From Candidatus Omnitrophota bacterium (lineage in GTDB: Bacteria; Omnitrophota; Gorgyraeia; 2-02-FULL-51-18), in the NCBI GenBank assembly GCA_016206825.1, contig JACQQY010000001.1:1-48864 (forward strand): 48,864 bases of DNA, given 5' to 3'. Positions 1 through 48,864 of this stretch are shown here, piece by piece (the stretch's first letter is position 1; the number at the start of each line of letters is the position of its first letter). A program made the position numbers and the translations under genes. The notes beneath the pieces were generated by a model. It ran no database searches and was not told the origin of the DNA. It was given only the letters and a program-made list of their open reading frames with translations.

Positions 1-1
1 A

Positions 2-808
2 ATCAACGAGAATTCCCATGATCCCGAGGATGACATCGACCTCTACATTGTGAACGTGAACTACAAGTTCGCGGAGTACAATGCGGTGGCCGAGGGTTAT
101 TGGGTGAGTGAATTGGACAAAGCCACGTTGGCCGGCGCCACGGGAACGAGAGACAATGACACTCACACCATCGGCGGCCGTGTCCAGTTCGATCCCATTT
201 CCCAGATCACGCTGGGCGGTGAGTTGGCGTACCAGTTCGGAGACTACCGCGCCACCACCACGGTTGGAGCGCGCGATCGGGGCGCTTGGGGGCTCGATCT
301 GTTCGGCACGTATCGTTGGGATAATACCTGGAAGCCCGAGATCACCGTGGAGTACGTGCTTTTCTCCGGTGAGAATGATCTGGGCGGCGGGTCTACCCAG
401 GATTACGGCGCATGGAACAGCCTCTATCGCGGCAAATTCTGGACCGCTTACGCGGATTTCCGTGAATTTGTGTATGCGACCTCCGATGCCGGCGATACCT
501 CAGCTACGACAAACCAACAGTTTATCCAGGTGAAAGGTTCCCTCAAGCCCATGGAGGACTTGATGCTGGAGGGTTCTTTCACTTACCTGTGGTTTGATGA
601 GGACATCCACACCACTGCGACCGATCCCAACAGCGGTTCTCGCGACGACCAAATCGGTTGGGAAATCGACTTGCAGGCGATTTACGACTATACCGAGGAC
701 GTTTCTTTTGGAACCGTTGTTGCATGGTTCGTGCCGGGCGATTTTTACCGGTCGCCTAATGATGCGACAGCAGTGGACGTCGTTTCCTCGGTGAAGGTGA
801 CCTTCTAA
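2..808 (+). CDS. Outer-membrane beta-barrel protein, C-terminal part (5' end lies outside the window)
   Basis: The frame of ORF 50..808 stays open back to nt 2. The protein is Gly/Tyr/Trp/Asp-rich with alternating hydrophobic pattern and ends VKVTF (C-terminal Phe OMP signature). Family assignment (porin or alginate-export-like) is not verifiable here. Confidence 0.6.
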   Translation: MNENSHDPEDDIDLYIVNVNYKFAEYNAVAEGYWVSELDKATLAGATGTRDNDTHTIGGRVQFDPISQITLGGELAYQFGDYRATTTVGARDRGAWGLDLFGTYRWDNTWKPEITVEYVLFSGENDLGGGSTQDYGAWNSLYRGKFWTAYADFREFVYATSDAGDTSATTNQQFIQVKGSLKPMEDLMLEGSFTYLWFDEDIHTTATDPNSGSRDDQIGWEIDLQAIYDYTEDVSFGTVVAWFVPGDFYRSPNDATAVDVVSSVKVTF

Positions 809-828
809 AAGAGGTCGGAGAGAAGTTT

Positions 829-872
829 AAAACCCCTTGGGGCTTTCGGGCTCCAAGGGGTTTTTGTTTTTT
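829..872. terminator. Bidirectional intrinsic terminator between convergent OMP gene and ino1
   Basis: The CCCCTTGG(833-840)/CCAAGGGG(853-860) stem extends inward to a TTCG tetraloop (845-848). It has an A-run on the left and TTTTTGTTTTTT on the right. Confidence 0.6.
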
Positions 873-892
873 GGGGTGGGGACGGGGTCAGA

Positions 893-2008
893 TTAGTTTT
901 TCCGCCGGGCGGCGATGAAATCCTGGACGAGCTTTTTGGCGTGGGAGTCGGGGTATTGGCGGGGAGGGTGTTTCATGAGGTAGGCCGAGACCGAATAAAG
1001 GGGGCCTTTTATTTTACGTTCGCGCGCGAGTTTCAAACAGCGGATGGCGTCGACGGCCACTCCCGCGCTGTTGGGAGAATCTTCCACGGAAAGCCGGACG
1101 TCCATGTGCAGAGGCACGTTGGCGAAACCGCGGCCTTCGATGCGGATGAAGGCGACCTTGTTGTCGTTTTGCCAGGGAACGTAATCGCTCGGGCCGATGT
1201 GGATGTTTTCGGATTCCAGCCTTTCGGATAATTGGGATTGGACGGATTCCGTCTTCGAAATTTTTTTGAACATCAGGCGCGAGCGGTTCAGCATATTGAG
1301 GAAATCCGTGTTTCCGCCCGTGTTCAGTTGGTAGGTCCTGTCGATCTTGACGCCCCTGTCTTCGAAAAGCTTGGCGAGGGTGCGGTGAACGATCGTGGCT
1401 CCCACCTGCGATTTGATGTCGTCTCCGACGATGGGAATGCCTCTTTCGGCGAAGCGCTTCGCCCATTTCGAATCGGAGGCGATGAAGACGGGGATGCAGT
1501 TTAAGAGGCTGACCCCTGCTTCCAGACATCGTTCCGCGTAAAATTCAGCGGCCTTCGCGGATCCCACCGGGAGATAGTTCACGCAGATTTCGGCGCCCGT
1601 TTCTTTTAGGACTTTGGCGGCGTCGGCGGGCGTCCTGCCGCTTGGCATAAAGGTTCTTTCTTGAGGGTAATCTTTCATGTGGTCGGCGATCCCGTCGAGG
1701 ATTTGACCCATTTGGACGACGGCGTTGGGGGAGGCGAGGTGGTTCGTGATGAGCTTGGTGCAGTTGGGCGCTTGGAAGACGGCTCGTTTGACGGGGAGCC
1801 CCACCTTTCGTTTGTCGATGTCGAAGGCGCAGACGACCTCGATGTCCTGCGGTTTGTACCCTCCGATCTCATCGTTCATGAGGCCGAGGGCGTTTGGTTT
1901 GGAGGAAGCAAAACCGTTTTTCTTGTAGAATTCGATTCCCTGAATGAGGGAGCTCGCGCAGTTGCCGATGCCCACAATGGCGATCCGAATTTTTCTTCGG
2001 GAACTCAT
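893..2008 (-). CDS. ino1: myo-inositol-1-phosphate (inositol-3-phosphate) synthase
   Basis: 371 aa. The N-terminus KIRIAIVGIGNCASSLIQGIEFY matches the conserved VAIVGVGNCASSLVQG start of bacterial Ino1 (e.g. mycobacterial); length is typical. Confidence 0.85.
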   Translation of the reverse strand: MSSRRKIRIAIVGIGNCASSLIQGIEFYKKNGFASSKPNALGLMNDEIGGYKPQDIEVVCAFDIDKRKVGLPVKRAVFQAPNCTKLITNHLASPNAVVQMGQILDGIADHMKDYPQERTFMPSGRTPADAAKVLKETGAEICVNYLPVGSAKAAEFYAERCLEAGVSLLNCIPVFIASDSKWAKRFAERGIPIVGDDIKSQVGATIVHRTLAKLFEDRGVKIDRTYQLNTGGNTDFLNMLNRSRLMFKKISKTESVQSQLSERLESENIHIGPSDYVPWQNDNKVAFIRIEGRGFANVPLHMDVRLSVEDSPNSAGVAVDAIRCLKLARERKIKGPLYSVSAYLMKHPPRQYPDSHAKKLVQDFIAARRKN

Positions 2009-2139
2009 CTTTGGTCAGCCGCCCCTTGGCTCAGTCGGTTTTTGGAGTTAAACTCTATAGGGAGGGAAGGAAGACGGGTCATGCGGAATTATCTTCCTAC
2101 CCTATCTAAATTTGTCAGTATAATCAAGACGCGTTGTTA

Positions 2140-2168
2140 TTGTCAAGCAAAGAAGATGTTGATATAAT
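2140..2168 (+). promoter_or_regulatory. Sigma70-type promoter for ftsH operon
   Basis: TTGTCA (2140-2145), 17 nt spacer, TATAAT (2163-2168), about 25 nt upstream of the ftsH start. Confidence 0.5.
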
Positions 2169-2192
2169 GACTCGGCTTTTGGAAAGGGGATT

Positions 2193-4094
2193 TTGAAGGT
2201 GAATGCGCAGAAAAAGAAGGAACCGTCCGGTCAGAAAAAGACCTCCAATGCGTGGCTTCCGGGGTCCATTTTTCTTTGGATTTTTCTTTTCCTGACCGTT
2301 TTTTATTTTGCGCGGCTGGGGACGCTTCCTTTGGAGAAGCCTTCGAAGCAGCTCACGTATGGGGAGTTTTATGCCCTTTTGGAAACTAATCGTGAGAAGC
2401 CGGTCCTCAAATCGGGCGCCCGTATCGTCAATGAGCTGCAAGGGGAACTGGTGGATGGGGCGCGGTATCGCGTGACCCTGCCCATTCAAGACATCGATCT
2501 CGAAAGGCTCTTAAGGCAAAATTTGCCCGTTTATGACATCCGGCCCGAGAAGACTTTTTGGGCCCAGCTTCTTTATGCGGTGATCGGGCCTTTGGTTTTT
2601 GTGGGGCTTTTTTGGTTTTTGCTTTACCGGGGGGGCGCCGCGGCGGGCGGGGGGCGTCTCATGTCCTTTGGAAGATCCCGCGCGCGCCTTTCTTCGAACG
2701 CTCAGATCACGTTTAAAGACGTGGCGGGCGTGGAAGAAGCGAAGGAGGAGCTTCGGGAGATCATCGAGTTTTTGAAGGATCCCAAGAGATTTCAGAGGCT
2801 GGGCGGCAAGATTCCAAAGGGCGTGCTCTTAATGGGCCCTCCGGGCACGGGAAAGACGCTGTTGGCCAAGGCGGTGAGCGGAGAGGCGGACGTGCCTTTT
2901 TTCAGCATTTCGGGCTCCGATTTCGTGGAGATGTTCGTGGGGGTCGGCGCTTCCCGCGTGAGGGACCTTTTTGAGCAGGCGAAGAAGAGCGTCAAGGCAA
3001 GCGGCCGCGGCTGTATTATTTTCATCGATGAGATTGATGCGGTGGGACGACAGCGCTTCGCCGGGATAGGCGGCGGCCATGACGAGCGCGAGCAGACCTT
3101 AAACGCCCTTTTGGTGGAGATGGACGGATTCAATACGAACGAAGCGATCATTTTGGTTGCGGCGACGAATCGTCCGGACGTGTTGGATCCGGCGCTTTTG
3201 CGGCCGGGCCGATTTGACCGGCAGATCGTGATCGACCGCCCCGATTTAAAAGGACGGGAAGAGATTCTGAAGGTGCACACCCAGCCCATCAAGCTCCTTT
3301 CAGGAGTAGATTTGAAGTCCATCGCCCGTCAGACGCCCGGCTTTTCCGGCGCCGATATCGCCAATTTGGCTAATGAAGCGGCTCTTTTGGCGGCCCGCCG
3401 CAACCGGGAAGGGGTGGGAATGGAGGAGCTGCAGGCGGCCATTGAGCGCGTGATGGCGGGCCCCGAGAGAAAAAGCCGTCTGATTTCGGACAGGGAGAAA
3501 AAAATCGTGGCGCACCATGAATCGGGACATACGCTTTTGGCGCTTCTGGTGCCGGGGGCGGATCCTTTGCATAAGGTATCCATCATTCCCCGCGGGGTGG
3601 CCGCGTTGGGCTATACGATGCAGGTTCCCCTGGAGGATCGATATCTGACTTCGAGGCAGGAGCTTTTTGGGAGGCTCATCGTTCTCATGGGGGGGCGGGC
3701 GGCCGAAGAGATTATTTTTGGAGAAGTGACGACGGGGGCTCATAACGATTTGGAGGTGGCGACGCAGCTCACCCGCCGGATGGTTTGCGAGTTCGGGATG
3801 AGCGAGAAATTGGGAAATCTTACCTTTGGCCGCCGGGAGCATCAGGTTTTCCTGGGGCGCGACCTTGGGGAGGAGAGAAACTACAGCGAGGAGACCGCGC
3901 GCCTCATTGACGCGGAGATTAAGAGGATCGTCGATGGAGCGTTTCAGCGGGCCAAGGAGTCGTTGACGACCCATCTGCAGCAGCTTAAGACGCTGGCGGG
4001 CGCTCTTTTGGAAAAAGAAGTTTTGGATGCGGAGGAAGTAAGAAAAATCGTTGGAATTCCTGAAGGCGCCCCCGTCGCTCTGGGCGCGGCATAA
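2193..4094 (+). CDS. ftsH: ATP-dependent zinc metalloprotease FtsH
   Basis: 633 aa with N-terminal TM segments, Walker A GPPGTGKT, the AAA second region of homology and the HESGH zinc motif. The start is TTG 2193 or GTG 2199 (no in-frame ATG). Confidence 0.95.
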
Positions 4095-4952
4095 ATGGGT
4101 TTTCGAAGACCTCTTTTTTCTCTTTCGTTGGGTGATGTCAAGCTTTGTTTGGGCCGGGAAACGAAAGTGATGGGAATTCTCAATGTGACCCCCGATTCTT
4201 TCAGCGATGGGGGGCGGTTTTTGAATCCTGCTTTGGCGGAAGAGCAGGCTTTAAAAATGCAGGAAGAAGGGGCTCATCTCATCGACGTCGGAGGCGAGTC
4301 CTCGAGGCCCGGCTCGACGCGGGTTACCGCCAAGGAAGAAATTCAAAGAGTCCTGCCGGTCTTAAAACGTCTCTCCAAAAAGATCAAAATCCCGGTGTCC
4401 ATCGACACCGCTAAATCCGAAGTGGCGCATGCGGCGCTGGATCAGGGCGCCGTTTTGGTGAATGACATTTATGCCTTAAGAGGGGACAAGCGCTTGGCGA
4501 AGCTCATCGCCCGTTACCGGGCGGGCGTGGCGCTCATGCACATGCGCGGCGATCCGGAAAACATGCAGGCCGGTCCCGTCTATCGCTCGGTGATCAAGGA
4601 AGTTTTTGATTTTTTAAGGGATGCGGTTTGCCGGGCATTGGATGCAGGGATTTCGAGGACCCGGATCCTGGTCGACCCGGGATTCGGGTTTGGAAAAACC
4701 GCTGGGAACAACATGGAGATTCTGGGCCGCCTTGAGTTTTTTCGAAAACTTGAGTGCCCTGTTTTGGTCGGTTTGTCGCGCAAGTCTTTCATCGGCCATC
4801 TGCTGGGATTGCCGGTTTCCGGAAGGCTGTACGGATCGTTGGGAGCCGCCGCCGCGGCGATCTATGGGGGAGCGCACATTTTGAGGGTCCATGACGTGCC
4901 GGCCCATCGGCAGTTGGCGGTTTTGGTGGATCAAGTCTTGGAGGCGAGGTAA
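4095..4952 (+). CDS. folP: Dihydropteroate synthase
   Basis: Contains the GILNVTPDSFSDGG motif and DVGGESSRPG. The ATG directly follows the ftsH stop. Confidence 0.9.
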   Translation: MGFRRPLFSLSLGDVKLCLGRETKVMGILNVTPDSFSDGGRFLNPALAEEQALKMQEEGAHLIDVGGESSRPGSTRVTAKEEIQRVLPVLKRLSKKIKIPVSIDTAKSEVAHAALDQGAVLVNDIYALRGDKRLAKLIARYRAGVALMHMRGDPENMQAGPVYRSVIKEVFDFLRDAVCRALDAGISRTRILVDPGFGFGKTAGNNMEILGRLEFFRKLECPVLVGLSRKSFIGHLLGLPVSGRLYGSLGAAAAAIYGGAHILRVHDVPAHRQLAVLVDQVLEAR

Positions 4953-4954
4953 TC

Positions 4955-5764
4955 ATGCCTTTTGTTCTTCATTGGGCCCAGGAGCTTTGGAGGCCGGTCT
5001 TTGAGATCGTTCTTTTCTGGTTTATCTTTTATTTTCTGCTCGTTTACATTAAGGACAGCGGAATGGCGCAGGCATTGAAGGGGCTCGTCGTTCTGGTCGT
5101 GTTTTTTCTCGCGGCTCAGGTTTTCGAATTGAAAACGATTCGGTGGATTCTGGCGCATTTGTTCGAAATTTCCATTTTAGGGTGTTTGATCCTGTTCCAG
5201 CCGGAGCTCCGCCGCGGTCTCACGCGCATCGGCCAAAATCCTTTATTTAAAATTTTTCTGAAGGAAGAAAGGGCGGTGGAAGAGCTGGTGAAGGCGGTGA
5301 CGGCGCTTGCCGAAAGGAAAATAGGCGCTTTGATCGCCATTGAGCGGGAGGTGAGTCTTAAACCTTACGCGGAAACCGGGATTGCGCTCGATGGGATTCT
5401 CACGTCGGAGCTTCTTTTGACTATTTTTATGCCCAACACGCCCGTTCACGATGGAGGCGTGGTGGTCCAGGGCGGACGGGTGGTCGCCGTCGGTTGTCTT
5501 TTTCCTTTGTCGCAAAGTCAGAGTTTATCCAAGGTATTCGGCACCCGGCATCGCGCGGGGCTGGGGTTAAGCGAAGAGACCGACGCTCTTGTCATCGTGG
5601 CGTCCGAGGAGACGGGAGGCGTCAGCTTGATGAACCACGGCAAGATGATGCGCGAGGTGAACGAAGAGAAGCTGAGGCAGAATATCTTGGAGCTTTATAA
5701 GCCGCAGGGGGCGTCTTCGGCCAAGTCGTTTGGGAGGCGCCGTTTTTGGAGGCGTGGTTCCTAG
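4955..5764 (+). CDS. cdaA: Diadenylate cyclase CdaA (c-di-AMP synthase)
   Basis: Three N-terminal TM helices, then a DAC domain with motifs GALIAIERE, PVHDGGVVV and GTRHRAGLGLSEETDALVIVASEETG. Confidence 0.9.
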   Translation: MPFVLHWAQELWRPVFEIVLFWFIFYFLLVYIKDSGMAQALKGLVVLVVFFLAAQVFELKTIRWILAHLFEISILGCLILFQPELRRGLTRIGQNPLFKIFLKEERAVEELVKAVTALAERKIGALIAIEREVSLKPYAETGIALDGILTSELLLTIFMPNTPVHDGGVVVQGGRVVAVGCLFPLSQSQSLSKVFGTRHRAGLGLSEETDALVIVASEETGGVSLMNHGKMMREVNEEKLRQNILELYKPQGASSAKSFGRRRFWRRGS

Positions 5765-5789
5765 GGATAGGCCCTAAGGGAGGTTTTGA

Positions 5790-6224
5790 ATGAATTGGCT
5801 CAAGGGTTCTTGGTTTTTGAGGATGTTGGCCCTTGCTTTGGCCGTTTTAACTTACTTTTATGTCCGGAACGAGATTATGACGCTTGAGAGCCAGCGCAGG
5901 GCGACGGATCCTTCTTATAAGTTGATCAAATTGACGGCGAAGAGCCTGCCTCTTAAGGTGCGTTTGGCGGCGGGTCCTTCGGAAGGGCATAGGATCATCG
6001 AGGATAAGGTCTCTTCCCATCCGGCGCGGGTGATTGTGATCGGTCCCGAGGCCCTTTTGGAGGAGGCCTTTATGGCCGAAACGGCGCTTGTGGACGTCGG
6101 GGACAGCGCCAAGACGGTCACCAGAAGAATTCCTTTGGAGAGCGTAGCGGGCATTCACCTGGTGGGGGAGCCTTACAACGTGGAGGTCACGATTCCCATT
6201 GAAAAGGTTCAGGAGAAGAAGTAG
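5790..6224 (+). CDS. YbbR-domain protein (short CdaR-like)
   Basis: N-terminal TM helix plus one YbbR-like repeat pattern (ARVIVIGPEALL...VDVG). It sits in the conserved position downstream of cdaA. At 144 aa it is much shorter than typical multi-repeat CdaR. Confidence 0.6.
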   Translation: MNWLKGSWFLRMLALALAVLTYFYVRNEIMTLESQRRATDPSYKLIKLTAKSLPLKVRLAAGPSEGHRIIEDKVSSHPARVIVIGPEALLEEAFMAETALVDVGDSAKTVTRRIPLESVAGIHLVGEPYNVEVTIPIEKVQEKK

Positions 6225-6938
6225 ATGAAACTGGGAGTGAATGTGGACCATGTGGCCGGCTTGCGGCAGGCGCGGGGGGGGATGGATCCGGATCCTGTCA
6301 TGGCGGCCAGGATTTGTCAGAAGGCGGGAGTCCATGCGGTTGTCATGCATTTGCGGGAGGACAGGAGGCACATTCAGGACGGGGATCTTTTCCGGGTGAA
6401 GGAAGTGATCCGGATCAAGCTTAATTTGGAGATGTCCGCCGCACCTTCGATCGTCAAAACGGCGGCAAGGCTGTGTCCCGATCAGGCGACCCTTGTACCC
6501 GAAAGACGTCAGGAAAAAACCACGGAAGGCGGCATCAACCTTTTTCGAAACGAGCGGGCCGTCCGGAATTGCTTGGAGCGCTGCCGGAAGAAAGGGATTG
6601 AAGTGAGTTTTTTCATCGATCCGGACCCGCGCCAGTTGGAAAAGGCGAAAAAGATGGGGGCGGATGCCGTGGAGTTTCATACGGGTTATTATGCCGACCA
6701 GCAGACCCCGCAAGGGGTGGAGAAGGAGTTTCTTCGCCTGGAACGGGCGGTGAAACTTGCCTGCCAAATGGGCGTCGTTCCGTACGCCGGGCATGGCTTG
6801 GACTACCAGAACGTGAAGAGGGTGAGAGATATAAGGGGTCTCCAGGAGTTGAACATCGGTTACTCCATCGTGACGCGGGCGCTGTGGGTCGGTTTCGAAA
6901 ACGCCGTGAGAGAAATGTTGGGGCTGGTTTCGGGATGA
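6225..6938 (+). CDS. pdxJ: Pyridoxine 5'-phosphate synthase
   Basis: Starts MKLGVNVDHVAGLRQARGG..DPDPV and carries the HLREDRRHI motif. Confidence 0.9.
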   Translation: MKLGVNVDHVAGLRQARGGMDPDPVMAARICQKAGVHAVVMHLREDRRHIQDGDLFRVKEVIRIKLNLEMSAAPSIVKTAARLCPDQATLVPERRQEKTTEGGINLFRNERAVRNCLERCRKKGIEVSFFIDPDPRQLEKAKKMGADAVEFHTGYYADQQTPQGVEKEFLRLERAVKLACQMGVVPYAGHGLDYQNVKRVRDIRGLQELNIGYSIVTRALWVGFENAVREMLGLVSG

Positions 6939-7336
6939 GTTCTCAAGCCATCGGGGTCGATATCGTCGAGATTGGGCGTTTGTCCAAAACGGTCAGAAAA
7001 TGGGGAAAGGGTTTTTTGAAAAAGGTTTACACCGACCGCGAGCTCTCCTACGCGATGTCCAAGCGTTTTCCTTACCAGCATTTGGCGGCGCGCTTTGCCG
7101 CGAAGGAAGCGGTGTTTAAGGCCTTGGGAGAGGTGGAAAAGGATTTCGTGGGATGGCGGAATGTTGAAATCTTGAACGATCCCAGCGGCAAGCCCATGGT
7201 TCTTTGGCATGGCAAGGCCGAGGAGGTCAGGCGAAAAAGGAATTTGAAGGGGGCTCTGGTGAGCCTTTCCCACACGGAAAATTACGCGGTGGCGACGGCG
7301 ATGCTGGTGTTTGGTTCCAATGGGAAGAAGCGATGA
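6935..7336 (+). CDS. acpS: Holo-[acyl-carrier-protein] synthase
   Basis: The internal ATG at 6935 (ATGA overlap with the pdxJ stop) gives MSSQAIGVDIVEIGR..., the canonical AcpS start. The longer ORF from 6884 overlaps pdxJ and is rejected. Confidence 0.85.
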   Translation: MSSQAIGVDIVEIGRLSKTVRKWGKGFLKKVYTDRELSYAMSKRFPYQHLAARFAAKEAVFKALGEVEKDFVGWRNVEILNDPSGKPMVLWHGKAEEVRRKRNLKGALVSLSHTENYAVATAMLVFGSNGKKR

Positions 7337-8199
7337 AGATCCCTTTGCCTAAGAAGTTTCCACTTTTGCCCCGGAAGAAAGACGCCGATAAATCGTCTTT
7401 TGGACACGTGCTCGTCTTGGCAGGTTCACGGGGGATGACGGGCGCCGCCGTTTTGACGGCCAGAGCGGCGCTCGTGTCCGGCGGCGGGCTTGTGACGCTG
7501 GGCGCGCCGAGGGGGTTGGAGGTTTTTATGGCGAGAGCGCCGCTTGAGGTCATGCCTCTGGGGCTTCCTGAGACGAAGGAGGGGACCTTGAGCGGGACCG
7601 CTTACCGGTTTATTTTGGATTTTGTGAAGCGAAGGCGCGTCAATGCGTTGGCCGTGGGGCCGGGTCTTTCTCAACACGAAGAAACAGGCGCTTTGGTAAG
7701 GCGGGTGGTGCAAAGCGTTTCCACTCCGATGGTGTTGGATGCCGATGGGCTGAATAGTTTTAAGGGCTGCGCTTCTCTTTTTCGCCGCCATCGGGGGGAA
7801 GTGGTTTTAACGCCGCATAAAAGGGAGTTTGAAAGATTTTTCTCGGAGCCTTGGCCGGAGGAACTGTCGGCAAGGATCGCGCTTGCCAAAAAATTGTCGG
7901 GGTTTTATCATGGGACGCTTGTGCTCAAGGGTTCGCCGACCGTGGTGGTAAACGGGGAGGACTTTTATGTCAACTCCACGGGAAATCCCGGGATGGCAAA
8001 GGGCGGCGCGGGGGATGCGTTGACGGGAATCACGGCCTCTTTTATCGCTCAAGGTCTTTCTTCTTTTCAAGCGGCGTTGTGGGCCGTTTATCTCCACGGC
8101 AAGGCCGCCGATATGGCGGTGAAGGAGACGAGCGAACTGGGCCTCACCGCCAGCGACATTGTCGAATATCTGCCCAAGGTTTTTTGCCGTTATTCGTGA
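7333..8199 (+). CDS. nnrD: ADP-dependent NAD(P)H-hydrate dehydratase (YjeF C-terminal domain type)
   Basis: ATG 7333 overlaps the acpS stop (ATGA). Motifs: KSSFGHVLVLAGSRGMTGAAVL and GGAGDALTG. Confidence 0.8.
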   Translation: MKIPLPKKFPLLPRKKDADKSSFGHVLVLAGSRGMTGAAVLTARAALVSGGGLVTLGAPRGLEVFMARAPLEVMPLGLPETKEGTLSGTAYRFILDFVKRRRVNALAVGPGLSQHEETGALVRRVVQSVSTPMVLDADGLNSFKGCASLFRRHRGEVVLTPHKREFERFFSEPWPEELSARIALAKKLSGFYHGTLVLKGSPTVVVNGEDFYVNSTGNPGMAKGGAGDALTGITASFIAQGLSSFQAALWAVYLHGKAADMAVKETSELGLTASDIVEYLPKVFCRYS

Positions 8200-8215
8200 G
8201 GAATTCGAGAGTTTC

Positions 8216-8286
8216 GCTGGCGTAGCTCAGCGGTAGAGCAGCCGCCTTGTAAGCGGTAGATGTCAGTTCAATTCTGACCGCCAGCT
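8216..8286 (+). tRNA. tRNA-Thr (anticodon TGT)
   Basis: Hand-folded cloverleaf: acceptor GCTGGCG/CGCCAGC, D arm GCTC..GAGC, anticodon stem GCCGC/GCGGT with loop CTTGTAA, T arm GTCAG-TTCAATT-CTGAC. No encoded CCA. Confidence 0.85.
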
Positions 8287-8290
8287 TTTC

Positions 8291-8372
8291 GGGCAGGTAC
8301 CAAAGCGGCCAACTGGGGCAGACTGTAAATCTGCTGGCTTTGCCTTCGGGGGTTCGAATCCCTCCCTGCCCA
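8291..8372 (+). tRNA. tRNA-Tyr (anticodon GTA), long variable arm
   Basis: Acceptor GGGCAGG/CCTGCCC, anticodon stem GCAGA/TCTGC with loop CTGTAAA, long variable arm, T arm GGGGG-TTCGAAT-CCCTC, discriminator A. Confidence 0.85.
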
Positions 8373-8415
8373 TAAGTTTTTTATTCCAGCAGGGAGGGAT
8401 TCCAGGTTCTTCTTC

Positions 8416-8486
8416 GCGGGTGTAGTTCAATGGTAGAATCCGAGTTTTCCAAACTCGTCATACGGGTTCGATTCCCGTCACCCGCT
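8416..8486 (+). tRNA. tRNA-Gly (anticodon TCC)
   Basis: Acceptor GCGGGTG/CACCCGC, anticodon stem CGAGT/ACTCG with loop TTTCCAA, T arm CGGGT-TCGATTC-CCGTC, discriminator T. Confidence 0.85.
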
Positions 8487-8518
8487 CTATAACATCAATG
8501 AAGAATCTAGAGTGAAGA

Positions 8519-9211
8519 ATGAATATGGAAAGATGGAAAAATCAAATAGCGGGCGTTCTTTCACGGGCGGGGCTTTCTCCGAATGTTTCAACCTGCTGTG
8601 GGTTTTCTTTGGCGGCGGCGGCGGGATTTTTTGTTTATAAAGGGTGGTTCCTATGGGCTGGGGGTCTTCTTCTCCTTTCCGGTTTTTTTGATCTCATGGA
8701 CGGAGCGATTGCCCGTCTTTCGAACCGGGTGAGCCCCTTTGGGGGCATACTCGATTCTTCTTTGGACCGGTATGGAGATGGTTTTGTCCTGGGCGCTCTT
8801 TTATTTTACTGTTTGTTTCAGGGCAACACGGTGAGCGCCTTTTTGGCGATAAGCTCTTTGTGGGGATCATTCATGATTAGTTACGTCCGCGCGAGGGCGG
8901 AATGCGTCATTCCCGAATGCAGGGTGGGGTTTTGGGAAAGAGGGGAACGCCTGGTGGCGCTGGCCTTGGGGTTTTTTGTGGGGAACGCCGGGCTTGTGCT
9001 TTGGGTATTGGCTGTTGGGACGCACTGGACGGCGCTCCACCGGCTTTTGTACGCCTATCACCGCCTTAAAGCGGAAGAGAAACCTTTAGGAAAAGCCGCC
9101 GTTGTGTGGAATTTGTTATCACGGCCCAAAGATCGAACAAGCCTCCCTTATTTTTGGAAAGCCGCTCTTCTTTCTCTCGCCATCTTCTTTATCCGAGCGC
9201 CTTTGCCGTAG
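8519..9211 (+). CDS. CDP-alcohol phosphatidyltransferase family protein
   Basis: Polytopic membrane protein with the family signature D-x2-DG-x2-AR-x8-G-x3-D-x3-D, seen as DLMDGAIARLSNRVSPFGGILDSSLD. Confidence 0.8.
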   Translation: MNMERWKNQIAGVLSRAGLSPNVSTCCGFSLAAAAGFFVYKGWFLWAGGLLLLSGFFDLMDGAIARLSNRVSPFGGILDSSLDRYGDGFVLGALLFYCLFQGNTVSAFLAISSLWGSFMISYVRARAECVIPECRVGFWERGERLVALALGFFVGNAGLVLWVLAVGTHWTALHRLLYAYHRLKAEEKPLGKAAVVWNLLSRPKDRTSLPYFWKAALLSLAIFFIRAPLP

Positions 9212-9279
9212 AAGACGCCTTGTGAAAATTTCAATAACGGGAATCGCCGAAAAACGAATGATCTATCCGACAATTGTTT

Positions 9280-9288
9280 TGGTATAAT
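9280..9288 (+). promoter_or_regulatory. Extended -10 promoter element (TGgTATAAT) for gatCAB
   Basis: TG (9280-9281), n, TATAAT (9283-9288), only 6 nt before the gatC ATG (9295). No SD lies in between. Confidence 0.4.
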
Positions 9289-9294
9289 GGGTTT

Positions 9295-9585
9295 ATGAGT
9301 CACATCGATCTCCGATACACGTCGCATTTGGCGAGGCTGGGTTTTAAGCCGGAAGAGCTGAAGGTGTTTGGGCCGCAGGTGGACAAGATCCTTCATTTCG
9401 TGGAGCAGTTGAACAAGGTGGACGTGGAAGGCGTCGAGCCGACGAGCCACCCCCTGCCGCTGGCGAACGTGTTTCGGGAAGACAAGATCGCGCCTTCGAT
9501 CGAAATGGAAGAGTTCCTTCAACACTGCCCTTCAAGACACGGCTCGTTTTTTAAGGTGCCGAAGATCATCGAAGAAAAATCCTAA
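9295..9585 (+). CDS. gatC: Asp/Glu-tRNA(Asn/Gln) amidotransferase subunit C
   Basis: MSHIDLRYTSHLARLGFKPEEL... is the typical GatC N-terminus, and the gene is followed by gatA and gatB. The ORF-track start 9274 (TTG) would lie inside the promoter. Confidence 0.85.
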   Translation: MSHIDLRYTSHLARLGFKPEELKVFGPQVDKILHFVEQLNKVDVEGVEPTSHPLPLANVFREDKIAPSIEMEEFLQHCPSRHGSFFKVPKIIEEKS

Positions 9586-9591
9586 ATCCCC

Positions 9592-11037
9592 GTGGATCTC
9601 GCTCAAAAGACCGTTTTTGAACTTTCCGAACTCCTGCAAAAGGGTTCCTGCGCTCCCGAGGACGTTTTGCGTTCGGTCGCGGAAGCGATTCGGACGAAGG
9701 ACGGCGCCGTCCACGCTTATGTCGATTTCGATCCCGAACGGTATTTGAAAAGATGGAAGAAGATGCCCAAGACTTCGTCGCGTCTTTGGGGGATTCCTTT
9801 CGCGGTGAAGGACAACCTTTGCGTCCGCGGCGAGGAGATTACCTGCGCGTCGAAGATTTTGAAGAATTTTATCTCTCCTTACCATGCGACGGTCATTGAA
9901 AAGTTGGAAGAAAAAGGGGCGATTGTCTTTGGCCGGACCAATATGGATGAATTTGCTTTCGGTTCGAGCTGTGAGACGTCTTGTTATGGGCCGACCCGGA
10001 ATCCGTGGGATTTGGAGCGGGTTCCCGGCGGGTCGAGCGGCGGGTCCGCCGCGGCTGTGGCCAATGACACGGCGGTTTTTGCTTTGGGAACGGACACGGG
10101 CGGTTCCGTCCGGCAGCCGGCTTCTTTTTGCGGAGTCACAGGGATCAAGCCGACCTACAGCCGGGTGTCGCGGTATGGTCTTATTGCGTTTGCTTCAAGC
10201 CTGGATCAAATAGGCCCGCTGACGAAGGACGTGCGGGATATGGCGCTCGTGCTCGAGGCCGCGGCGGGGCACGATCCGAGAGATTCCACCTCGGCAGACG
10301 TGCCGGTGCCCCGCTATTCGGATTTCCTGGGCCGGGACGTGAAGGGGATGAAGATCGGAATTCCGAAGGAGTATTTTCAAAAGGGGCTCCATGGGCTTCA
10401 CGGGGACGTAGAGGAGGCGATCCTAAAAGCGGTGAAAGTTCTCGAAGGGTTGGGGATTTCCGTCGAGGAGGTGTCCCTTCCCCTTACGCATTATGCGATC
10501 AACGTTTACTACATCGTCGCGCCGTCCGAGGCAAGCTCCAACCTTGCCCGCTTTGACGGAGTTCGTTTCGGCCGCCGCTCGGAGGTCCCGTCCGGTATGT
10601 TGGACATGTACGAGAGAACAAGGGGGGAGGGTTTTGGGGCGGAGGCGAAACGCCGGATCATTCTGGGCACTTTCAGCCTTTCCTCCGGATACTACGACGC
10701 TTACTATTTAAAGGCGATGAAAGTGCGGACGAAGATCATGCAGGATTTTAACGCGGCGTTTCAGAAGGTGGATGCGCTGATCACCCCCACGTCGCCTACT
10801 GCCGCTTTCAAGCTCGGTGAGAAGATGAACGACCCCTTGGAGATGTACCTCTCGGATATTTACACGATTTCGGCGAACCTCGCGGCCATCCCGGCCCTTT
10901 CGGTGCCGTGCGGTTTTTCGAACGAAGGCTTGCCCATCGGCCTTCAGTTTTTGGGAAAGCATTTCGATGAGGCGGCGCTGTTGAACCTGGCCTACGCGTT
11001 TGAACAGAGCACGGATTTTCATCGGAGGACGCCATGA
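9592..11037 (+). CDS. gatA: Asp/Glu-tRNA amidotransferase subunit A
   Basis: 481 aa with the amidase signature GGSSGGSAAAVA. GTG start. Confidence 0.95.
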   Translation: MDLAQKTVFELSELLQKGSCAPEDVLRSVAEAIRTKDGAVHAYVDFDPERYLKRWKKMPKTSSRLWGIPFAVKDNLCVRGEEITCASKILKNFISPYHATVIEKLEEKGAIVFGRTNMDEFAFGSSCETSCYGPTRNPWDLERVPGGSSGGSAAAVANDTAVFALGTDTGGSVRQPASFCGVTGIKPTYSRVSRYGLIAFASSLDQIGPLTKDVRDMALVLEAAAGHDPRDSTSADVPVPRYSDFLGRDVKGMKIGIPKEYFQKGLHGLHGDVEEAILKAVKVLEGLGISVEEVSLPLTHYAINVYYIVAPSEASSNLARFDGVRFGRRSEVPSGMLDMYERTRGEGFGAEAKRRIILGTFSLSSGYYDAYYLKAMKVRTKIMQDFNAAFQKVDALITPTSPTAAFKLGEKMNDPLEMYLSDIYTISANLAAIPALSVPCGFSNEGLPIGLQFLGKHFDEAALLNLAYAFEQSTDFHRRTP

Positions 11038-12500
11038 AAGGGGACGCCTCTCCTGAATTTCTAACCACGATAGGCCTTGAGGTTCACGCGCAATTGAGCA
11101 CCCGGACGAAGATCTTTTGCGGGTGCGAGGTGCGTTTTGGAAGTCCGCCCAACACGCTCGTGTGTCCCGTGTGCCTGGGGCTTCCGGGGGTCCTGCCGGT
11201 TTTGAACCGCGAGGTGTTTTTGCTGGGCCTGCGGGCCGTTTTGGCGTTTGGCGGGGCGCCGTCCAAACTGATTAAATTTGACCGGAAAAATTATTATTAC
11301 CCCGATCTCCCGAAGGGCTACCAAATTTCCCAGTACGACGCTCCGTTGGGACGCGGGGGATTTGTGGAAATCGAAACGAGCGGCGGTCCAAAAAGGATTC
11401 GCTTAAACCGCATTCATCTCGAGGAAGATGCAGGCAAACTGATCCACGATGCGGCGGCTGATTCAAGCCTCGTGGATTTGAATCGGGCGGGGGTTCCTTT
11501 GATCGAAATGGTGAGCGAACCCGATCTCGAGAGCCCCGATGACGCCCACGCGTATTTATCGACGTTGAAATCGGTGCTGAAAACCATCGGCGTTTCCCTT
11601 TGCGACATGGAAAAGGGGCATCTGCGATGCGATGCCAACGTTTCCGTGCGAAGGGCCGGAGACGCGGTTTTGGGCAAGAAGGTCGAAGTCAAGAACATGA
11701 ATTCCTTTAAAGCGGTGAAGGCCGCTTTGCAGTACGAAATTGGCCGCCAGACAGAAGCGCTGGGAAAAGGGGAAGGGCTTTACCAGGAGACGAGGCTTTG
11801 GGACGAAGCCAAGGGCATGACGTTTCTCATGCGTTCCAAGGAGGAGGCGCATGACTACCGCTATTTTCCCGAGCCGGATCTCGTGCCGTTTTTTGTCACC
11901 CAAGAGCAAATCGAGGCCGAGCGCCGCCGGATCCCCGAGCTCCCCCGCCAAAAGGCCGCTCGTTTTGCGAGCGCTTATGGGCTTTCCGCTTACGATGCGA
12001 ATCTTTTGACGCAGGATGAGGAGCCCGCCGAATTTTTCGAGACTTGCGCGAAGATTTATCCGGATTACAAAGGGCTGGCGAATTGGATGACGGGGCCGGT
12101 CTCCGCTTATTTAAATGAAAAAGCAGTTTCGCTTTCGCAAACGCGGCTGTGTCCTGAGACGCTCGTTGGCCTTCTCCAATTAGTGAAGGAAGGGAGTCTC
12201 AGCTTGCAGGCGGCGCGCGAGAAAGTGTTTCCCGAGGTGGTTGGAGACGGCCGGGATCCGAAAGAGGTGATGGAGAAAAAGGGGCTTTTGCAGGTTTCGG
12301 ACGAAGCGGCGCTCGACGAGTGGGTGGCGGAGGCGATTCGGAGCAATTCCAAGGTGGTAAATGATTTTAAGTCCGGCAAAGAAACGGCGGCAATGTTTTT
12401 GGTGGGCCAGGTGATGCGAAAGAGCGGCGGCAAGGCCAATCCGGGGAAGGTCCAGGAGCTTGTGAGGAAAAGATTGCTTGAGACGGCAGGTCCCGCATGA
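11034..12500 (+). CDS. gatB: Asp/Glu-tRNA amidotransferase subunit B
   Basis: 488 aa with IGLEVHAQL, CPVCLGLPGVLPV and a C-terminal GatB/YqeY domain. Four-nt overlap with gatA. Confidence 0.95.
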   Translation: MKGDASPEFLTTIGLEVHAQLSTRTKIFCGCEVRFGSPPNTLVCPVCLGLPGVLPVLNREVFLLGLRAVLAFGGAPSKLIKFDRKNYYYPDLPKGYQISQYDAPLGRGGFVEIETSGGPKRIRLNRIHLEEDAGKLIHDAAADSSLVDLNRAGVPLIEMVSEPDLESPDDAHAYLSTLKSVLKTIGVSLCDMEKGHLRCDANVSVRRAGDAVLGKKVEVKNMNSFKAVKAALQYEIGRQTEALGKGEGLYQETRLWDEAKGMTFLMRSKEEAHDYRYFPEPDLVPFFVTQEQIEAERRRIPELPRQKAARFASAYGLSAYDANLLTQDEEPAEFFETCAKIYPDYKGLANWMTGPVSAYLNEKAVSLSQTRLCPETLVGLLQLVKEGSLSLQAAREKVFPEVVGDGRDPKEVMEKKGLLQVSDEAALDEWVAEAIRSNSKVVNDFKSGKETAAMFLVGQVMRKSGGKANPGKVQELVRKRLLETAGPA

Positions 12501-13408
12501 AACGGCTGAGGTTCAGCAAGAGCCGGCGCGAGCGTTTGAAGCGGGCGGCGCGGATTTTGGGATGGACCGCTTTTGCGGCGGGGGCTCTTTTCTTTTTGAT
12601 GAAGAGCGATGCCGTTCACCGGACGGCGGAGGGTTTTCTGTCGCCGCGCCCCGAGACCTTTCCTCTCGAGAAACCGGGCATCCCTCCTGCTTTTGCTCCG
12701 AAGCGCCCGGAGATTTTGCCGAGGACAAAGGCGGCGAAGATGGCGATTATCCTGGACGATTGGGGGAATAATTTTTCTTTGCTGAAAGACGCCGTCTCCA
12801 TCCAAAGGCCTTTGACCGTCGCTATCCTGCCTCATTTGCCTCAGAGCCGTAGGATCGCCGAGGAGGCGCGCCGGCGGGGACTTGGGGTCATGCTCCATAT
12901 ACCGATGGAACCTTTCGGGGCAGGACAGCCCCTCGAGCCTCATACCATTTTCCGGACCATGCCGGACGACAAGATCGTTCAGTATTTGGAAGAGGCGCTT
13001 CGGAGCGTTCCGTATGTCGAGGGCGTCAACAACCATCAGGGTTCTGCCGCAACCACGGATCCTCGGGTCATGCGTACGGTTCTCGGCTATTTGAAGAGGA
13101 GAGGATTATTTTTCGTGGATAGTCATGTGATTTCAAAAACAGTGGGACCCCGGATTGCGGCGGAGGTCGGCATCGATTTCGCCGAGAGGGACGTGTTTAT
13201 CGATAACCAGGCGGAGAAAGAGGCGATCAAGCAGAGTTTACGCAAGGCCAAGGTTCTGGTTAAGCGCAAAGGAGAGGTTATTGTGATAGGGCATGATAAA
13301 AAACCGACCCTGCAGGCGATTAAGGAGATGATTCCGGAGTTGGAGAAAGAAGGAGTACAGCTCGTGTTGGTGAGGGAGTTGGTGAAAGGCGCTCATGGAA
13401 AATCATAG
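12497..13408 (+). CDS. Divergent polysaccharide deacetylase family protein (YibQ-like)
   Basis: N-terminal TM helix, then AIILDDWGNN...PLTVAILP...MLHIPMEP...NNHQGS, a pattern typical of the YibQ family. Confidence 0.75.
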   Translation: MKRLRFSKSRRERLKRAARILGWTAFAAGALFFLMKSDAVHRTAEGFLSPRPETFPLEKPGIPPAFAPKRPEILPRTKAAKMAIILDDWGNNFSLLKDAVSIQRPLTVAILPHLPQSRRIAEEARRRGLGVMLHIPMEPFGAGQPLEPHTIFRTMPDDKIVQYLEEALRSVPYVEGVNNHQGSAATTDPRVMRTVLGYLKRRGLFFVDSHVISKTVGPRIAAEVGIDFAERDVFIDNQAEKEAIKQSLRKAKVLVKRKGEVIVIGHDKKPTLQAIKEMIPELEKEGVQLVLVRELVKGAHGKS

Positions 13409-13444
13409 GTTGACAGCGGAGAACTCGTAGAAACGCGCGGCACG

Positions 13445-13504
13445 AAAAACTAAAAGATTTTTGAACGAAAATGGGCTCCTTCGTCGTCTTATAAAGTAGG
13501 GGAC
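13445..13504 (+). promoter_or_regulatory. Conserved accessory-gene leader element, copy A
   Basis: TTGAAC (13461-13466), 18 nt, CGTC (13485-13488), TATAAA (13490-13495). A CTCCT (13476-13480)/AGGGG (13498-13502) stem encloses a 17-nt loop. Near-identical copies occur at 40041-40114 and 41817-41888. Confidence 0.5.
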
Positions 13505-13540
13505 ATAAGGCGAACCGATGAGTGAAGGAGGGAAAAGGCT

Positions 13541-14362
13541 ATGGAAACAACCAAGATAGCGGTGTTTAAGGGTAAGAAGGTGAGAAAAACGATTCACAAC
13601 AACGAGTGGTGGTTTGTCATCGAAGACGTTATTTTTGCGCTTACCGATTCGGATGACCCGAAGCAATACATTCAGCGCATGAAACAGCGCGATTCGGAAC
13701 TGGTGAAAGGGTGGGTACAATTTGTACATACCCTTTCTGTCTCGACGGAGGGCGGCAACCAAAAGATGAATTGCGCCAATACTGAGGGTGTTTTTCGTAT
13801 CGTCCAATCCATCCCCTCTCCCAAGGCCGAGCCTTTTAAACGCTGGCTGGCGAAAGTCGGTTATGAGCGTATCCAAGAGATCGAGGATCCTGAGCTTGCC
13901 ACTAAAAGAACCCGAGCTTTGTATAAAGCCAAGGGGTATAGCGATGCTTGGATTGAGAAGAGAATGCGCGGCATTGCGGTTCGGGAGCAATTGACGGGTG
14001 AATGGAAAAGCCGCGGGGTAAAAGAGGATAAGGACTATGCCATTTTGACCGCTGAGATTTCCAAAGCGGCTTTTGGCATGACACCCGCCGAATACAAAAA
14101 ATTTAAAGGCCTGGACCGAGAAAACCTCAGAGACCATATGACTGATCTTGAATTGATTTTTTCCATGTTGGGGGAAGCGGCTACAACAGAAATCGCGGTT
14201 AATAAGGATGCTCGGGGGTTTGAGGAGAACCAAAAGGCCGCTCAAGAAGGCGGCGGGGTTGCGGGAAAGGCCATGCAAGATTTGGAGAGCAAAAGCGGTA
14301 AACAAGTGGCTGCCAAGGAGAATTATTTGATCGAACCGCAGGATAAAAAGGCAATAAGATGA
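13541..14362 (+). CDS. Bro-N domain protein (DinD/antirepressor-like)
   Basis: The N-terminus IAVFKGKKVRKTIHNNEWWFVIEDVIFALTDS is Bro-N-like. The conserved SIPSPKAEPFKRWLAKVGYERIQEIEDPE block is typical of a widely dispersed Bro-N/DinD-like family. GC is visibly lower than in the neighbours. Confidence 0.7.
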   Translation: METTKIAVFKGKKVRKTIHNNEWWFVIEDVIFALTDSDDPKQYIQRMKQRDSELVKGWVQFVHTLSVSTEGGNQKMNCANTEGVFRIVQSIPSPKAEPFKRWLAKVGYERIQEIEDPELATKRTRALYKAKGYSDAWIEKRMRGIAVREQLTGEWKSRGVKEDKDYAILTAEISKAAFGMTPAEYKKFKGLDRENLRDHMTDLELIFSMLGEAATTEIAVNKDARGFEENQKAAQEGGGVAGKAMQDLESKSGKQVAAKENYLIEPQDKKAIR

Positions 14363-15390
14363 TCACTCTTGGGATTGAGACTTCCTGCGATGAGACGGCG
14401 GCGGCTTTGGTGAAGGGCGGGAGGGAGGTTTTGGCTTCGGTCGTTTTTTCGAGCTTGGAGGAGCACAAGGAGTTCGGCGGGGTGGTGCCGGAGATTGCCT
14501 CCCGTTCTCACGTGGAAGCGGTTCTCAAGTGTTTGGATTTGTGTTTGAAAAAGGCGAAGATTCATTTGAGGGACATCGGCCTTATCGCCGTGACGCAGGG
14601 ACCGGGGCTCATGGGGTCGCTTCTGGTGGGTCTTTCGGCGGCCAAGGCGCTGGCGCTGGCGCTCGGCAAACCTCTGGTGGGCGTGGATCACGTGGTGGCG
14701 CACGTTTACGCGGGATTTTTGACCGATGAGAAGCTTTCGTTTCCGTGTTTGGGATTTGTAGTTTCGGGCGGCCACACGGTCCTCGCGCGCATGGACAGTC
14801 CCAGCCGGTTTAAAGCGCTGGGCGCCACGGTCGATGATGCGGCAGGGGAGGCCTTTGACAAGGTTGCAAAAATTTTGGGTTTGGGGTATCCTGGAGGCCC
14901 TGAAGTGGACCGGCTGGCCCGCGGCGTCCGTTCCACCCGTTTTTTCTTTAAGAGACCCATTCTTTCACGAGAGTCTTTGAATTTCAGTTTTAGCGGCATC
15001 AAGACGGCTGTGTTATACGAAGTCCGGAAGCTGCGCAGTGAACAGGAAAGACGGAAGGCGGCCAAGGAAATCTGCGCCGCTTTTCAGGAATCCGTGACGG
15101 AAGTTCTCACCGAAAAAAGCATCCAAGCGGCCAAATCCCAGAACTTGAAGGCGATCGTGGTGGGCGGAGGGGTGAGCGCCAATTCCCGGCTTCGGGAAAA
15201 GCTTTGGGCCCGCTCCAGGAAAGAGGGCATTCGAGTCGTTTTTCCTCCGCTTCCCCTGTGCCGGGATAATGCCGTGATGATCGCGGGGCTTGGCCGAGCG
15301 CTTTATGCGGAAGGCAAAAGGGACACGCTTGAGATGGGAAGTTATTCGGATTTTGAGGAGTTTTTGCGAAGCGCAAATGCCGGAAACTAA
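14359..15390 (+). CDS. tsaD: tRNA N6-adenosine threonylcarbamoyltransferase
   Basis: MITLGIETSCDETAAALV..., and GVDHVVAHV metal-binding histidines. Confidence 0.95.
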   Translation: MITLGIETSCDETAAALVKGGREVLASVVFSSLEEHKEFGGVVPEIASRSHVEAVLKCLDLCLKKAKIHLRDIGLIAVTQGPGLMGSLLVGLSAAKALALALGKPLVGVDHVVAHVYAGFLTDEKLSFPCLGFVVSGGHTVLARMDSPSRFKALGATVDDAAGEAFDKVAKILGLGYPGGPEVDRLARGVRSTRFFFKRPILSRESLNFSFSGIKTAVLYEVRKLRSEQERRKAAKEICAAFQESVTEVLTEKSIQAAKSQNLKAIVVGGGVSANSRLREKLWARSRKEGIRVVFPPLPLCRDNAVMIAGLGRALYAEGKRDTLEMGSYSDFEEFLRSANAGN

Positions 15391-15745
15391 ACAGAGCGAT
15401 TCTCTCGAAGATTATTGGGACATCCACCAGGCGGCCGAGATCCTGGAGGTCAGCGAGGAAGAGCTTTGGGACCTCGTTCACCGGCATAAGATCCCCACCC
15501 ACACCGTCGGTGGTTTCTTTCTTCGGTTTAAAAAAGAAGACATCGACCACCTGAAGAACAAATGGAGGATCGAGCGCGAGCTTTTTCCCAAAAGAGGACG
15601 TTATTTTGCTCATCAAAGCGCCTTTGGCGGGCCGCCTCCCGGTTTTTCCGAGAGGCTCAAGGATTTCTGGTACTTCAATGATTTTTACATCCTTTGCGCG
15701 GCTTTGATCATCGCGCTCTTATACTTCATCTTGTTTTCGCAATGA
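15377..15745 (+). CDS. Membrane-anchored helix-turn-helix (excisionase/MerR-like HTH) protein
   Basis: An internal ATG at 15377 (14-nt overlap with the tsaD end) gives 122 aa. IHQAAEILEVSEEELWDLVHRHKIPTHTVGGFFLRFKKEDID resembles the excisionase-type HTH. There is a single C-terminal TM helix (FYILCAALIIALLYFILF). Confidence 0.55.
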   Translation: MPETKQSDSLEDYWDIHQAAEILEVSEEELWDLVHRHKIPTHTVGGFFLRFKKEDIDHLKNKWRIERELFPKRGRYFAHQSAFGGPPPGFSERLKDFWYFNDFYILCAALIIALLYFILFSQ

Positions 15746-15761
15746 CTTCCAGAGGATTGAA

Positions 15762-18509
15762 ATGAGAGTGGTGCTGATCGACGGGAATTCGTTTTGTTAC
15801 CGGGCGTTTTACGCGATTCCGGGGCTTCGGACGTCGAAGGGGGAGCCGACGAACGCGGTGTATGGTTTTATCACGATGCTGGAGAAGATCTTAAAAGAGA
15901 TCGATCCCGAGGGGATTGCGATTTCCTTTGATTTAAAGGGTCCCACTTTCCGGCATAAGCGCTATGAGGCCTACAAAATCCACCGCCCGCCCATGCCGGA
16001 TGAGCTTGTCTTTCAAATGCCCGTGATTAAAAAGGTGGTCGGGGCTTTTCGCATCCCCATCTTTGAAAAAGAGGGTTACGAGGCGGATGACGTGATGGCG
16101 ACTTTGGCGAAGAAGCTGGAGGCGAAGGGGCATGAGGTTTACATCGTCACGGCCGACAAGGACGCCCTGCAGCTTGTGAATGCTTCCATCAAGGTGCTTA
16201 ATCCCCAGAAGGAAAATTTTATTTACGACGAGGAAAAAGTGAGAGAGCGTTTCGGCGTGGAGCCGGGGCGCGTGGTGGAAGTGATGGCGCTCATGGGCGA
16301 CGCCTCGGACAATATTCCCGGGGTTCCGGGCATCGGCGAGAAAACAGCCGCGAAGCTCATCACCGAGTTTGGCACGCTGGACGAAGTGTTTCGTCATCTT
16401 TCGAAAGTAAAGCCGGATCGACTGCAGGAAAGCTTGAAAAAATATGAGGAGGAGGCGCGGCTTTCGCGGGAGCTGGCTCAAGCGGACTGCCGGGTGCCGC
16501 TGGACGTGGACGTGGAGGCCCTTCGGCGCGGCGAACCGGACTTGAAAGAGTTGGCCGGGCTTTACACGGAACTTGAGTTCAGGAGCTTGTTGAAGAACCT
16601 GCCGGTGAAGCAGGAGAAGGATTTGGATCCGGGGCTTCATTACCGTTTGATTCAGGATCGGGACTCTTTCGAGGCGTTTCGGAAGAGGCTGGCGAAGGAA
16701 GAGGAGTGGGCGTTCGATTTCGAAACGACCGGCACCGATCCCCTTTTGGCGATGCCCATCGGAATTTCTTTTTGCTTTAAGGAAAAAGAGGCCGCGTACG
16801 TCAGCTTTCAAAAACCGAAAGAAGCTTTCCGCCCGGCGCAAGGGGCAGCGGACTTTTTTGAAACCCGGCGCGTCGAAGAAGGCCCGATGAGCGCAGGGGG
16901 TTGTCTCGGATCCTTGAAGGAGCTTTTTGAGGACCCGCAGATCCGGAAGATCGGCCAAAATCTCAAGTATGAGATCGTTATTTTGAAAAATTTCGGAATC
17001 AGGCTGGCCGGCGTTTTCTTTGACACCATGGTGGCTTCCTATTGTTTGAACCCCAACAAGCCCAATCACAATTTGGACGACATCGCTCTCGAATATTTGG
17101 GCGTCCGGATAACGCCCATCACGGATCTCATCGGTTCGGGAAGGAACCGGATTTCCATGGAAGAGGTGGACCTGGAGCGCTTGTTTCGCTATGGGTGTCA
17201 GGACAGCGACGCCGCTTACCGCGCTTCCAAGGTGTTGAAGAAGAAACTGAAAGAGGAGGGTCTGTGGGATTTGTTTGAGGAGATGGAACTGCCGCTCGTG
17301 ACGGTGCTGGCGGACATGGAAGCCGCCGGCGTGGCGATCGACCAAAGGCTTTTGGCTGAATTCTCCCAAGAGATGGAGAAGAGCCTTCGGGCCTTGACGC
17401 GAAAGATCTGCCAAGAGGCGGGGCAGGAGTTCAACATTAATTCCCCCAAACAGCTCGGAGAAATTTTATTTGTAAAATTGGGGCTTCCTGTGGTAAAAAG
17501 AACCAAGACAGGCGCTTCGACGGACGTTGAGGTTTTGCAGGAACTTTCCGAAATTCATCCTCTTCCAAGGGAAATTTTAAAATTCAGGGAACTTTCGAAG
17601 CTAAAATCAACTTATGTGGACGCCCTTCCGGCGCTCGTGAATCCGAACACGCATCGGGTCCACACGTCTTTTAACCAGACGGTGACGGCCACTGGAAGGT
17701 TATCCTCGAGCGAGCCGAACCTCCAGAACATTCCGGCAAGGACGGAGGAAGGGCGTAAAATTCGAAGGGCTTTTATCGCCGGTTCCAAAGAGGCCGTTTT
17801 GGTTTCCGCCGATTATTCTCAAATCGAGCTTCGCGTCTTGGCCCACCTTTCAGGGGATGAGAACTTGACACGGGCTTTCCGTGAGGGCGCGGACATTCAC
17901 CGCTATACCGCAAGCCTTATTTTCAACGCGCCGATGCCGGAAGTGACCGAGGCGATGCGGGATTCGGCTAAAACGGTCAATTTCGGAATTCTCTATGGCA
18001 TGGGCGCCTTTAGTTTGGCGAAGAGCCTCGGGATTTCCAATGAGGCCGCGCGGGATTTTATCAAAGCTTATTTCGACCGGTACCCCCGTGTGAAGGAATT
18101 TTTGGAGAGTCTCGTGGAAAAGGCGAGGAAAGAGGGTTTTGTCTCCACGGCCTTTAAAAGGCGCCGCTACATTCCGGAGATTTCATCCCGGGATGCGCGT
18201 CTGAAGAGTTTTGCGGAAAGGACCGCGATCAACGCCCCCATCCAGGGAACGGCCAGCGACATCATCAAGATTGCCATGCGGCGGATCGCCGGCAGACTGG
18301 AAAAAGAAGGCTTTCTGTCGAAGATGATTTTACAGGTCCACGATGAGCTTGTTTTTGAAGCGCCGCGGGAGGAGCTGGGGCGGCTCGTGCCGATGGTGGT
18401 TCAAGAGATGCAGGGAGCGGTCTCCTTCAAAGTCCCGCTTCAAGTTTCCGTGAAGGCCGGGCCGAATTGGCTGGAGATGGAGGAAATAAGTCCGTCACGG
18501 GAGGGATAG
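15762..18509 (+). CDS. polA: DNA polymerase I
   Basis: 915 aa with a 5'-3' exonuclease N-terminus, a 3'-5' exonuclease region, and polymerase motifs DYSQIELRVLAH and QVHDELVFE. Confidence 0.95.
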   Translation: MRVVLIDGNSFCYRAFYAIPGLRTSKGEPTNAVYGFITMLEKILKEIDPEGIAISFDLKGPTFRHKRYEAYKIHRPPMPDELVFQMPVIKKVVGAFRIPIFEKEGYEADDVMATLAKKLEAKGHEVYIVTADKDALQLVNASIKVLNPQKENFIYDEEKVRERFGVEPGRVVEVMALMGDASDNIPGVPGIGEKTAAKLITEFGTLDEVFRHLSKVKPDRLQESLKKYEEEARLSRELAQADCRVPLDVDVEALRRGEPDLKELAGLYTELEFRSLLKNLPVKQEKDLDPGLHYRLIQDRDSFEAFRKRLAKEEEWAFDFETTGTDPLLAMPIGISFCFKEKEAAYVSFQKPKEAFRPAQGAADFFETRRVEEGPMSAGGCLGSLKELFEDPQIRKIGQNLKYEIVILKNFGIRLAGVFFDTMVASYCLNPNKPNHNLDDIALEYLGVRITPITDLIGSGRNRISMEEVDLERLFRYGCQDSDAAYRASKVLKKKLKEEGLWDLFEEMELPLVTVLADMEAAGVAIDQRLLAEFSQEMEKSLRALTRKICQEAGQEFNINSPKQLGEILFVKLGLPVVKRTKTGASTDVEVLQELSEIHPLPREILKFRELSKLKSTYVDALPALVNPNTHRVHTSFNQTVTATGRLSSSEPNLQNIPARTEEGRKIRRAFIAGSKEAVLVSADYSQIELRVLAHLSGDENLTRAFREGADIHRYTASLIFNAPMPEVTEAMRDSAKTVNFGILYGMGAFSLAKSLGISNEAARDFIKAYFDRYPRVKEFLESLVEKARKEGFVSTAFKRRRYIPEISSRDARLKSFAERTAINAPIQGTASDIIKIAMRRIAGRLEKEGFLSKMILQVHDELVFEAPREELGRLVPMVVQEMQGAVSFKVPLQVSVKAGPNWLEMEEISPSREG

Positions 18510-18513
18510 TTTT

Positions 18514-19893
18514 ATCAAAGTTCTGTTTTGCGCGAGTGAGGTGGCGCCGTTTGCGAAGACGGGGGGGCTGGCGGACGTGGCGGGGTCGCTTCCGGCCGCC
18601 TTGGGAGAGCTGGGAATGGAGGTGACGGTGGTGATGCCCCGATACCGGGGGATCCCCGTTACGAAGAAGAGGCTTTCCGAAAAAGTCCGCATTTATTTTA
18701 TCGAAAACGAAGCTTATTTTAACCGCGCCTTTCTTTATGGAAACGAAAGAGGAGATTATCCCGATAACTTGGAGCGTTTCGCCTATTTTTGCCGGCGGGC
18801 GCTGGCTTTGGCGAAGGAGCTCGGGTTTAAACCGGACGTCCTTCATGCCCATGACTGGCATACGGCGCTTTTGCCGGTTTTGCTGAAGACCGAGTTTTTG
18901 TCGGACCCGTTCTTTAAAAAAACAAAGTCGATTTTGACGATTCACAACCTGGCCTACCAAGGGGTTTTTCCTGCGAGGGCCTTCGCGGGTTTGGGTCTGG
19001 ATCCGGAGCTCTTTTCGATCCGCGGTTTTGAGTTTTATGGAAAGATGAATCTTCTGAAGGCGGGCATGCTCTTCGCCGATGCCCTGAGCACCGTGAGCCC
19101 TGCCTACGCTCGCGAGATCCAAACGGAAGAGTTCGGCTGCGGATTGGAGGGGGTGATCCGGGAAAGAAAGGACCGGCTGCGCGGCATCTTAAACGGGATC
19201 GACACCCGTTTCTGGAATCCGGCAAGGGATGCGCGCATTAAAAGGCGCTTTTCGTGGCGGAATCCGCAGGCGAAGGAAGAGGACAAATTGGATTTCCAGG
19301 AGCGCCATGGGCTCGAGAAGGACGCGTCGATTCCTCTTTTTGGAATGGTCTCGCGGCTCGTGCAGCAAAAGGGAGTGGATCTTCTGCTGGAAGCCGCCGC
19401 CGCGTTCCTTTCCCGGAGGGTTCAGTTGGCGTTCTTGGGAGAAGGGGATGGAGCTTATCAAGCCGTTTTTCGGGACGTTGTTAAGAGGCATCCCGGGAAG
19501 GCGGCCGCCTTTTTTCGATTTCATCCGGAAGAGGCCCACCGGATTTACGCCGCGAGCGATTTTTTTCTCATGCCGTCGCTCTTCGAACCTTGCGGTTTGG
19601 GACAACTGATCGCTTTGAGGTATGGGGCGCTTCCGGTCGCCAGGCGGACGGGCGGCCTTGCCGATACGGTGGTGGACGCCGATGAGGACCCGAGACGCGG
19701 AAATGGATTTGTTTTTGACCGCTATGCCGCGCATACTTTTGTGGGAGCCTTGAAGAGGGCCCTTGCGGCTTTTTCCGATACGGCCCGCTTCGAAACCCTC
19801 CGCCGCCGGGCGATGAAATTGGATTTCTCATGGGAAAAAAGCGCCAAGGAGTATGTGAAGTTTTATAGGGAAATTTCGAAAGGATCGGAGTGA
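18514..19893 (+). CDS. glgA: Glycogen synthase (ADP-glucose type)
   Basis: Contains the KTGGLADV motif and is about 459 aa. The conserved N-terminal residues IKVLFCASEV are encoded in frame upstream of the ORF-track GTG (18541), so the start is set at ATC 18514 (see finding). A conservative alternative is 18541. Confidence 0.85.
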   Translation: MKVLFCASEVAPFAKTGGLADVAGSLPAALGELGMEVTVVMPRYRGIPVTKKRLSEKVRIYFIENEAYFNRAFLYGNERGDYPDNLERFAYFCRRALALAKELGFKPDVLHAHDWHTALLPVLLKTEFLSDPFFKKTKSILTIHNLAYQGVFPARAFAGLGLDPELFSIRGFEFYGKMNLLKAGMLFADALSTVSPAYAREIQTEEFGCGLEGVIRERKDRLRGILNGIDTRFWNPARDARIKRRFSWRNPQAKEEDKLDFQERHGLEKDASIPLFGMVSRLVQQKGVDLLLEAAAAFLSRRVQLAFLGEGDGAYQAVFRDVVKRHPGKAAAFFRFHPEEAHRIYAASDFFLMPSLFEPCGLGQLIALRYGALPVARRTGGLADTVVDADEDPRRGNGFVFDRYAAHTFVGALKRALAAFSDTARFETLRRRAMKLDFSWEKSAKEYVKFYREISKGSE

Positions 19894-19895
19894 GA

Positions 19896-20498
19896 ATGGT
19901 TGTAGCGGGAGTTACCGGAAACCTGGCGTCGGGAAAAACGGAGGTTGCCCGTATTTTCAGGAAGCTCGGCGCCCGGGTGTTTGATGCTGATCTCGCCGCG
20001 CGACGAGCGCTCGAGAAAGGAAGGCCGGCTTATCGGGCGCTTCTAAGGATTTGGGGCAGGAAATTTCTTGGGTCGAACGGAGAAATCGACCGGAAGGAGC
20101 TGGCGGAGCACGTGTTTCATCACCCCCGAGCTCTTCGCAAGCTCGATATTCTGGTCCATCCTCAGGTGATTTTTGATTGTTTGGGTTGGATTCGCAGGCT
20201 CTCGGGGAAGAAAGGGGTTCTCGTGTTGGACGTTCCGCTCTTGTTCGAATCGCGGATGGAGGGGCTCGCCGATTTTACCGTCGTCGTCCGCGCTTCCCGG
20301 AAGAAGATGCTGGAGCGGGCGCGGAAGAAAGGCATCCCATTCGAGTTGGCCGAAAAGATTTTATCCACGCAATGGCCGATGGAAAAGAAGGCGCGATTGG
20401 CCGATTTTGTGATGGATAACAATGGGACGCTGGGGGATTTGAGGCGGAAAGCGATGAAGATCTGGGTAAAAATCAACAAACAAAAAGGAGGGAAATAG
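19896..20498 (+). CDS. coaE: Dephospho-CoA kinase
   Basis: [16 protein letters not shown]-loop at the N-terminus. An alternative GTG at 19890 overlaps the glgA stop. Confidence 0.85.
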
Positions 20499-20503
20499 CG
20501 TCG

Positions 20504-21760
20504 ATGGACATTGATTTGGCAAAACTCAAGAAAATGAAAATGTCGGAGCTCGCCGGCGTTGCGCACGGTTTGAAGGTGAGCGATATCAGCGGCCTTAAGA
20601 AGCAGGACCTTATTTTTAAGATTCTTCAGGCCCAGCCCGAGAAAAACGGCGTGATGACGGGAGAAGGGGTGATCGAGATCCTGCAGGATGGTTTCGGGTT
20701 TTTGCGTTCCCCGAACTACAATTATTTGCCGTGTCCCGACGACATCTATGTTTCTCCTTCACAGATCCGGAAGTTTAACTTAAGAACCGGCGACACGGTA
20801 TCCGGCCAGATCCGCCCCCCCAAGGAAGGAGAGCGTTATTTTGCGCTTCTCATGGTGGAGAAGGTGAATTTTGAGCGGCCGGAGGACAGCAAGGAAAAGA
20901 TCCTCTTTGACAACCTGACGCCCATTTATCCGCGGGAGAAATGGAGACTGGAGTCTTCACCGGACGAGGTTTCCACCAGGATCATGGATCTCTTGTCTCC
21001 CATCGGAAAGGGACAGCGGGGACTCATCGTTGCGCCGCCTTACAGCGGCAAAACGGTCCTGCTTCAAAAAATCGCCAACAGCATGACCACGAACCATCCG
21101 GATGTGGTGTTGATCGTTCTTCTGATCGATGAGCGGCCGGAGGAGGTGACGGACATGCAAAGGTCGGTGAGAGGAGAGGTGATCAGCTCCACCTTTGATG
21201 AGCCCGCCGAGCGCCACGTGCAGGTTTCCGAGATCGTGCTGGAGAAGGCGAAGCGGCTCGTGGAGTCGAAGAAAGACGTCGTGGTTCTTTTGGACAGCAT
21301 CACCCGGCTGGCGCGGGCTTATAACACGACCGTCCCGCATTCGGGCAAGATTCTTTCCGGCGGCGTGGATTCCAACGCCCTCCATAAACCGAAGCGCTTT
21401 TTCGGAGCGGCCCGGTGCATTGAAGAGGGCGGGAGCCTCACCATTATCGCCACGGCGCTGGTCGATACGGGCAGCCGCATGGATGAGGTGATTTTTGAAG
21501 AGTTCAAAGGCACGGGCAACATGGAAATCCAACTGGACCGGAATCTCTTCCAGCGCCGCATTTATCCCGCCATGGACATCAAGCGGTCGAATACGCGCAA
21601 GGAAGAACTCTTGGTGCCGGGGGATGATTTGGCTAAAACTTGGATTTTGAGAAAGGTGCTGAATGAGCTCAATTCGACGGAAGCGATGGAGCTTTTGATC
21701 GAGAAAATATCGAAGACCAAGAGCAATAAGGACTTCTTGAAGAGCCTGAATAAAGTATAA
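20504..21760 (+). CDS. rho: Transcription termination factor Rho
   Basis: 418 aa with an N-terminal Rho_N domain ([13 protein letters not shown]), an RNA-binding OB domain, and the [15 protein letters not shown] Walker A. Confidence 0.95.
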
Positions 21761-21770
21761 GGAGAAATCA

Positions 21771-21971
21771 ATGAAAGAGGCGATTCACCCCAAATATTTC
21801 GACACCACCATCACCTGCCTTTGCGGTTCGGTGATCCACACGCGCTCGACCAAGCAGAACGTCCGCGTGGAGATCTGCTCAAGCTGTCACCCGTTCTTCA
21901 CGGGCAAGCAGAAGTTTGTCGACAGCGCCGGCCGCGTGGAAAAATTCCAGAGACGCTACGCGAAGAAGTAG
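21771..21971 (+). CDS. rpmE: 50S ribosomal protein L31 (Zn-ribbon type)
   Basis: [10 protein letters not shown]...[28 protein letters not shown]. Confidence 0.95.
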
Positions 21972-21975
21972 GGTT

Positions 21976-22038
21976 CGTTATTAGGTTATTTGTTACTGGG
22001 TTATTCGCGATAACCTCATAACGAATAACTCAATAACG
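21976..22038. repeat. 63-nt imperfect palindrome made of 4 GTTAYT units followed by 4 inverted ATAAC units
   Basis: cGTTATTagGTTATTtGTTACTggGTTATTcgcgATAACCtcATAACgaATAACtcAATAACg, located directly after the rpmE stop. Confidence 0.6.
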
Positions 22039-22062
22039 TCTTGATCATAGTCCAGGTGATTT

Positions 22063-23124
22063 ATGCGATTCTTAAAAAAGATCGAAGATAAAATCAAACG
22101 GCTCGCGGAGCTTGAGGCGGCGCTTCAAGATCCGAAGGTGGCTCAGGACCCGGCTCGTCTTAAGGATTTGGGGAAGGAGTTTAGGGATCTCGAGAGGGTT
22201 GCCGCTGCCTATAAGGATTATTTAAAAATAGAAGAAGGGATCGAAGGAGCCCAAAAGATCCTGGCGGAGAAAGAGGCCGGGGCCGAGTGGGCGGCCATGG
22301 CGAACGAAGAGCTTCAACGTCTTGAATCCCGGAAGAAGGACGCCGTCCGGCATTTGGAAGGGCTGGTGGCGGCAGAAGACCCCATGCTTTCCAAAAACGT
22401 GATCTTGGAGATCCGCGCAGGCACCGGCGGATTGGAGGCGGGGCTTTTTGCCGCCGATCTTTTCAGGATGTATTCCCGCTTCGCCGCCGCGTCGAGTTTT
22501 AAAGTCGAGATCCTTTCAAGCTCTCCGAACGAGGCGGGAGGGTTTAAGGAAATTATCGCTTCCATTGCCGGGTCCGGCGCTTATGGCCGCTTCAAGTATG
22601 AGAGCGGGACGCATCGCGTTCAGCGCGTCCCCGCGACGGAGGCCCAGGGGCGCATCCACACGTCGGCGGTTACGGTCGCCGTTTTGCCGGAGGCAGGGGA
22701 AGTGGACATCGAGGTGAAACCCGAGGAACTGCGGATCGATACTTTTTGTTCGAGCGGGCCCGGCGGACAAAGCGTCAACACGACTTATTCGGCCATTCGG
22801 ATCACCCATCTTCCGACAGGGCTTATCGTCACCTGTCAGGACGAGAAATCGCAGATGAAAAATAAGCAAAAGGCGCTCAAGGTCCTGCGGTCAAGACTGC
22901 TGGAGAGGAAGATGAGGGAGGAGGAAGAAAAGAGGGCGAAACAGCGCAAGGAGCAGGTCGGCACCGGCGACCGAAGCGAGAAGATCCGGACTTATAACTT
23001 TCCGGATCATCGAGTGACGGATCATCGGATCGGACTGACCGTTCATAACCTGCAGGCGGTGTTGGAGGGGGAACTGGACGCTTTTGTCGACGCTCTTTAT
23101 GAGGAGGAGTTGGCAAAAAGTTGA
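22063..23124 (+). CDS. prfA: Peptide chain release factor 1
   Basis: Has the PAT tripeptide (VPATEAQGRIHTS) and the GGQ motif (GPGGQSVNTT). Confidence 0.95.
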   Translation: MRFLKKIEDKIKRLAELEAALQDPKVAQDPARLKDLGKEFRDLERVAAAYKDYLKIEEGIEGAQKILAEKEAGAEWAAMANEELQRLESRKKDAVRHLEGLVAAEDPMLSKNVILEIRAGTGGLEAGLFAADLFRMYSRFAAASSFKVEILSSSPNEAGGFKEIIASIAGSGAYGRFKYESGTHRVQRVPATEAQGRIHTSAVTVAVLPEAGEVDIEVKPEELRIDTFCSSGPGGQSVNTTYSAIRITHLPTGLIVTCQDEKSQMKNKQKALKVLRSRLLERKMREEEEKRAKQRKEQVGTGDRSEKIRTYNFPDHRVTDHRIGLTVHNLQAVLEGELDAFVDALYEEELAKS

Positions 23125-24002
23125 AGATGGGAAAGAGCCGCTCGAATGTCTTGTTTTTGAAAAGCCTTGAGAAGCGTCTCGCGCGAAGGCACGTTCCTCA
23201 AGCTTTGGCCGAGGCGGAAGGGCTTCTTGTCCATTTTGGGGACGTGGATCGGCTGAGTTTTTTCACGGGCGACAGGGCTTTAACGAAGCGTGCGAGAAAG
23301 AAAGTGGAAGGGGCGCTTCGCGCCCGTTCTAAAGGAGTTCCTTTTGCACATCTTTTGGGGGAGACCGAGTTTTATGGACGGCATTTTCAGGTGACGAAGG
23401 ATGTGTTGATTCCACGACCCGAAACGGAGCTTTTGGTGGAGGAAGCTCTTAAGGTTTTGGAGTCTGTTGCTTCGCCGAAGGTGTTGGATGTGGGGACGGG
23501 TTCCGGATGCATCGCGGTGAGTTTGGCGATGGAGAGACCTGATTGCAAAGTGACGGCGCTGGACTCCTCGGCAAAGGCGCTTCGGGCAACGCGGCATAAT
23601 ATCCGTTCTTATCACCTTGGCAGGAGGATCCGGCTTTTAAAGAGCGATCTCTTCGGAAGGCTTTCCGGGAAAGAAAGGCATTTCTGGGACGTGATCGTTT
23701 CAAACCCGCCGTACGTTCCCGCCGAGGATTTTCCGACGCTCTCGAAAGAAGTTCTGTCGGAGCCCCGGCTTGCTTTGGATGGGGGGCCAAAAGGGCTTTC
23801 CGTGATTCGCAGGATTTTGAGCGAAGCCCCCTTGTTCCTCAAGCCGGGCGGATGGCTTCTCATGGAAATAGGGAAGGGGCAGTCGAACGTCCTGCGGGAA
23901 GAAATCGAAGAGCGGGAGGTTTTCTTAGGCGTGCGTTTTGTCAAGGATTACGCGGGGATCGAGAGGGTGTTGGCGGTGAGGCGCCAAGAGAAATCCCTTT
24001 GA
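23121..24002 (+). CDS. prmC: Release factor glutamine N5-methyltransferase
   Basis: SAM motif LDVGTGSGCIA and the NPPY catalytic motif (VSNPPYV). Overlaps the prfA stop. Confidence 0.9.
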   Translation: MKMGKSRSNVLFLKSLEKRLARRHVPQALAEAEGLLVHFGDVDRLSFFTGDRALTKRARKKVEGALRARSKGVPFAHLLGETEFYGRHFQVTKDVLIPRPETELLVEEALKVLESVASPKVLDVGTGSGCIAVSLAMERPDCKVTALDSSAKALRATRHNIRSYHLGRRIRLLKSDLFGRLSGKERHFWDVIVSNPPYVPAEDFPTLSKEVLSEPRLALDGGPKGLSVIRRILSEAPLFLKPGGWLLMEIGKGQSNVLREEIEEREVFLGVRFVKDYAGIERVLAVRRQEKSL

Positions 24003-24026
24003 AAATTTGTTCGATGATGGTATAGT
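23999..24026 (+). promoter_or_regulatory. Putative promoter of vapBC-1
   Basis: TTGAAA (23999-24004), 16 nt, TATAGT (24021-24026), preceded by TGg. It overlaps the prmC stop codon. Confidence 0.4.
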
Positions 24027-24056
24027 ATTACAAGAGCCTTATCGATGGAGGATGGG

Positions 24057-24263
24057 ATGAGCACCGTTACCATTTCGCCGAAGTTTCAAGTCGTCATTCC
24101 TAAAGAGACACGGGATAAACTCTGTTTAAAAGCCGGCCAGAAGGTGGAGATTTTGGATTACGAGGGACGCATCGAACTCGTTCCCATAAGAGCCATGAAG
24201 GAGCTGCGCGGGTTTTTAAGGGGGATCGATACTCGCGTGGAGCGGGATCGGGACCGTGCATGA
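24057..24263 (+). CDS. vapB: AbrB/SpoVT-fold antitoxin (VapB-like)
   Basis: MSTVTISPKFQVVIPKETRDKL is a SpoVT/AbrB looped-hinge-helix start. GGAGG lies 5 nt upstream of ATG 24057. Four-nt overlap with the downstream PIN gene. Confidence 0.75.
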   Translation: MSTVTISPKFQVVIPKETRDKLCLKAGQKVEILDYEGRIELVPIRAMKELRGFLRGIDTRVERDRDRA

Positions 24264-24634
24264 ATGTCGTCGATTCTTCGGGCTGGCTTGAGTATTTCGC
24301 CAACGGAGCTAACGCCGAAGTTTTTTCCAAGCCGATCGAGCAAGTCCCTCAGCTTTTGGTTCCTTCCATTACCATTACGGAAGTGTTCAAACGGGTTTTG
24401 CAGCAACGCGGCGAGCAAGCGGCTCTCCAAGCGGCGGCGCAGATGAACCAAGGCCGGGTCATTGGTTTGGACGTGACCTTAGCGGTAAAAGCGGCGAAGA
24501 TCGGATATGATTTAAAACTTCCCTTGGCGGACAGCATTATCTTGGCAACCGCCCGCGCTTATGATGCGCTCTTGTGGACACAGGACGAAGATTTTAAGGG
24601 GATCCCGGGCGTGCGCTGCCTGCCTAAGAGGTGA
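24260..24634 (+). CDS. vapC: PIN-domain toxin VapC
   Basis: 124 aa with N-terminal VVDSSGWLEYF (first acidic residue), the later ADSIILATA motif, and a final acidic DEDF. Confidence 0.8.
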   Translation: MNVVDSSGWLEYFANGANAEVFSKPIEQVPQLLVPSITITEVFKRVLQQRGEQAALQAAAQMNQGRVIGLDVTLAVKAAKIGYDLKLPLADSIILATARAYDALLWTQDEDFKGIPGVRCLPKR

Positions 24635-24710
24635 TAGTTCAAATTTTTCGCTCATGTTTAGGTGCATTTAGATGTCGGTCGTTGTGGAAATTCGAAAATT
24701 CGGATAGGGC

Positions 24711-24748
24711 TTGACGCCTAATTTTGACTATGGTAATATTACTATGGT
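24711..24748 (+). promoter_or_regulatory. Promoter/operator of phd-vapC-2
   Basis: TTGACG (24711-24716), 17 nt, TAATAT (24734-24739). Direct repeats ACTATGGT at 24727-24734 and 24741-48 flank the palindrome GTAATATTAC. Confidence 0.5.
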
Positions 24749-24766
24749 TATAAGGAGGTGGTTTCC

Positions 24767-24994
24767 ATGAATATGCCGGCAGGTTTGTTTAAGGCAAAGT
24801 GTTTGGAGTTGATGGATAAGGTTGAGCGGCTTCATGAAGAAATCATCATCACCAAATACGGAAGGCCAGTTGCCAAGCTCGTTCCTGTGGAGGAAGGGGG
24901 GAAAAAGTCCCTTGTTGGGTTTTTAAAGGGTTCCGTCGTCATTCGGGGGGATATTGTAGGGCCGACGGGAGTCAAGTGGGAGGCTGACCGGTAA
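24767..24994 (+). CDS. Phd/YefM-family antitoxin
   Basis: MNMPAGLFKAKCLELMDKVERLHEEIIITKYGRPVAKLVP is a typical Phd/YefM N-terminus. AAGGAGG lies 8 nt upstream of ATG 24767. Confidence 0.75.
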   Translation: MNMPAGLFKAKCLELMDKVERLHEEIIITKYGRPVAKLVPVEEGGKKSLVGFLKGSVVIRGDIVGPTGVKWEADR

Positions 24995-24997
24995 AAG

Positions 24998-25417
24998 ATG
25001 GACGAGCTTATCCTTTTGGATACTCATATATGGATTTGGCTCGTGAATGACGACAAAAAGATTCATTCACCTAAGTTTTTGTCTCGGGTGAACCATGCGG
25101 CTTCAAAAGGAGCCATCCGGGTTTCCATTATTTCCGTTTGGGAGGTCGCTGTTCTCGAAGCAAAAGGAAGGATTGTTCTCCCGTATAGTGTTTTGGAATG
25201 GGTTCAAAGAGCGCTCAAAGCGCCGGGGACGATGCTCGAACCCTTGACTCCCGAAGTGGCCATAAACAGCACGAAGATCGGTCCGGATTTTCATGAAGAT
25301 CCTGCCGATCGTATTCTGGTTGCGACGGCGAAAAGCTTGGGCGCCGCATTGGCTACTTGTGATGCCCGCATTCTTTCCTATTCCAAGGAGCATTCTCTCC
25401 CAACCCTGACGGTATGA
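24998..25417 (+). CDS. vapC: PIN-domain toxin VapC (second copy, unrelated sequence)
   Basis: 139 aa with LLDTHIWIW (first Asp), HEDPADRILVATA, and a terminal CDARI. Confidence 0.8.
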   Translation: MDELILLDTHIWIWLVNDDKKIHSPKFLSRVNHAASKGAIRVSIISVWEVAVLEAKGRIVLPYSVLEWVQRALKAPGTMLEPLTPEVAINSTKIGPDFHEDPADRILVATAKSLGAALATCDARILSYSKEHSLPTLTV

Positions 25418-25462
25418 ACGAAAGACATACGAATGGAGTGAAGATTCGCCCTACACCTCTTA

Positions 25463-25490
25463 CCCCCCTCCCTATTTGAGGGGAGGGGAG
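25463..25490. repeat. REP-like GC hairpin
   Basis: CCCCTCCC (25465-25472)/GGGAGGGG (25481-25488), with an 8-nt loop. Confidence 0.5.
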
Positions 25491-25595
25491 GTCTTAAGCA
25501 AAAAGGATAAAACTCCCCGATCCCTCGAGTAAGTCTGCTGCCCCCATTGCGTGAACTCCCCCAGGAACGGATTGTGTTGGACAAGTCTCAAAAGC

Positions 25596-25868
25596 AAAGA
25601 AGCGTTAGACGCACTACACTATTGAGTTACGTAAAAGCAATGAAACATAAGAAGAACGGATGCGCCTGCTCATAGTGGAAGAGCTTAAATCCCCCCTGCC
25701 CCCTTTGAAGAGAAAAGGGGGTAAAGGCTTTCTTTTCACTAAAGAGAAAGAGCGAAGGAGCAACCCCCTTTTTATTTCAAAGGGGGCAGGGGGGATTTGA
25801 TCTACGGCTTAGCTTCTCATTGCTTTTCCGTAGATCAATAGTAAAGAAGCGTTAGGGACACTACACTA
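25596..25868. mobile_element. MITE-like non-autonomous element (TIRs, internal long hairpin, flanking 26-nt direct repeats)
   Basis: Direct repeats AAAGAAGCGTTAG(ACG/GGA)CACTACACTA at 25596-25621 and 25843-25868 (23/26). 26-nt terminal inverted repeats at 25618-25643 vs 25817-25842 (23/26). Internal 112-nt hairpin closed by a perfect 23-bp stem, 25687-25709/25776-25798. No ORF. Confidence 0.45.
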
Positions 25869-25883
25869 GCGATACGATTCTTT

Positions 25884-27362
25884 CTAAAAGGCCCGCAGTC
25901 CGAAGACGAGCGGCGCGAGGGCGCGCATGGCGAACGTGATCCAAAGCGCTCCAAGGATGTTGAGCACAAAACCGGCCTTCGCCATCCGGGAGACGGTGAG
26001 GTAGCCGCTGCTGAACACGATGGCGTTGGGAGGAGTGCCGGACGGCATCATGAAGGCAAAGGAGCAGGCGAAGGTCACCGGTACCATGAGCCAATAGGGG
26101 TGGATCCCCAGCGCTTGGGAGGCGGCGGCGAGAACCGGCATCATGATCGTGGCTTGCGCGACGTTCGTCATGAGCTCCGATAGAAAAGCGGTCAAGAGGC
26201 AAAGCAAAAACAAAAGCCATAAAAGAGGCATGCCCTGAAGAAAGCGGAACCCCTCTCCAAGCCAGGAGGCAAGCCCCGTTGCTTGAAAGCTTTCCGCCAA
26301 GGCAAGCCCGCCTCCCAGAAGCAAGATGACTTCCCACGGCAGTTTTTTTGTCCACTCCCGATCCAGAAGAAATTCTTTCCTCTTAAGATCTCCGGGGATA
26401 AGCAGCAACAACAACCCGGCGGCCATGGCAATGGTCCCGTCATGCACGCCTTTTAAATGGAGCAGGGAAGTCCATCCGGGGATAACGAAGTTCCCGATGG
26501 CAATATTTTCCCTGGTAATCCACGCCAGGGCTGTCGCGACAAAGACCCCCATCACGGCCGCTTCCGGCCAGGACCAGGGACCCAATGCCTTTACTTCTTT
26601 GCGGATCGCTTCTTGGTTGACGCAGATCGGCAGGGCGCGGCGGACCACAAAGAATGCCAGGTAAAGCCATGCTATCGCGAGAAAACCAAAAGCAAGCGGA
26701 AAGGCCAGGATAAACCACTTCACAAATCCTACCTCGGGGAGGTCCGGGAAAAGCGCTTTTGCCTGCCCCGCGAAGACCATGTTTGTCGGCGTGCCAACGA
26801 GAGTCGCCGCGCCTCCGATGCTGGCGGCGTAAGCGATGGCGAGCATCAGAGCGATACTGAAGCCTGATCGGTCCTCCGCGCCCGCCTGGCCTAAGCCCAG
26901 CTCTTGGATGACGGCGATGGCTATAGGCAGAGCCATCATCGTCGCGGCCGTGTTGGAAACCCACATGGAAATGAAGGCCGTCGCCAGCATGAATCCCCCG
27001 AGCATTCGTCTCAGGCCTCCGCCTACGGAGCAAATGACATGGAGCGCCAGCCGCTTGTGCAGGCCCCACTTCTGCATGGCCAGAGCGATCATGAATCCGC
27101 CCATGAGGAGAAAGACGTTCGGATCCGCATAATGCTTGGTTGTTTCGGAGGCTTTCATGACGGAGAGCAAAGGATAAAGAACCAGCGGCAGAAGAGCCGT
27201 CATCCCAAGCGGCATGGCGTCCGTTATCCACCATACAGCCATGAGGAGCGCCACGGCCCCCGCGCTTTTTGCGGGGGCGGACAAACCAGGCGGAAGAGGC
27301 GCCAATAAAATCAAAACGAAGAAAAGAATCCCCGCCAAAAATCCACACGAGCGTTTAGACAT
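25884..27362 (-). CDS. DASS/SLC13-family sodium-coupled anion (sulfate/di-tricarboxylate) symporter
   Basis: Polytopic protein with the two family hairpin motifs VSNTAATMMALPIA and MTNVAQATIMMPVL. The start is at ATG 27362 (MSKRS...), or alternatively 27413. Confidence 0.85.
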   Translation of the reverse strand: MSKRSCGFLAGILFFVLILLAPLPPGLSAPAKSAGAVALLMAVWWITDAMPLGMTALLPLVLYPLLSVMKASETTKHYADPNVFLLMGGFMIALAMQKWGLHKRLALHVICSVGGGLRRMLGGFMLATAFISMWVSNTAATMMALPIAIAVIQELGLGQAGAEDRSGFSIALMLAIAYAASIGGAATLVGTPTNMVFAGQAKALFPDLPEVGFVKWFILAFPLAFGFLAIAWLYLAFFVVRRALPICVNQEAIRKEVKALGPWSWPEAAVMGVFVATALAWITRENIAIGNFVIPGWTSLLHLKGVHDGTIAMAAGLLLLLIPGDLKRKEFLLDREWTKKLPWEVILLLGGGLALAESFQATGLASWLGEGFRFLQGMPLLWLLFLLCLLTAFLSELMTNVAQATIMMPVLAAASQALGIHPYWLMVPVTFACSFAFMMPSGTPPNAIVFSSGYLTVSRMAKAGFVLNILGALWITFAMRALAPLVFGLRAF

Positions 27363-27555
27363 CTCTTTAGGCTGCGTTTGTCCACGGGTTTTTTGCCAAC
27401 GGTAACCTACCACACAAAATTCGGTTATTCAAGGAAAGCGTTCAAGCCGTTCGATAACACAACGCTCAAAGGCTTAAAGTATTTTCAGCTGCGGACAGCA
27501 GCGCCCACGAAGCCGAAAGGTAAAAAAGATGTAACAGGTTAGTCTTTGCCTGTTC

Positions 27556-27645
27556 TCCTCCGTCATTGCGAGGAGCGCAGCGACGAAGCAATCTCAGTTT
27601 TAAAAGAGAGATTGCTTCGCTGCGCTCGCAATGACTAAGGAGGTG
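27556..27645. repeat. REP-like palindromic element
   Basis: The arms GTCATTGCGAGGAGCGCAGCGACGAAGCAATCTC (27562-27595) and GAGATTGCTTCGCTGCGCTCGCAATGAC (27608-27635) are near-perfect reverse complements, extended by CCTCC/GGAGG. Confidence 0.6.
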
Positions 27646-27673
27646 TGAGAAAATTCCTTCAGGCCCTTTGTCA

Positions 27674-27750
27674 CCCCCGCAATGTTTAAGCGGGGGTCTT
27701 TCACTGAGGGGGCCCCTCCACGAAAGATTCCCGCTAAAACATTGCGGGAA
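27674..27750. repeat. Pair of mutually inverted small hairpins (REP-like)
   Basis: CCCCCGC-AATGTTTAA-GCGGGGG (27674-27696) and TTCCCGC-TAAAACATT-GCGGGAA (27728-27750). The second is close to the reverse complement of the first. Confidence 0.55.
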
Positions 27751-27829
27751 TGACAGGGGGCGGTTGCGGGTTAATTTTTTCACACCTTCTAAACTGTTAC
27801 AAAAAGATATTTTCTGGATGATTTCATCA

Positions 27830-27858
27830 TTGCACAGTAATTGTTAATATGATAAACT
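27830..27858 (+). promoter_or_regulatory. Putative higBA promoter
   Basis: TTGCAC (27830-27835), 17 nt, TAAACT (27853-27858). The GTG start at 27865 lies about 7 nt downstream, so the leader is very short or absent. Confidence 0.35.
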
Positions 27859-27864
27859 TAACTT

Positions 27865-28155
27865 GTGATTACGTATTTTCGAGATCCCGGCACGGAGGAT
27901 ATTTTTAACGGTATTTCCTCGAAGAAGGCCTTGAGGTTTCCGCGGGAGATTTGGCCTGTTGTCCAGCGCAAACTGGATATGCTCAACGCCGCTTATGAAC
28001 TTAAGGATCTCATGGCTCCGCCGGGCAATCGATTGGAGAAATTGAAAGGTGAGCTCAAGGAATTTTACAGCATTCGGGCGAACGATCAATTTCGGATCCT
28101 TTTTAAATGGACCGGCAACAACGCAACGGATGTCGAATTAACCGATTACCATTAA
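27865..28155 (+). CDS. higB: HigB-type toxin (plasmid maintenance system killer family, RelE/ParE superfamily)
   Basis: ITYFRDPGTEDIFNG...LKDLMAPPGNRLEKLKGELKEFYSIRANDQFRILFKW matches the HigB/killer-protein pattern. It lies upstream of its antitoxin, the inverted order typical of HigBA. Confidence 0.85.
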   Translation: MITYFRDPGTEDIFNGISSKKALRFPREIWPVVQRKLDMLNAAYELKDLMAPPGNRLEKLKGELKEFYSIRANDQFRILFKWTGNNATDVELTDYH

Positions 28156-28176
28156 ACGTAAAAGGGGTTAAACAAC

Positions 28177-28449
28177 ATGATTCCCAAATATCGCAAACCT
28201 AATCATCCGGGCGAGGTTCTTCTGCATGAGTTTTTGGAGCCTCATCACACAAGTCAAGTCGAACTTGCAAGGAAAATGGACGTTCCTATCCAGCGGGTGA
28301 ATACCTTAATTAACGAGAAGAGGGATGTCACCGCGGAGACGGCTATCCTCTTAAGCCGCGCGCTCAAAACCTCCCCGGAGTTCTGGATGAATCTTCAAGC
28401 GGCTTACGATCTTTATGAGGCCAAGCTCCAGCTTAAACTGGCCGCTTGA
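28177..28449 (+). CDS. higA: HigA-family antitoxin (XRE HTH)
   Basis: PNHPGEVLLHEFLEP...SQVELARKMDVPIQRVNTLINEKRDVTAETAILLSRAL is the classical HigA/VapI HTH. Confidence 0.85.
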   Translation: MIPKYRKPNHPGEVLLHEFLEPHHTSQVELARKMDVPIQRVNTLINEKRDVTAETAILLSRALKTSPEFWMNLQAAYDLYEAKLQLKLAA

Positions 28450-28451
28450 GA

Positions 28452-28579
28452 TTCGCCCACCATTTCCGAAAGGCCCTGCTGATCGTCACGGGAAAATCAG
28501 AGCGCTTTCCGCCAGACCCATGAACCGGAGGGAAAGGAGAGATTACCATGAAAGACTTAAAGAAAATCCCCAAGTTTAA
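28452..28579 (+). pseudogene. BrnT (DUF497) toxin remnant, C-terminal fragment only
   Basis: One frame reads ...GKIRALSARPMNRRERRDYHE, matching the C-terminus of the intact BrnT at 44051 (VIRIISAREAAKRERGEYME). The preceding LLIVTGK-like residues are in another frame. The N-terminal two-thirds are absent, and higA ends at 28449. Confidence 0.4.
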
Positions 28580-28780
28580 GAACAAAGAAGAGGAGTTTGA
28601 ATTTTGGGCCACCCATGATTCCAGCGATTACATTGACTGGTCCAAGGCGAAACGCGTCATCTTTTCTGATCTAAGGCCGACCTTTACCGGGAAAAACTCG
28701 CCCTAAAACTCCCCAAGAAACTCGCCTCCGAACTCTACCGGGAATACCTCAAAGTCAGAACCTTCTCCGTCGCCGCTTAA
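28548..28780 (+). pseudogene. BrnA/CopG-type antitoxin, apparently frameshifted
   Basis: ATG 28548 gives MKDLKKIPKFKNKEEEFEFWATHDSSDYIDWSKAKRV (a typical N-terminal box of this antitoxin family) but stops at 28706. An RHH-like continuation, EKLALKLPKKLASELYREYLK, is in the +1 frame to 28780. Confidence 0.5.
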
Positions 28781-28852
28781 GTAAGACCGGCTGTAAGATT
28801 CCACCCTCCCCCTGCCTGCCGGCAGGCCGCCCCTCCTCTCAAATGATGAGTT

Positions 28853-29143
28853 CTACAGATTCCTGAGGAACCTCGAGACCGCATCGTGGTCCCCGGCCAG
28901 GATGAACGAAACTCTGTTCCTCTCTCTGGCCCACAGGATTCTTAAGGCAAGACTGATTCTCGCTTCAAAAATCTGAGCGTCCCCGGCATGATGAAGCTTT
29001 TTAACCCTAAGACCATAAGAGGCTTTTCCCGTGCGGCAGTATTCACGTATCTCTTCATCCGCGAGGAGGACCAGTTCTTGCTCTCTTCTGCTTAAGGAAT
29101 CAAAGGACTTTAAATATTCCTTCTTGTAGATAACTTCAATCAC
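28853..29143 (-). CDS. RelE/ParE-superfamily toxin
   Basis: 96 aa with a GTG start, overlapping the upstream antitoxin stop by 8 nt. Size and pattern (KSFDSL...YGLRVKKLH...IFEARISLALRILW...VSFILAGDHD) are typical of RelE/ParE folds. Confidence 0.65.
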   Translation of the reverse strand: MIEVIYKKEYLKSFDSLSRREQELVLLADEEIREYCRTGKASYGLRVKKLHHAGDAQIFEARISLALRILWARERNRVSFILAGDHDAVSRFLRNL

Positions 29144-29402
29144 GCCTCACCCGCTTCTTAAGAAAAACCTTTGCCTCCTCCGGCGAAACGACTTTATCTC
29201 CCGGCTCGAGAGTAAACGCCTTCTTAAGAAGTCTTTCGTAAGCTTCGGCGGGCAGACGTTCTTCAATGTCGACGGGTTTGAGGCAAATAACGCCTTTCAT
29301 ATATTCCACATCCACATAGTCGTTCCCTTCCCGGATATGGGCCTTTTTGACGATATCCTTTGGAAGCGTGACCTGGTTCCCACGAGTGACTTTGGCTAAC
29401 AT
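29136..29402 (-). CDS. AbrB/SpoVT-fold antitoxin
   Basis: An internal ATG at 29402 gives MLAKVTRGNQVTLPKDIVKKAHIREGNDYV..., with a GGAGGG SD upstream. The 178-aa ORF-track version runs into murA and is rejected. Confidence 0.7.
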   Translation of the reverse strand: MLAKVTRGNQVTLPKDIVKKAHIREGNDYVDVEYMKGVICLKPVDIEERLPAEAYERLLKKAFTLEPGDKVVSPEEAKVFLKKRVRRD

Positions 29403-29497
29403 GGTCTTCCCTCCTCTCAGAAAGCAAGTATACATGGAAAAAGTAAAAAAGTAAATCCCTATTACGAAGACACCGTGATGAGGAGGTAAAAACAAAG

Positions 29498-29527
29498 TTG
29501 TTATCCGCTTGGGGAAAGAATTATAAT
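29498..29527 (+). promoter_or_regulatory. Putative murA promoter
   Basis: TTGTTA (29498-29503), 18 nt, TATAAT (29522-29527), 23 nt before the murA ATG. Confidence 0.45.
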
Positions 29528-29550
29528 GGTAAACCTTATGGCGGTGGAAG

Positions 29551-30816
29551 ATGGATAAGCTCGTTATCGAAGGCGGGAGGCGGTTGGAGGGGGTGGTGGA
29601 GATCGGGGGCGCGAAGAACGCTTCGCTTCCGATTTTAGCGGCCACCGTGCTTTCCAGGGACGCGTCGGTCATTCGGAACGTTCCTCAGGTGGCCGACGTT
29701 TTCACCCTGGTGAGGATCCTCAAGTTTCTCGGCGCAAAGGTGCGGCACGAAAAAGACAGGGTTGAGGTGGATCCACGGGGGATCAGCGAACCCGTTTTGC
29801 CGTATAAGCTGGTCAGCACCATGCGGGGTTCGATTTGTTTTCTCGGGCCTCTTCTGGCCAGGTTTGGACGCGCGCGGGTCTCGTTTCCCGGCGGGTGCAT
29901 CATCGGCCCGCGGCCCATTGATTTGCACATCAAGGGAATCAGGGCGCTGGGCGCCGATGTGACGCTGGATCACGGGTACGTGGTCGCGGAGGCCGAAAGG
30001 TTGAGAGGGGGGCGGGTTTATCTCGGAGGCGCTTTCGGTTCCACCGTTCTTGGGACGGCGAACGTCATGATGGCCGCAACGCTCGCGAAAGGGAAAACTC
30101 TCATCGAGAACGCGGCTTGTGAGCCGGAGGTGGTGGATCTGGGGAATTTTTTGAAGAAAATGGGCGCGAGGATCGAGGGTCTGGGATCGCCCTCCATTCG
30201 GGTTGAGGGCGTCAAGAGGCTCGGCGGAGCCCATCACTCGGTGATTCCCGACAGGATCGAGGCGGGCACTTACATGATCGCTTCGACGATGACTTCCGGG
30301 GACGTCACGGTCAAGAACATGCGTCTTGACCTATTGAGCGCGATGGTGGATAAATTGGGGGAAGCCGGAGCGCTGATGACCGAGAAAAACGGATCGGTGA
30401 GAGTCCGCCGGCGGAGAGGTCCGTTGAAGCCCGTTTCCGTCACGACGCTTCCTTATCCCGGTTTTCCCACGGACCTTCAGGCTCAGATGATGGCCTTTAT
30501 GTGCGTGGTTCCCGGGATCAGCGTGATCACCGAAAAAATCTACCCCGAACGGTTTATCCACATCAGTGAATTAAACCGCATGGGGGCCGGCATCATTCTT
30601 GAAGGTCCCAGCGCCATTGTGAGCGGGAGAAAGAAACTGAGCGGAGCGCCCGTCATGGCTTCGGATCTGAGGGCCAGCGCCGCTTTGGTTTTGGCCGGCC
30701 TTGTGGCCGAGGGGCGCACGGAAGTTTCGAGGGTCTATCACTTGGATCGCGGCTATGAGAATTTGGTGGGGAAGCTCCGCAATTTGGGAGCGAGGATTAA
30801 GAGAGAAAAGGAATAG
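29551..30816 (+). CDS. murA: UDP-N-acetylglucosamine 1-carboxyvinyltransferase
   Basis: 421 aa, starting MDKLVIEGGRRLEGVVEIGGAKNASLPILAA. The active-site Cys is in the FPGGCIIGPRPIDLH context. Confidence 0.95.
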   Translation: MDKLVIEGGRRLEGVVEIGGAKNASLPILAATVLSRDASVIRNVPQVADVFTLVRILKFLGAKVRHEKDRVEVDPRGISEPVLPYKLVSTMRGSICFLGPLLARFGRARVSFPGGCIIGPRPIDLHIKGIRALGADVTLDHGYVVAEAERLRGGRVYLGGAFGSTVLGTANVMMAATLAKGKTLIENAACEPEVVDLGNFLKKMGARIEGLGSPSIRVEGVKRLGGAHHSVIPDRIEAGTYMIASTMTSGDVTVKNMRLDLLSAMVDKLGEAGALMTEKNGSVRVRRRRGPLKPVSVTTLPYPGFPTDLQAQMMAFMCVVPGISVITEKIYPERFIHISELNRMGAGIILEGPSAIVSGRKKLSGAPVMASDLRASAALVLAGLVAEGRTEVSRVYHLDRGYENLVGKLRNLGARIKREKE

Positions 30817-30825
30817 GAGGCAAAC

Positions 30826-31071
30826 ATGTCGGTAGTGATTCGATTGAAAACGATGGGGACGAAAAAGAAGATCAAGCACCGGATCGTGGTGACGGATACG
30901 CGTTTTCCGCGGAATGGAAGATTTCTTGAGGAAATAGGTTTTTTGGATTCGTCCAAGAACCCCCCGGTGCTGAGCGTGAAGGCCGACCGCGTAGAGCATT
31001 GGTTAAAGCACGGCGCGCGGCCGTCGGAGACAGTTGCGTCGGCTTTGAAGAAGGCGGGGATTAAAAGGTAG
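30826..31071 (+). CDS. rpsP: 30S ribosomal protein S16
   Basis: MSVVIRLKTMGTKKKIKHRIVVTDTRFPRNGRFLEEIG. Confidence 0.95.
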   Translation: MSVVIRLKTMGTKKKIKHRIVVTDTRFPRNGRFLEEIGFLDSSKNPPVLSVKADRVEHWLKHGARPSETVASALKKAGIKR

Positions 31072-31074
31072 GTT

Positions 31075-31779
31075 GTGAAAATCCACGTTCTCACCCTTTT
31101 TCCCGGGATGTTCGATTCGTTTTTATCCCACTCGATCGTCAAAAGGGCCGTTGAGAAAAAAAGAGCGGATATCCGGATCCACGACCTTCGCCGTTTTACG
31201 CACGATCGGCGCAAGACGTGCGATGACCGGCCGTTTGGCGGGGGGCCGGGGATGGTGTTGAAACCGGAGCCGATTTTCGAAGCGGCGGAGAAGCTCTTTG
31301 GGAGCGTCCGGAAATCGAAAAAGCGCCCCTTTATTTATTTGACTCCGCAGGGAGTTCCTTTTAACCAAAAAAAGGCAGAGGAGCTTTCGAAATACAAGGA
31401 GCTGGTTTTCCTGTGCGGTCACTATGAGGGCGTCGACCAGCGGGTTTTGGATAAGCTGGTCACCGATGAGATTTCCTTGGGAGACTACGTGCTGACGGGC
31501 GGAGAGCTTCCGGCGATGGTGGTCATCGACTCCGTCGTCAGGCTGGTGAAGGGGGTTCTCGGCCGCGAGGAGTCCAAACTATTTGAATCTTTTACCGGGA
31601 ATTTGTTAGAATACCCTCAATACACCCGGCCGGCCGTTTATCGAGGGCTTGAAGTTCCGCCCGTCCTTTTGTCCGGAAATCACAAGGCGATTGAGCGTTG
31701 GCGAAAAGAAGAAGCGGTTAAGCGTACAGGGGAACGCCGCCCGGATCTTTTGAAGGAGAACCAAACATGCATCGGTTGA
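31075..31779 (+). CDS. trmD: tRNA (guanine37-N1)-methyltransferase
   Basis: GTG start. [23 protein letters not shown], and the [16 protein letters not shown] trefoil-knot motif. Confidence 0.95.
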
Positions 31780-32183
31780 TTCAAGAAATAGAAGCGGAAC
31801 AGATGAAGCTGTTGAAGAAGGATATCCCCCGGTTTAAAGTGGGGGATACCGTTTCCGTGTCGGTGAAGGTGGAAGAAGGCGATAAGGTCCGGACCCAGAT
31901 GTTCGAGGGGGTCGTGATCCGCAAACAGGGTTCCGGCCTGCGGGAGAGTTTCACCGTTCGGAAGATTTCCTTTGGAGAAGGGGTAGAGCGCAGTTTCCCT
32001 TTTTATTCTCCGACCGTGCAGGCCGTGCAGGTGATGCGGTCAGGGAAAGTCCGCCGCGCGAAGCTTTATTACTTAAGGAAAACGGTAGGGAAGAAGGCGA
32101 GGATTGAGGAGGAACGCAGACCCGAGGAAGCGCCGTCCGCACCGCCTGCTTCCTCTCCGGCACCGAATATTTTGGCCTCGTAG
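31767..32183 (+). CDS. rplS: 50S ribosomal protein L19 with Pro/Ala-rich C-terminal tail
   Basis: [32 protein letters not shown]...[10 protein letters not shown], plus about 20 extra residues ([24 protein letters not shown]). Confidence 0.9.
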
Positions 32184-32239
32184 GGGCGAACCTATGTGTT
32201 CGCCCAAACCTAGGTCAGGGCAGACACATAGGTCTGCCC
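32184..32239. repeat. Two related REP-like hairpins
   Basis: GGGCGAAC-CTATGT-GTTCGCCC (32184-32205) and GGGCAGAC-ACATAG-GTCTGCCC (32218-32239). The loops are reverse complements of each other, and a CCTAGG palindrome lies between them. Confidence 0.6.
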
Positions 32240-32274
32240 CTACCGAGGGAGGGGGGATAAGAAGAAGAGAAGCA

Positions 32275-32946
32275 ATGAAGCGGAAGGCGGAAGAGCGGAA
32301 AGAGGCGCTGTTACTTCATGACCGCTCGTTTTTCGAGCGGGGGTTCGGGACCCTGGCGGGTGTCGACGAAGCGGGGCGGGGGCCTTTGGCGGGCCCGGTC
32401 GTCGCTTCGGCGGTTATCGTCAGGGATTTTTCATTTCAGTGCCCGATCGATGATTCCAAAAAGATGACCGCCCGGCTCCGGGCGGCGGCTTACGAGGAGA
32501 TCAGGGAAAAAAGCTGGGTGGGTGTCGGCGTTGTCGACCACGAGACGATCGACCGGGTGAATATTTACCAAGCGACTTTGATGGCGATGGAGGAGGCGAT
32601 AAAGAATTTGGGGGAGACTCCGGATGCGGTTTTGGTGGACGGGGGACACGGCCCCGATCTTCCTTTTGTCTGGTTTCCCATCGTGAATGGAGACGCTTTG
32701 TCTTTTTCGATTGCGTGCGCTTCGATTGCGGCAAAGGTGACGCGGGACCGGATGATGGAACAGTACGATGCGTTGTACCCCGAATACGGCTTCAAGCGGC
32801 ACAAGGGGTATGGGACGAGTGAACATATGAGGGCGCTCAAGAAACACGGCCCCTGCCGGATTCACCGGAGGAGCTTTGAACCTTTGAAAGGGATGAGTTC
32901 TACAGGGGTGATGGATGGTGGATATGGAACGCCTTTTAATCATTGA
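32275..32946 (+). CDS. rnhB: Ribonuclease HII
   Basis: ATG 32275 places [15 protein letters not shown] about 28 aa from the N-terminus, as in RNase HII. The ORF-track start 32104 reads through the REP hairpins and the rplS 3' end and is rejected. Confidence 0.85.
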
Positions 32947-34459
32947 CTTCGGGTCGCAGTACAATCAACTCATCGCGCGGCGGGTGAGGGAGGCGCGCGT
33001 TTTTTGTGAGATTGCGCCGCCGACGGTTTCGATCCGGGAGATCCGGTCGAAAGAGGTCAGGGGGATTGTTTTGTCCGGCGGGCCGGCGAGCGTGTATCAA
33101 AAAGGCGCGCCGCGGCTCAATCCTGATTGGCTGAAGCTTGGAGTTCCGGTTCTGGGTATATGTTACGGGATGCAGGTTTTGGCCCACCATTTGGGCGGCC
33201 GCGTTCGGAGGACGGCGACGCGGGAATACGGCCGTTCGGAGCTTTTCCTTTCTTCCCGCCCGGGGGGTTTCTTTCAAGGGGTCCCCGCGAAATCCGTTTG
33301 CTGGATGAGCCATGGAGACGAAGTGGCGCGCCCGCCGGAAGGTTTTGTGAAAACGGCCTTTACCTCGAGCGCCCCCTTCGCGGCTTTTGAAAATCCACAG
33401 AGCAAAATTTACGGCGTCCAATTTCATCCGGAGGTGGTTCACACGGAATACGGGGTCCGGATGATCCGCAATTTTCTTTTTTCGGTATGCGGTTTCCGGA
33501 AGAGCTGGACGATGGAGAATTTTATCCATGAGACCGTTCGGAAAATGCGGGGGGAAACCGGAAAAGGGAACGTCGTCCTGGGTCTTTCCGGCGGAGTCGA
33601 TTCTTCCGTGACGGCCGCTCTTCTGTCCAAGGCGCTGGGAAGGCGGCTTCATGGTATCTTTGTGGATAACGGGCTTCTTCGGAAGGACGAGCGGGAGGAG
33701 GTTGAGAAAGTTTTCAAGCGCCGCTTCCACGTGGATCTTCGCGTGGTCCATGCCCGGAAGCATTTCTTGCGAAAGTTAAAAGGGGTGGTGGATCCTGAGC
33801 GCAAAAGAAAAATCATCGGGCATGAGTTTATTTATTGTTTTGAGCGCGAAGCGAAGAAGATCCATGCCGATTTTTTGGCCCAAGGGACGCTTTATCCGGA
33901 CGTGATCGAAAGCCGGTCGGCTTTCGGAGGGCCGACGGCCGTCATTAAAAGCCACCACAACGTCGGGGGGCTTCCCAAGAAGATGAAGCTGAAGCTCCTT
34001 GAGCCGTTGAGGGAGCTTTTTAAGGATGAAGCGAGAACTCTGGGGCGCAAACTCGGACTTCCCGAGATGATCGTCGGCCGCCACCCTTTTCCGGGGCCGG
34101 GGCTTGCAGTGCGGATTGTCGGTGAAATTACGCCGGAGAGACTCCGTATTCTTCGGGAAGCGGATGCGCGTTTCATCGAGGAAATCCGGGAGGCGGGACT
34201 CTATCCCCGCATCTGGCAGGCTTTTGCGGTGCTCTTACCCGTTAAGAGCGTCGGAGTGATGGGGGATGAAAGGACTTATGAGAACGTGATCGCCCTGCGC
34301 GCCGTGACCAGCACCGACGGGATGACGGCGGATTGGTTCCGTTTTCCGGAAAAAGTTTTAGCGAAAATATCGAATCGCATCATCAATGAAGTGCGCGGGG
34401 TGAACCGCGTCGTTTACGACGTGAGTTCGAAGCCCCCCGCGACGATTGAGTGGGAGTAA
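32924..34459 (+). CDS. guaA: GMP synthase (glutamine-hydrolysing)
   Basis: [23 protein letters not shown], GATase CYGMQ, and ATP-PPase SGGVDSS. An alternative ATG lies at 32915. Overlaps the rnhB end. Confidence 0.95.
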
Positions 34460-34491
34460 GAGTAATTCATGAATTACCTTCCATGTAAATC

Positions 34492-37400
34492 ATGACCGCC
34501 GATTTTGTCCATCTGCACGTCCATTCCCAGTACAGCCTCTTGGATGCGGTTTGTCCGATCGAAGCTTTGGCTGAGCGGGCGAAGGAATTGAACATGCGCG
34601 CTTTGGCCGTTACGGACAACGGCAATCTATTCGGCGCGATTGAGTTCTATAACGCCTGCCTCAAAGCCGGGGTGAAACCTATTCTCGGCGCGGAGGTGTA
34701 CCTTGCTCCGGAGAGCCGTTTTGAGCGCTCGACCCATGGTTTGCAGGGCGCTTCCTATCCCTTTGTCCTGCTTTGCCAAGATGAAGCGGGGTATCGCAAT
34801 TTAATCGAGCTCGTCACCATCGGTTACCTCGAAGGGTTTTATTACCGCCCCCGGATCGACAAGGAAGTTTTGCGCAAATACTCGAAGGGACTTATCGCTC
34901 TTTCGGGAAGCGTGCGCGGCGAGATCCCGCATCTTCTCAACATCGGCCAGGCGGAGAGGGCCCATGCCGCTCTGTCGGAGTATCTCGCTATTTTTGGGAA
35001 AGACCGTTTTTATCTGGAGATCACGGCAAGCGGCCTGAAGGAACAGGAGCGGGTGAACGCCGAGATCGTGAAACTTGCCGGGGAAAGAAACGTCCCGCTT
35101 GCGGCGACGAACGACGTCCATTATTTGAAAAAGGAATTCGCCAAAGCCCACGAAATCCTCCTGTGTCTCCAGACGCAGACGACCCTCGATGATCCCCACC
35201 GCATCCAGCTCCAGACGGACGAGTTTTATTTCAAAACAGCGGAGGAGATGAAAGAAAAATTTAAAGATTCGCCCGAGGCCCTTTCCAACACGCTTAAGAT
35301 CGCCGAAAGCTGTAACTTAAAGCTTGATTTCAGCAAAACCCACGTGCCGGAGTTCGTCCTTCCGGAAGGCAAGACGCAGGAAGCGTATTTGAGGGAACTG
35401 ACGCGGGAAGGTCTGCGCAAACGCTATCCGGGCGGGAACCATGAGACGATTCAAAAGCGGGCGGAGCATGAGCTCCAAGTGATCCAAAAAAGCGGCTATA
35501 CCAGTTACTTTTTGGTGGTCTGGGACTTCGTGCGTTTCGCCAAGGAGAAAAACATTCCGGTGGGTCCCGGCAGAGGATCCGCCGCGGGAAGCGTGGTGAG
35601 TTACGCCCTCGGCATCACGGACATCGACCCTCTCCGGTACGATCTTCTGTTTGAACGATTTCTCAATCCCGACCGCGTGAGCATGCCGGATATCGACATT
35701 GACTTTTGTTATGAGCGGCGGGACGAAGTGATCCAGTACGTGACCGAGAAGTATTCCAAGGAAAACGTCGCGCAGATCATCACTTTCGGGACCATGATGG
35801 CGAAAGCGGTGATCCGGGACGTTGGACGCGTCATGGGCATGCCCTACGCCGAAGTGGACAAAATCGCGAAACTCGTTCCCATGGAGCTGGATATCACGAT
35901 CGAAGAGGCGCTTGAGAAAGAAGAGGAGCTGAAGTCGCTCTATCAAAATAACCCCCAGGTGAAACAACTCATCGATACGTCGAAAGTTCTGGAGGGTTTG
36001 ACGCGCCACGCCTCCACGCATGCGGCCGGCGTAGTGATCAGCCGCCGTCCCTTAAAGGAACACGTTCCGCTTTTCAAAAGCGCCGATGGCCAGATCTCCA
36101 CGATGTATTCCATGGAATCTTTGGAGAAGATCGGGCTTCTCAAGATGGACTTCCTGGGGCTGCGCACTCTCACGGTGATCGATGATACGCTGAAAATCAT
36201 CAAAAGGATCCGGAAGGAGGACGTGGATTTGAGCCGGATTTCCCTTGATGACTCCAAAACGTTCGACCTCCTCTGCCGGGCGCAGTCCATGGGGGTGTTC
36301 CAACTGGAAAGCGGAGGGATGCGCGACATTCTGAAAAAGCTGAAACCCGATAAGTTCGAGGACCTCATCGCGATTTTGGCGCTTTACCGGCCGGGTCCGA
36401 TCGGTTCCGGCATGGTGGATGAGTTTATCAAAAGAAAGCACGGCCAGATTCCGATCGTGTACGACCACGCGCTTCTGGAGCCCGTTTTGAAGGACACGTA
36501 CGGCATCATTGTGTTCCAAGAGCAGATCATGAAAATTGCGAACGTCCTGGCCGGTTTCTCCCTGGCCAAGGCCGATTCCTTGAGGCGCGCCATCTCCAAA
36601 AAGAAGGAGGAGGTGATGCAGGAGGCAAGGGTGGATTTCGTCGAAGGGGCCGTTCGAAACAAGATGGACCGGAGAATCGCCGAAAAGGTGTTCAATCTCA
36701 TCGCCCATTTTGCCGGTTATGGTTTTAACAAAAGCCACTCGGCGGCCTACGCGATGATTTCTTATCAAACGGCGACTCTCAAGGCGAATTATCCGGTTGA
36801 GTTTATGACGGCGCTTCTCACCAGCGAAAAGGACAACCAGGACAAGGTGGTGGTGTACATCGACGAGACCAAACGCATGGGGATCCGCGTTCTCCCTCCG
36901 GACGTGAACGAGAGCTTTCCTCAATTTACGGTGGTCGGCGACCGGACCATTCGTTTTGGCCTCGCGGCGGTGAAAAACGTGGGCCAGACCGCCATCGACG
37001 CGATCATTCAGGGCCGGATCAAGAGAGGCGGGGGTTTTAAGACCTTTTATGATTTTACGGAAAACGTGGACCTGCGCGTCGTGAACCGTAAAGTTCTCGA
37101 GAGCCTTATCAAGTGCGGGGCCTTTGATTCCATGGGGCTTTTTCGTTCCCAGCTTTTCGCCATCCTGGATGACGCGCTCTCCGTCGCGAGCGATTTGCAG
37201 AAGGACCGCGCGAAAGGGCAGTTTTCCTTTTTTGATTCTCCGGAGAGCGGCGGCGTTTTTAAGAAGAACTTCCGGGAAGTGCCGAGCATCCCCGAATGGC
37301 CGGACAATGAAAAGCTTGCTTTTGAAAAGGAGATGCTGGGGTTTTATGTGACCGGCCATCCGCTGGACCGCTACCAAAAGGAATTGAAGAGTTATTCCAC

Positions 37401-37941
37401 GGCCTCTACCGGGACGCTTGCCCAAAAGAGGGATGGGGAGGAGGTGGTGATGGGAGGTCTTGCCGGCAAGCTCAAATTCACCCAAACGAAGAAAACGGGC
37501 GAGAAGATGGCGATCGTCACGCTCGAAGATCTCGAGGGAACCGTGGAAGCGCTGGTTTTTCCCAAGACGTTTAAGGAATGCGGTCAGCATTTGGTGAAGG
37601 ACGCCGTTTTATTCTTGAAGGGCAAATTGGATAAAAGGGAAGAGGACCCGAAGCTCATCGTCAATGACGCGGTGCCTTTGACGGAAGCCCATAAGAAATT
37701 CGCCCGCAGTCTTCGCATTCATCTGGAGGGGGATGGGTTGGGCGAGGAAAGATTGAAAACCCTCCAGGAGGTTTTATTGCGATATCCCGGAAGCACGCCG
37801 GTTTATCTTCATTTTATCCAAAAGGACCGTCCCTCCTCGGCCATTTTGGTCGATCGGAGCCTCTTTGTCAGCCCCGGCGACGGTTTGATTCAAGCCCTCC
37901 AAAAGGTCGTCGGCCCGGAGGCCGTGGGTTTCGGGGTTTGA
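34492..37941 (+). CDS. dnaE: DNA polymerase III alpha subunit
   Basis: 1149 aa with a PHP domain start FVHLHVHSQYSLLDA, a polymerase core and an OB fold. Confidence 0.95.
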   Translation: MTADFVHLHVHSQYSLLDAVCPIEALAERAKELNMRALAVTDNGNLFGAIEFYNACLKAGVKPILGAEVYLAPESRFERSTHGLQGASYPFVLLCQDEAGYRNLIELVTIGYLEGFYYRPRIDKEVLRKYSKGLIALSGSVRGEIPHLLNIGQAERAHAALSEYLAIFGKDRFYLEITASGLKEQERVNAEIVKLAGERNVPLAATNDVHYLKKEFAKAHEILLCLQTQTTLDDPHRIQLQTDEFYFKTAEEMKEKFKDSPEALSNTLKIAESCNLKLDFSKTHVPEFVLPEGKTQEAYLRELTREGLRKRYPGGNHETIQKRAEHELQVIQKSGYTSYFLVVWDFVRFAKEKNIPVGPGRGSAAGSVVSYALGITDIDPLRYDLLFERFLNPDRVSMPDIDIDFCYERRDEVIQYVTEKYSKENVAQIITFGTMMAKAVIRDVGRVMGMPYAEVDKIAKLVPMELDITIEEALEKEEELKSLYQNNPQVKQLIDTSKVLEGLTRHASTHAAGVVISRRPLKEHVPLFKSADGQISTMYSMESLEKIGLLKMDFLGLRTLTVIDDTLKIIKRIRKEDVDLSRISLDDSKTFDLLCRAQSMGVFQLESGGMRDILKKLKPDKFEDLIAILALYRPGPIGSGMVDEFIKRKHGQIPIVYDHALLEPVLKDTYGIIVFQEQIMKIANVLAGFSLAKADSLRRAISKKKEEVMQEARVDFVEGAVRNKMDRRIAEKVFNLIAHFAGYGFNKSHSAAYAMISYQTATLKANYPVEFMTALLTSEKDNQDKVVVYIDETKRMGIRVLPPDVNESFPQFTVVGDRTIRFGLAAVKNVGQTAIDAIIQGRIKRGGGFKTFYDFTENVDLRVVNRKVLESLIKCGAFDSMGLFRSQLFAILDDALSVASDLQKDRAKGQFSFFDSPESGGVFKKNFREVPSIPEWPDNEKLAFEKEMLGFYVTGHPLDRYQKELKSYSTASTGTLAQKRDGEEVVMGGLAGKLKFTQTKKTGEKMAIVTLEDLEGTVEALVFPKTFKECGQHLVKDAVLFLKGKLDKREEDPKLIVNDAVPLTEAHKKFARSLRIHLEGDGLGEERLKTLQEVLLRYPGSTPVYLHFIQKDRPSSAILVDRSLFVSPGDGLIQALQKVVGPEAVGFGV

Positions 37942-38032
37942 GACCAAGAGGCTCCGGCGTTCTGCCAATCCCGCCGAATATAAGCTTTATCGAGCCGCCC
38001 TTGAATGGAGGGGCTAAACTATCGCATTTTTC

Positions 38033-38077
38033 TTGACTTCATATTTCAGTTATGATACACTTCTGTCATAATTATGA
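38033..38077 (+). promoter_or_regulatory. Putative abiE promoter and palindromic operator
   Basis: TTGACT (38033-38038), 17 nt, TACACT (38056-38061). A perfect 12-nt palindrome TCATAATTATGA (38066-38077) spans the abiEi ATG, with a half-site repeat TTATGA at 38051-38056. Confidence 0.3.
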
Positions 38078-38703
38078 AAAGCAAACAAAACCTACTAGAC
38101 CAGTTAAAAGGCATGCCCCATTTCAGCAAAGACAGTTTGTATCAGCTCGGCAAGCAACTGGGGCTTGCAGATGCCACGGTTAACACCTATGTAAGCCGCT
38201 TTTTGAGGCATAAGGAAATTATTCAACTGAAAAGGGGGCTGTATGTCGCAACCGACTTTTTCAGTAAAAATAGGAGCAACCTTTCCTATTCCTTTTATTT
38301 AGCCAACATTATTCGCACACCTTCCTATGTCAGCTCATGGTCGGCACTTCAATTTTACAACCTCACCACCGAAGCTATCCACGGCATAACGTGTGTCACG
38401 CCGAAAGTGACCAGAACCTACAGGACTAAGGCCGGTAATTTTTCGTATCAGTCCATCAAGCAGGATCTGTTTTCAGATTTTTCATTGATGCGGGGCAAAG
38501 GTCCCTCATTTGATTTTTTCATCGCCTCCCCGGCCAAAGCTTTGTTTGATTTACTCTACTTCAAAACTAGCCAGTTCCGCAGTGTTCGCATAAAAGACAC
38601 AAAGGCGCTCGTTGAAGAATTGCGGATCGATATTAACGAAATGGATAAAAAGGAGCGGTCCAGATTTTATGCATGGATCGAAAAGTATTTTCACGGTGAG
38701 TGA
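38074..38703 (+). CDS. abiEi: AbiEi-family antitoxin/transcriptional regulator (type IV TA)
   Basis: 209 aa. The N-terminal wHTH-like region (FSKDSLYQLGKQLGLADATVNTYVSRFLRHKEIIQLKRGLY) and the C-terminal PSYVSSWSALQFY... pattern are typical of AbiEi. It lies directly upstream of, and overlaps, an AbiEii gene. Confidence 0.8.
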   Translation: MKSKQNLLDQLKGMPHFSKDSLYQLGKQLGLADATVNTYVSRFLRHKEIIQLKRGLYVATDFFSKNRSNLSYSFYLANIIRTPSYVSSWSALQFYNLTTEAIHGITCVTPKVTRTYRTKAGNFSYQSIKQDLFSDFSLMRGKGPSFDFFIASPAKALFDLLYFKTSQFRSVRIKDTKALVEELRIDINEMDKKERSRFYAWIEKYFHGE

Positions 38704-39985
38704 TCAAATTCTTGCAGTTTTAAAAGGAAAGCTTGATGATCTTGCCTCGCAGGGCGGGGCGGACCCCGAAACACTCCGTAACGCCCTTAAAGAGGAGCTC
38801 CAGTTTTATGTCCTTAATTTTATTTATCATCATCCGGAATACAATCAGTGGGTCATGTATGGCGGCTCCGCGCTTCGCATCATTTATGGACTTGACCGCA
38901 TGTCGGTCGATTTAGATTTTGAGGTTTCGGGCGAAGTAACTAAAAAATTTCTGGATGAACTAAAAGAAGAAATCGAAGATCATTTTTCCCGCACCTATGG
39001 GGCCCATCCGGATTTCTTGACCGCCAAAATTGTTACGGAAAGAGGGCTGCTTCTTAAATTCAATGTCGGTGAAGCATTAAGCCTGGGCCATTCATCCAGT
39101 CAGGTGCATGTTAAAATTGATCTCAATTATTTCACTGCCACCAAGGGGGTGACGGAGCGCCGGCCGATCAATCGTGACCAGCTTTCCTTTGTGATTGTGA
39201 CTTATAAAATGTCGACGCTTATGGCCAGCAAAGTGGCCGCAATCTTCCTGCGCGGGACGCGCGGCGTGGGCAAAGCTCTTTATGAGGAAAAGGGCCGTGA
39301 TATTTATGACCTTCTGTGGTACATGAACAACAGGATCGTGCCTGATCTTGATTATCTTGTAGCTAAAAATGTGAAAGAGGCCAAAGACTTACGCACCCTT
39401 TTCGATAAACTTACGGTTAAGATGAATGCCGTCAGTGATGCAAACCTCAAGCAGGATCTTCTGCCGCTTTTTGTGAATCGCACTTACATTGAAAATTGGC
39501 TCAAAAACTGGAGGGACAGCTATTTGCGGCTTGTCGATGCGTACAAAATCTGCATGGTAACGACATTAGAAAGTGTGCGCATACACCAGCATTTTGATAC
39601 GGATAATTTTTCTTTTCTATTTACTTACAACACCGAAGAAGAAGGCAAAACTTGCCGGATACGATACGCGGTCAGCGAATACTGGCTGGAATGTCGGGAA
39701 GGGGATTTATCGATTAAGCCTGACCAAAAAATAACTAGTCTTATAAAAATGACACGTGATGGCGTAAGCACCCAATCGCTTCCTGAGAGCAAGCTCAGGC
39801 AGTACGCCACGCTTTTCTACCAAAAAACTGAAAATTATTTAAACAAAGTCAAGCGGAACCTGCTTGGCAGGAGCATCGATACAAAACTGATTAGAATGAC
39901 CGCCGATAACTTAAACCAGAAAGAGCAGATCGTGCTCAATAAATCAGCGCTCTTGTCTTGTGAACTAGATGATTTATTAAAATAA
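38669..39985 (+). CDS. abiEii: AbiEii/AbiGii-family nucleotidyltransferase toxin with ~140-aa C-terminal extension
   Basis: NTase motif YGGSALRIIYGLDRMSVDLDFEV, a later KIDLN acidic site, and GRDIYDLLWYM (the family-typical RDxYDL). At 438 aa from ATG 38669 (alternative GTG 38696) it is longer than my recollection of about 250-300 aa for the family. Confidence 0.8.
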   Translation: MHGSKSIFTVSDQILAVLKGKLDDLASQGGADPETLRNALKEELQFYVLNFIYHHPEYNQWVMYGGSALRIIYGLDRMSVDLDFEVSGEVTKKFLDELKEEIEDHFSRTYGAHPDFLTAKIVTERGLLLKFNVGEALSLGHSSSQVHVKIDLNYFTATKGVTERRPINRDQLSFVIVTYKMSTLMASKVAAIFLRGTRGVGKALYEEKGRDIYDLLWYMNNRIVPDLDYLVAKNVKEAKDLRTLFDKLTVKMNAVSDANLKQDLLPLFVNRTYIENWLKNWRDSYLRLVDAYKICMVTTLESVRIHQHFDTDNFSFLFTYNTEEEGKTCRIRYAVSEYWLECREGDLSIKPDQKITSLIKMTRDGVSTQSLPESKLRQYATLFYQKTENYLNKVKRNLLGRSIDTKLIRMTADNLNQKEQIVLNKSALLSCELDDLLK

Positions 39986-40040
39986 ACCGTTTGGCGGGGA
40001 CGAGAGGGGTCAATTCAAGCCGCTCTCCTCTTACCTGCCG

Positions 40041-40114
40041 GTTAGTCAATAAAAAATCTAGAAAATGTTTGAACGAATTTGCCTTCCTCGGTCGTCTTAT
40101 AAGGTAGGAGGAGG
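40041..40114 (+). promoter_or_regulatory. Conserved accessory-gene leader element, copy B
   Basis: GTTAGTC (40041-40047), TTGAAC (40069-40074), 18 nt, CGTC (40093-40096), TATAAG (40098-40103). A CTTCCT (40083-40088)/AGGAGG (40106-40111) stem encloses a 17-nt loop. The 3' arm is the SD of the protease gene. Confidence 0.5.
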
Positions 40115-40122
40115 TTTTGGCG

Positions 40123-41112
40123 ATGAGGAAGAGAAGCGCTTTCACGCTTTCAAGAGTGCATGCGGAAGCGGAGCAGTGGCACAGCGGGCGGGTCGACTTG
40201 TTGAGGAGAATAGAGAGGTATTTTCAGAAACGCATTTTGGTTTTTCAAACCTCTTTTTTCTTCGACAATGGTCTTATCACCGACGGGGATGCGGCGATGC
40301 TGGAGGAGGTCTTATTAAGCAGTAAGATCCGGGACAATCTTTTGCTTCTTATCAACTCTTCCGGAGGGTTTGGTTTGGCGGCGGAAAGGATCATTCGCGT
40401 TTGCCGGAAGTATTCCAAAAGCGGCTTTGAGGTTTTGGTGCCTCACATGGCCAAATCGGCCGCCACCCTTGTTTGTTTGGGTTCCAAAAAGGTGTGGCTG
40501 GGAGAGACCTCGGAGCTTGGGCCGGTGGACCCGCAATTGGCCGTTCAGAATCGGAGAATATCCGTTCACAACATTATCAAGAATTACGACAGGCTTTTAT
40601 CGAGAGCGGCTCTGGCGAAGGGCCGCATCGAACCTTATTTGCAGCAGCTTTCGGTGTACGATCCCCGCACGATCGAACAGCTTCGTCAGGAACTGAAGCT
40701 CTCCGAAGAAATGTCCATCCGCCTTTTGAGGACCGGCATGATGAAGGGGCAGGGCGAAAAAGCGATTCGGACGCTCATCCGGGTTTTTATTGATCCGGAA
40801 GAGACGCTTCAGCATGGCCGCCCCATTTACCATGAGCGGGCGAAGGATTGCGGTATCATCATCGGCACGCTGGGGTTGGACAATCCTATATGGAACGCCA
40901 TCTGGGAACTGCAACTGCGTTACGATCACGTCCTGAACCGCGCTTATGGCAAGCTTTTTGAAGCGGTGGGGAGCTCCTTTACCATGCCGGGTTATCGCTC
41001 CTCCGCGGGTGAACCGGTCCCTTGTTTGGAGGAAATGAAATGGGCAGAACAGAACCTGGGAGAGGGATCAAGGCTCTTGCCGGGCAACGGTCGAAAATGT
41101 TTGAGTTATTGA
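40123..41112 (+). CDS. SDH-family (serine dehydrogenase proteinase, ClpP/crotonase-fold, MEROPS clan SK) serine protease
   Basis: LLLLINSSGGFGLAAERIIRVCRKY...VLVPHMAKSAATLVCLGSKKVWLGETSELGPVDPQ closely follows the family pattern (TPGG..A...I; AMSAGTLIAL.ADEI.M...LGPIDPQ). ATG 40123 lies 8 nt after AGGAGGAGG. Confidence 0.7.
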   Translation: MRKRSAFTLSRVHAEAEQWHSGRVDLLRRIERYFQKRILVFQTSFFFDNGLITDGDAAMLEEVLLSSKIRDNLLLLINSSGGFGLAAERIIRVCRKYSKSGFEVLVPHMAKSAATLVCLGSKKVWLGETSELGPVDPQLAVQNRRISVHNIIKNYDRLLSRAALAKGRIEPYLQQLSVYDPRTIEQLRQELKLSEEMSIRLLRTGMMKGQGEKAIRTLIRVFIDPEETLQHGRPIYHERAKDCGIIIGTLGLDNPIWNAIWELQLRYDHVLNRAYGKLFEAVGSSFTMPGYRSSAGEPVPCLEEMKWAEQNLGEGSRLLPGNGRKCLSY

Positions 41113-41201
41113 AGCGGTTTCCGGTGAAAGGAGACGTTTCTCTTCTGCCTCCCAGAGGATGGGACGTCTGGGAACCGGAAAAAAGCTTTAGGAATGTTGA
41201 G

Positions 41202-41429
41202 TCATTCTCTTAGGAGATCGGACCCCTGCACTTCCAGGGCCTTTGCGATTTTGGATAAGGTGGGTAAGGAGGGAAGATCGGTTTGAGAGGTCATTTCCAG
41301 CCTCTGCCAGTATTTTAAGGTAATATCCGCTTTCTCGGCGGCCTGCTCTTGAGTGAGTTTCAACCCCGCCCGGTATTTCTTGATATTCTGCACTAAAACC
41401 TGCTTGATTTTCGTTTTGTTGTCTTTCAT
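41202..41429 (-). CDS. XRE-family helix-turn-helix transcriptional regulator
   Basis: 75 aa. NIKKYRAGLKLTQEQAAEKADITLKYWQRLE...LPTLSKIAKALEV is a canonical HTH_3/Cro-CI fold pattern. Confidence 0.8.
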   Translation of the reverse strand: MKDNKTKIKQVLVQNIKKYRAGLKLTQEQAAEKADITLKYWQRLEMTSQTDLPSLPTLSKIAKALEVQGSDLLRE

Positions 41430-41511
41430 CGAAACCGCCTTAACTTAAGATTGCTCCTATTATCCGTTATCGTACCCCAAAGTGAACACTCACAAAGAGG
41501 TATGTTTTTTA

Positions 41512-41540
41512 TTGACATACTTTAAAGGTATGGTTAAAAT
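41512..41540 (+). promoter_or_regulatory. Strong sigma70-type promoter of the small divergent ORF
   Basis: Consensus TTGACA (41512-41517), exactly 17 nt, then TAAAAT (41535-41540). Confidence 0.6.
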
Positions 41541-41562
41541 GACGACCGTTGGAGTTGGCCTC

Positions 41563-41787
41563 ATGTTTGACTATGAAATGCACATCACTCTGCACAATGG
41601 AACGTTGAAGAAGACAACCTATCGTCATCTTGTGGAGGTCTTGACGATTTGGGATGAGGGTTTGGGCTGTGAACTCTTTGCCATCCCCACGGTTTTTCAA
41701 GCCCATCATCTCGCCGGTCTTCTCAAGGACCACTTCCCTCACATCCAAATGGTGCAGATTTTTGATGGAGAGGGAAGGGAAGTTTAG
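41563..41787 (+). CDS. Small hypothetical protein (74 aa), divergent from the XRE gene
   Basis: ATG 41563 is the first start downstream of the predicted promoter, with GGAG 8 nt upstream. The ORF-track starts at 41482/41530/41539 lie before or inside the promoter. No recognisable domain. Confidence 0.4.
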   Translation: MFDYEMHITLHNGTLKKTTYRHLVEVLTIWDEGLGCELFAIPTVFQAHHLAGLLKDHFPHIQMVQIFDGEGREV

Positions 41788-41816
41788 GCAAGCCGATAAA
41801 TGGAAAAAGGAGACAA

Positions 41817-41888
41817 GTTAGTCGATAGAAAAATCTTGATTTTCTTTGAACGAAAATAGCCTCCTCCGTCGTCATATAAAGTAGGAGG
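41817..41888 (+). promoter_or_regulatory. Conserved accessory-gene leader element, copy C
   Basis: GTTAGTC (41817-41823), TTGAAC (41846-41851), 18 nt, CGTC (41870-41873), TATAAA (41875-41880). A GCCTCCT (41859-41865)/AGGAGGC (41883-41889) stem encloses a 17-nt loop. Confidence 0.5.
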
Positions 41889-41961
41889 CATGATGTGCCT
41901 GAGTGGACGAGCGTCTCACTCAGTTTAACCGAAACCTAAATAAAAAAGGAGAATTCGTCCC

Positions 41962-42783
41962 ATGAAAAAGAAGCATCTTCTTGTTTCTCTGATAGCCGTG
42001 ACCTTACTCTCAAACTCTTACCTTCATGCGGCCTCGGTGGGTTCGGGCAGAACGATTCCGCAGGGTCAATTGGCCGTTGGGGCTGAGTACAACCATATCT
42101 TTGACAAAGACATGGACCCCAAAACGAAAGGTCTGGATGGTTACGATTCCATGGAGATAGATGAGAGCAATCAGGTTTATGGCGTTATCTCCTACGGCCT
42201 TTTTCAAAATGACCGTCTCGCCGCGGACCTTTCGGTTAAATTGGGCGCAGGGGATCTGGTCACCCAAGGCGTCGACGGGACTTTCTTCAACAAGGAGAGA
42301 ATCGAATACGACATGGGTTTTCTGTGGGGCATCGGCGGGAAGGTCGGTATTCAGTTTGATAAAGGGTGGAGTCTTTCGCTTCACGCCGGCTACGATGCTT
42401 GGGAATCTGATTTGGACAGCATCACCTATAGCGGCGAGAAAGCGTTTAACGTTGAAGGGGCGAAGACCGCAAAAGTCAGCGAGTTTCAAGCCGCCATCCT
42501 CTTCAATTTTCACTTAGACATGAAAGAGTCGAACGGCATGGTCTTCGTTCCTTATGTGGGCCCCGTGTTCGACTGGATGCGCGTCAAGACAGGCAGGATC
42601 TCCTACGAGACGGCCAGTTTCACGAGCACGAACACCGCCACCGGCGCTAAAGACGCCAAAGACAACGTCGGAGTGGTTGTCGGCGCGGACGTCTTTTGTT
42701 TCAACGATGCTTTGAAGCTCAATGTGGAAGGCAGGTTCATCTCGGAAGAGGCCCTCTCCGTGTCATTGCGTTACCGGTTTTGA
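41962..42783 (+). CDS. Outer-membrane beta-barrel protein (signal peptide, C-terminal YRF)
   Basis: Signal peptide MKKKHLLVSLIAVTLLSNSYLHA|AS. Alternating amphipathic strands rich in G/Y/D. Terminal LSVSLRYRF OMP signature. AAGGAG SD. Confidence 0.65.
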   Translation: MKKKHLLVSLIAVTLLSNSYLHAASVGSGRTIPQGQLAVGAEYNHIFDKDMDPKTKGLDGYDSMEIDESNQVYGVISYGLFQNDRLAADLSVKLGAGDLVTQGVDGTFFNKERIEYDMGFLWGIGGKVGIQFDKGWSLSLHAGYDAWESDLDSITYSGEKAFNVEGAKTAKVSEFQAAILFNFHLDMKESNGMVFVPYVGPVFDWMRVKTGRISYETASFTSTNTATGAKDAKDNVGVVVGADVFCFNDALKLNVEGRFISEEALSVSLRYRF

Positions 42784-42809
42784 CCCAAAGAGGTTGTTTT
42801 CAAGAGGAC

Positions 42810-43325
42810 ATGGCGTTGGCAAGAAGCGATAAGGGTCAAAGGCGGCTTAAGGCATGGATTGCTTTTTGTGTCGTGGTGACGGGAGTCGCTGTGGCCATGT
42901 TGCTCCCTAGGCGTGGCTGGGGAAGCGTCTATTATCATTTTCTGATATGCGAGGTTTCGATTTCCGAAGCCAAGGCCGTGAAAATGATTTACGTATCGAA
43001 ATTAGCCGGTCGATCGGCATACGAGGAGTTAGGTGTTGAGAAAAAAATGCTTTTCAACGGTTTCAGGGTTCTCGAGGAGAATTGTTTCAAGGGTTCGGAG
43101 TTTTTTGATTTGTGGATCGATGTCACCTGTGAGGAGTGGTTCAAAGGCAAATTCCAAGACGCCCCTTCTTCTCAACCTTATATTCGGTTCAGGGATTTGC
43201 AAGGGAATGAGAGTCTTGTTTATTTTGCCGGTGAAGGCGAGGCGTTCCTTGGCAGCGCGATTGAAAAAGCGGAAGGCGTTCTAAGGACTGCCGGTATGGA
43301 GAATTACCGTGTGATTGGGTCGTGA
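42810..43325 (+). CDS. Hypothetical membrane-anchored protein
   Basis: One N-terminal TM helix (AWIAFCVVVTGVAVAMLL), with no recognisable domain. The start is uncertain because ATG 42810 has a poor SD. Confidence 0.4.
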   Translation: MALARSDKGQRRLKAWIAFCVVVTGVAVAMLLPRRGWGSVYYHFLICEVSISEAKAVKMIYVSKLAGRSAYEELGVEKKMLFNGFRVLEENCFKGSEFFDLWIDVTCEEWFKGKFQDAPSSQPYIRFRDLQGNESLVYFAGEGEAFLGSAIEKAEGVLRTAGMENYRVIGS

Positions 43326-43373
43326 AAAGTGGCGGCATGTTGTTGGTTTAAAAGGAAAGGAAGAGGTGTTTTT

Positions 43374-43868
43374 ATGACAAAGGTTAGTATGGGGATGGTG
43401 TTGGCAGGTTCATTCTTTTTTTCAAGTGTTCTCTCAGGCTGTTCGGTGGGGATGGCCCTGTCGGGTAAGGAACAAAAGGACGTATCGGTGCTGGCACCGG
43501 GCGCCCCTCGTGACACGGTGATCGCTCACTTGGGTCCTCCTCAGACGAGCGTCACCGGCCCGGATGGACTCTTGATTGACACATGGGATGTGGTGAAGGG
43601 AAATAACCCAAGCGCGGGCCGGGCCATTGTGCATGCGGGTATGGATTTTTTGACGTTGGGCCTTTGGGAAATCGCGGGAACGCCCATCGAACTGGCGGCA
43701 GGGCAAGAGGCGCACACGATTTACACCATTACTTACGATAAGGAAAATAAAATTAAGAACTTGTCCGCTTCGGATCGGGTGGTGGCAGGCTCGCCTCCTA
43801 CCAAGGAGGAAAAGGCGGCAAAGGGAACCCTGCCGACCCCTAAGAACAAAAGCAAAGGGGGTTTCTGA
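43374..43868 (+). CDS. Lipoprotein (possibly BamE/SmpA-OmlA-like fold)
   Basis: ATG 43374 with an AGGAAGAGG SD. Signal peptide with lipobox LSGC. The BamE-like assignment is only a resemblance (RDTVIAHLGPPQTSV). Confidence 0.6.
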   Translation: MTKVSMGMVLAGSFFFSSVLSGCSVGMALSGKEQKDVSVLAPGAPRDTVIAHLGPPQTSVTGPDGLLIDTWDVVKGNNPSAGRAIVHAGMDFLTLGLWEIAGTPIELAAGQEAHTIYTITYDKENKIKNLSASDRVVAGSPPTKEEKAAKGTLPTPKNKSKGGF

Positions 43869-44050
43869 TTTTTGAGCAAACTGTTGCATTGGAAGGGTTT
43901 TTTAGCAGACGGTTAAGAAAGGGGTAAGGACATGAACAATAAGAGTGTTGTTTTGATGTTTCTGACCATCCTTCCTGCCCCACGATCTTTTTTGCCCAAG
44001 AAGGTGTTAAAGTTGATGCATGTTCACTGTATAATTATGGTATAATTACT

Positions 44051-44335
44051 ATGCGATTCGAATGGGATGAAAGAAAAAACGTCGTTAACCAACGAAAGCA
44101 TGGGGTTTCGTTTGAAGAAGCGGCAAGTGTTTTCTATGATGAAAACGGCAGGTTTAAATCCGATCCGGATCATTCTGAAAACGAGGAAAGGTTTATCCTT
44201 TTGGGTGTCAGCTCAAAGCTAAGGTTCCTTGTGGTTTGTCATTGTTATGGGGAAAAAGATGAGGTGATAAGAATCATCTCGGCCAGAGAAGCGGCCAAGA
44301 GGGAAAGAGGAGAATACATGGAGTTTCTATCATGA
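44051..44335 (+). CDS. brnT: BrnT-family toxin (DUF497 ribonuclease)
   Basis: MRFEWDERKNVVNQRKHGVSFEEAASVF...RFILLG...VIRIISAREAAKRER is the classical BrnT pattern. Confidence 0.8.
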   Translation: MRFEWDERKNVVNQRKHGVSFEEAASVFYDENGRFKSDPDHSENEERFILLGVSSKLRFLVVCHCYGEKDEVIRIISAREAAKRERGEYMEFLS

Positions 44336-44544
44336 GAAAAGAATATGATTTCTTAGATTCGAAGAAGAATCCTTACGCGCGGCTTCTTAAAAGACAGATC
44401 ACCATTAGACTCGGCATAGAAGTCATCGCTTATTTCAAAGACCTCTCCCGCAGGGTAGGAATTCCTTATCAGAATCTCATCAATCTGTATTTAAAAGAAT
44501 GCGCAGACTCCAAGAAAAGACCGCAAGTTCATTGGGGTCATTGA
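44332..44544 (+). CDS. brnA: BrnA-type (CopG/RHH) antitoxin
   Basis: Four-nt overlap with brnT. KKNPYARLLKRQITIRLGIEVIAYFKDLSRRVGIPYQNLINLYLKEC is an RHH-type C-terminus typical of BrnA. Confidence 0.7.
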   Translation: MRKEYDFLDSKKNPYARLLKRQITIRLGIEVIAYFKDLSRRVGIPYQNLINLYLKECADSKKRPQVHWGH

Positions 44545-44623
44545 TCGGCAGATAGTGCCGATAGACTGCATCCGAAGAACGTGTTTCTTGACAGCCCTTC
44601 CCGCAATCCTTTCCCGCCCTTCG

Positions 44624-44653
44624 TTGACAGCGTAACTTCTTGTGTGATAAGAT
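44624..44653 (+). promoter_or_regulatory. Putative promoter of the HU/IHF gene
   Basis: TTGACA (44624-44629), 18 nt, TAAGAT (44648-44653), with an upstream TG. Confidence 0.4.
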
Positions 44654-44689
44654 GATGCAAAATTTACAATTTGTGGGAGGGGTGCCGGC

Positions 44690-44968
44690 ATGGCGGTGAC
44701 GAAGAAAGAGATTGTGATGAAAATCGCGGAGGAGACGGGGATCAAGCAGTTGGAGGTGAAGCGCGTGGTCCAGGCCGTTTTGGATAAAATTATCGGGTAT
44801 TTGGCGGCGGGGCAAAAGGTTGAGCTTCGGAATTTCGGGGTTTTTAAGGTGAAATCCCGGCGGGGGCGCTTGGGACGCAACCCGCGCACGGGCCAGGAGG
44901 TGCCGGTTCCTCCGAAAAAGGCGGTGGCGTTTAAGGCGGGTTTGATCATGAAGAGGGACGTGAGGTAA
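44690..44968 (+). CDS. HU/IHF-family DNA-binding protein
   Basis: 92 aa. KKEIVMKIAEETGIKQLEVKRVVQAVLDKI...VELRNFGVFKVKSRRGRLGRNPRTGQEVPVPPKKAVAFKAG is the canonical family pattern. Confidence 0.85.
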   Translation: MAVTKKEIVMKIAEETGIKQLEVKRVVQAVLDKIIGYLAAGQKVELRNFGVFKVKSRRGRLGRNPRTGQEVPVPPKKAVAFKAGLIMKRDVR

Positions 44969-44980
44969 GGGGAAAGGCAG

Positions 44981-46234
44981 ATGCATTTTCAGCGGTTGAG
45001 GGGTTTTCCGGACATAGTCGGGGAGGAAGCGCCGCTTTTTGCGAAGGCGGAGGCTGTCGCGCGGGAGGTTTTTCCTCTGTTTGGGTTTCGGGAGATCCGC
45101 ACGCCCCTTTTGGAGGAAAAAGGTCTTTTTACCCACGCGCTGGGAACGCAGACCGACGTGGTGCAGAAGGAGATGTATGAGTTTGAAGACCGTTCAAAAA
45201 CGAGGGTGGTCCTTCGCCCGGAGGGGACGGCGGGAGTCGTGCGCGCTTATATCGAAAACCATTTTCAGAAAAACGAAGGGCTGTCAAAATTTTTTTACCT
45301 GGGGCCCATGTTTCGGAGCGAGCGGCCTCAGGCCGGCCGGCTTCGGCAGTTTCACCAGGTGGGCGTGGAGACGCTCGGCAGTTCGAGCCCCTGCGCGGAT
45401 GCGGAAACCATCCAAGCGCTTGTCGCTTTTCTGGACCGGATGGGGGTAGATGGCTATGAGATTCGGTTGAATCATTTGGGGACGTTTGAGGAACGCGGCC
45501 ATTTGCGGACGGCTTTAAAGGAGTATTTCCATTCGCATTTGGGGGATCTTTGCGAGGATTGTCAAAATCGGGTCGAGAAAAACGTCTTTCGGGTGTTGGA
45601 TTGCAAAAGGCCCGCCTGCCGGAAAATCATAGAGAAGTCGCCGCCCATCGCCGGTTATTTGTCCCCTGAAAGCAAAGACGTTTTTAAGAAGGTCGAGGAC
45701 GCTCTTTCCGCCTGCGGCATCGGTTACCGCGTCGATCCCTACATGGTCAGGGGGCTCGATTATTACACCCAAACGGTTTTCGAGGTTTCTCATCCCAAGC
45801 TGGGGGCGCAGGATGCGCTTGCGGCGGGAGGGCGTTACGACCATTTGATTGAATCATTGGGAGGCATGCCCGCCGGGGCGGTGGGGTTTGCCGCAGGCGT
45901 TGAGCGGCTCTTGATGAGCCTTCCTTCCGGCTCCGAGGAGATTTCGGGCGCTTCGTTTTTTGTGGCGACTTTGGGAGAGGAGGCGCTCAAAGCCGGCTTC
46001 GGGCTTCTGTGGAAATTGCGCCGGGAAGGCGTAAAGGCCGTGATGGATTTTGAGGCGAAGTCGTTGAAGAGCCAGCTCCGTGCGGCGGATAAAGAGAAGA
46101 GCCGGTATGTGGTGATCCTTGGGGAGAATGAGTTAAAAAGAGAAAGCTTGGTTTTAAAAGATATGCAGAACGGGGCGCAAGAGGAAATCAGTTTGGACAA
46201 AGCGGTGGAGTGTTTGAAAGGAAAAGCAAAATAA
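44981..46234 (+). CDS. hisS: Histidine--tRNA ligase
   Basis: 417 aa with RGFPDIV, class II motifs (LRPEGTAGVVRAY, GGRYDHL), and a C-terminal anticodon-binding domain. Confidence 0.95.
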   Translation: MHFQRLRGFPDIVGEEAPLFAKAEAVAREVFPLFGFREIRTPLLEEKGLFTHALGTQTDVVQKEMYEFEDRSKTRVVLRPEGTAGVVRAYIENHFQKNEGLSKFFYLGPMFRSERPQAGRLRQFHQVGVETLGSSSPCADAETIQALVAFLDRMGVDGYEIRLNHLGTFEERGHLRTALKEYFHSHLGDLCEDCQNRVEKNVFRVLDCKRPACRKIIEKSPPIAGYLSPESKDVFKKVEDALSACGIGYRVDPYMVRGLDYYTQTVFEVSHPKLGAQDALAAGGRYDHLIESLGGMPAGAVGFAAGVERLLMSLPSGSEEISGASFFVATLGEEALKAGFGLLWKLRREGVKAVMDFEAKSLKSQLRAADKEKSRYVVILGENELKRESLVLKDMQNGAQEEISLDKAVECLKGKAK

Positions 46235-47988
46235 TGCTTCGCACGCACACTTGTGGTGAATTGATGGAAAAAGATATCGGCCGGGAAGTTGAGCTTTGCG
46301 GCTGGGTGGATACGGTTCGGGATCACGGGGGGCTTCTTTTTATCGATTTGAGAGACCGTTACGGAAAGACCCAGCTTGTGGCTTCGGGAGCAGGGTGGGT
46401 TGTGGGACATTCTTTCAAACCGGAGGATTACGTCCGCGTCAAAGGCAAAGTCCAACGGCGGCCCAAGGGCACTGAGAATCCTAATTTGCTTACGGGTCAG
46501 ATTGAGGTGGCGATAGAGTTCCCTTTGCTGGATAGCACGACCTGCAAGCCTTTGCCTTTTGAAGTGGTTAAAAGCCGTGAGACCAACGAGGATTTGCGGC
46601 TCAAGTACCGTTTTTTGGATCTTCGCAATCCTGCCGTGCAGAAAAATCTTTTTGCCAGGCACAAAGCCTATCAGGCGATCCGCCGCGCGCTCGATGAGCG
46701 TCATTTTATCGAAGTGGAAACTCCGATCTTGACGAAATCCACGCCTGAAGGGGCGAGAGATTATTTGGTGCCGAGCCGTTTGAATCAAGGCGAGTTTTAC
46801 GCTCTGCCGCAGTCGCCTCAGCTTTTCAAACAACTTCTCATGGTTTCGGGTTTTGACCGCTATTTTCAGATTGCCAAGTGTTTCCGCGACGAGGACTTGC
46901 GGGCGGACCGCCAGCCCGAGTTCACTCAGCTTGACATGGAAATGTCTTTTATCACCGAGGAAGACGTTTTCACCGTGGTGGAAAAAGTGTTGGAGGCGAT
47001 TTTCAAAGAAGTGCTGAACCAGGATTTAAAAACGCCTTTTCGGCGGCTTTCGTACCAGGAAGCGATCAATCAATACGGCACCGATAAGCCGGATTTACGG
47101 TTTGATCTGGCGGTTCAGTGTCTTAACGAAATAGCTGCCGATTCGGAATTCAAGGTGTTTAAGGACGTTGTTTCTAAAACCGACGGGGCTGTCGTAGGTA
47201 TCTGCGTTCCTCAGGGCGGATCGGCTTCGAGAAAGGATATCGATACGCTTACGGATTTTGTGAAAAACGAAGGCGCTTTGGGGCTTGCTTATTTTAAAGT
47301 TGTGAACGGCGCCCTCGACTCGCCGATATCCAAGTTTTTTACTCCAAACGTTCAAGGTCGATTCATTCAGAAATTTGCGGCGGCGGACGGCGACTTGATT
47401 TTATTGATTGCCGATGAGCTTAAAAAAGCAATAAAGATCGCCGGCGCATTAAGGCTTTACGCTGCGAAGCGGGAAAATTTGGTGGACGGCAAACGGTTTG
47501 ATTTCAATTGGGTCACTGATTTTCCTTTGTTTCAGTGGAACGAAGAGGAAAAACACTGGGAGAGCGAGCATCATCCTTTTACGTCGCCGAATATGGAAGA
47601 TTGGGTGAAATACAAAAAGACGGGGGAGCTTGGGAAAATCCGTTCCTCGGCCTATGACCTTGTTCTGAACGGCAGTGAGATAGGCAGTGGGTCCATCCGT
47701 ATTCACAGACGAAGCGTTCAACAGGAGGTTTTTGAGGCGATTGGTTTGGGAAAAGAGGAGATTGAGAGGCGTTTTGGATTTCTTCTGAGAGCTTTTGAAT
47801 TCGGCGCGCCGCCGCATGGGGGGATTGCGCTGGGGGTCGACCGGCTTTTGACGATTCTCTTGGGGCTCGACAGCATCCGCGAGGTGATTGCGTTTCCGAA
47901 AAACCAGAAAGCGGTTTGCCCGATGACCGAGGCGCCGTCGCCCGTTGCCGCCAAACAGTTGAAGGAGTTGGGAATAAAGATAGCATGA
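46234..47988 (+). CDS. aspS: Aspartate--tRNA ligase
   Basis: ATG 46234 (TAATG overlap with hisS) gives MLRTHTCGEL. Motifs: FIDLRDRYG, QSPQLFKQLLM, FRDEDLRADRQPEFTQLD, GGIALGVDRL. Confidence 0.95.
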   Translation: MLRTHTCGELMEKDIGREVELCGWVDTVRDHGGLLFIDLRDRYGKTQLVASGAGWVVGHSFKPEDYVRVKGKVQRRPKGTENPNLLTGQIEVAIEFPLLDSTTCKPLPFEVVKSRETNEDLRLKYRFLDLRNPAVQKNLFARHKAYQAIRRALDERHFIEVETPILTKSTPEGARDYLVPSRLNQGEFYALPQSPQLFKQLLMVSGFDRYFQIAKCFRDEDLRADRQPEFTQLDMEMSFITEEDVFTVVEKVLEAIFKEVLNQDLKTPFRRLSYQEAINQYGTDKPDLRFDLAVQCLNEIAADSEFKVFKDVVSKTDGAVVGICVPQGGSASRKDIDTLTDFVKNEGALGLAYFKVVNGALDSPISKFFTPNVQGRFIQKFAAADGDLILLIADELKKAIKIAGALRLYAAKRENLVDGKRFDFNWVTDFPLFQWNEEEKHWESEHHPFTSPNMEDWVKYKKTGELGKIRSSAYDLVLNGSEIGSGSIRIHRRSVQQEVFEAIGLGKEEIERRFGFLLRAFEFGAPPHGGIALGVDRLLTILLGLDSIREVIAFPKNQKAVCPMTEAPSPVAAKQLKELGIKIA

Positions 47989-48428
47989 TAGAAGTCCGGT
48001 CGGCGAAGGGGCTCGGGAAGATCAGCGTCCGGTGGATCAAAAAAGTCATCAGCCGCACGTTGGAATCGGAGAAAGCAAAACGGAGAAGCGTCACGGTTCT
48101 TTTGACGAACGATCAAGAGATTCGCAGGCTCAATAAACGTTACCTCCGTCATGACCGGGCGACGGACGTGATTTCGTTTTGGCTGGAGGAAAATTCGCTC
48201 ACGCGGACGGAGGCGGATTACTTGGGTGATGTGGCCCTTTCCGTGGAAATGGCCGGAAGAACAGCCAAGCGCATGGGCATTCCTTTCCGCGAGGAACTGG
48301 CGCGGTACCTTGTTCACGGGGTTCTTCATCTTTTGGGGTATCAAGACGAAAACCCCCGTGATAAAAAAGTGATGGAAGAAAGGCAGGAGCGTCTCTTATG
48401 CCTCATCGCACCTTTTTCCAAAGCCTGA
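47985..48428 (+). CDS. ybeY: Endoribonuclease YbeY (rRNA maturation)
   Basis: ATG 47985 (ATGA overlap with aspS). ATDVISF and the zinc motif HGVLHLLGYQDE. Confidence 0.9.
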   Translation: MIEVRSAKGLGKISVRWIKKVISRTLESEKAKRRSVTVLLTNDQEIRRLNKRYLRHDRATDVISFWLEENSLTRTEADYLGDVALSVEMAGRTAKRMGIPFREELARYLVHGVLHLLGYQDENPRDKKVMEERQERLLCLIAPFSKA

Positions 48429-48864
48429 ACGACGCGGTCGAAGGTTTCTTCTACGTGGTGAAGAATGAGCGCAACATGCGCATTCATTTTTTTCTCGCCT
48501 TTTTTATCGTTCTTTCGGGCGCGTTGTTGGGCGTAAGGGGCCTCGAGTGGGTCGTGCTTTGCACGGCGCTTACGTTTTTGCTCGTGACGGAGATGATCAA
48601 CACGGTGGTGGAGGAGATCACCGATTTTGTCGAGAGCTCGACCCATCCGACCGTCCGCATCATCAAGGACATGTCGGCGGGGGCGGTGCTTTTAAGCGCG
48701 GTGAACGCGCTGGTCGTCGTGTTTTTTATTTTTTCCAAGCACGTCACTTGGCCCTTGCAGTTTACGGCCCTTCAGGTGCGCCATGCGCCGTGGCACGTTT
48801 CGTTTATAGCGCTTCTCATGATCGTGTTCTTGGTGGTGACGGTGAAAACGGTTTTTCACCGGGG
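48398..48864 (+). CDS. dgkA: Diacylglycerol/undecaprenol kinase (DgkA family), 3' end outside window
   Basis: Not in the ORF track because no stop is reached. ATG 48398, open to the window end. NERNMRIHF and the TEMINTVVEEITD motif (E..N..xE...D) are typical of prokaryotic DgkA. Overlaps the ybeY end. Confidence 0.75.
   Translation, partial: MPHRTFFQSLNDAVEGFFYVVKNERNMRIHFFLAFFIVLSGALLGVRGLEWVVLCTALTFLLVTEMINTVVEEITDFVESSTHPTVRIIKDMSAGAVLLSAVNALVVVFFIFSKHVTWPLQFTALQVRHAPWHVSFIALLMIVFLVVTVKTVFHR

Follow-up and report, generated by a model that had tools for sequence, protein, structure and literature searches.

A candidate promoter-plus-Shine-Dalgarno module upstream of RAYT-like Y1 transposase genes and three accessory gene cassettes in Omnitrophota

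Three accessory cassettes and their repeated upstream element

The window, a 48.9-kb contig of a Candidatus Omnitrophica MAG, is the whole stretch of DNA analysed here. It carries three copies (A, B, and C) of a short element, and the same-strand gene after each is an accessory one, as the first-pass annotation had proposed: Bro-N (ATG 13541), an SDH-type protease (ATG 40123), and an OMP-like gene (ATG 41962). The features are as follows.

13388-14358, plus strand: 971-bp insertion with module copy A and the Bro-N/DinD-like gene, between a polysaccharide-deacetylase gene and tsaD
13440-13502, plus strand: module copy A, with AT-rich flank (13440-13460), TTGAAC (13461-13466), CTCCT tract (13476-13480), CGTC (13485-13488), TATAAAGT (13490-13497), and AGGGG (13498-13502)
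13541-14362, plus strand: Bro-N/DinD-like gene, PADLOC candidate defence gene PDC-S13 (Pfam Bro-N 2e-14, PADLOC 1.3e-111)
38000-44900: lower-GC accessory island between dnaE and hisS, containing copies B and C
40041-40114, plus strand: module copy B, with GTTAGTCAATAA box (40041-40052), AT-rich flank, TTGAAC (40069-40074), CTTCCT tract (40083-40088), CGTC (40093-40096), TATAAGGT (40098-40105), and AGGAGGAGG (40106-40114), the Shine-Dalgarno (SD) sequence of the protease gene
40123-41112, plus strand: SDH-type ClpP-like serine protease, its ATG 8 nt past the purine box (Pfam SDH_protease 2e-10)
41202-41429, minus strand: HTH gene between cassettes B and C
41817-41889, plus strand: module copy C, with GTTAGTCGATAG box (41817-41828), AT-rich flank, TTGAAC (41846-41851), GCCTCCT tract (41859-41865), CGTC (41870-41873), TATAAAGT (41875-41882), and AGGAGGC (41883-41889)
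41890-41961, plus strand: extra 72-nt leader of copy C, as read from sequence and folds, with a 12-codon uORF (41890-41928), a 10-bp hairpin within it (41899-41923), and then the gene's own SD, AGGAG
41962-43868, plus strand: OMP-like gene and two ORFs of unknown function, 3' of copy C

The Bro-N/DinD-like gene comes with an SD of its own, GGAGG at 13528-13532, and ends in a stop codon that overlaps the ATG of tsaD; homologues 75-79% identical to it are spread over many phyla. Under the respective cut-offs lie both the NCBIfam Clp_like_SDH match of the protease (1e-12) and the weak Pfam OMP_b-brl match of the OMP-like gene (9e-4); the two ORFs that follow the latter have no matches in Pfam, PADLOC, or NCBIfam. 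Exact protein look-ups returned no record for the Bro-N protein or the SDH protease of the window. The island has a GC content of 0.44-0.51 versus 0.53-0.58 in the rest of the window, and according to Pfam and PADLOC it holds AbiEi/AbiEii, the SDH protease, the HTH gene, the OMP-like operon, and BrnT/BrnA.

The pattern TTGAACGAA-N6-YTCCT-NN-GTCGTC-N-TATAAR has three exact matches in the window, all on the plus strand (13461-13495, 40069-40103, and 41846-41880), and none in 100 dinucleotide shuffles, even at three mismatches. These counts bear out the three leader copies of the first-pass annotation, together with the identical geometry ascribed to them: TTGAAC, 18 nt, CGTC, 1 nt, and TATAAR in A, B, and C alike. 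The additional upstream box attributed to B and C likewise stands, GTTAGNNRATAR occurring only at 40041 and 41817 (0.11 expected), and the earlier reading also holds for the two uORFs (13518-13559 and 41890-41928) and for the SD-to-ATG distance of 8 nt in copy B. Scanning the window with motif models yielded no weaker copies beyond A, B, and C (nhmmer profiles built from four and then ten variants).

The locus of copy A could be compared with a relative; B and C lie in the low-GC island. In the nearest relative, L032, the deacetylase gene and tsaD overlap by ATGA with no intervening DNA; homology with the window ends at ...TTGGTGAAA (13387) and restarts at ATGA (14359). The order gatB, deacetylase, 971 bp, tsaD in the window is that of a moron-like inserted cassette, a description that applies to copy A only. 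Two Omnitrophota Bro-N orthologues lack the module, which argues that it is portable.

Homology to transposase upstream regions

Seven other lineages carry diverged versions of the module, ~45-75 nt long, immediately ahead of genes for RAYT-like Y1 (IS200-like) transposases. When 185,579 genomes were scanned for the exact pattern, the element turned up in only one other genome, where both copies precede the start codon of a Y1 transposase; the equivalent metagenome scan returned the same organism and two chance matches within coding sequence, and the viral scan gave no match. The contig of the window also appears in sequencing run SRR12113385. Exact patterns are too strict for diverged copies of the module, and transposase homologues of 45-58% identity are preceded by diverged modules at the corresponding position (L006, L011, L018 with two paralogues, L021, and L026). 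Ten variants were thus compared: window copies A-C, copy D (L001), L006, L011, L018+, L018-, L021, and L026, of which four (A-D) are closely related (75-86% identical). A ten-variant nhmmer profile, run on the window and the fetched loci, matches these sites only (E 1e-6 to 1e-13), the window copies at 1e-12 to 1e-13 and the seven transposase upstream regions at 1e-6 to 1e-10. The frame of the module runs without gaps between the two groups, and the GTTAGnnRATAR box of B and C is found only together with the module. A loose-pattern match on the minus strand of L006 (3789-3817) was dismissed as chance.

As judged from sequence comparison, the three repeats are detached copies of the putative promoter/ribosome-site region of small, REP-associated RAYT-like, IS200-like Y1 transposase genes of Omnitrophota. 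The window copies are detached from any transposase and head three unrelated accessory genes. There is no Y1 transposase in the window (tblastn best E 0.66), and searches for transposase-codon remnants after the window modules gave chance-level matches only. REP-like or left-end hairpins lie upstream of the module in L001, L006, L011, L018, L021, and L026; none is present upstream of A or C, and B has a weak terminator-like fold only. In L001, a solo left end bearing the module and keeping nine transposase codons sits 5' of kaiC-cheB. Viral contigs contained no relatives of the transposase. The first-pass annotation had offered three readings of the repeats, namely an SD-sequestering or protein-bound leader, an alternative-sigma promoter, and a junction of mobile cassettes. 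Each captures part of the picture, and none names the element, which is homologous to the RAYT-like Y1 transposase 5' region.

Promoter-like frame and putative hairpin

An AT-rich flank, TTGnAC, exactly 18 nt, CGTC, yT, TAnnGT, and AGGAGG are kept in this frame in all ten variants. TTGnAC or TTTGAC occupies indices 0-5 and CGTC (CGCC in one) indices 24-27, free of indels despite the varied interval between them. The 22 nt upstream of the module are 55-95% AT versus 39-55% for the loci. The first box takes the form TGAAC in five variants, (T)TGAC in two, and TGCAC/TGCAAC in three, and CGTC is found in nine.

ECF sigma factors are often encoded adjacent to their promoters and autoregulated, and transcription starts 6-8 nt past the -10; the annotated ORFs of the contig include no sigma-factor gene. 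AAC and CGTC are hallmark motifs of ECF promoters, which space them 14-17 nt apart (PMC5758882). The variants do carry an AAC-type -35 and a CGT(C) -10, at a spacing outside this range: 18 nt in 10/10, or 17 if TGCAAC/TTGACG is read one base later. From these boxes we infer a layout that is ECF-like and unlike sigma-70. The alternative-sigma proposal of the first-pass annotation is the best fit, given the invariant box spacing and the AT-rich flank; the spacing difficulty that it had itself pointed out persists, 18 nt exceeding the ECF 14-17 nt (PMC5758882).

A sigma-70 reading was ruled out on spacing. Such promoters have TTGACA-like and TATAAT-like hexamers 17 +/- 1 bp apart; in the modules, TTGAAC is 23 nt from TATAAR and 25 nt from TAnnGT, and the hexamer 17 nt downstream is nCGTCy. 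A sigma-70 consensus scan did not list the modules and placed canonical sigma-70-like sites (17-18 nt) nearby in the island, so the geometry of the module is distinct. Other polymerase signals were also rejected: there is no GG-N10-GC for sigma-54; for sigma-28, the GTTAGYCGATAR box is similar to a FliA -10, but there is no TAAA at the right distance and the box is absent in half of the variants; and the resemblance of TATAGGGAGAC in L021 to a T7-like single-subunit polymerase promoter was judged a coincidence.

A hairpin between a pyrimidine arm and the purine box, occluding the SD, had also been claimed. This claim has to be softened: minimum-free-energy folding returns the hairpin for C and for copy D of L001, whereas it is only marginal in B and not the preferred fold in A; segments of 30-33 nt folded alone gave -6.9 (C) and -11.4 (D) kcal/mol, with z-scores of -2.4 and -3.3. 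Nine of the ten variants contain an anti-SD-like CCUCC tract, and the duplex of spacer and SD beats composition shuffles (p<0.02) in five, namely D, L006, L011, L021, and also C, where the gene's SD lies elsewhere. The real SD is the potential partner of the tract in B, D, L006, L011, L026, and L021 (-8 to -15.5 kcal/mol); pairing is weak in L018+ and absent in L018-, which has no 5' tract. In three variants the purine box at index 37 does not serve as the SD of the gene: in A and C the downstream gene has a different SD, and L021 has its real one 25 nt beyond the box, with GCCUC/GAGGC pairing still possible. Mismatches inside the stem are exclusively G-U.

Covariation, which the first-pass annotation had named as a check on the stem, was not significant in a column-wise test of the ten variants: 66.3% of cells are paired versus 64.5% in shuffles, the score of 0.258 (0.228 in shuffles) was reached by 121 of 500 shuffles, and a partner shifted by +1 or +2 pairs equally well. 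Rfam returned no family at the gathering threshold or at E<=5, and hence neither a curated family nor covariation marks a structured cis-regulatory RNA. What the alignment firmly supports is a pyrimidine tract opposite a purine tract, and nothing beyond. The supposed 5' arm falls within the 18-nt spacer, and the best-conserved block, CGTC to GT, is what would be the hairpin loop. The SD-sequestering claim is therefore tenable as a possibility, on the CCUCC tract and the duplexes, and is doubtful as the main function, given that the tract sits in the promoter spacer, that the 3' arm of A and C is not the gene's SD, and that covariation is not significant. A promoter plus SD module fits the aligned sequences better than a structured RNA leader.

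Interpretation, comparable systems, and meaning

Our preferred reading, to which we assign a probability of about one half, is that of a portable promoter-plus-SD module homologous to the 5' control region of RAYT-like Y1 transposase genes widespread in Omnitrophota. RNA polymerase would recognise the AT-rich flank, the -35-like TTGnAC, and the CGTC(Y)T box exactly 18 nt on, with a predicted start ~9-11 nt past CGTC, at the conserved T/A step opening the AGGAGG box. This puts the predicted start at indices 36-38, roughly 13497-13499 in copy A, 40105-40107 in B, and 41882-41884 in C. An mRNA made from the element itself would accordingly carry a free SD at its 5' start. With such a start, the anatomy suggests that the CCUCC-like anti-SD tract of the spacer is transcribed solely on read-through from upstream, so that only those transcripts would allow it to pair with the SD and thereby block translation. 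In copies A and C the gene's own SD lies further downstream, and the module there is probably a promoter only. A start at the AGGAGG box would also leave a very short 5' end ahead of the SD, which counts against this explanation.

Transcription might instead start upstream, for example near the GTTAG/AT-rich region, which would make the whole module a constitutive, IS200-like 5' leader whose CCUCC/GGAGG hairpin keeps every transcript translationally repressed, perhaps until a factor or temperature relieves it. We consider this rather unlikely. It would account for the hairpin being the favoured fold in C and D, for the five duplexes that exceed shuffles, for stems whose only wobbles are G-U and which are thus sense-strand-specific, and for the upstream GTTAG box kept in 5/10 variants, and the device is identical in IS200 (PMC4513863). 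It is harder to reconcile with a loop more conserved than its arms, with an indel-free 18-nt box spacing that is typical of promoters and odd for an RNA loop, with the absence of a promoter-like pair upstream of the module and of the GTTAG box in half of the variants, and with the covariation, Rfam, and index-37 results above. Another reading, improbable in our view, makes the boxes operators for a DNA-binding regulator (a transposase repressor or activator, or the RAYT itself) instead of sigma contacts and leaves the TAnnGT box alone as the real promoter. The conserved TTGnACGAAAA block (11 nt) exceeds a -35 hexamer, the 23-25 nt from TTGnAC to TATAAA/TAnnGT is over sigma-70 length, and an HTH gene lies between cassettes B and C; the boxes, however, have no dyad or direct-repeat symmetry, the extended TG that a -10-only promoter requires in register is absent or off by one, and no regulator gene is common to the ten loci.

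The window copies could also be left ends of transposons that survive as inert, presently functionless solo remnants after loss of their transposase gene and lie before genes by happenstance. The solo left end of L001 with its nine transposase codons provides a precedent, the window has no Y1 transposase, and the purine box of A and C is not the gene's SD. We nevertheless give this little credence, as all three copies are sense-oriented 8-72 nt ahead of a start codon, lack the hairpins or transposase codons expected in a simple remnant, and keep every box intact (0 mismatches) though they differ at 14-25% of 44 core positions. The cassette-junction reading of the first-pass annotation would make the module an attC-like recombination site. 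Copy A does head the precise 971-bp insertion, near its 5' edge, and B and C lie in the low-GC island. The module starts ~50-70 nt within the insertion and shows no recombination-site features, the cassette 3' ends carry no matching element, no direct or inverted repeats were found flanking the cassettes, the contig has no integrase or transposase, and in seven other lineages the module is the plain upstream region of one gene family; a junction site is therefore very improbable.

The promoter-plus-SD module shares traits with several known systems. In IS200 the SD is sequestered in a left-end stem-loop, both arms of which lie within the tnpA 5' UTR (start at ~nt 40, stem at nt 69-138), and like the IS200 left end the module lies upstream of a Y1 (HUH) transposase gene, past terminal hairpins, and carries an anti-SD tract that could pair with a near-consensus SD (PMC4513863). 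Unlike IS200, its 5' tract lies between two promoter-like boxes, its stem is short (5-8 bp, loop 15-18 nt), it does not resemble IS200 in sequence, no antisense RNA is known for it, and the window copies are unattached to a transposase. Davis, Simons and Kleckner reportedly described in 1985 how Tn10/IS10 is protected from external promoters. IS50 enjoys the same protection, the SD or start codon being sequestered in read-through transcripts only. As in IS10 and IS50, the proposed start of the module would lie between two complementary segments, so that only externally initiated transcripts would fold and stay translationally silent; these elements, however, encode DDE rather than Y1/HUH transposases, the sequences are unrelated, and the mechanism of the module is read from its anatomy alone.

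ECF promoters resemble the module in its TGAAC/TGCAC/TTGAC followed by an invariant CGTC, its strict spacing, and its near-consensus boxes, and an A-tract comes right after its -35, where some ECF promoters show a T-tract (PMC5758882). They differ in spacing (14-17 nt against 18 nt) and in that AAC is reduced to AC in half of the variants, no cognate sigma/anti-sigma gene is nearby, and the targets, instead of an autoregulated sigma operon, are transposase genes and accessory ones. Phage morons and IS-borne promoters offer a parallel for a self-contained promoter heading an acquired gene between housekeeping genes (copy A), and IS-borne promoters for an origin in a mobile element and use by non-transposon genes. 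In contrast to morons, the module lies outside a prophage, and in contrast to IS-borne promoters, it is a putative inward transposase promoter/SD unit joined to other ORFs and not an outward-facing or hybrid promoter. A more speculative extension, which we regard as quite unlikely, is that the module is the site of a lineage-wide ECF-like, long-spacer sigma factor or regulator co-controlling RAYT genes and defence/accessory cassettes (a 'mobilome regulon'), or that RAYT-linked left ends are a vehicle giving new genes a read-through-insulated expression unit.

Omnitrophota are an uncultured phylum of very small bacteria, possibly predatory or parasitic, and we know of no experimental work on their promoters and gene regulation. 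The module, at ~45 nt, is a well-delimited candidate promoter whose frame stays fixed across transposase genes only 45-58% identical, and it offers a testable handle on an alternative promoter class in this phylum. The window further illustrates how the expression unit of a transposase may come to drive genes gained by horizontal transfer, among them a defence-candidate gene that has spread widely. If the start does lie between the complementary tracts, the module would represent an independent invention of the read-through insulation of IS10 and IS50 in the Y1/HUH transposase family.

Three modules ahead of accessory genes

The pattern TTGAACGAA-N6-YTCCT-NN-GTCGTC-N-TATAAR has three matches in the window, and none arose in 100 shuffles with three mismatches permitted; the three repeats described in the first-pass annotation are thus present as claimed. 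Each heads an accessory gene or cassette:

13461-13495, + strand: copy A, before a Bro-N/DinD-like gene (13541-14362), the PADLOC defence candidate PDC-S13 (full-length match, 1e-111)
40069-40103, + strand: copy B, before an SDH-type ClpP-like protease gene
41846-41880, + strand: copy C, before an OMP-like gene and two ORFs of unknown function

Similarity between copies B and C spans ∼60-75 nt, and the additional upstream box reported for this pair, GTTAGTC(A/G)ATA(A/G), is borne out at 40041 and 41817 (0.11 expected). The motif-model scan proposed with these repeats was run on the window and recovered copies A to C only, profile searches with 4 and then 10 variants finding no further, weaker copies there; its covariation part was not significant.

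The window is one complete contig (48,864 nt) of a MAG that bears the NCBI label Candidatus Omnitrophica. The surrounding sequence is ordinary chromosome, encoding ftsH, folP, cdaA, pdxJ, gatCAB, tsaD, polA, rho, prfA, rpsP, trmD, rplS, guaA, dnaE, hisS, aspS, ybeY and three tRNAs, with many toxin-antitoxin pairs scattered through it. Copies B and C sit in a lower-GC island in the dnaE-hisS interval, which also carries AbiE, an HTH gene and BrnTA. The toxin-antitoxin and abortive-infection load is dense at 24045-25417, 27865-28449, 29136-29672, 38074-39985 and 44051-44544 (two VapBC-like pairs, HigBA, a MazE-like gene, AbiEi/AbiEii and BrnTA). No module lies upstream of these genes or before the other accessory genes of the window.

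A control region of RAYT-like transposases

When 185,579 species-representative genomes were scanned for the exact pattern, a single further genome matched, a MAG with the label Planctomycetia. Its locus L001 holds two identical module copies, each immediately 5′ of where a 202-aa Y1 transposase starts, one of the two being a truncated remnant. This transposase carries the Pfam Y1_Tnp domain, and its closest NCBIfam model, under its cut-off, is the REP-associated tyrosine transposase (RAYT). It has ∼700 homologues, and several Omnitrophica labels appear among the few with a source name. The loci of five more homologues (47-57% identity) bear a diverged module directly 5′ of each ATG, supplying six further variants (L006, L011, two paralogues in L018, L021 and L026). 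This position upstream of transposase start codons identifies the element as the 5′ control region of a RAYT-like Y1 transposase family. A GTTAGnnRATAR box accompanies three of the further variants and was not found away from the module in the window and 39 fetched loci. REP-like hairpins precede the module in the transposase loci and in L006 also lie 3′ of the gene, as expected for a RAYT or an IS200-like element.

Two side observations concern this family. L018 encodes two diverged, convergent RAYT-like paralogues on opposite strands, each with its own module (2441-2492, + strand; 4925-4977, - strand); they lie ∼1.3 kb apart, with start codons ∼2.4 kb apart. In the window, a 64-nt double-hairpin palindrome directly after the rplS stop codon (32180-32243, GTAGGGGC...GCCCCTAC) resembles a REPIN, a REP doublet with GTAG tags, suggesting that this genome encodes a RAYT off this contig.

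Alignment on TTGnAC gave ten distinct variants, four of them closely related, and all ten share one ungapped frame, counted here from the first base of that box (idx 0):

idx 0-5: first box, TTGAAC, CTGAAC, TTTGAC, TTGCAC or TTGCAA, mostly followed by GAAAA
after the first box: spacer of exactly 18 nt
idx 24-27: CGTC box, CGCC in one variant
after CGTC: yT, then (r)TAnnGT
idx 37-42: purine box, (A)GGAGG

The flank is AT-rich (its 22 nt are 55-95% AT, compared with 39-55% in the loci as a whole). Between the purine box and the start codon lie 6-9 nt in copy B and in all transposase copies but L021. The most conserved part is the CGTC-to-GT block, the supposed hairpin loop. The pyrimidine tract, taken in the first-pass annotation as the 5′ arm of a hairpin, sits within the spacer at a variable position: it lies two bases further 3′ in L011, is weak in the plus-strand L018 module and is absent from its minus-strand paralogue. 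L021 reads TATAGGGAGAC at ∼2453-2463 (idx 31-41), an 11-mer that also makes up positions -5 to +6 of the T7 phi10 promoter; the match is taken to be a coincidence, an AT-rich box beside a purine box.

A proposed promoter and a possible stem

Because the distance between the two boxes shows no indel although the spacer sequence varies, and because the flank is AT-rich, the module reads as a promoter signature and not as an RNA hairpin. A sigma-70 promoter was rejected, as TTGAAC and TATAAR are 23 nt apart and the hexamer at a distance of 17 nt is nCGTCy. Elsewhere the island does have canonical sigma-70-like sites with 17-18-nt spacing. An AAC-type -35 with a CGTC -10 is the hallmark of ECF-class promoters, whose spacing ranges from 14 to 17 nt (PMC5758882). 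The alternative-sigma promoter suggested earlier fits in its AAC and CGTC motifs and fixed spacing, but its 18-nt spacer is one base beyond the ECF range. Since, in addition, no sigma-factor gene was found on the contig, the layout is best termed ECF-like.

Real pairing in the sense-strand RNA between the spacer tract and the Shine-Dalgarno sequence (SD) is possible. A CCUCC-like anti-SD tract occurs in 9 of the 10 variants, and the duplex beats composition-preserving shuffles (p<0.02) in C, D (the L001 module), L006, L011 and L021 and is weaker in the others. Internal stem mismatches are all G-U, as the proposed hairpin would have it, the stem base switches from G-C to C-G between D and L006, and L021 keeps the pairing (GCCUC/GAGGC) though its functional SD lies 25 nt further downstream. 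However, column-wise covariation is not significant (66.3% of cells paired, 64.5% in shuffles), a partner slid by one or two columns scores equally well, and the hairpin is the preferred fold in C and D only. Moreover, A, C and L021 retain the idx-37 purine box though the downstream gene does not use it as its SD, and Rfam holds no matching family. The firm result is that a pyrimidine tract faces a purine one.

In the proposed mechanism, RNA polymerase with an alternative ECF-like sigma factor would bind the AT-rich flank, TTGnAC and CGTC and start transcription 9-11 nt after CGTC, at the conserved TpA (or TpG) step opening the purine box. The element's own mRNA would then begin with an unpaired SD; transcripts entering from upstream would also contain the CCUCC tract, which could pair with the SD and silence translation. 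IS50 is protected from read-through by the same logic. The IS10 transposase is reportedly shielded likewise, in work credited to Davis et al. in 1985. The proposed block is also close to that of IS200, whose 5′ UTR contains both arms of a stem sequestering the SD (PMC4513863). Upstream of each of the five strongest-pairing variants lies a co-directional gene, and two of the weak ones have a divergent neighbour, numbers too few to test. The genes behind copies A and C carry SDs of their own 30-70 nt further downstream, so there the module would act as a promoter only, and the uORFs probably have no role. Between module C and the OMP-like gene, the 12-codon uORF contains a 10-bp hairpin (41899-41923, CTGAGTGGAC-GAGC-GTCTCACTCAG) that shares ACTCAG/CTGAGT with REP-like hairpins of L006 and L026 and may be either an attenuator or the relic of a REP.

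Detachment and reuse of the module

In the window the module is detached from its transposase: the contig encodes no Y1 transposase, A and C lack a preceding REP-like hairpin, and no remnant transposase codons follow the window modules. Compared with the nearest relative, L032 (TsaD 70% identical), in which tsaD overlaps the end of the deacetylase gene by ATGA, the window carries 971 bp (13388-14358) inserted exactly at the overlap point. The deacetylase ORF, its ancestral stop codon removed, now runs six codons (GAHGKS) into the insert (13388-13408), and the stop codon of the Bro-N gene overlaps the tsaD ATG, the inserted gene having inherited the ancestral ATGA overlap. The first ∼50-70 nt of the insert precede module A. 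In an independent assembly of this sequence, a Logan contig (L005, run SRR12113385) begins at window position 14359, exactly at the tsaD ATG and the right-hand insert edge; the break hints at an assembly-graph branch and may reflect a filled/empty population polymorphism.

Homologues of the Bro-N gene in Phycisphaerales, Patescibacteria, KSB1, Smithella and others share 75-79% identity with it, a conservation across distant phyla unusually strong for a mobile single gene. Two Omnitrophota orthologues have no module, one lying in a purine operon and one having an unrelated upstream region, so module and gene are independent units that came together in this lineage. One route by which the module can join unrelated genes is seen in L001. 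There, a kaiC-cheB pair is flanked at 3140-3262 and 5491-5611 by a 100% identical block of ∼110 nt (hairpin GGGACCAAGTCCC, module and the first nine codons of the transposase), the first copy being a solo left end ∼120 nt upstream of the pair.

Anti-SD stems at transposase left ends, the insulation of transposase genes against read-through, ECF-like promoters and mobile-element promoters driving neighbouring genes are known already. What is new is their combination in a sharply conserved module of unusual spacing, owned by RAYT-like genes across the phylum, and its reuse, without the transposase or its hairpins, at the head of three unrelated accessory cassettes on one 49-kb contig.
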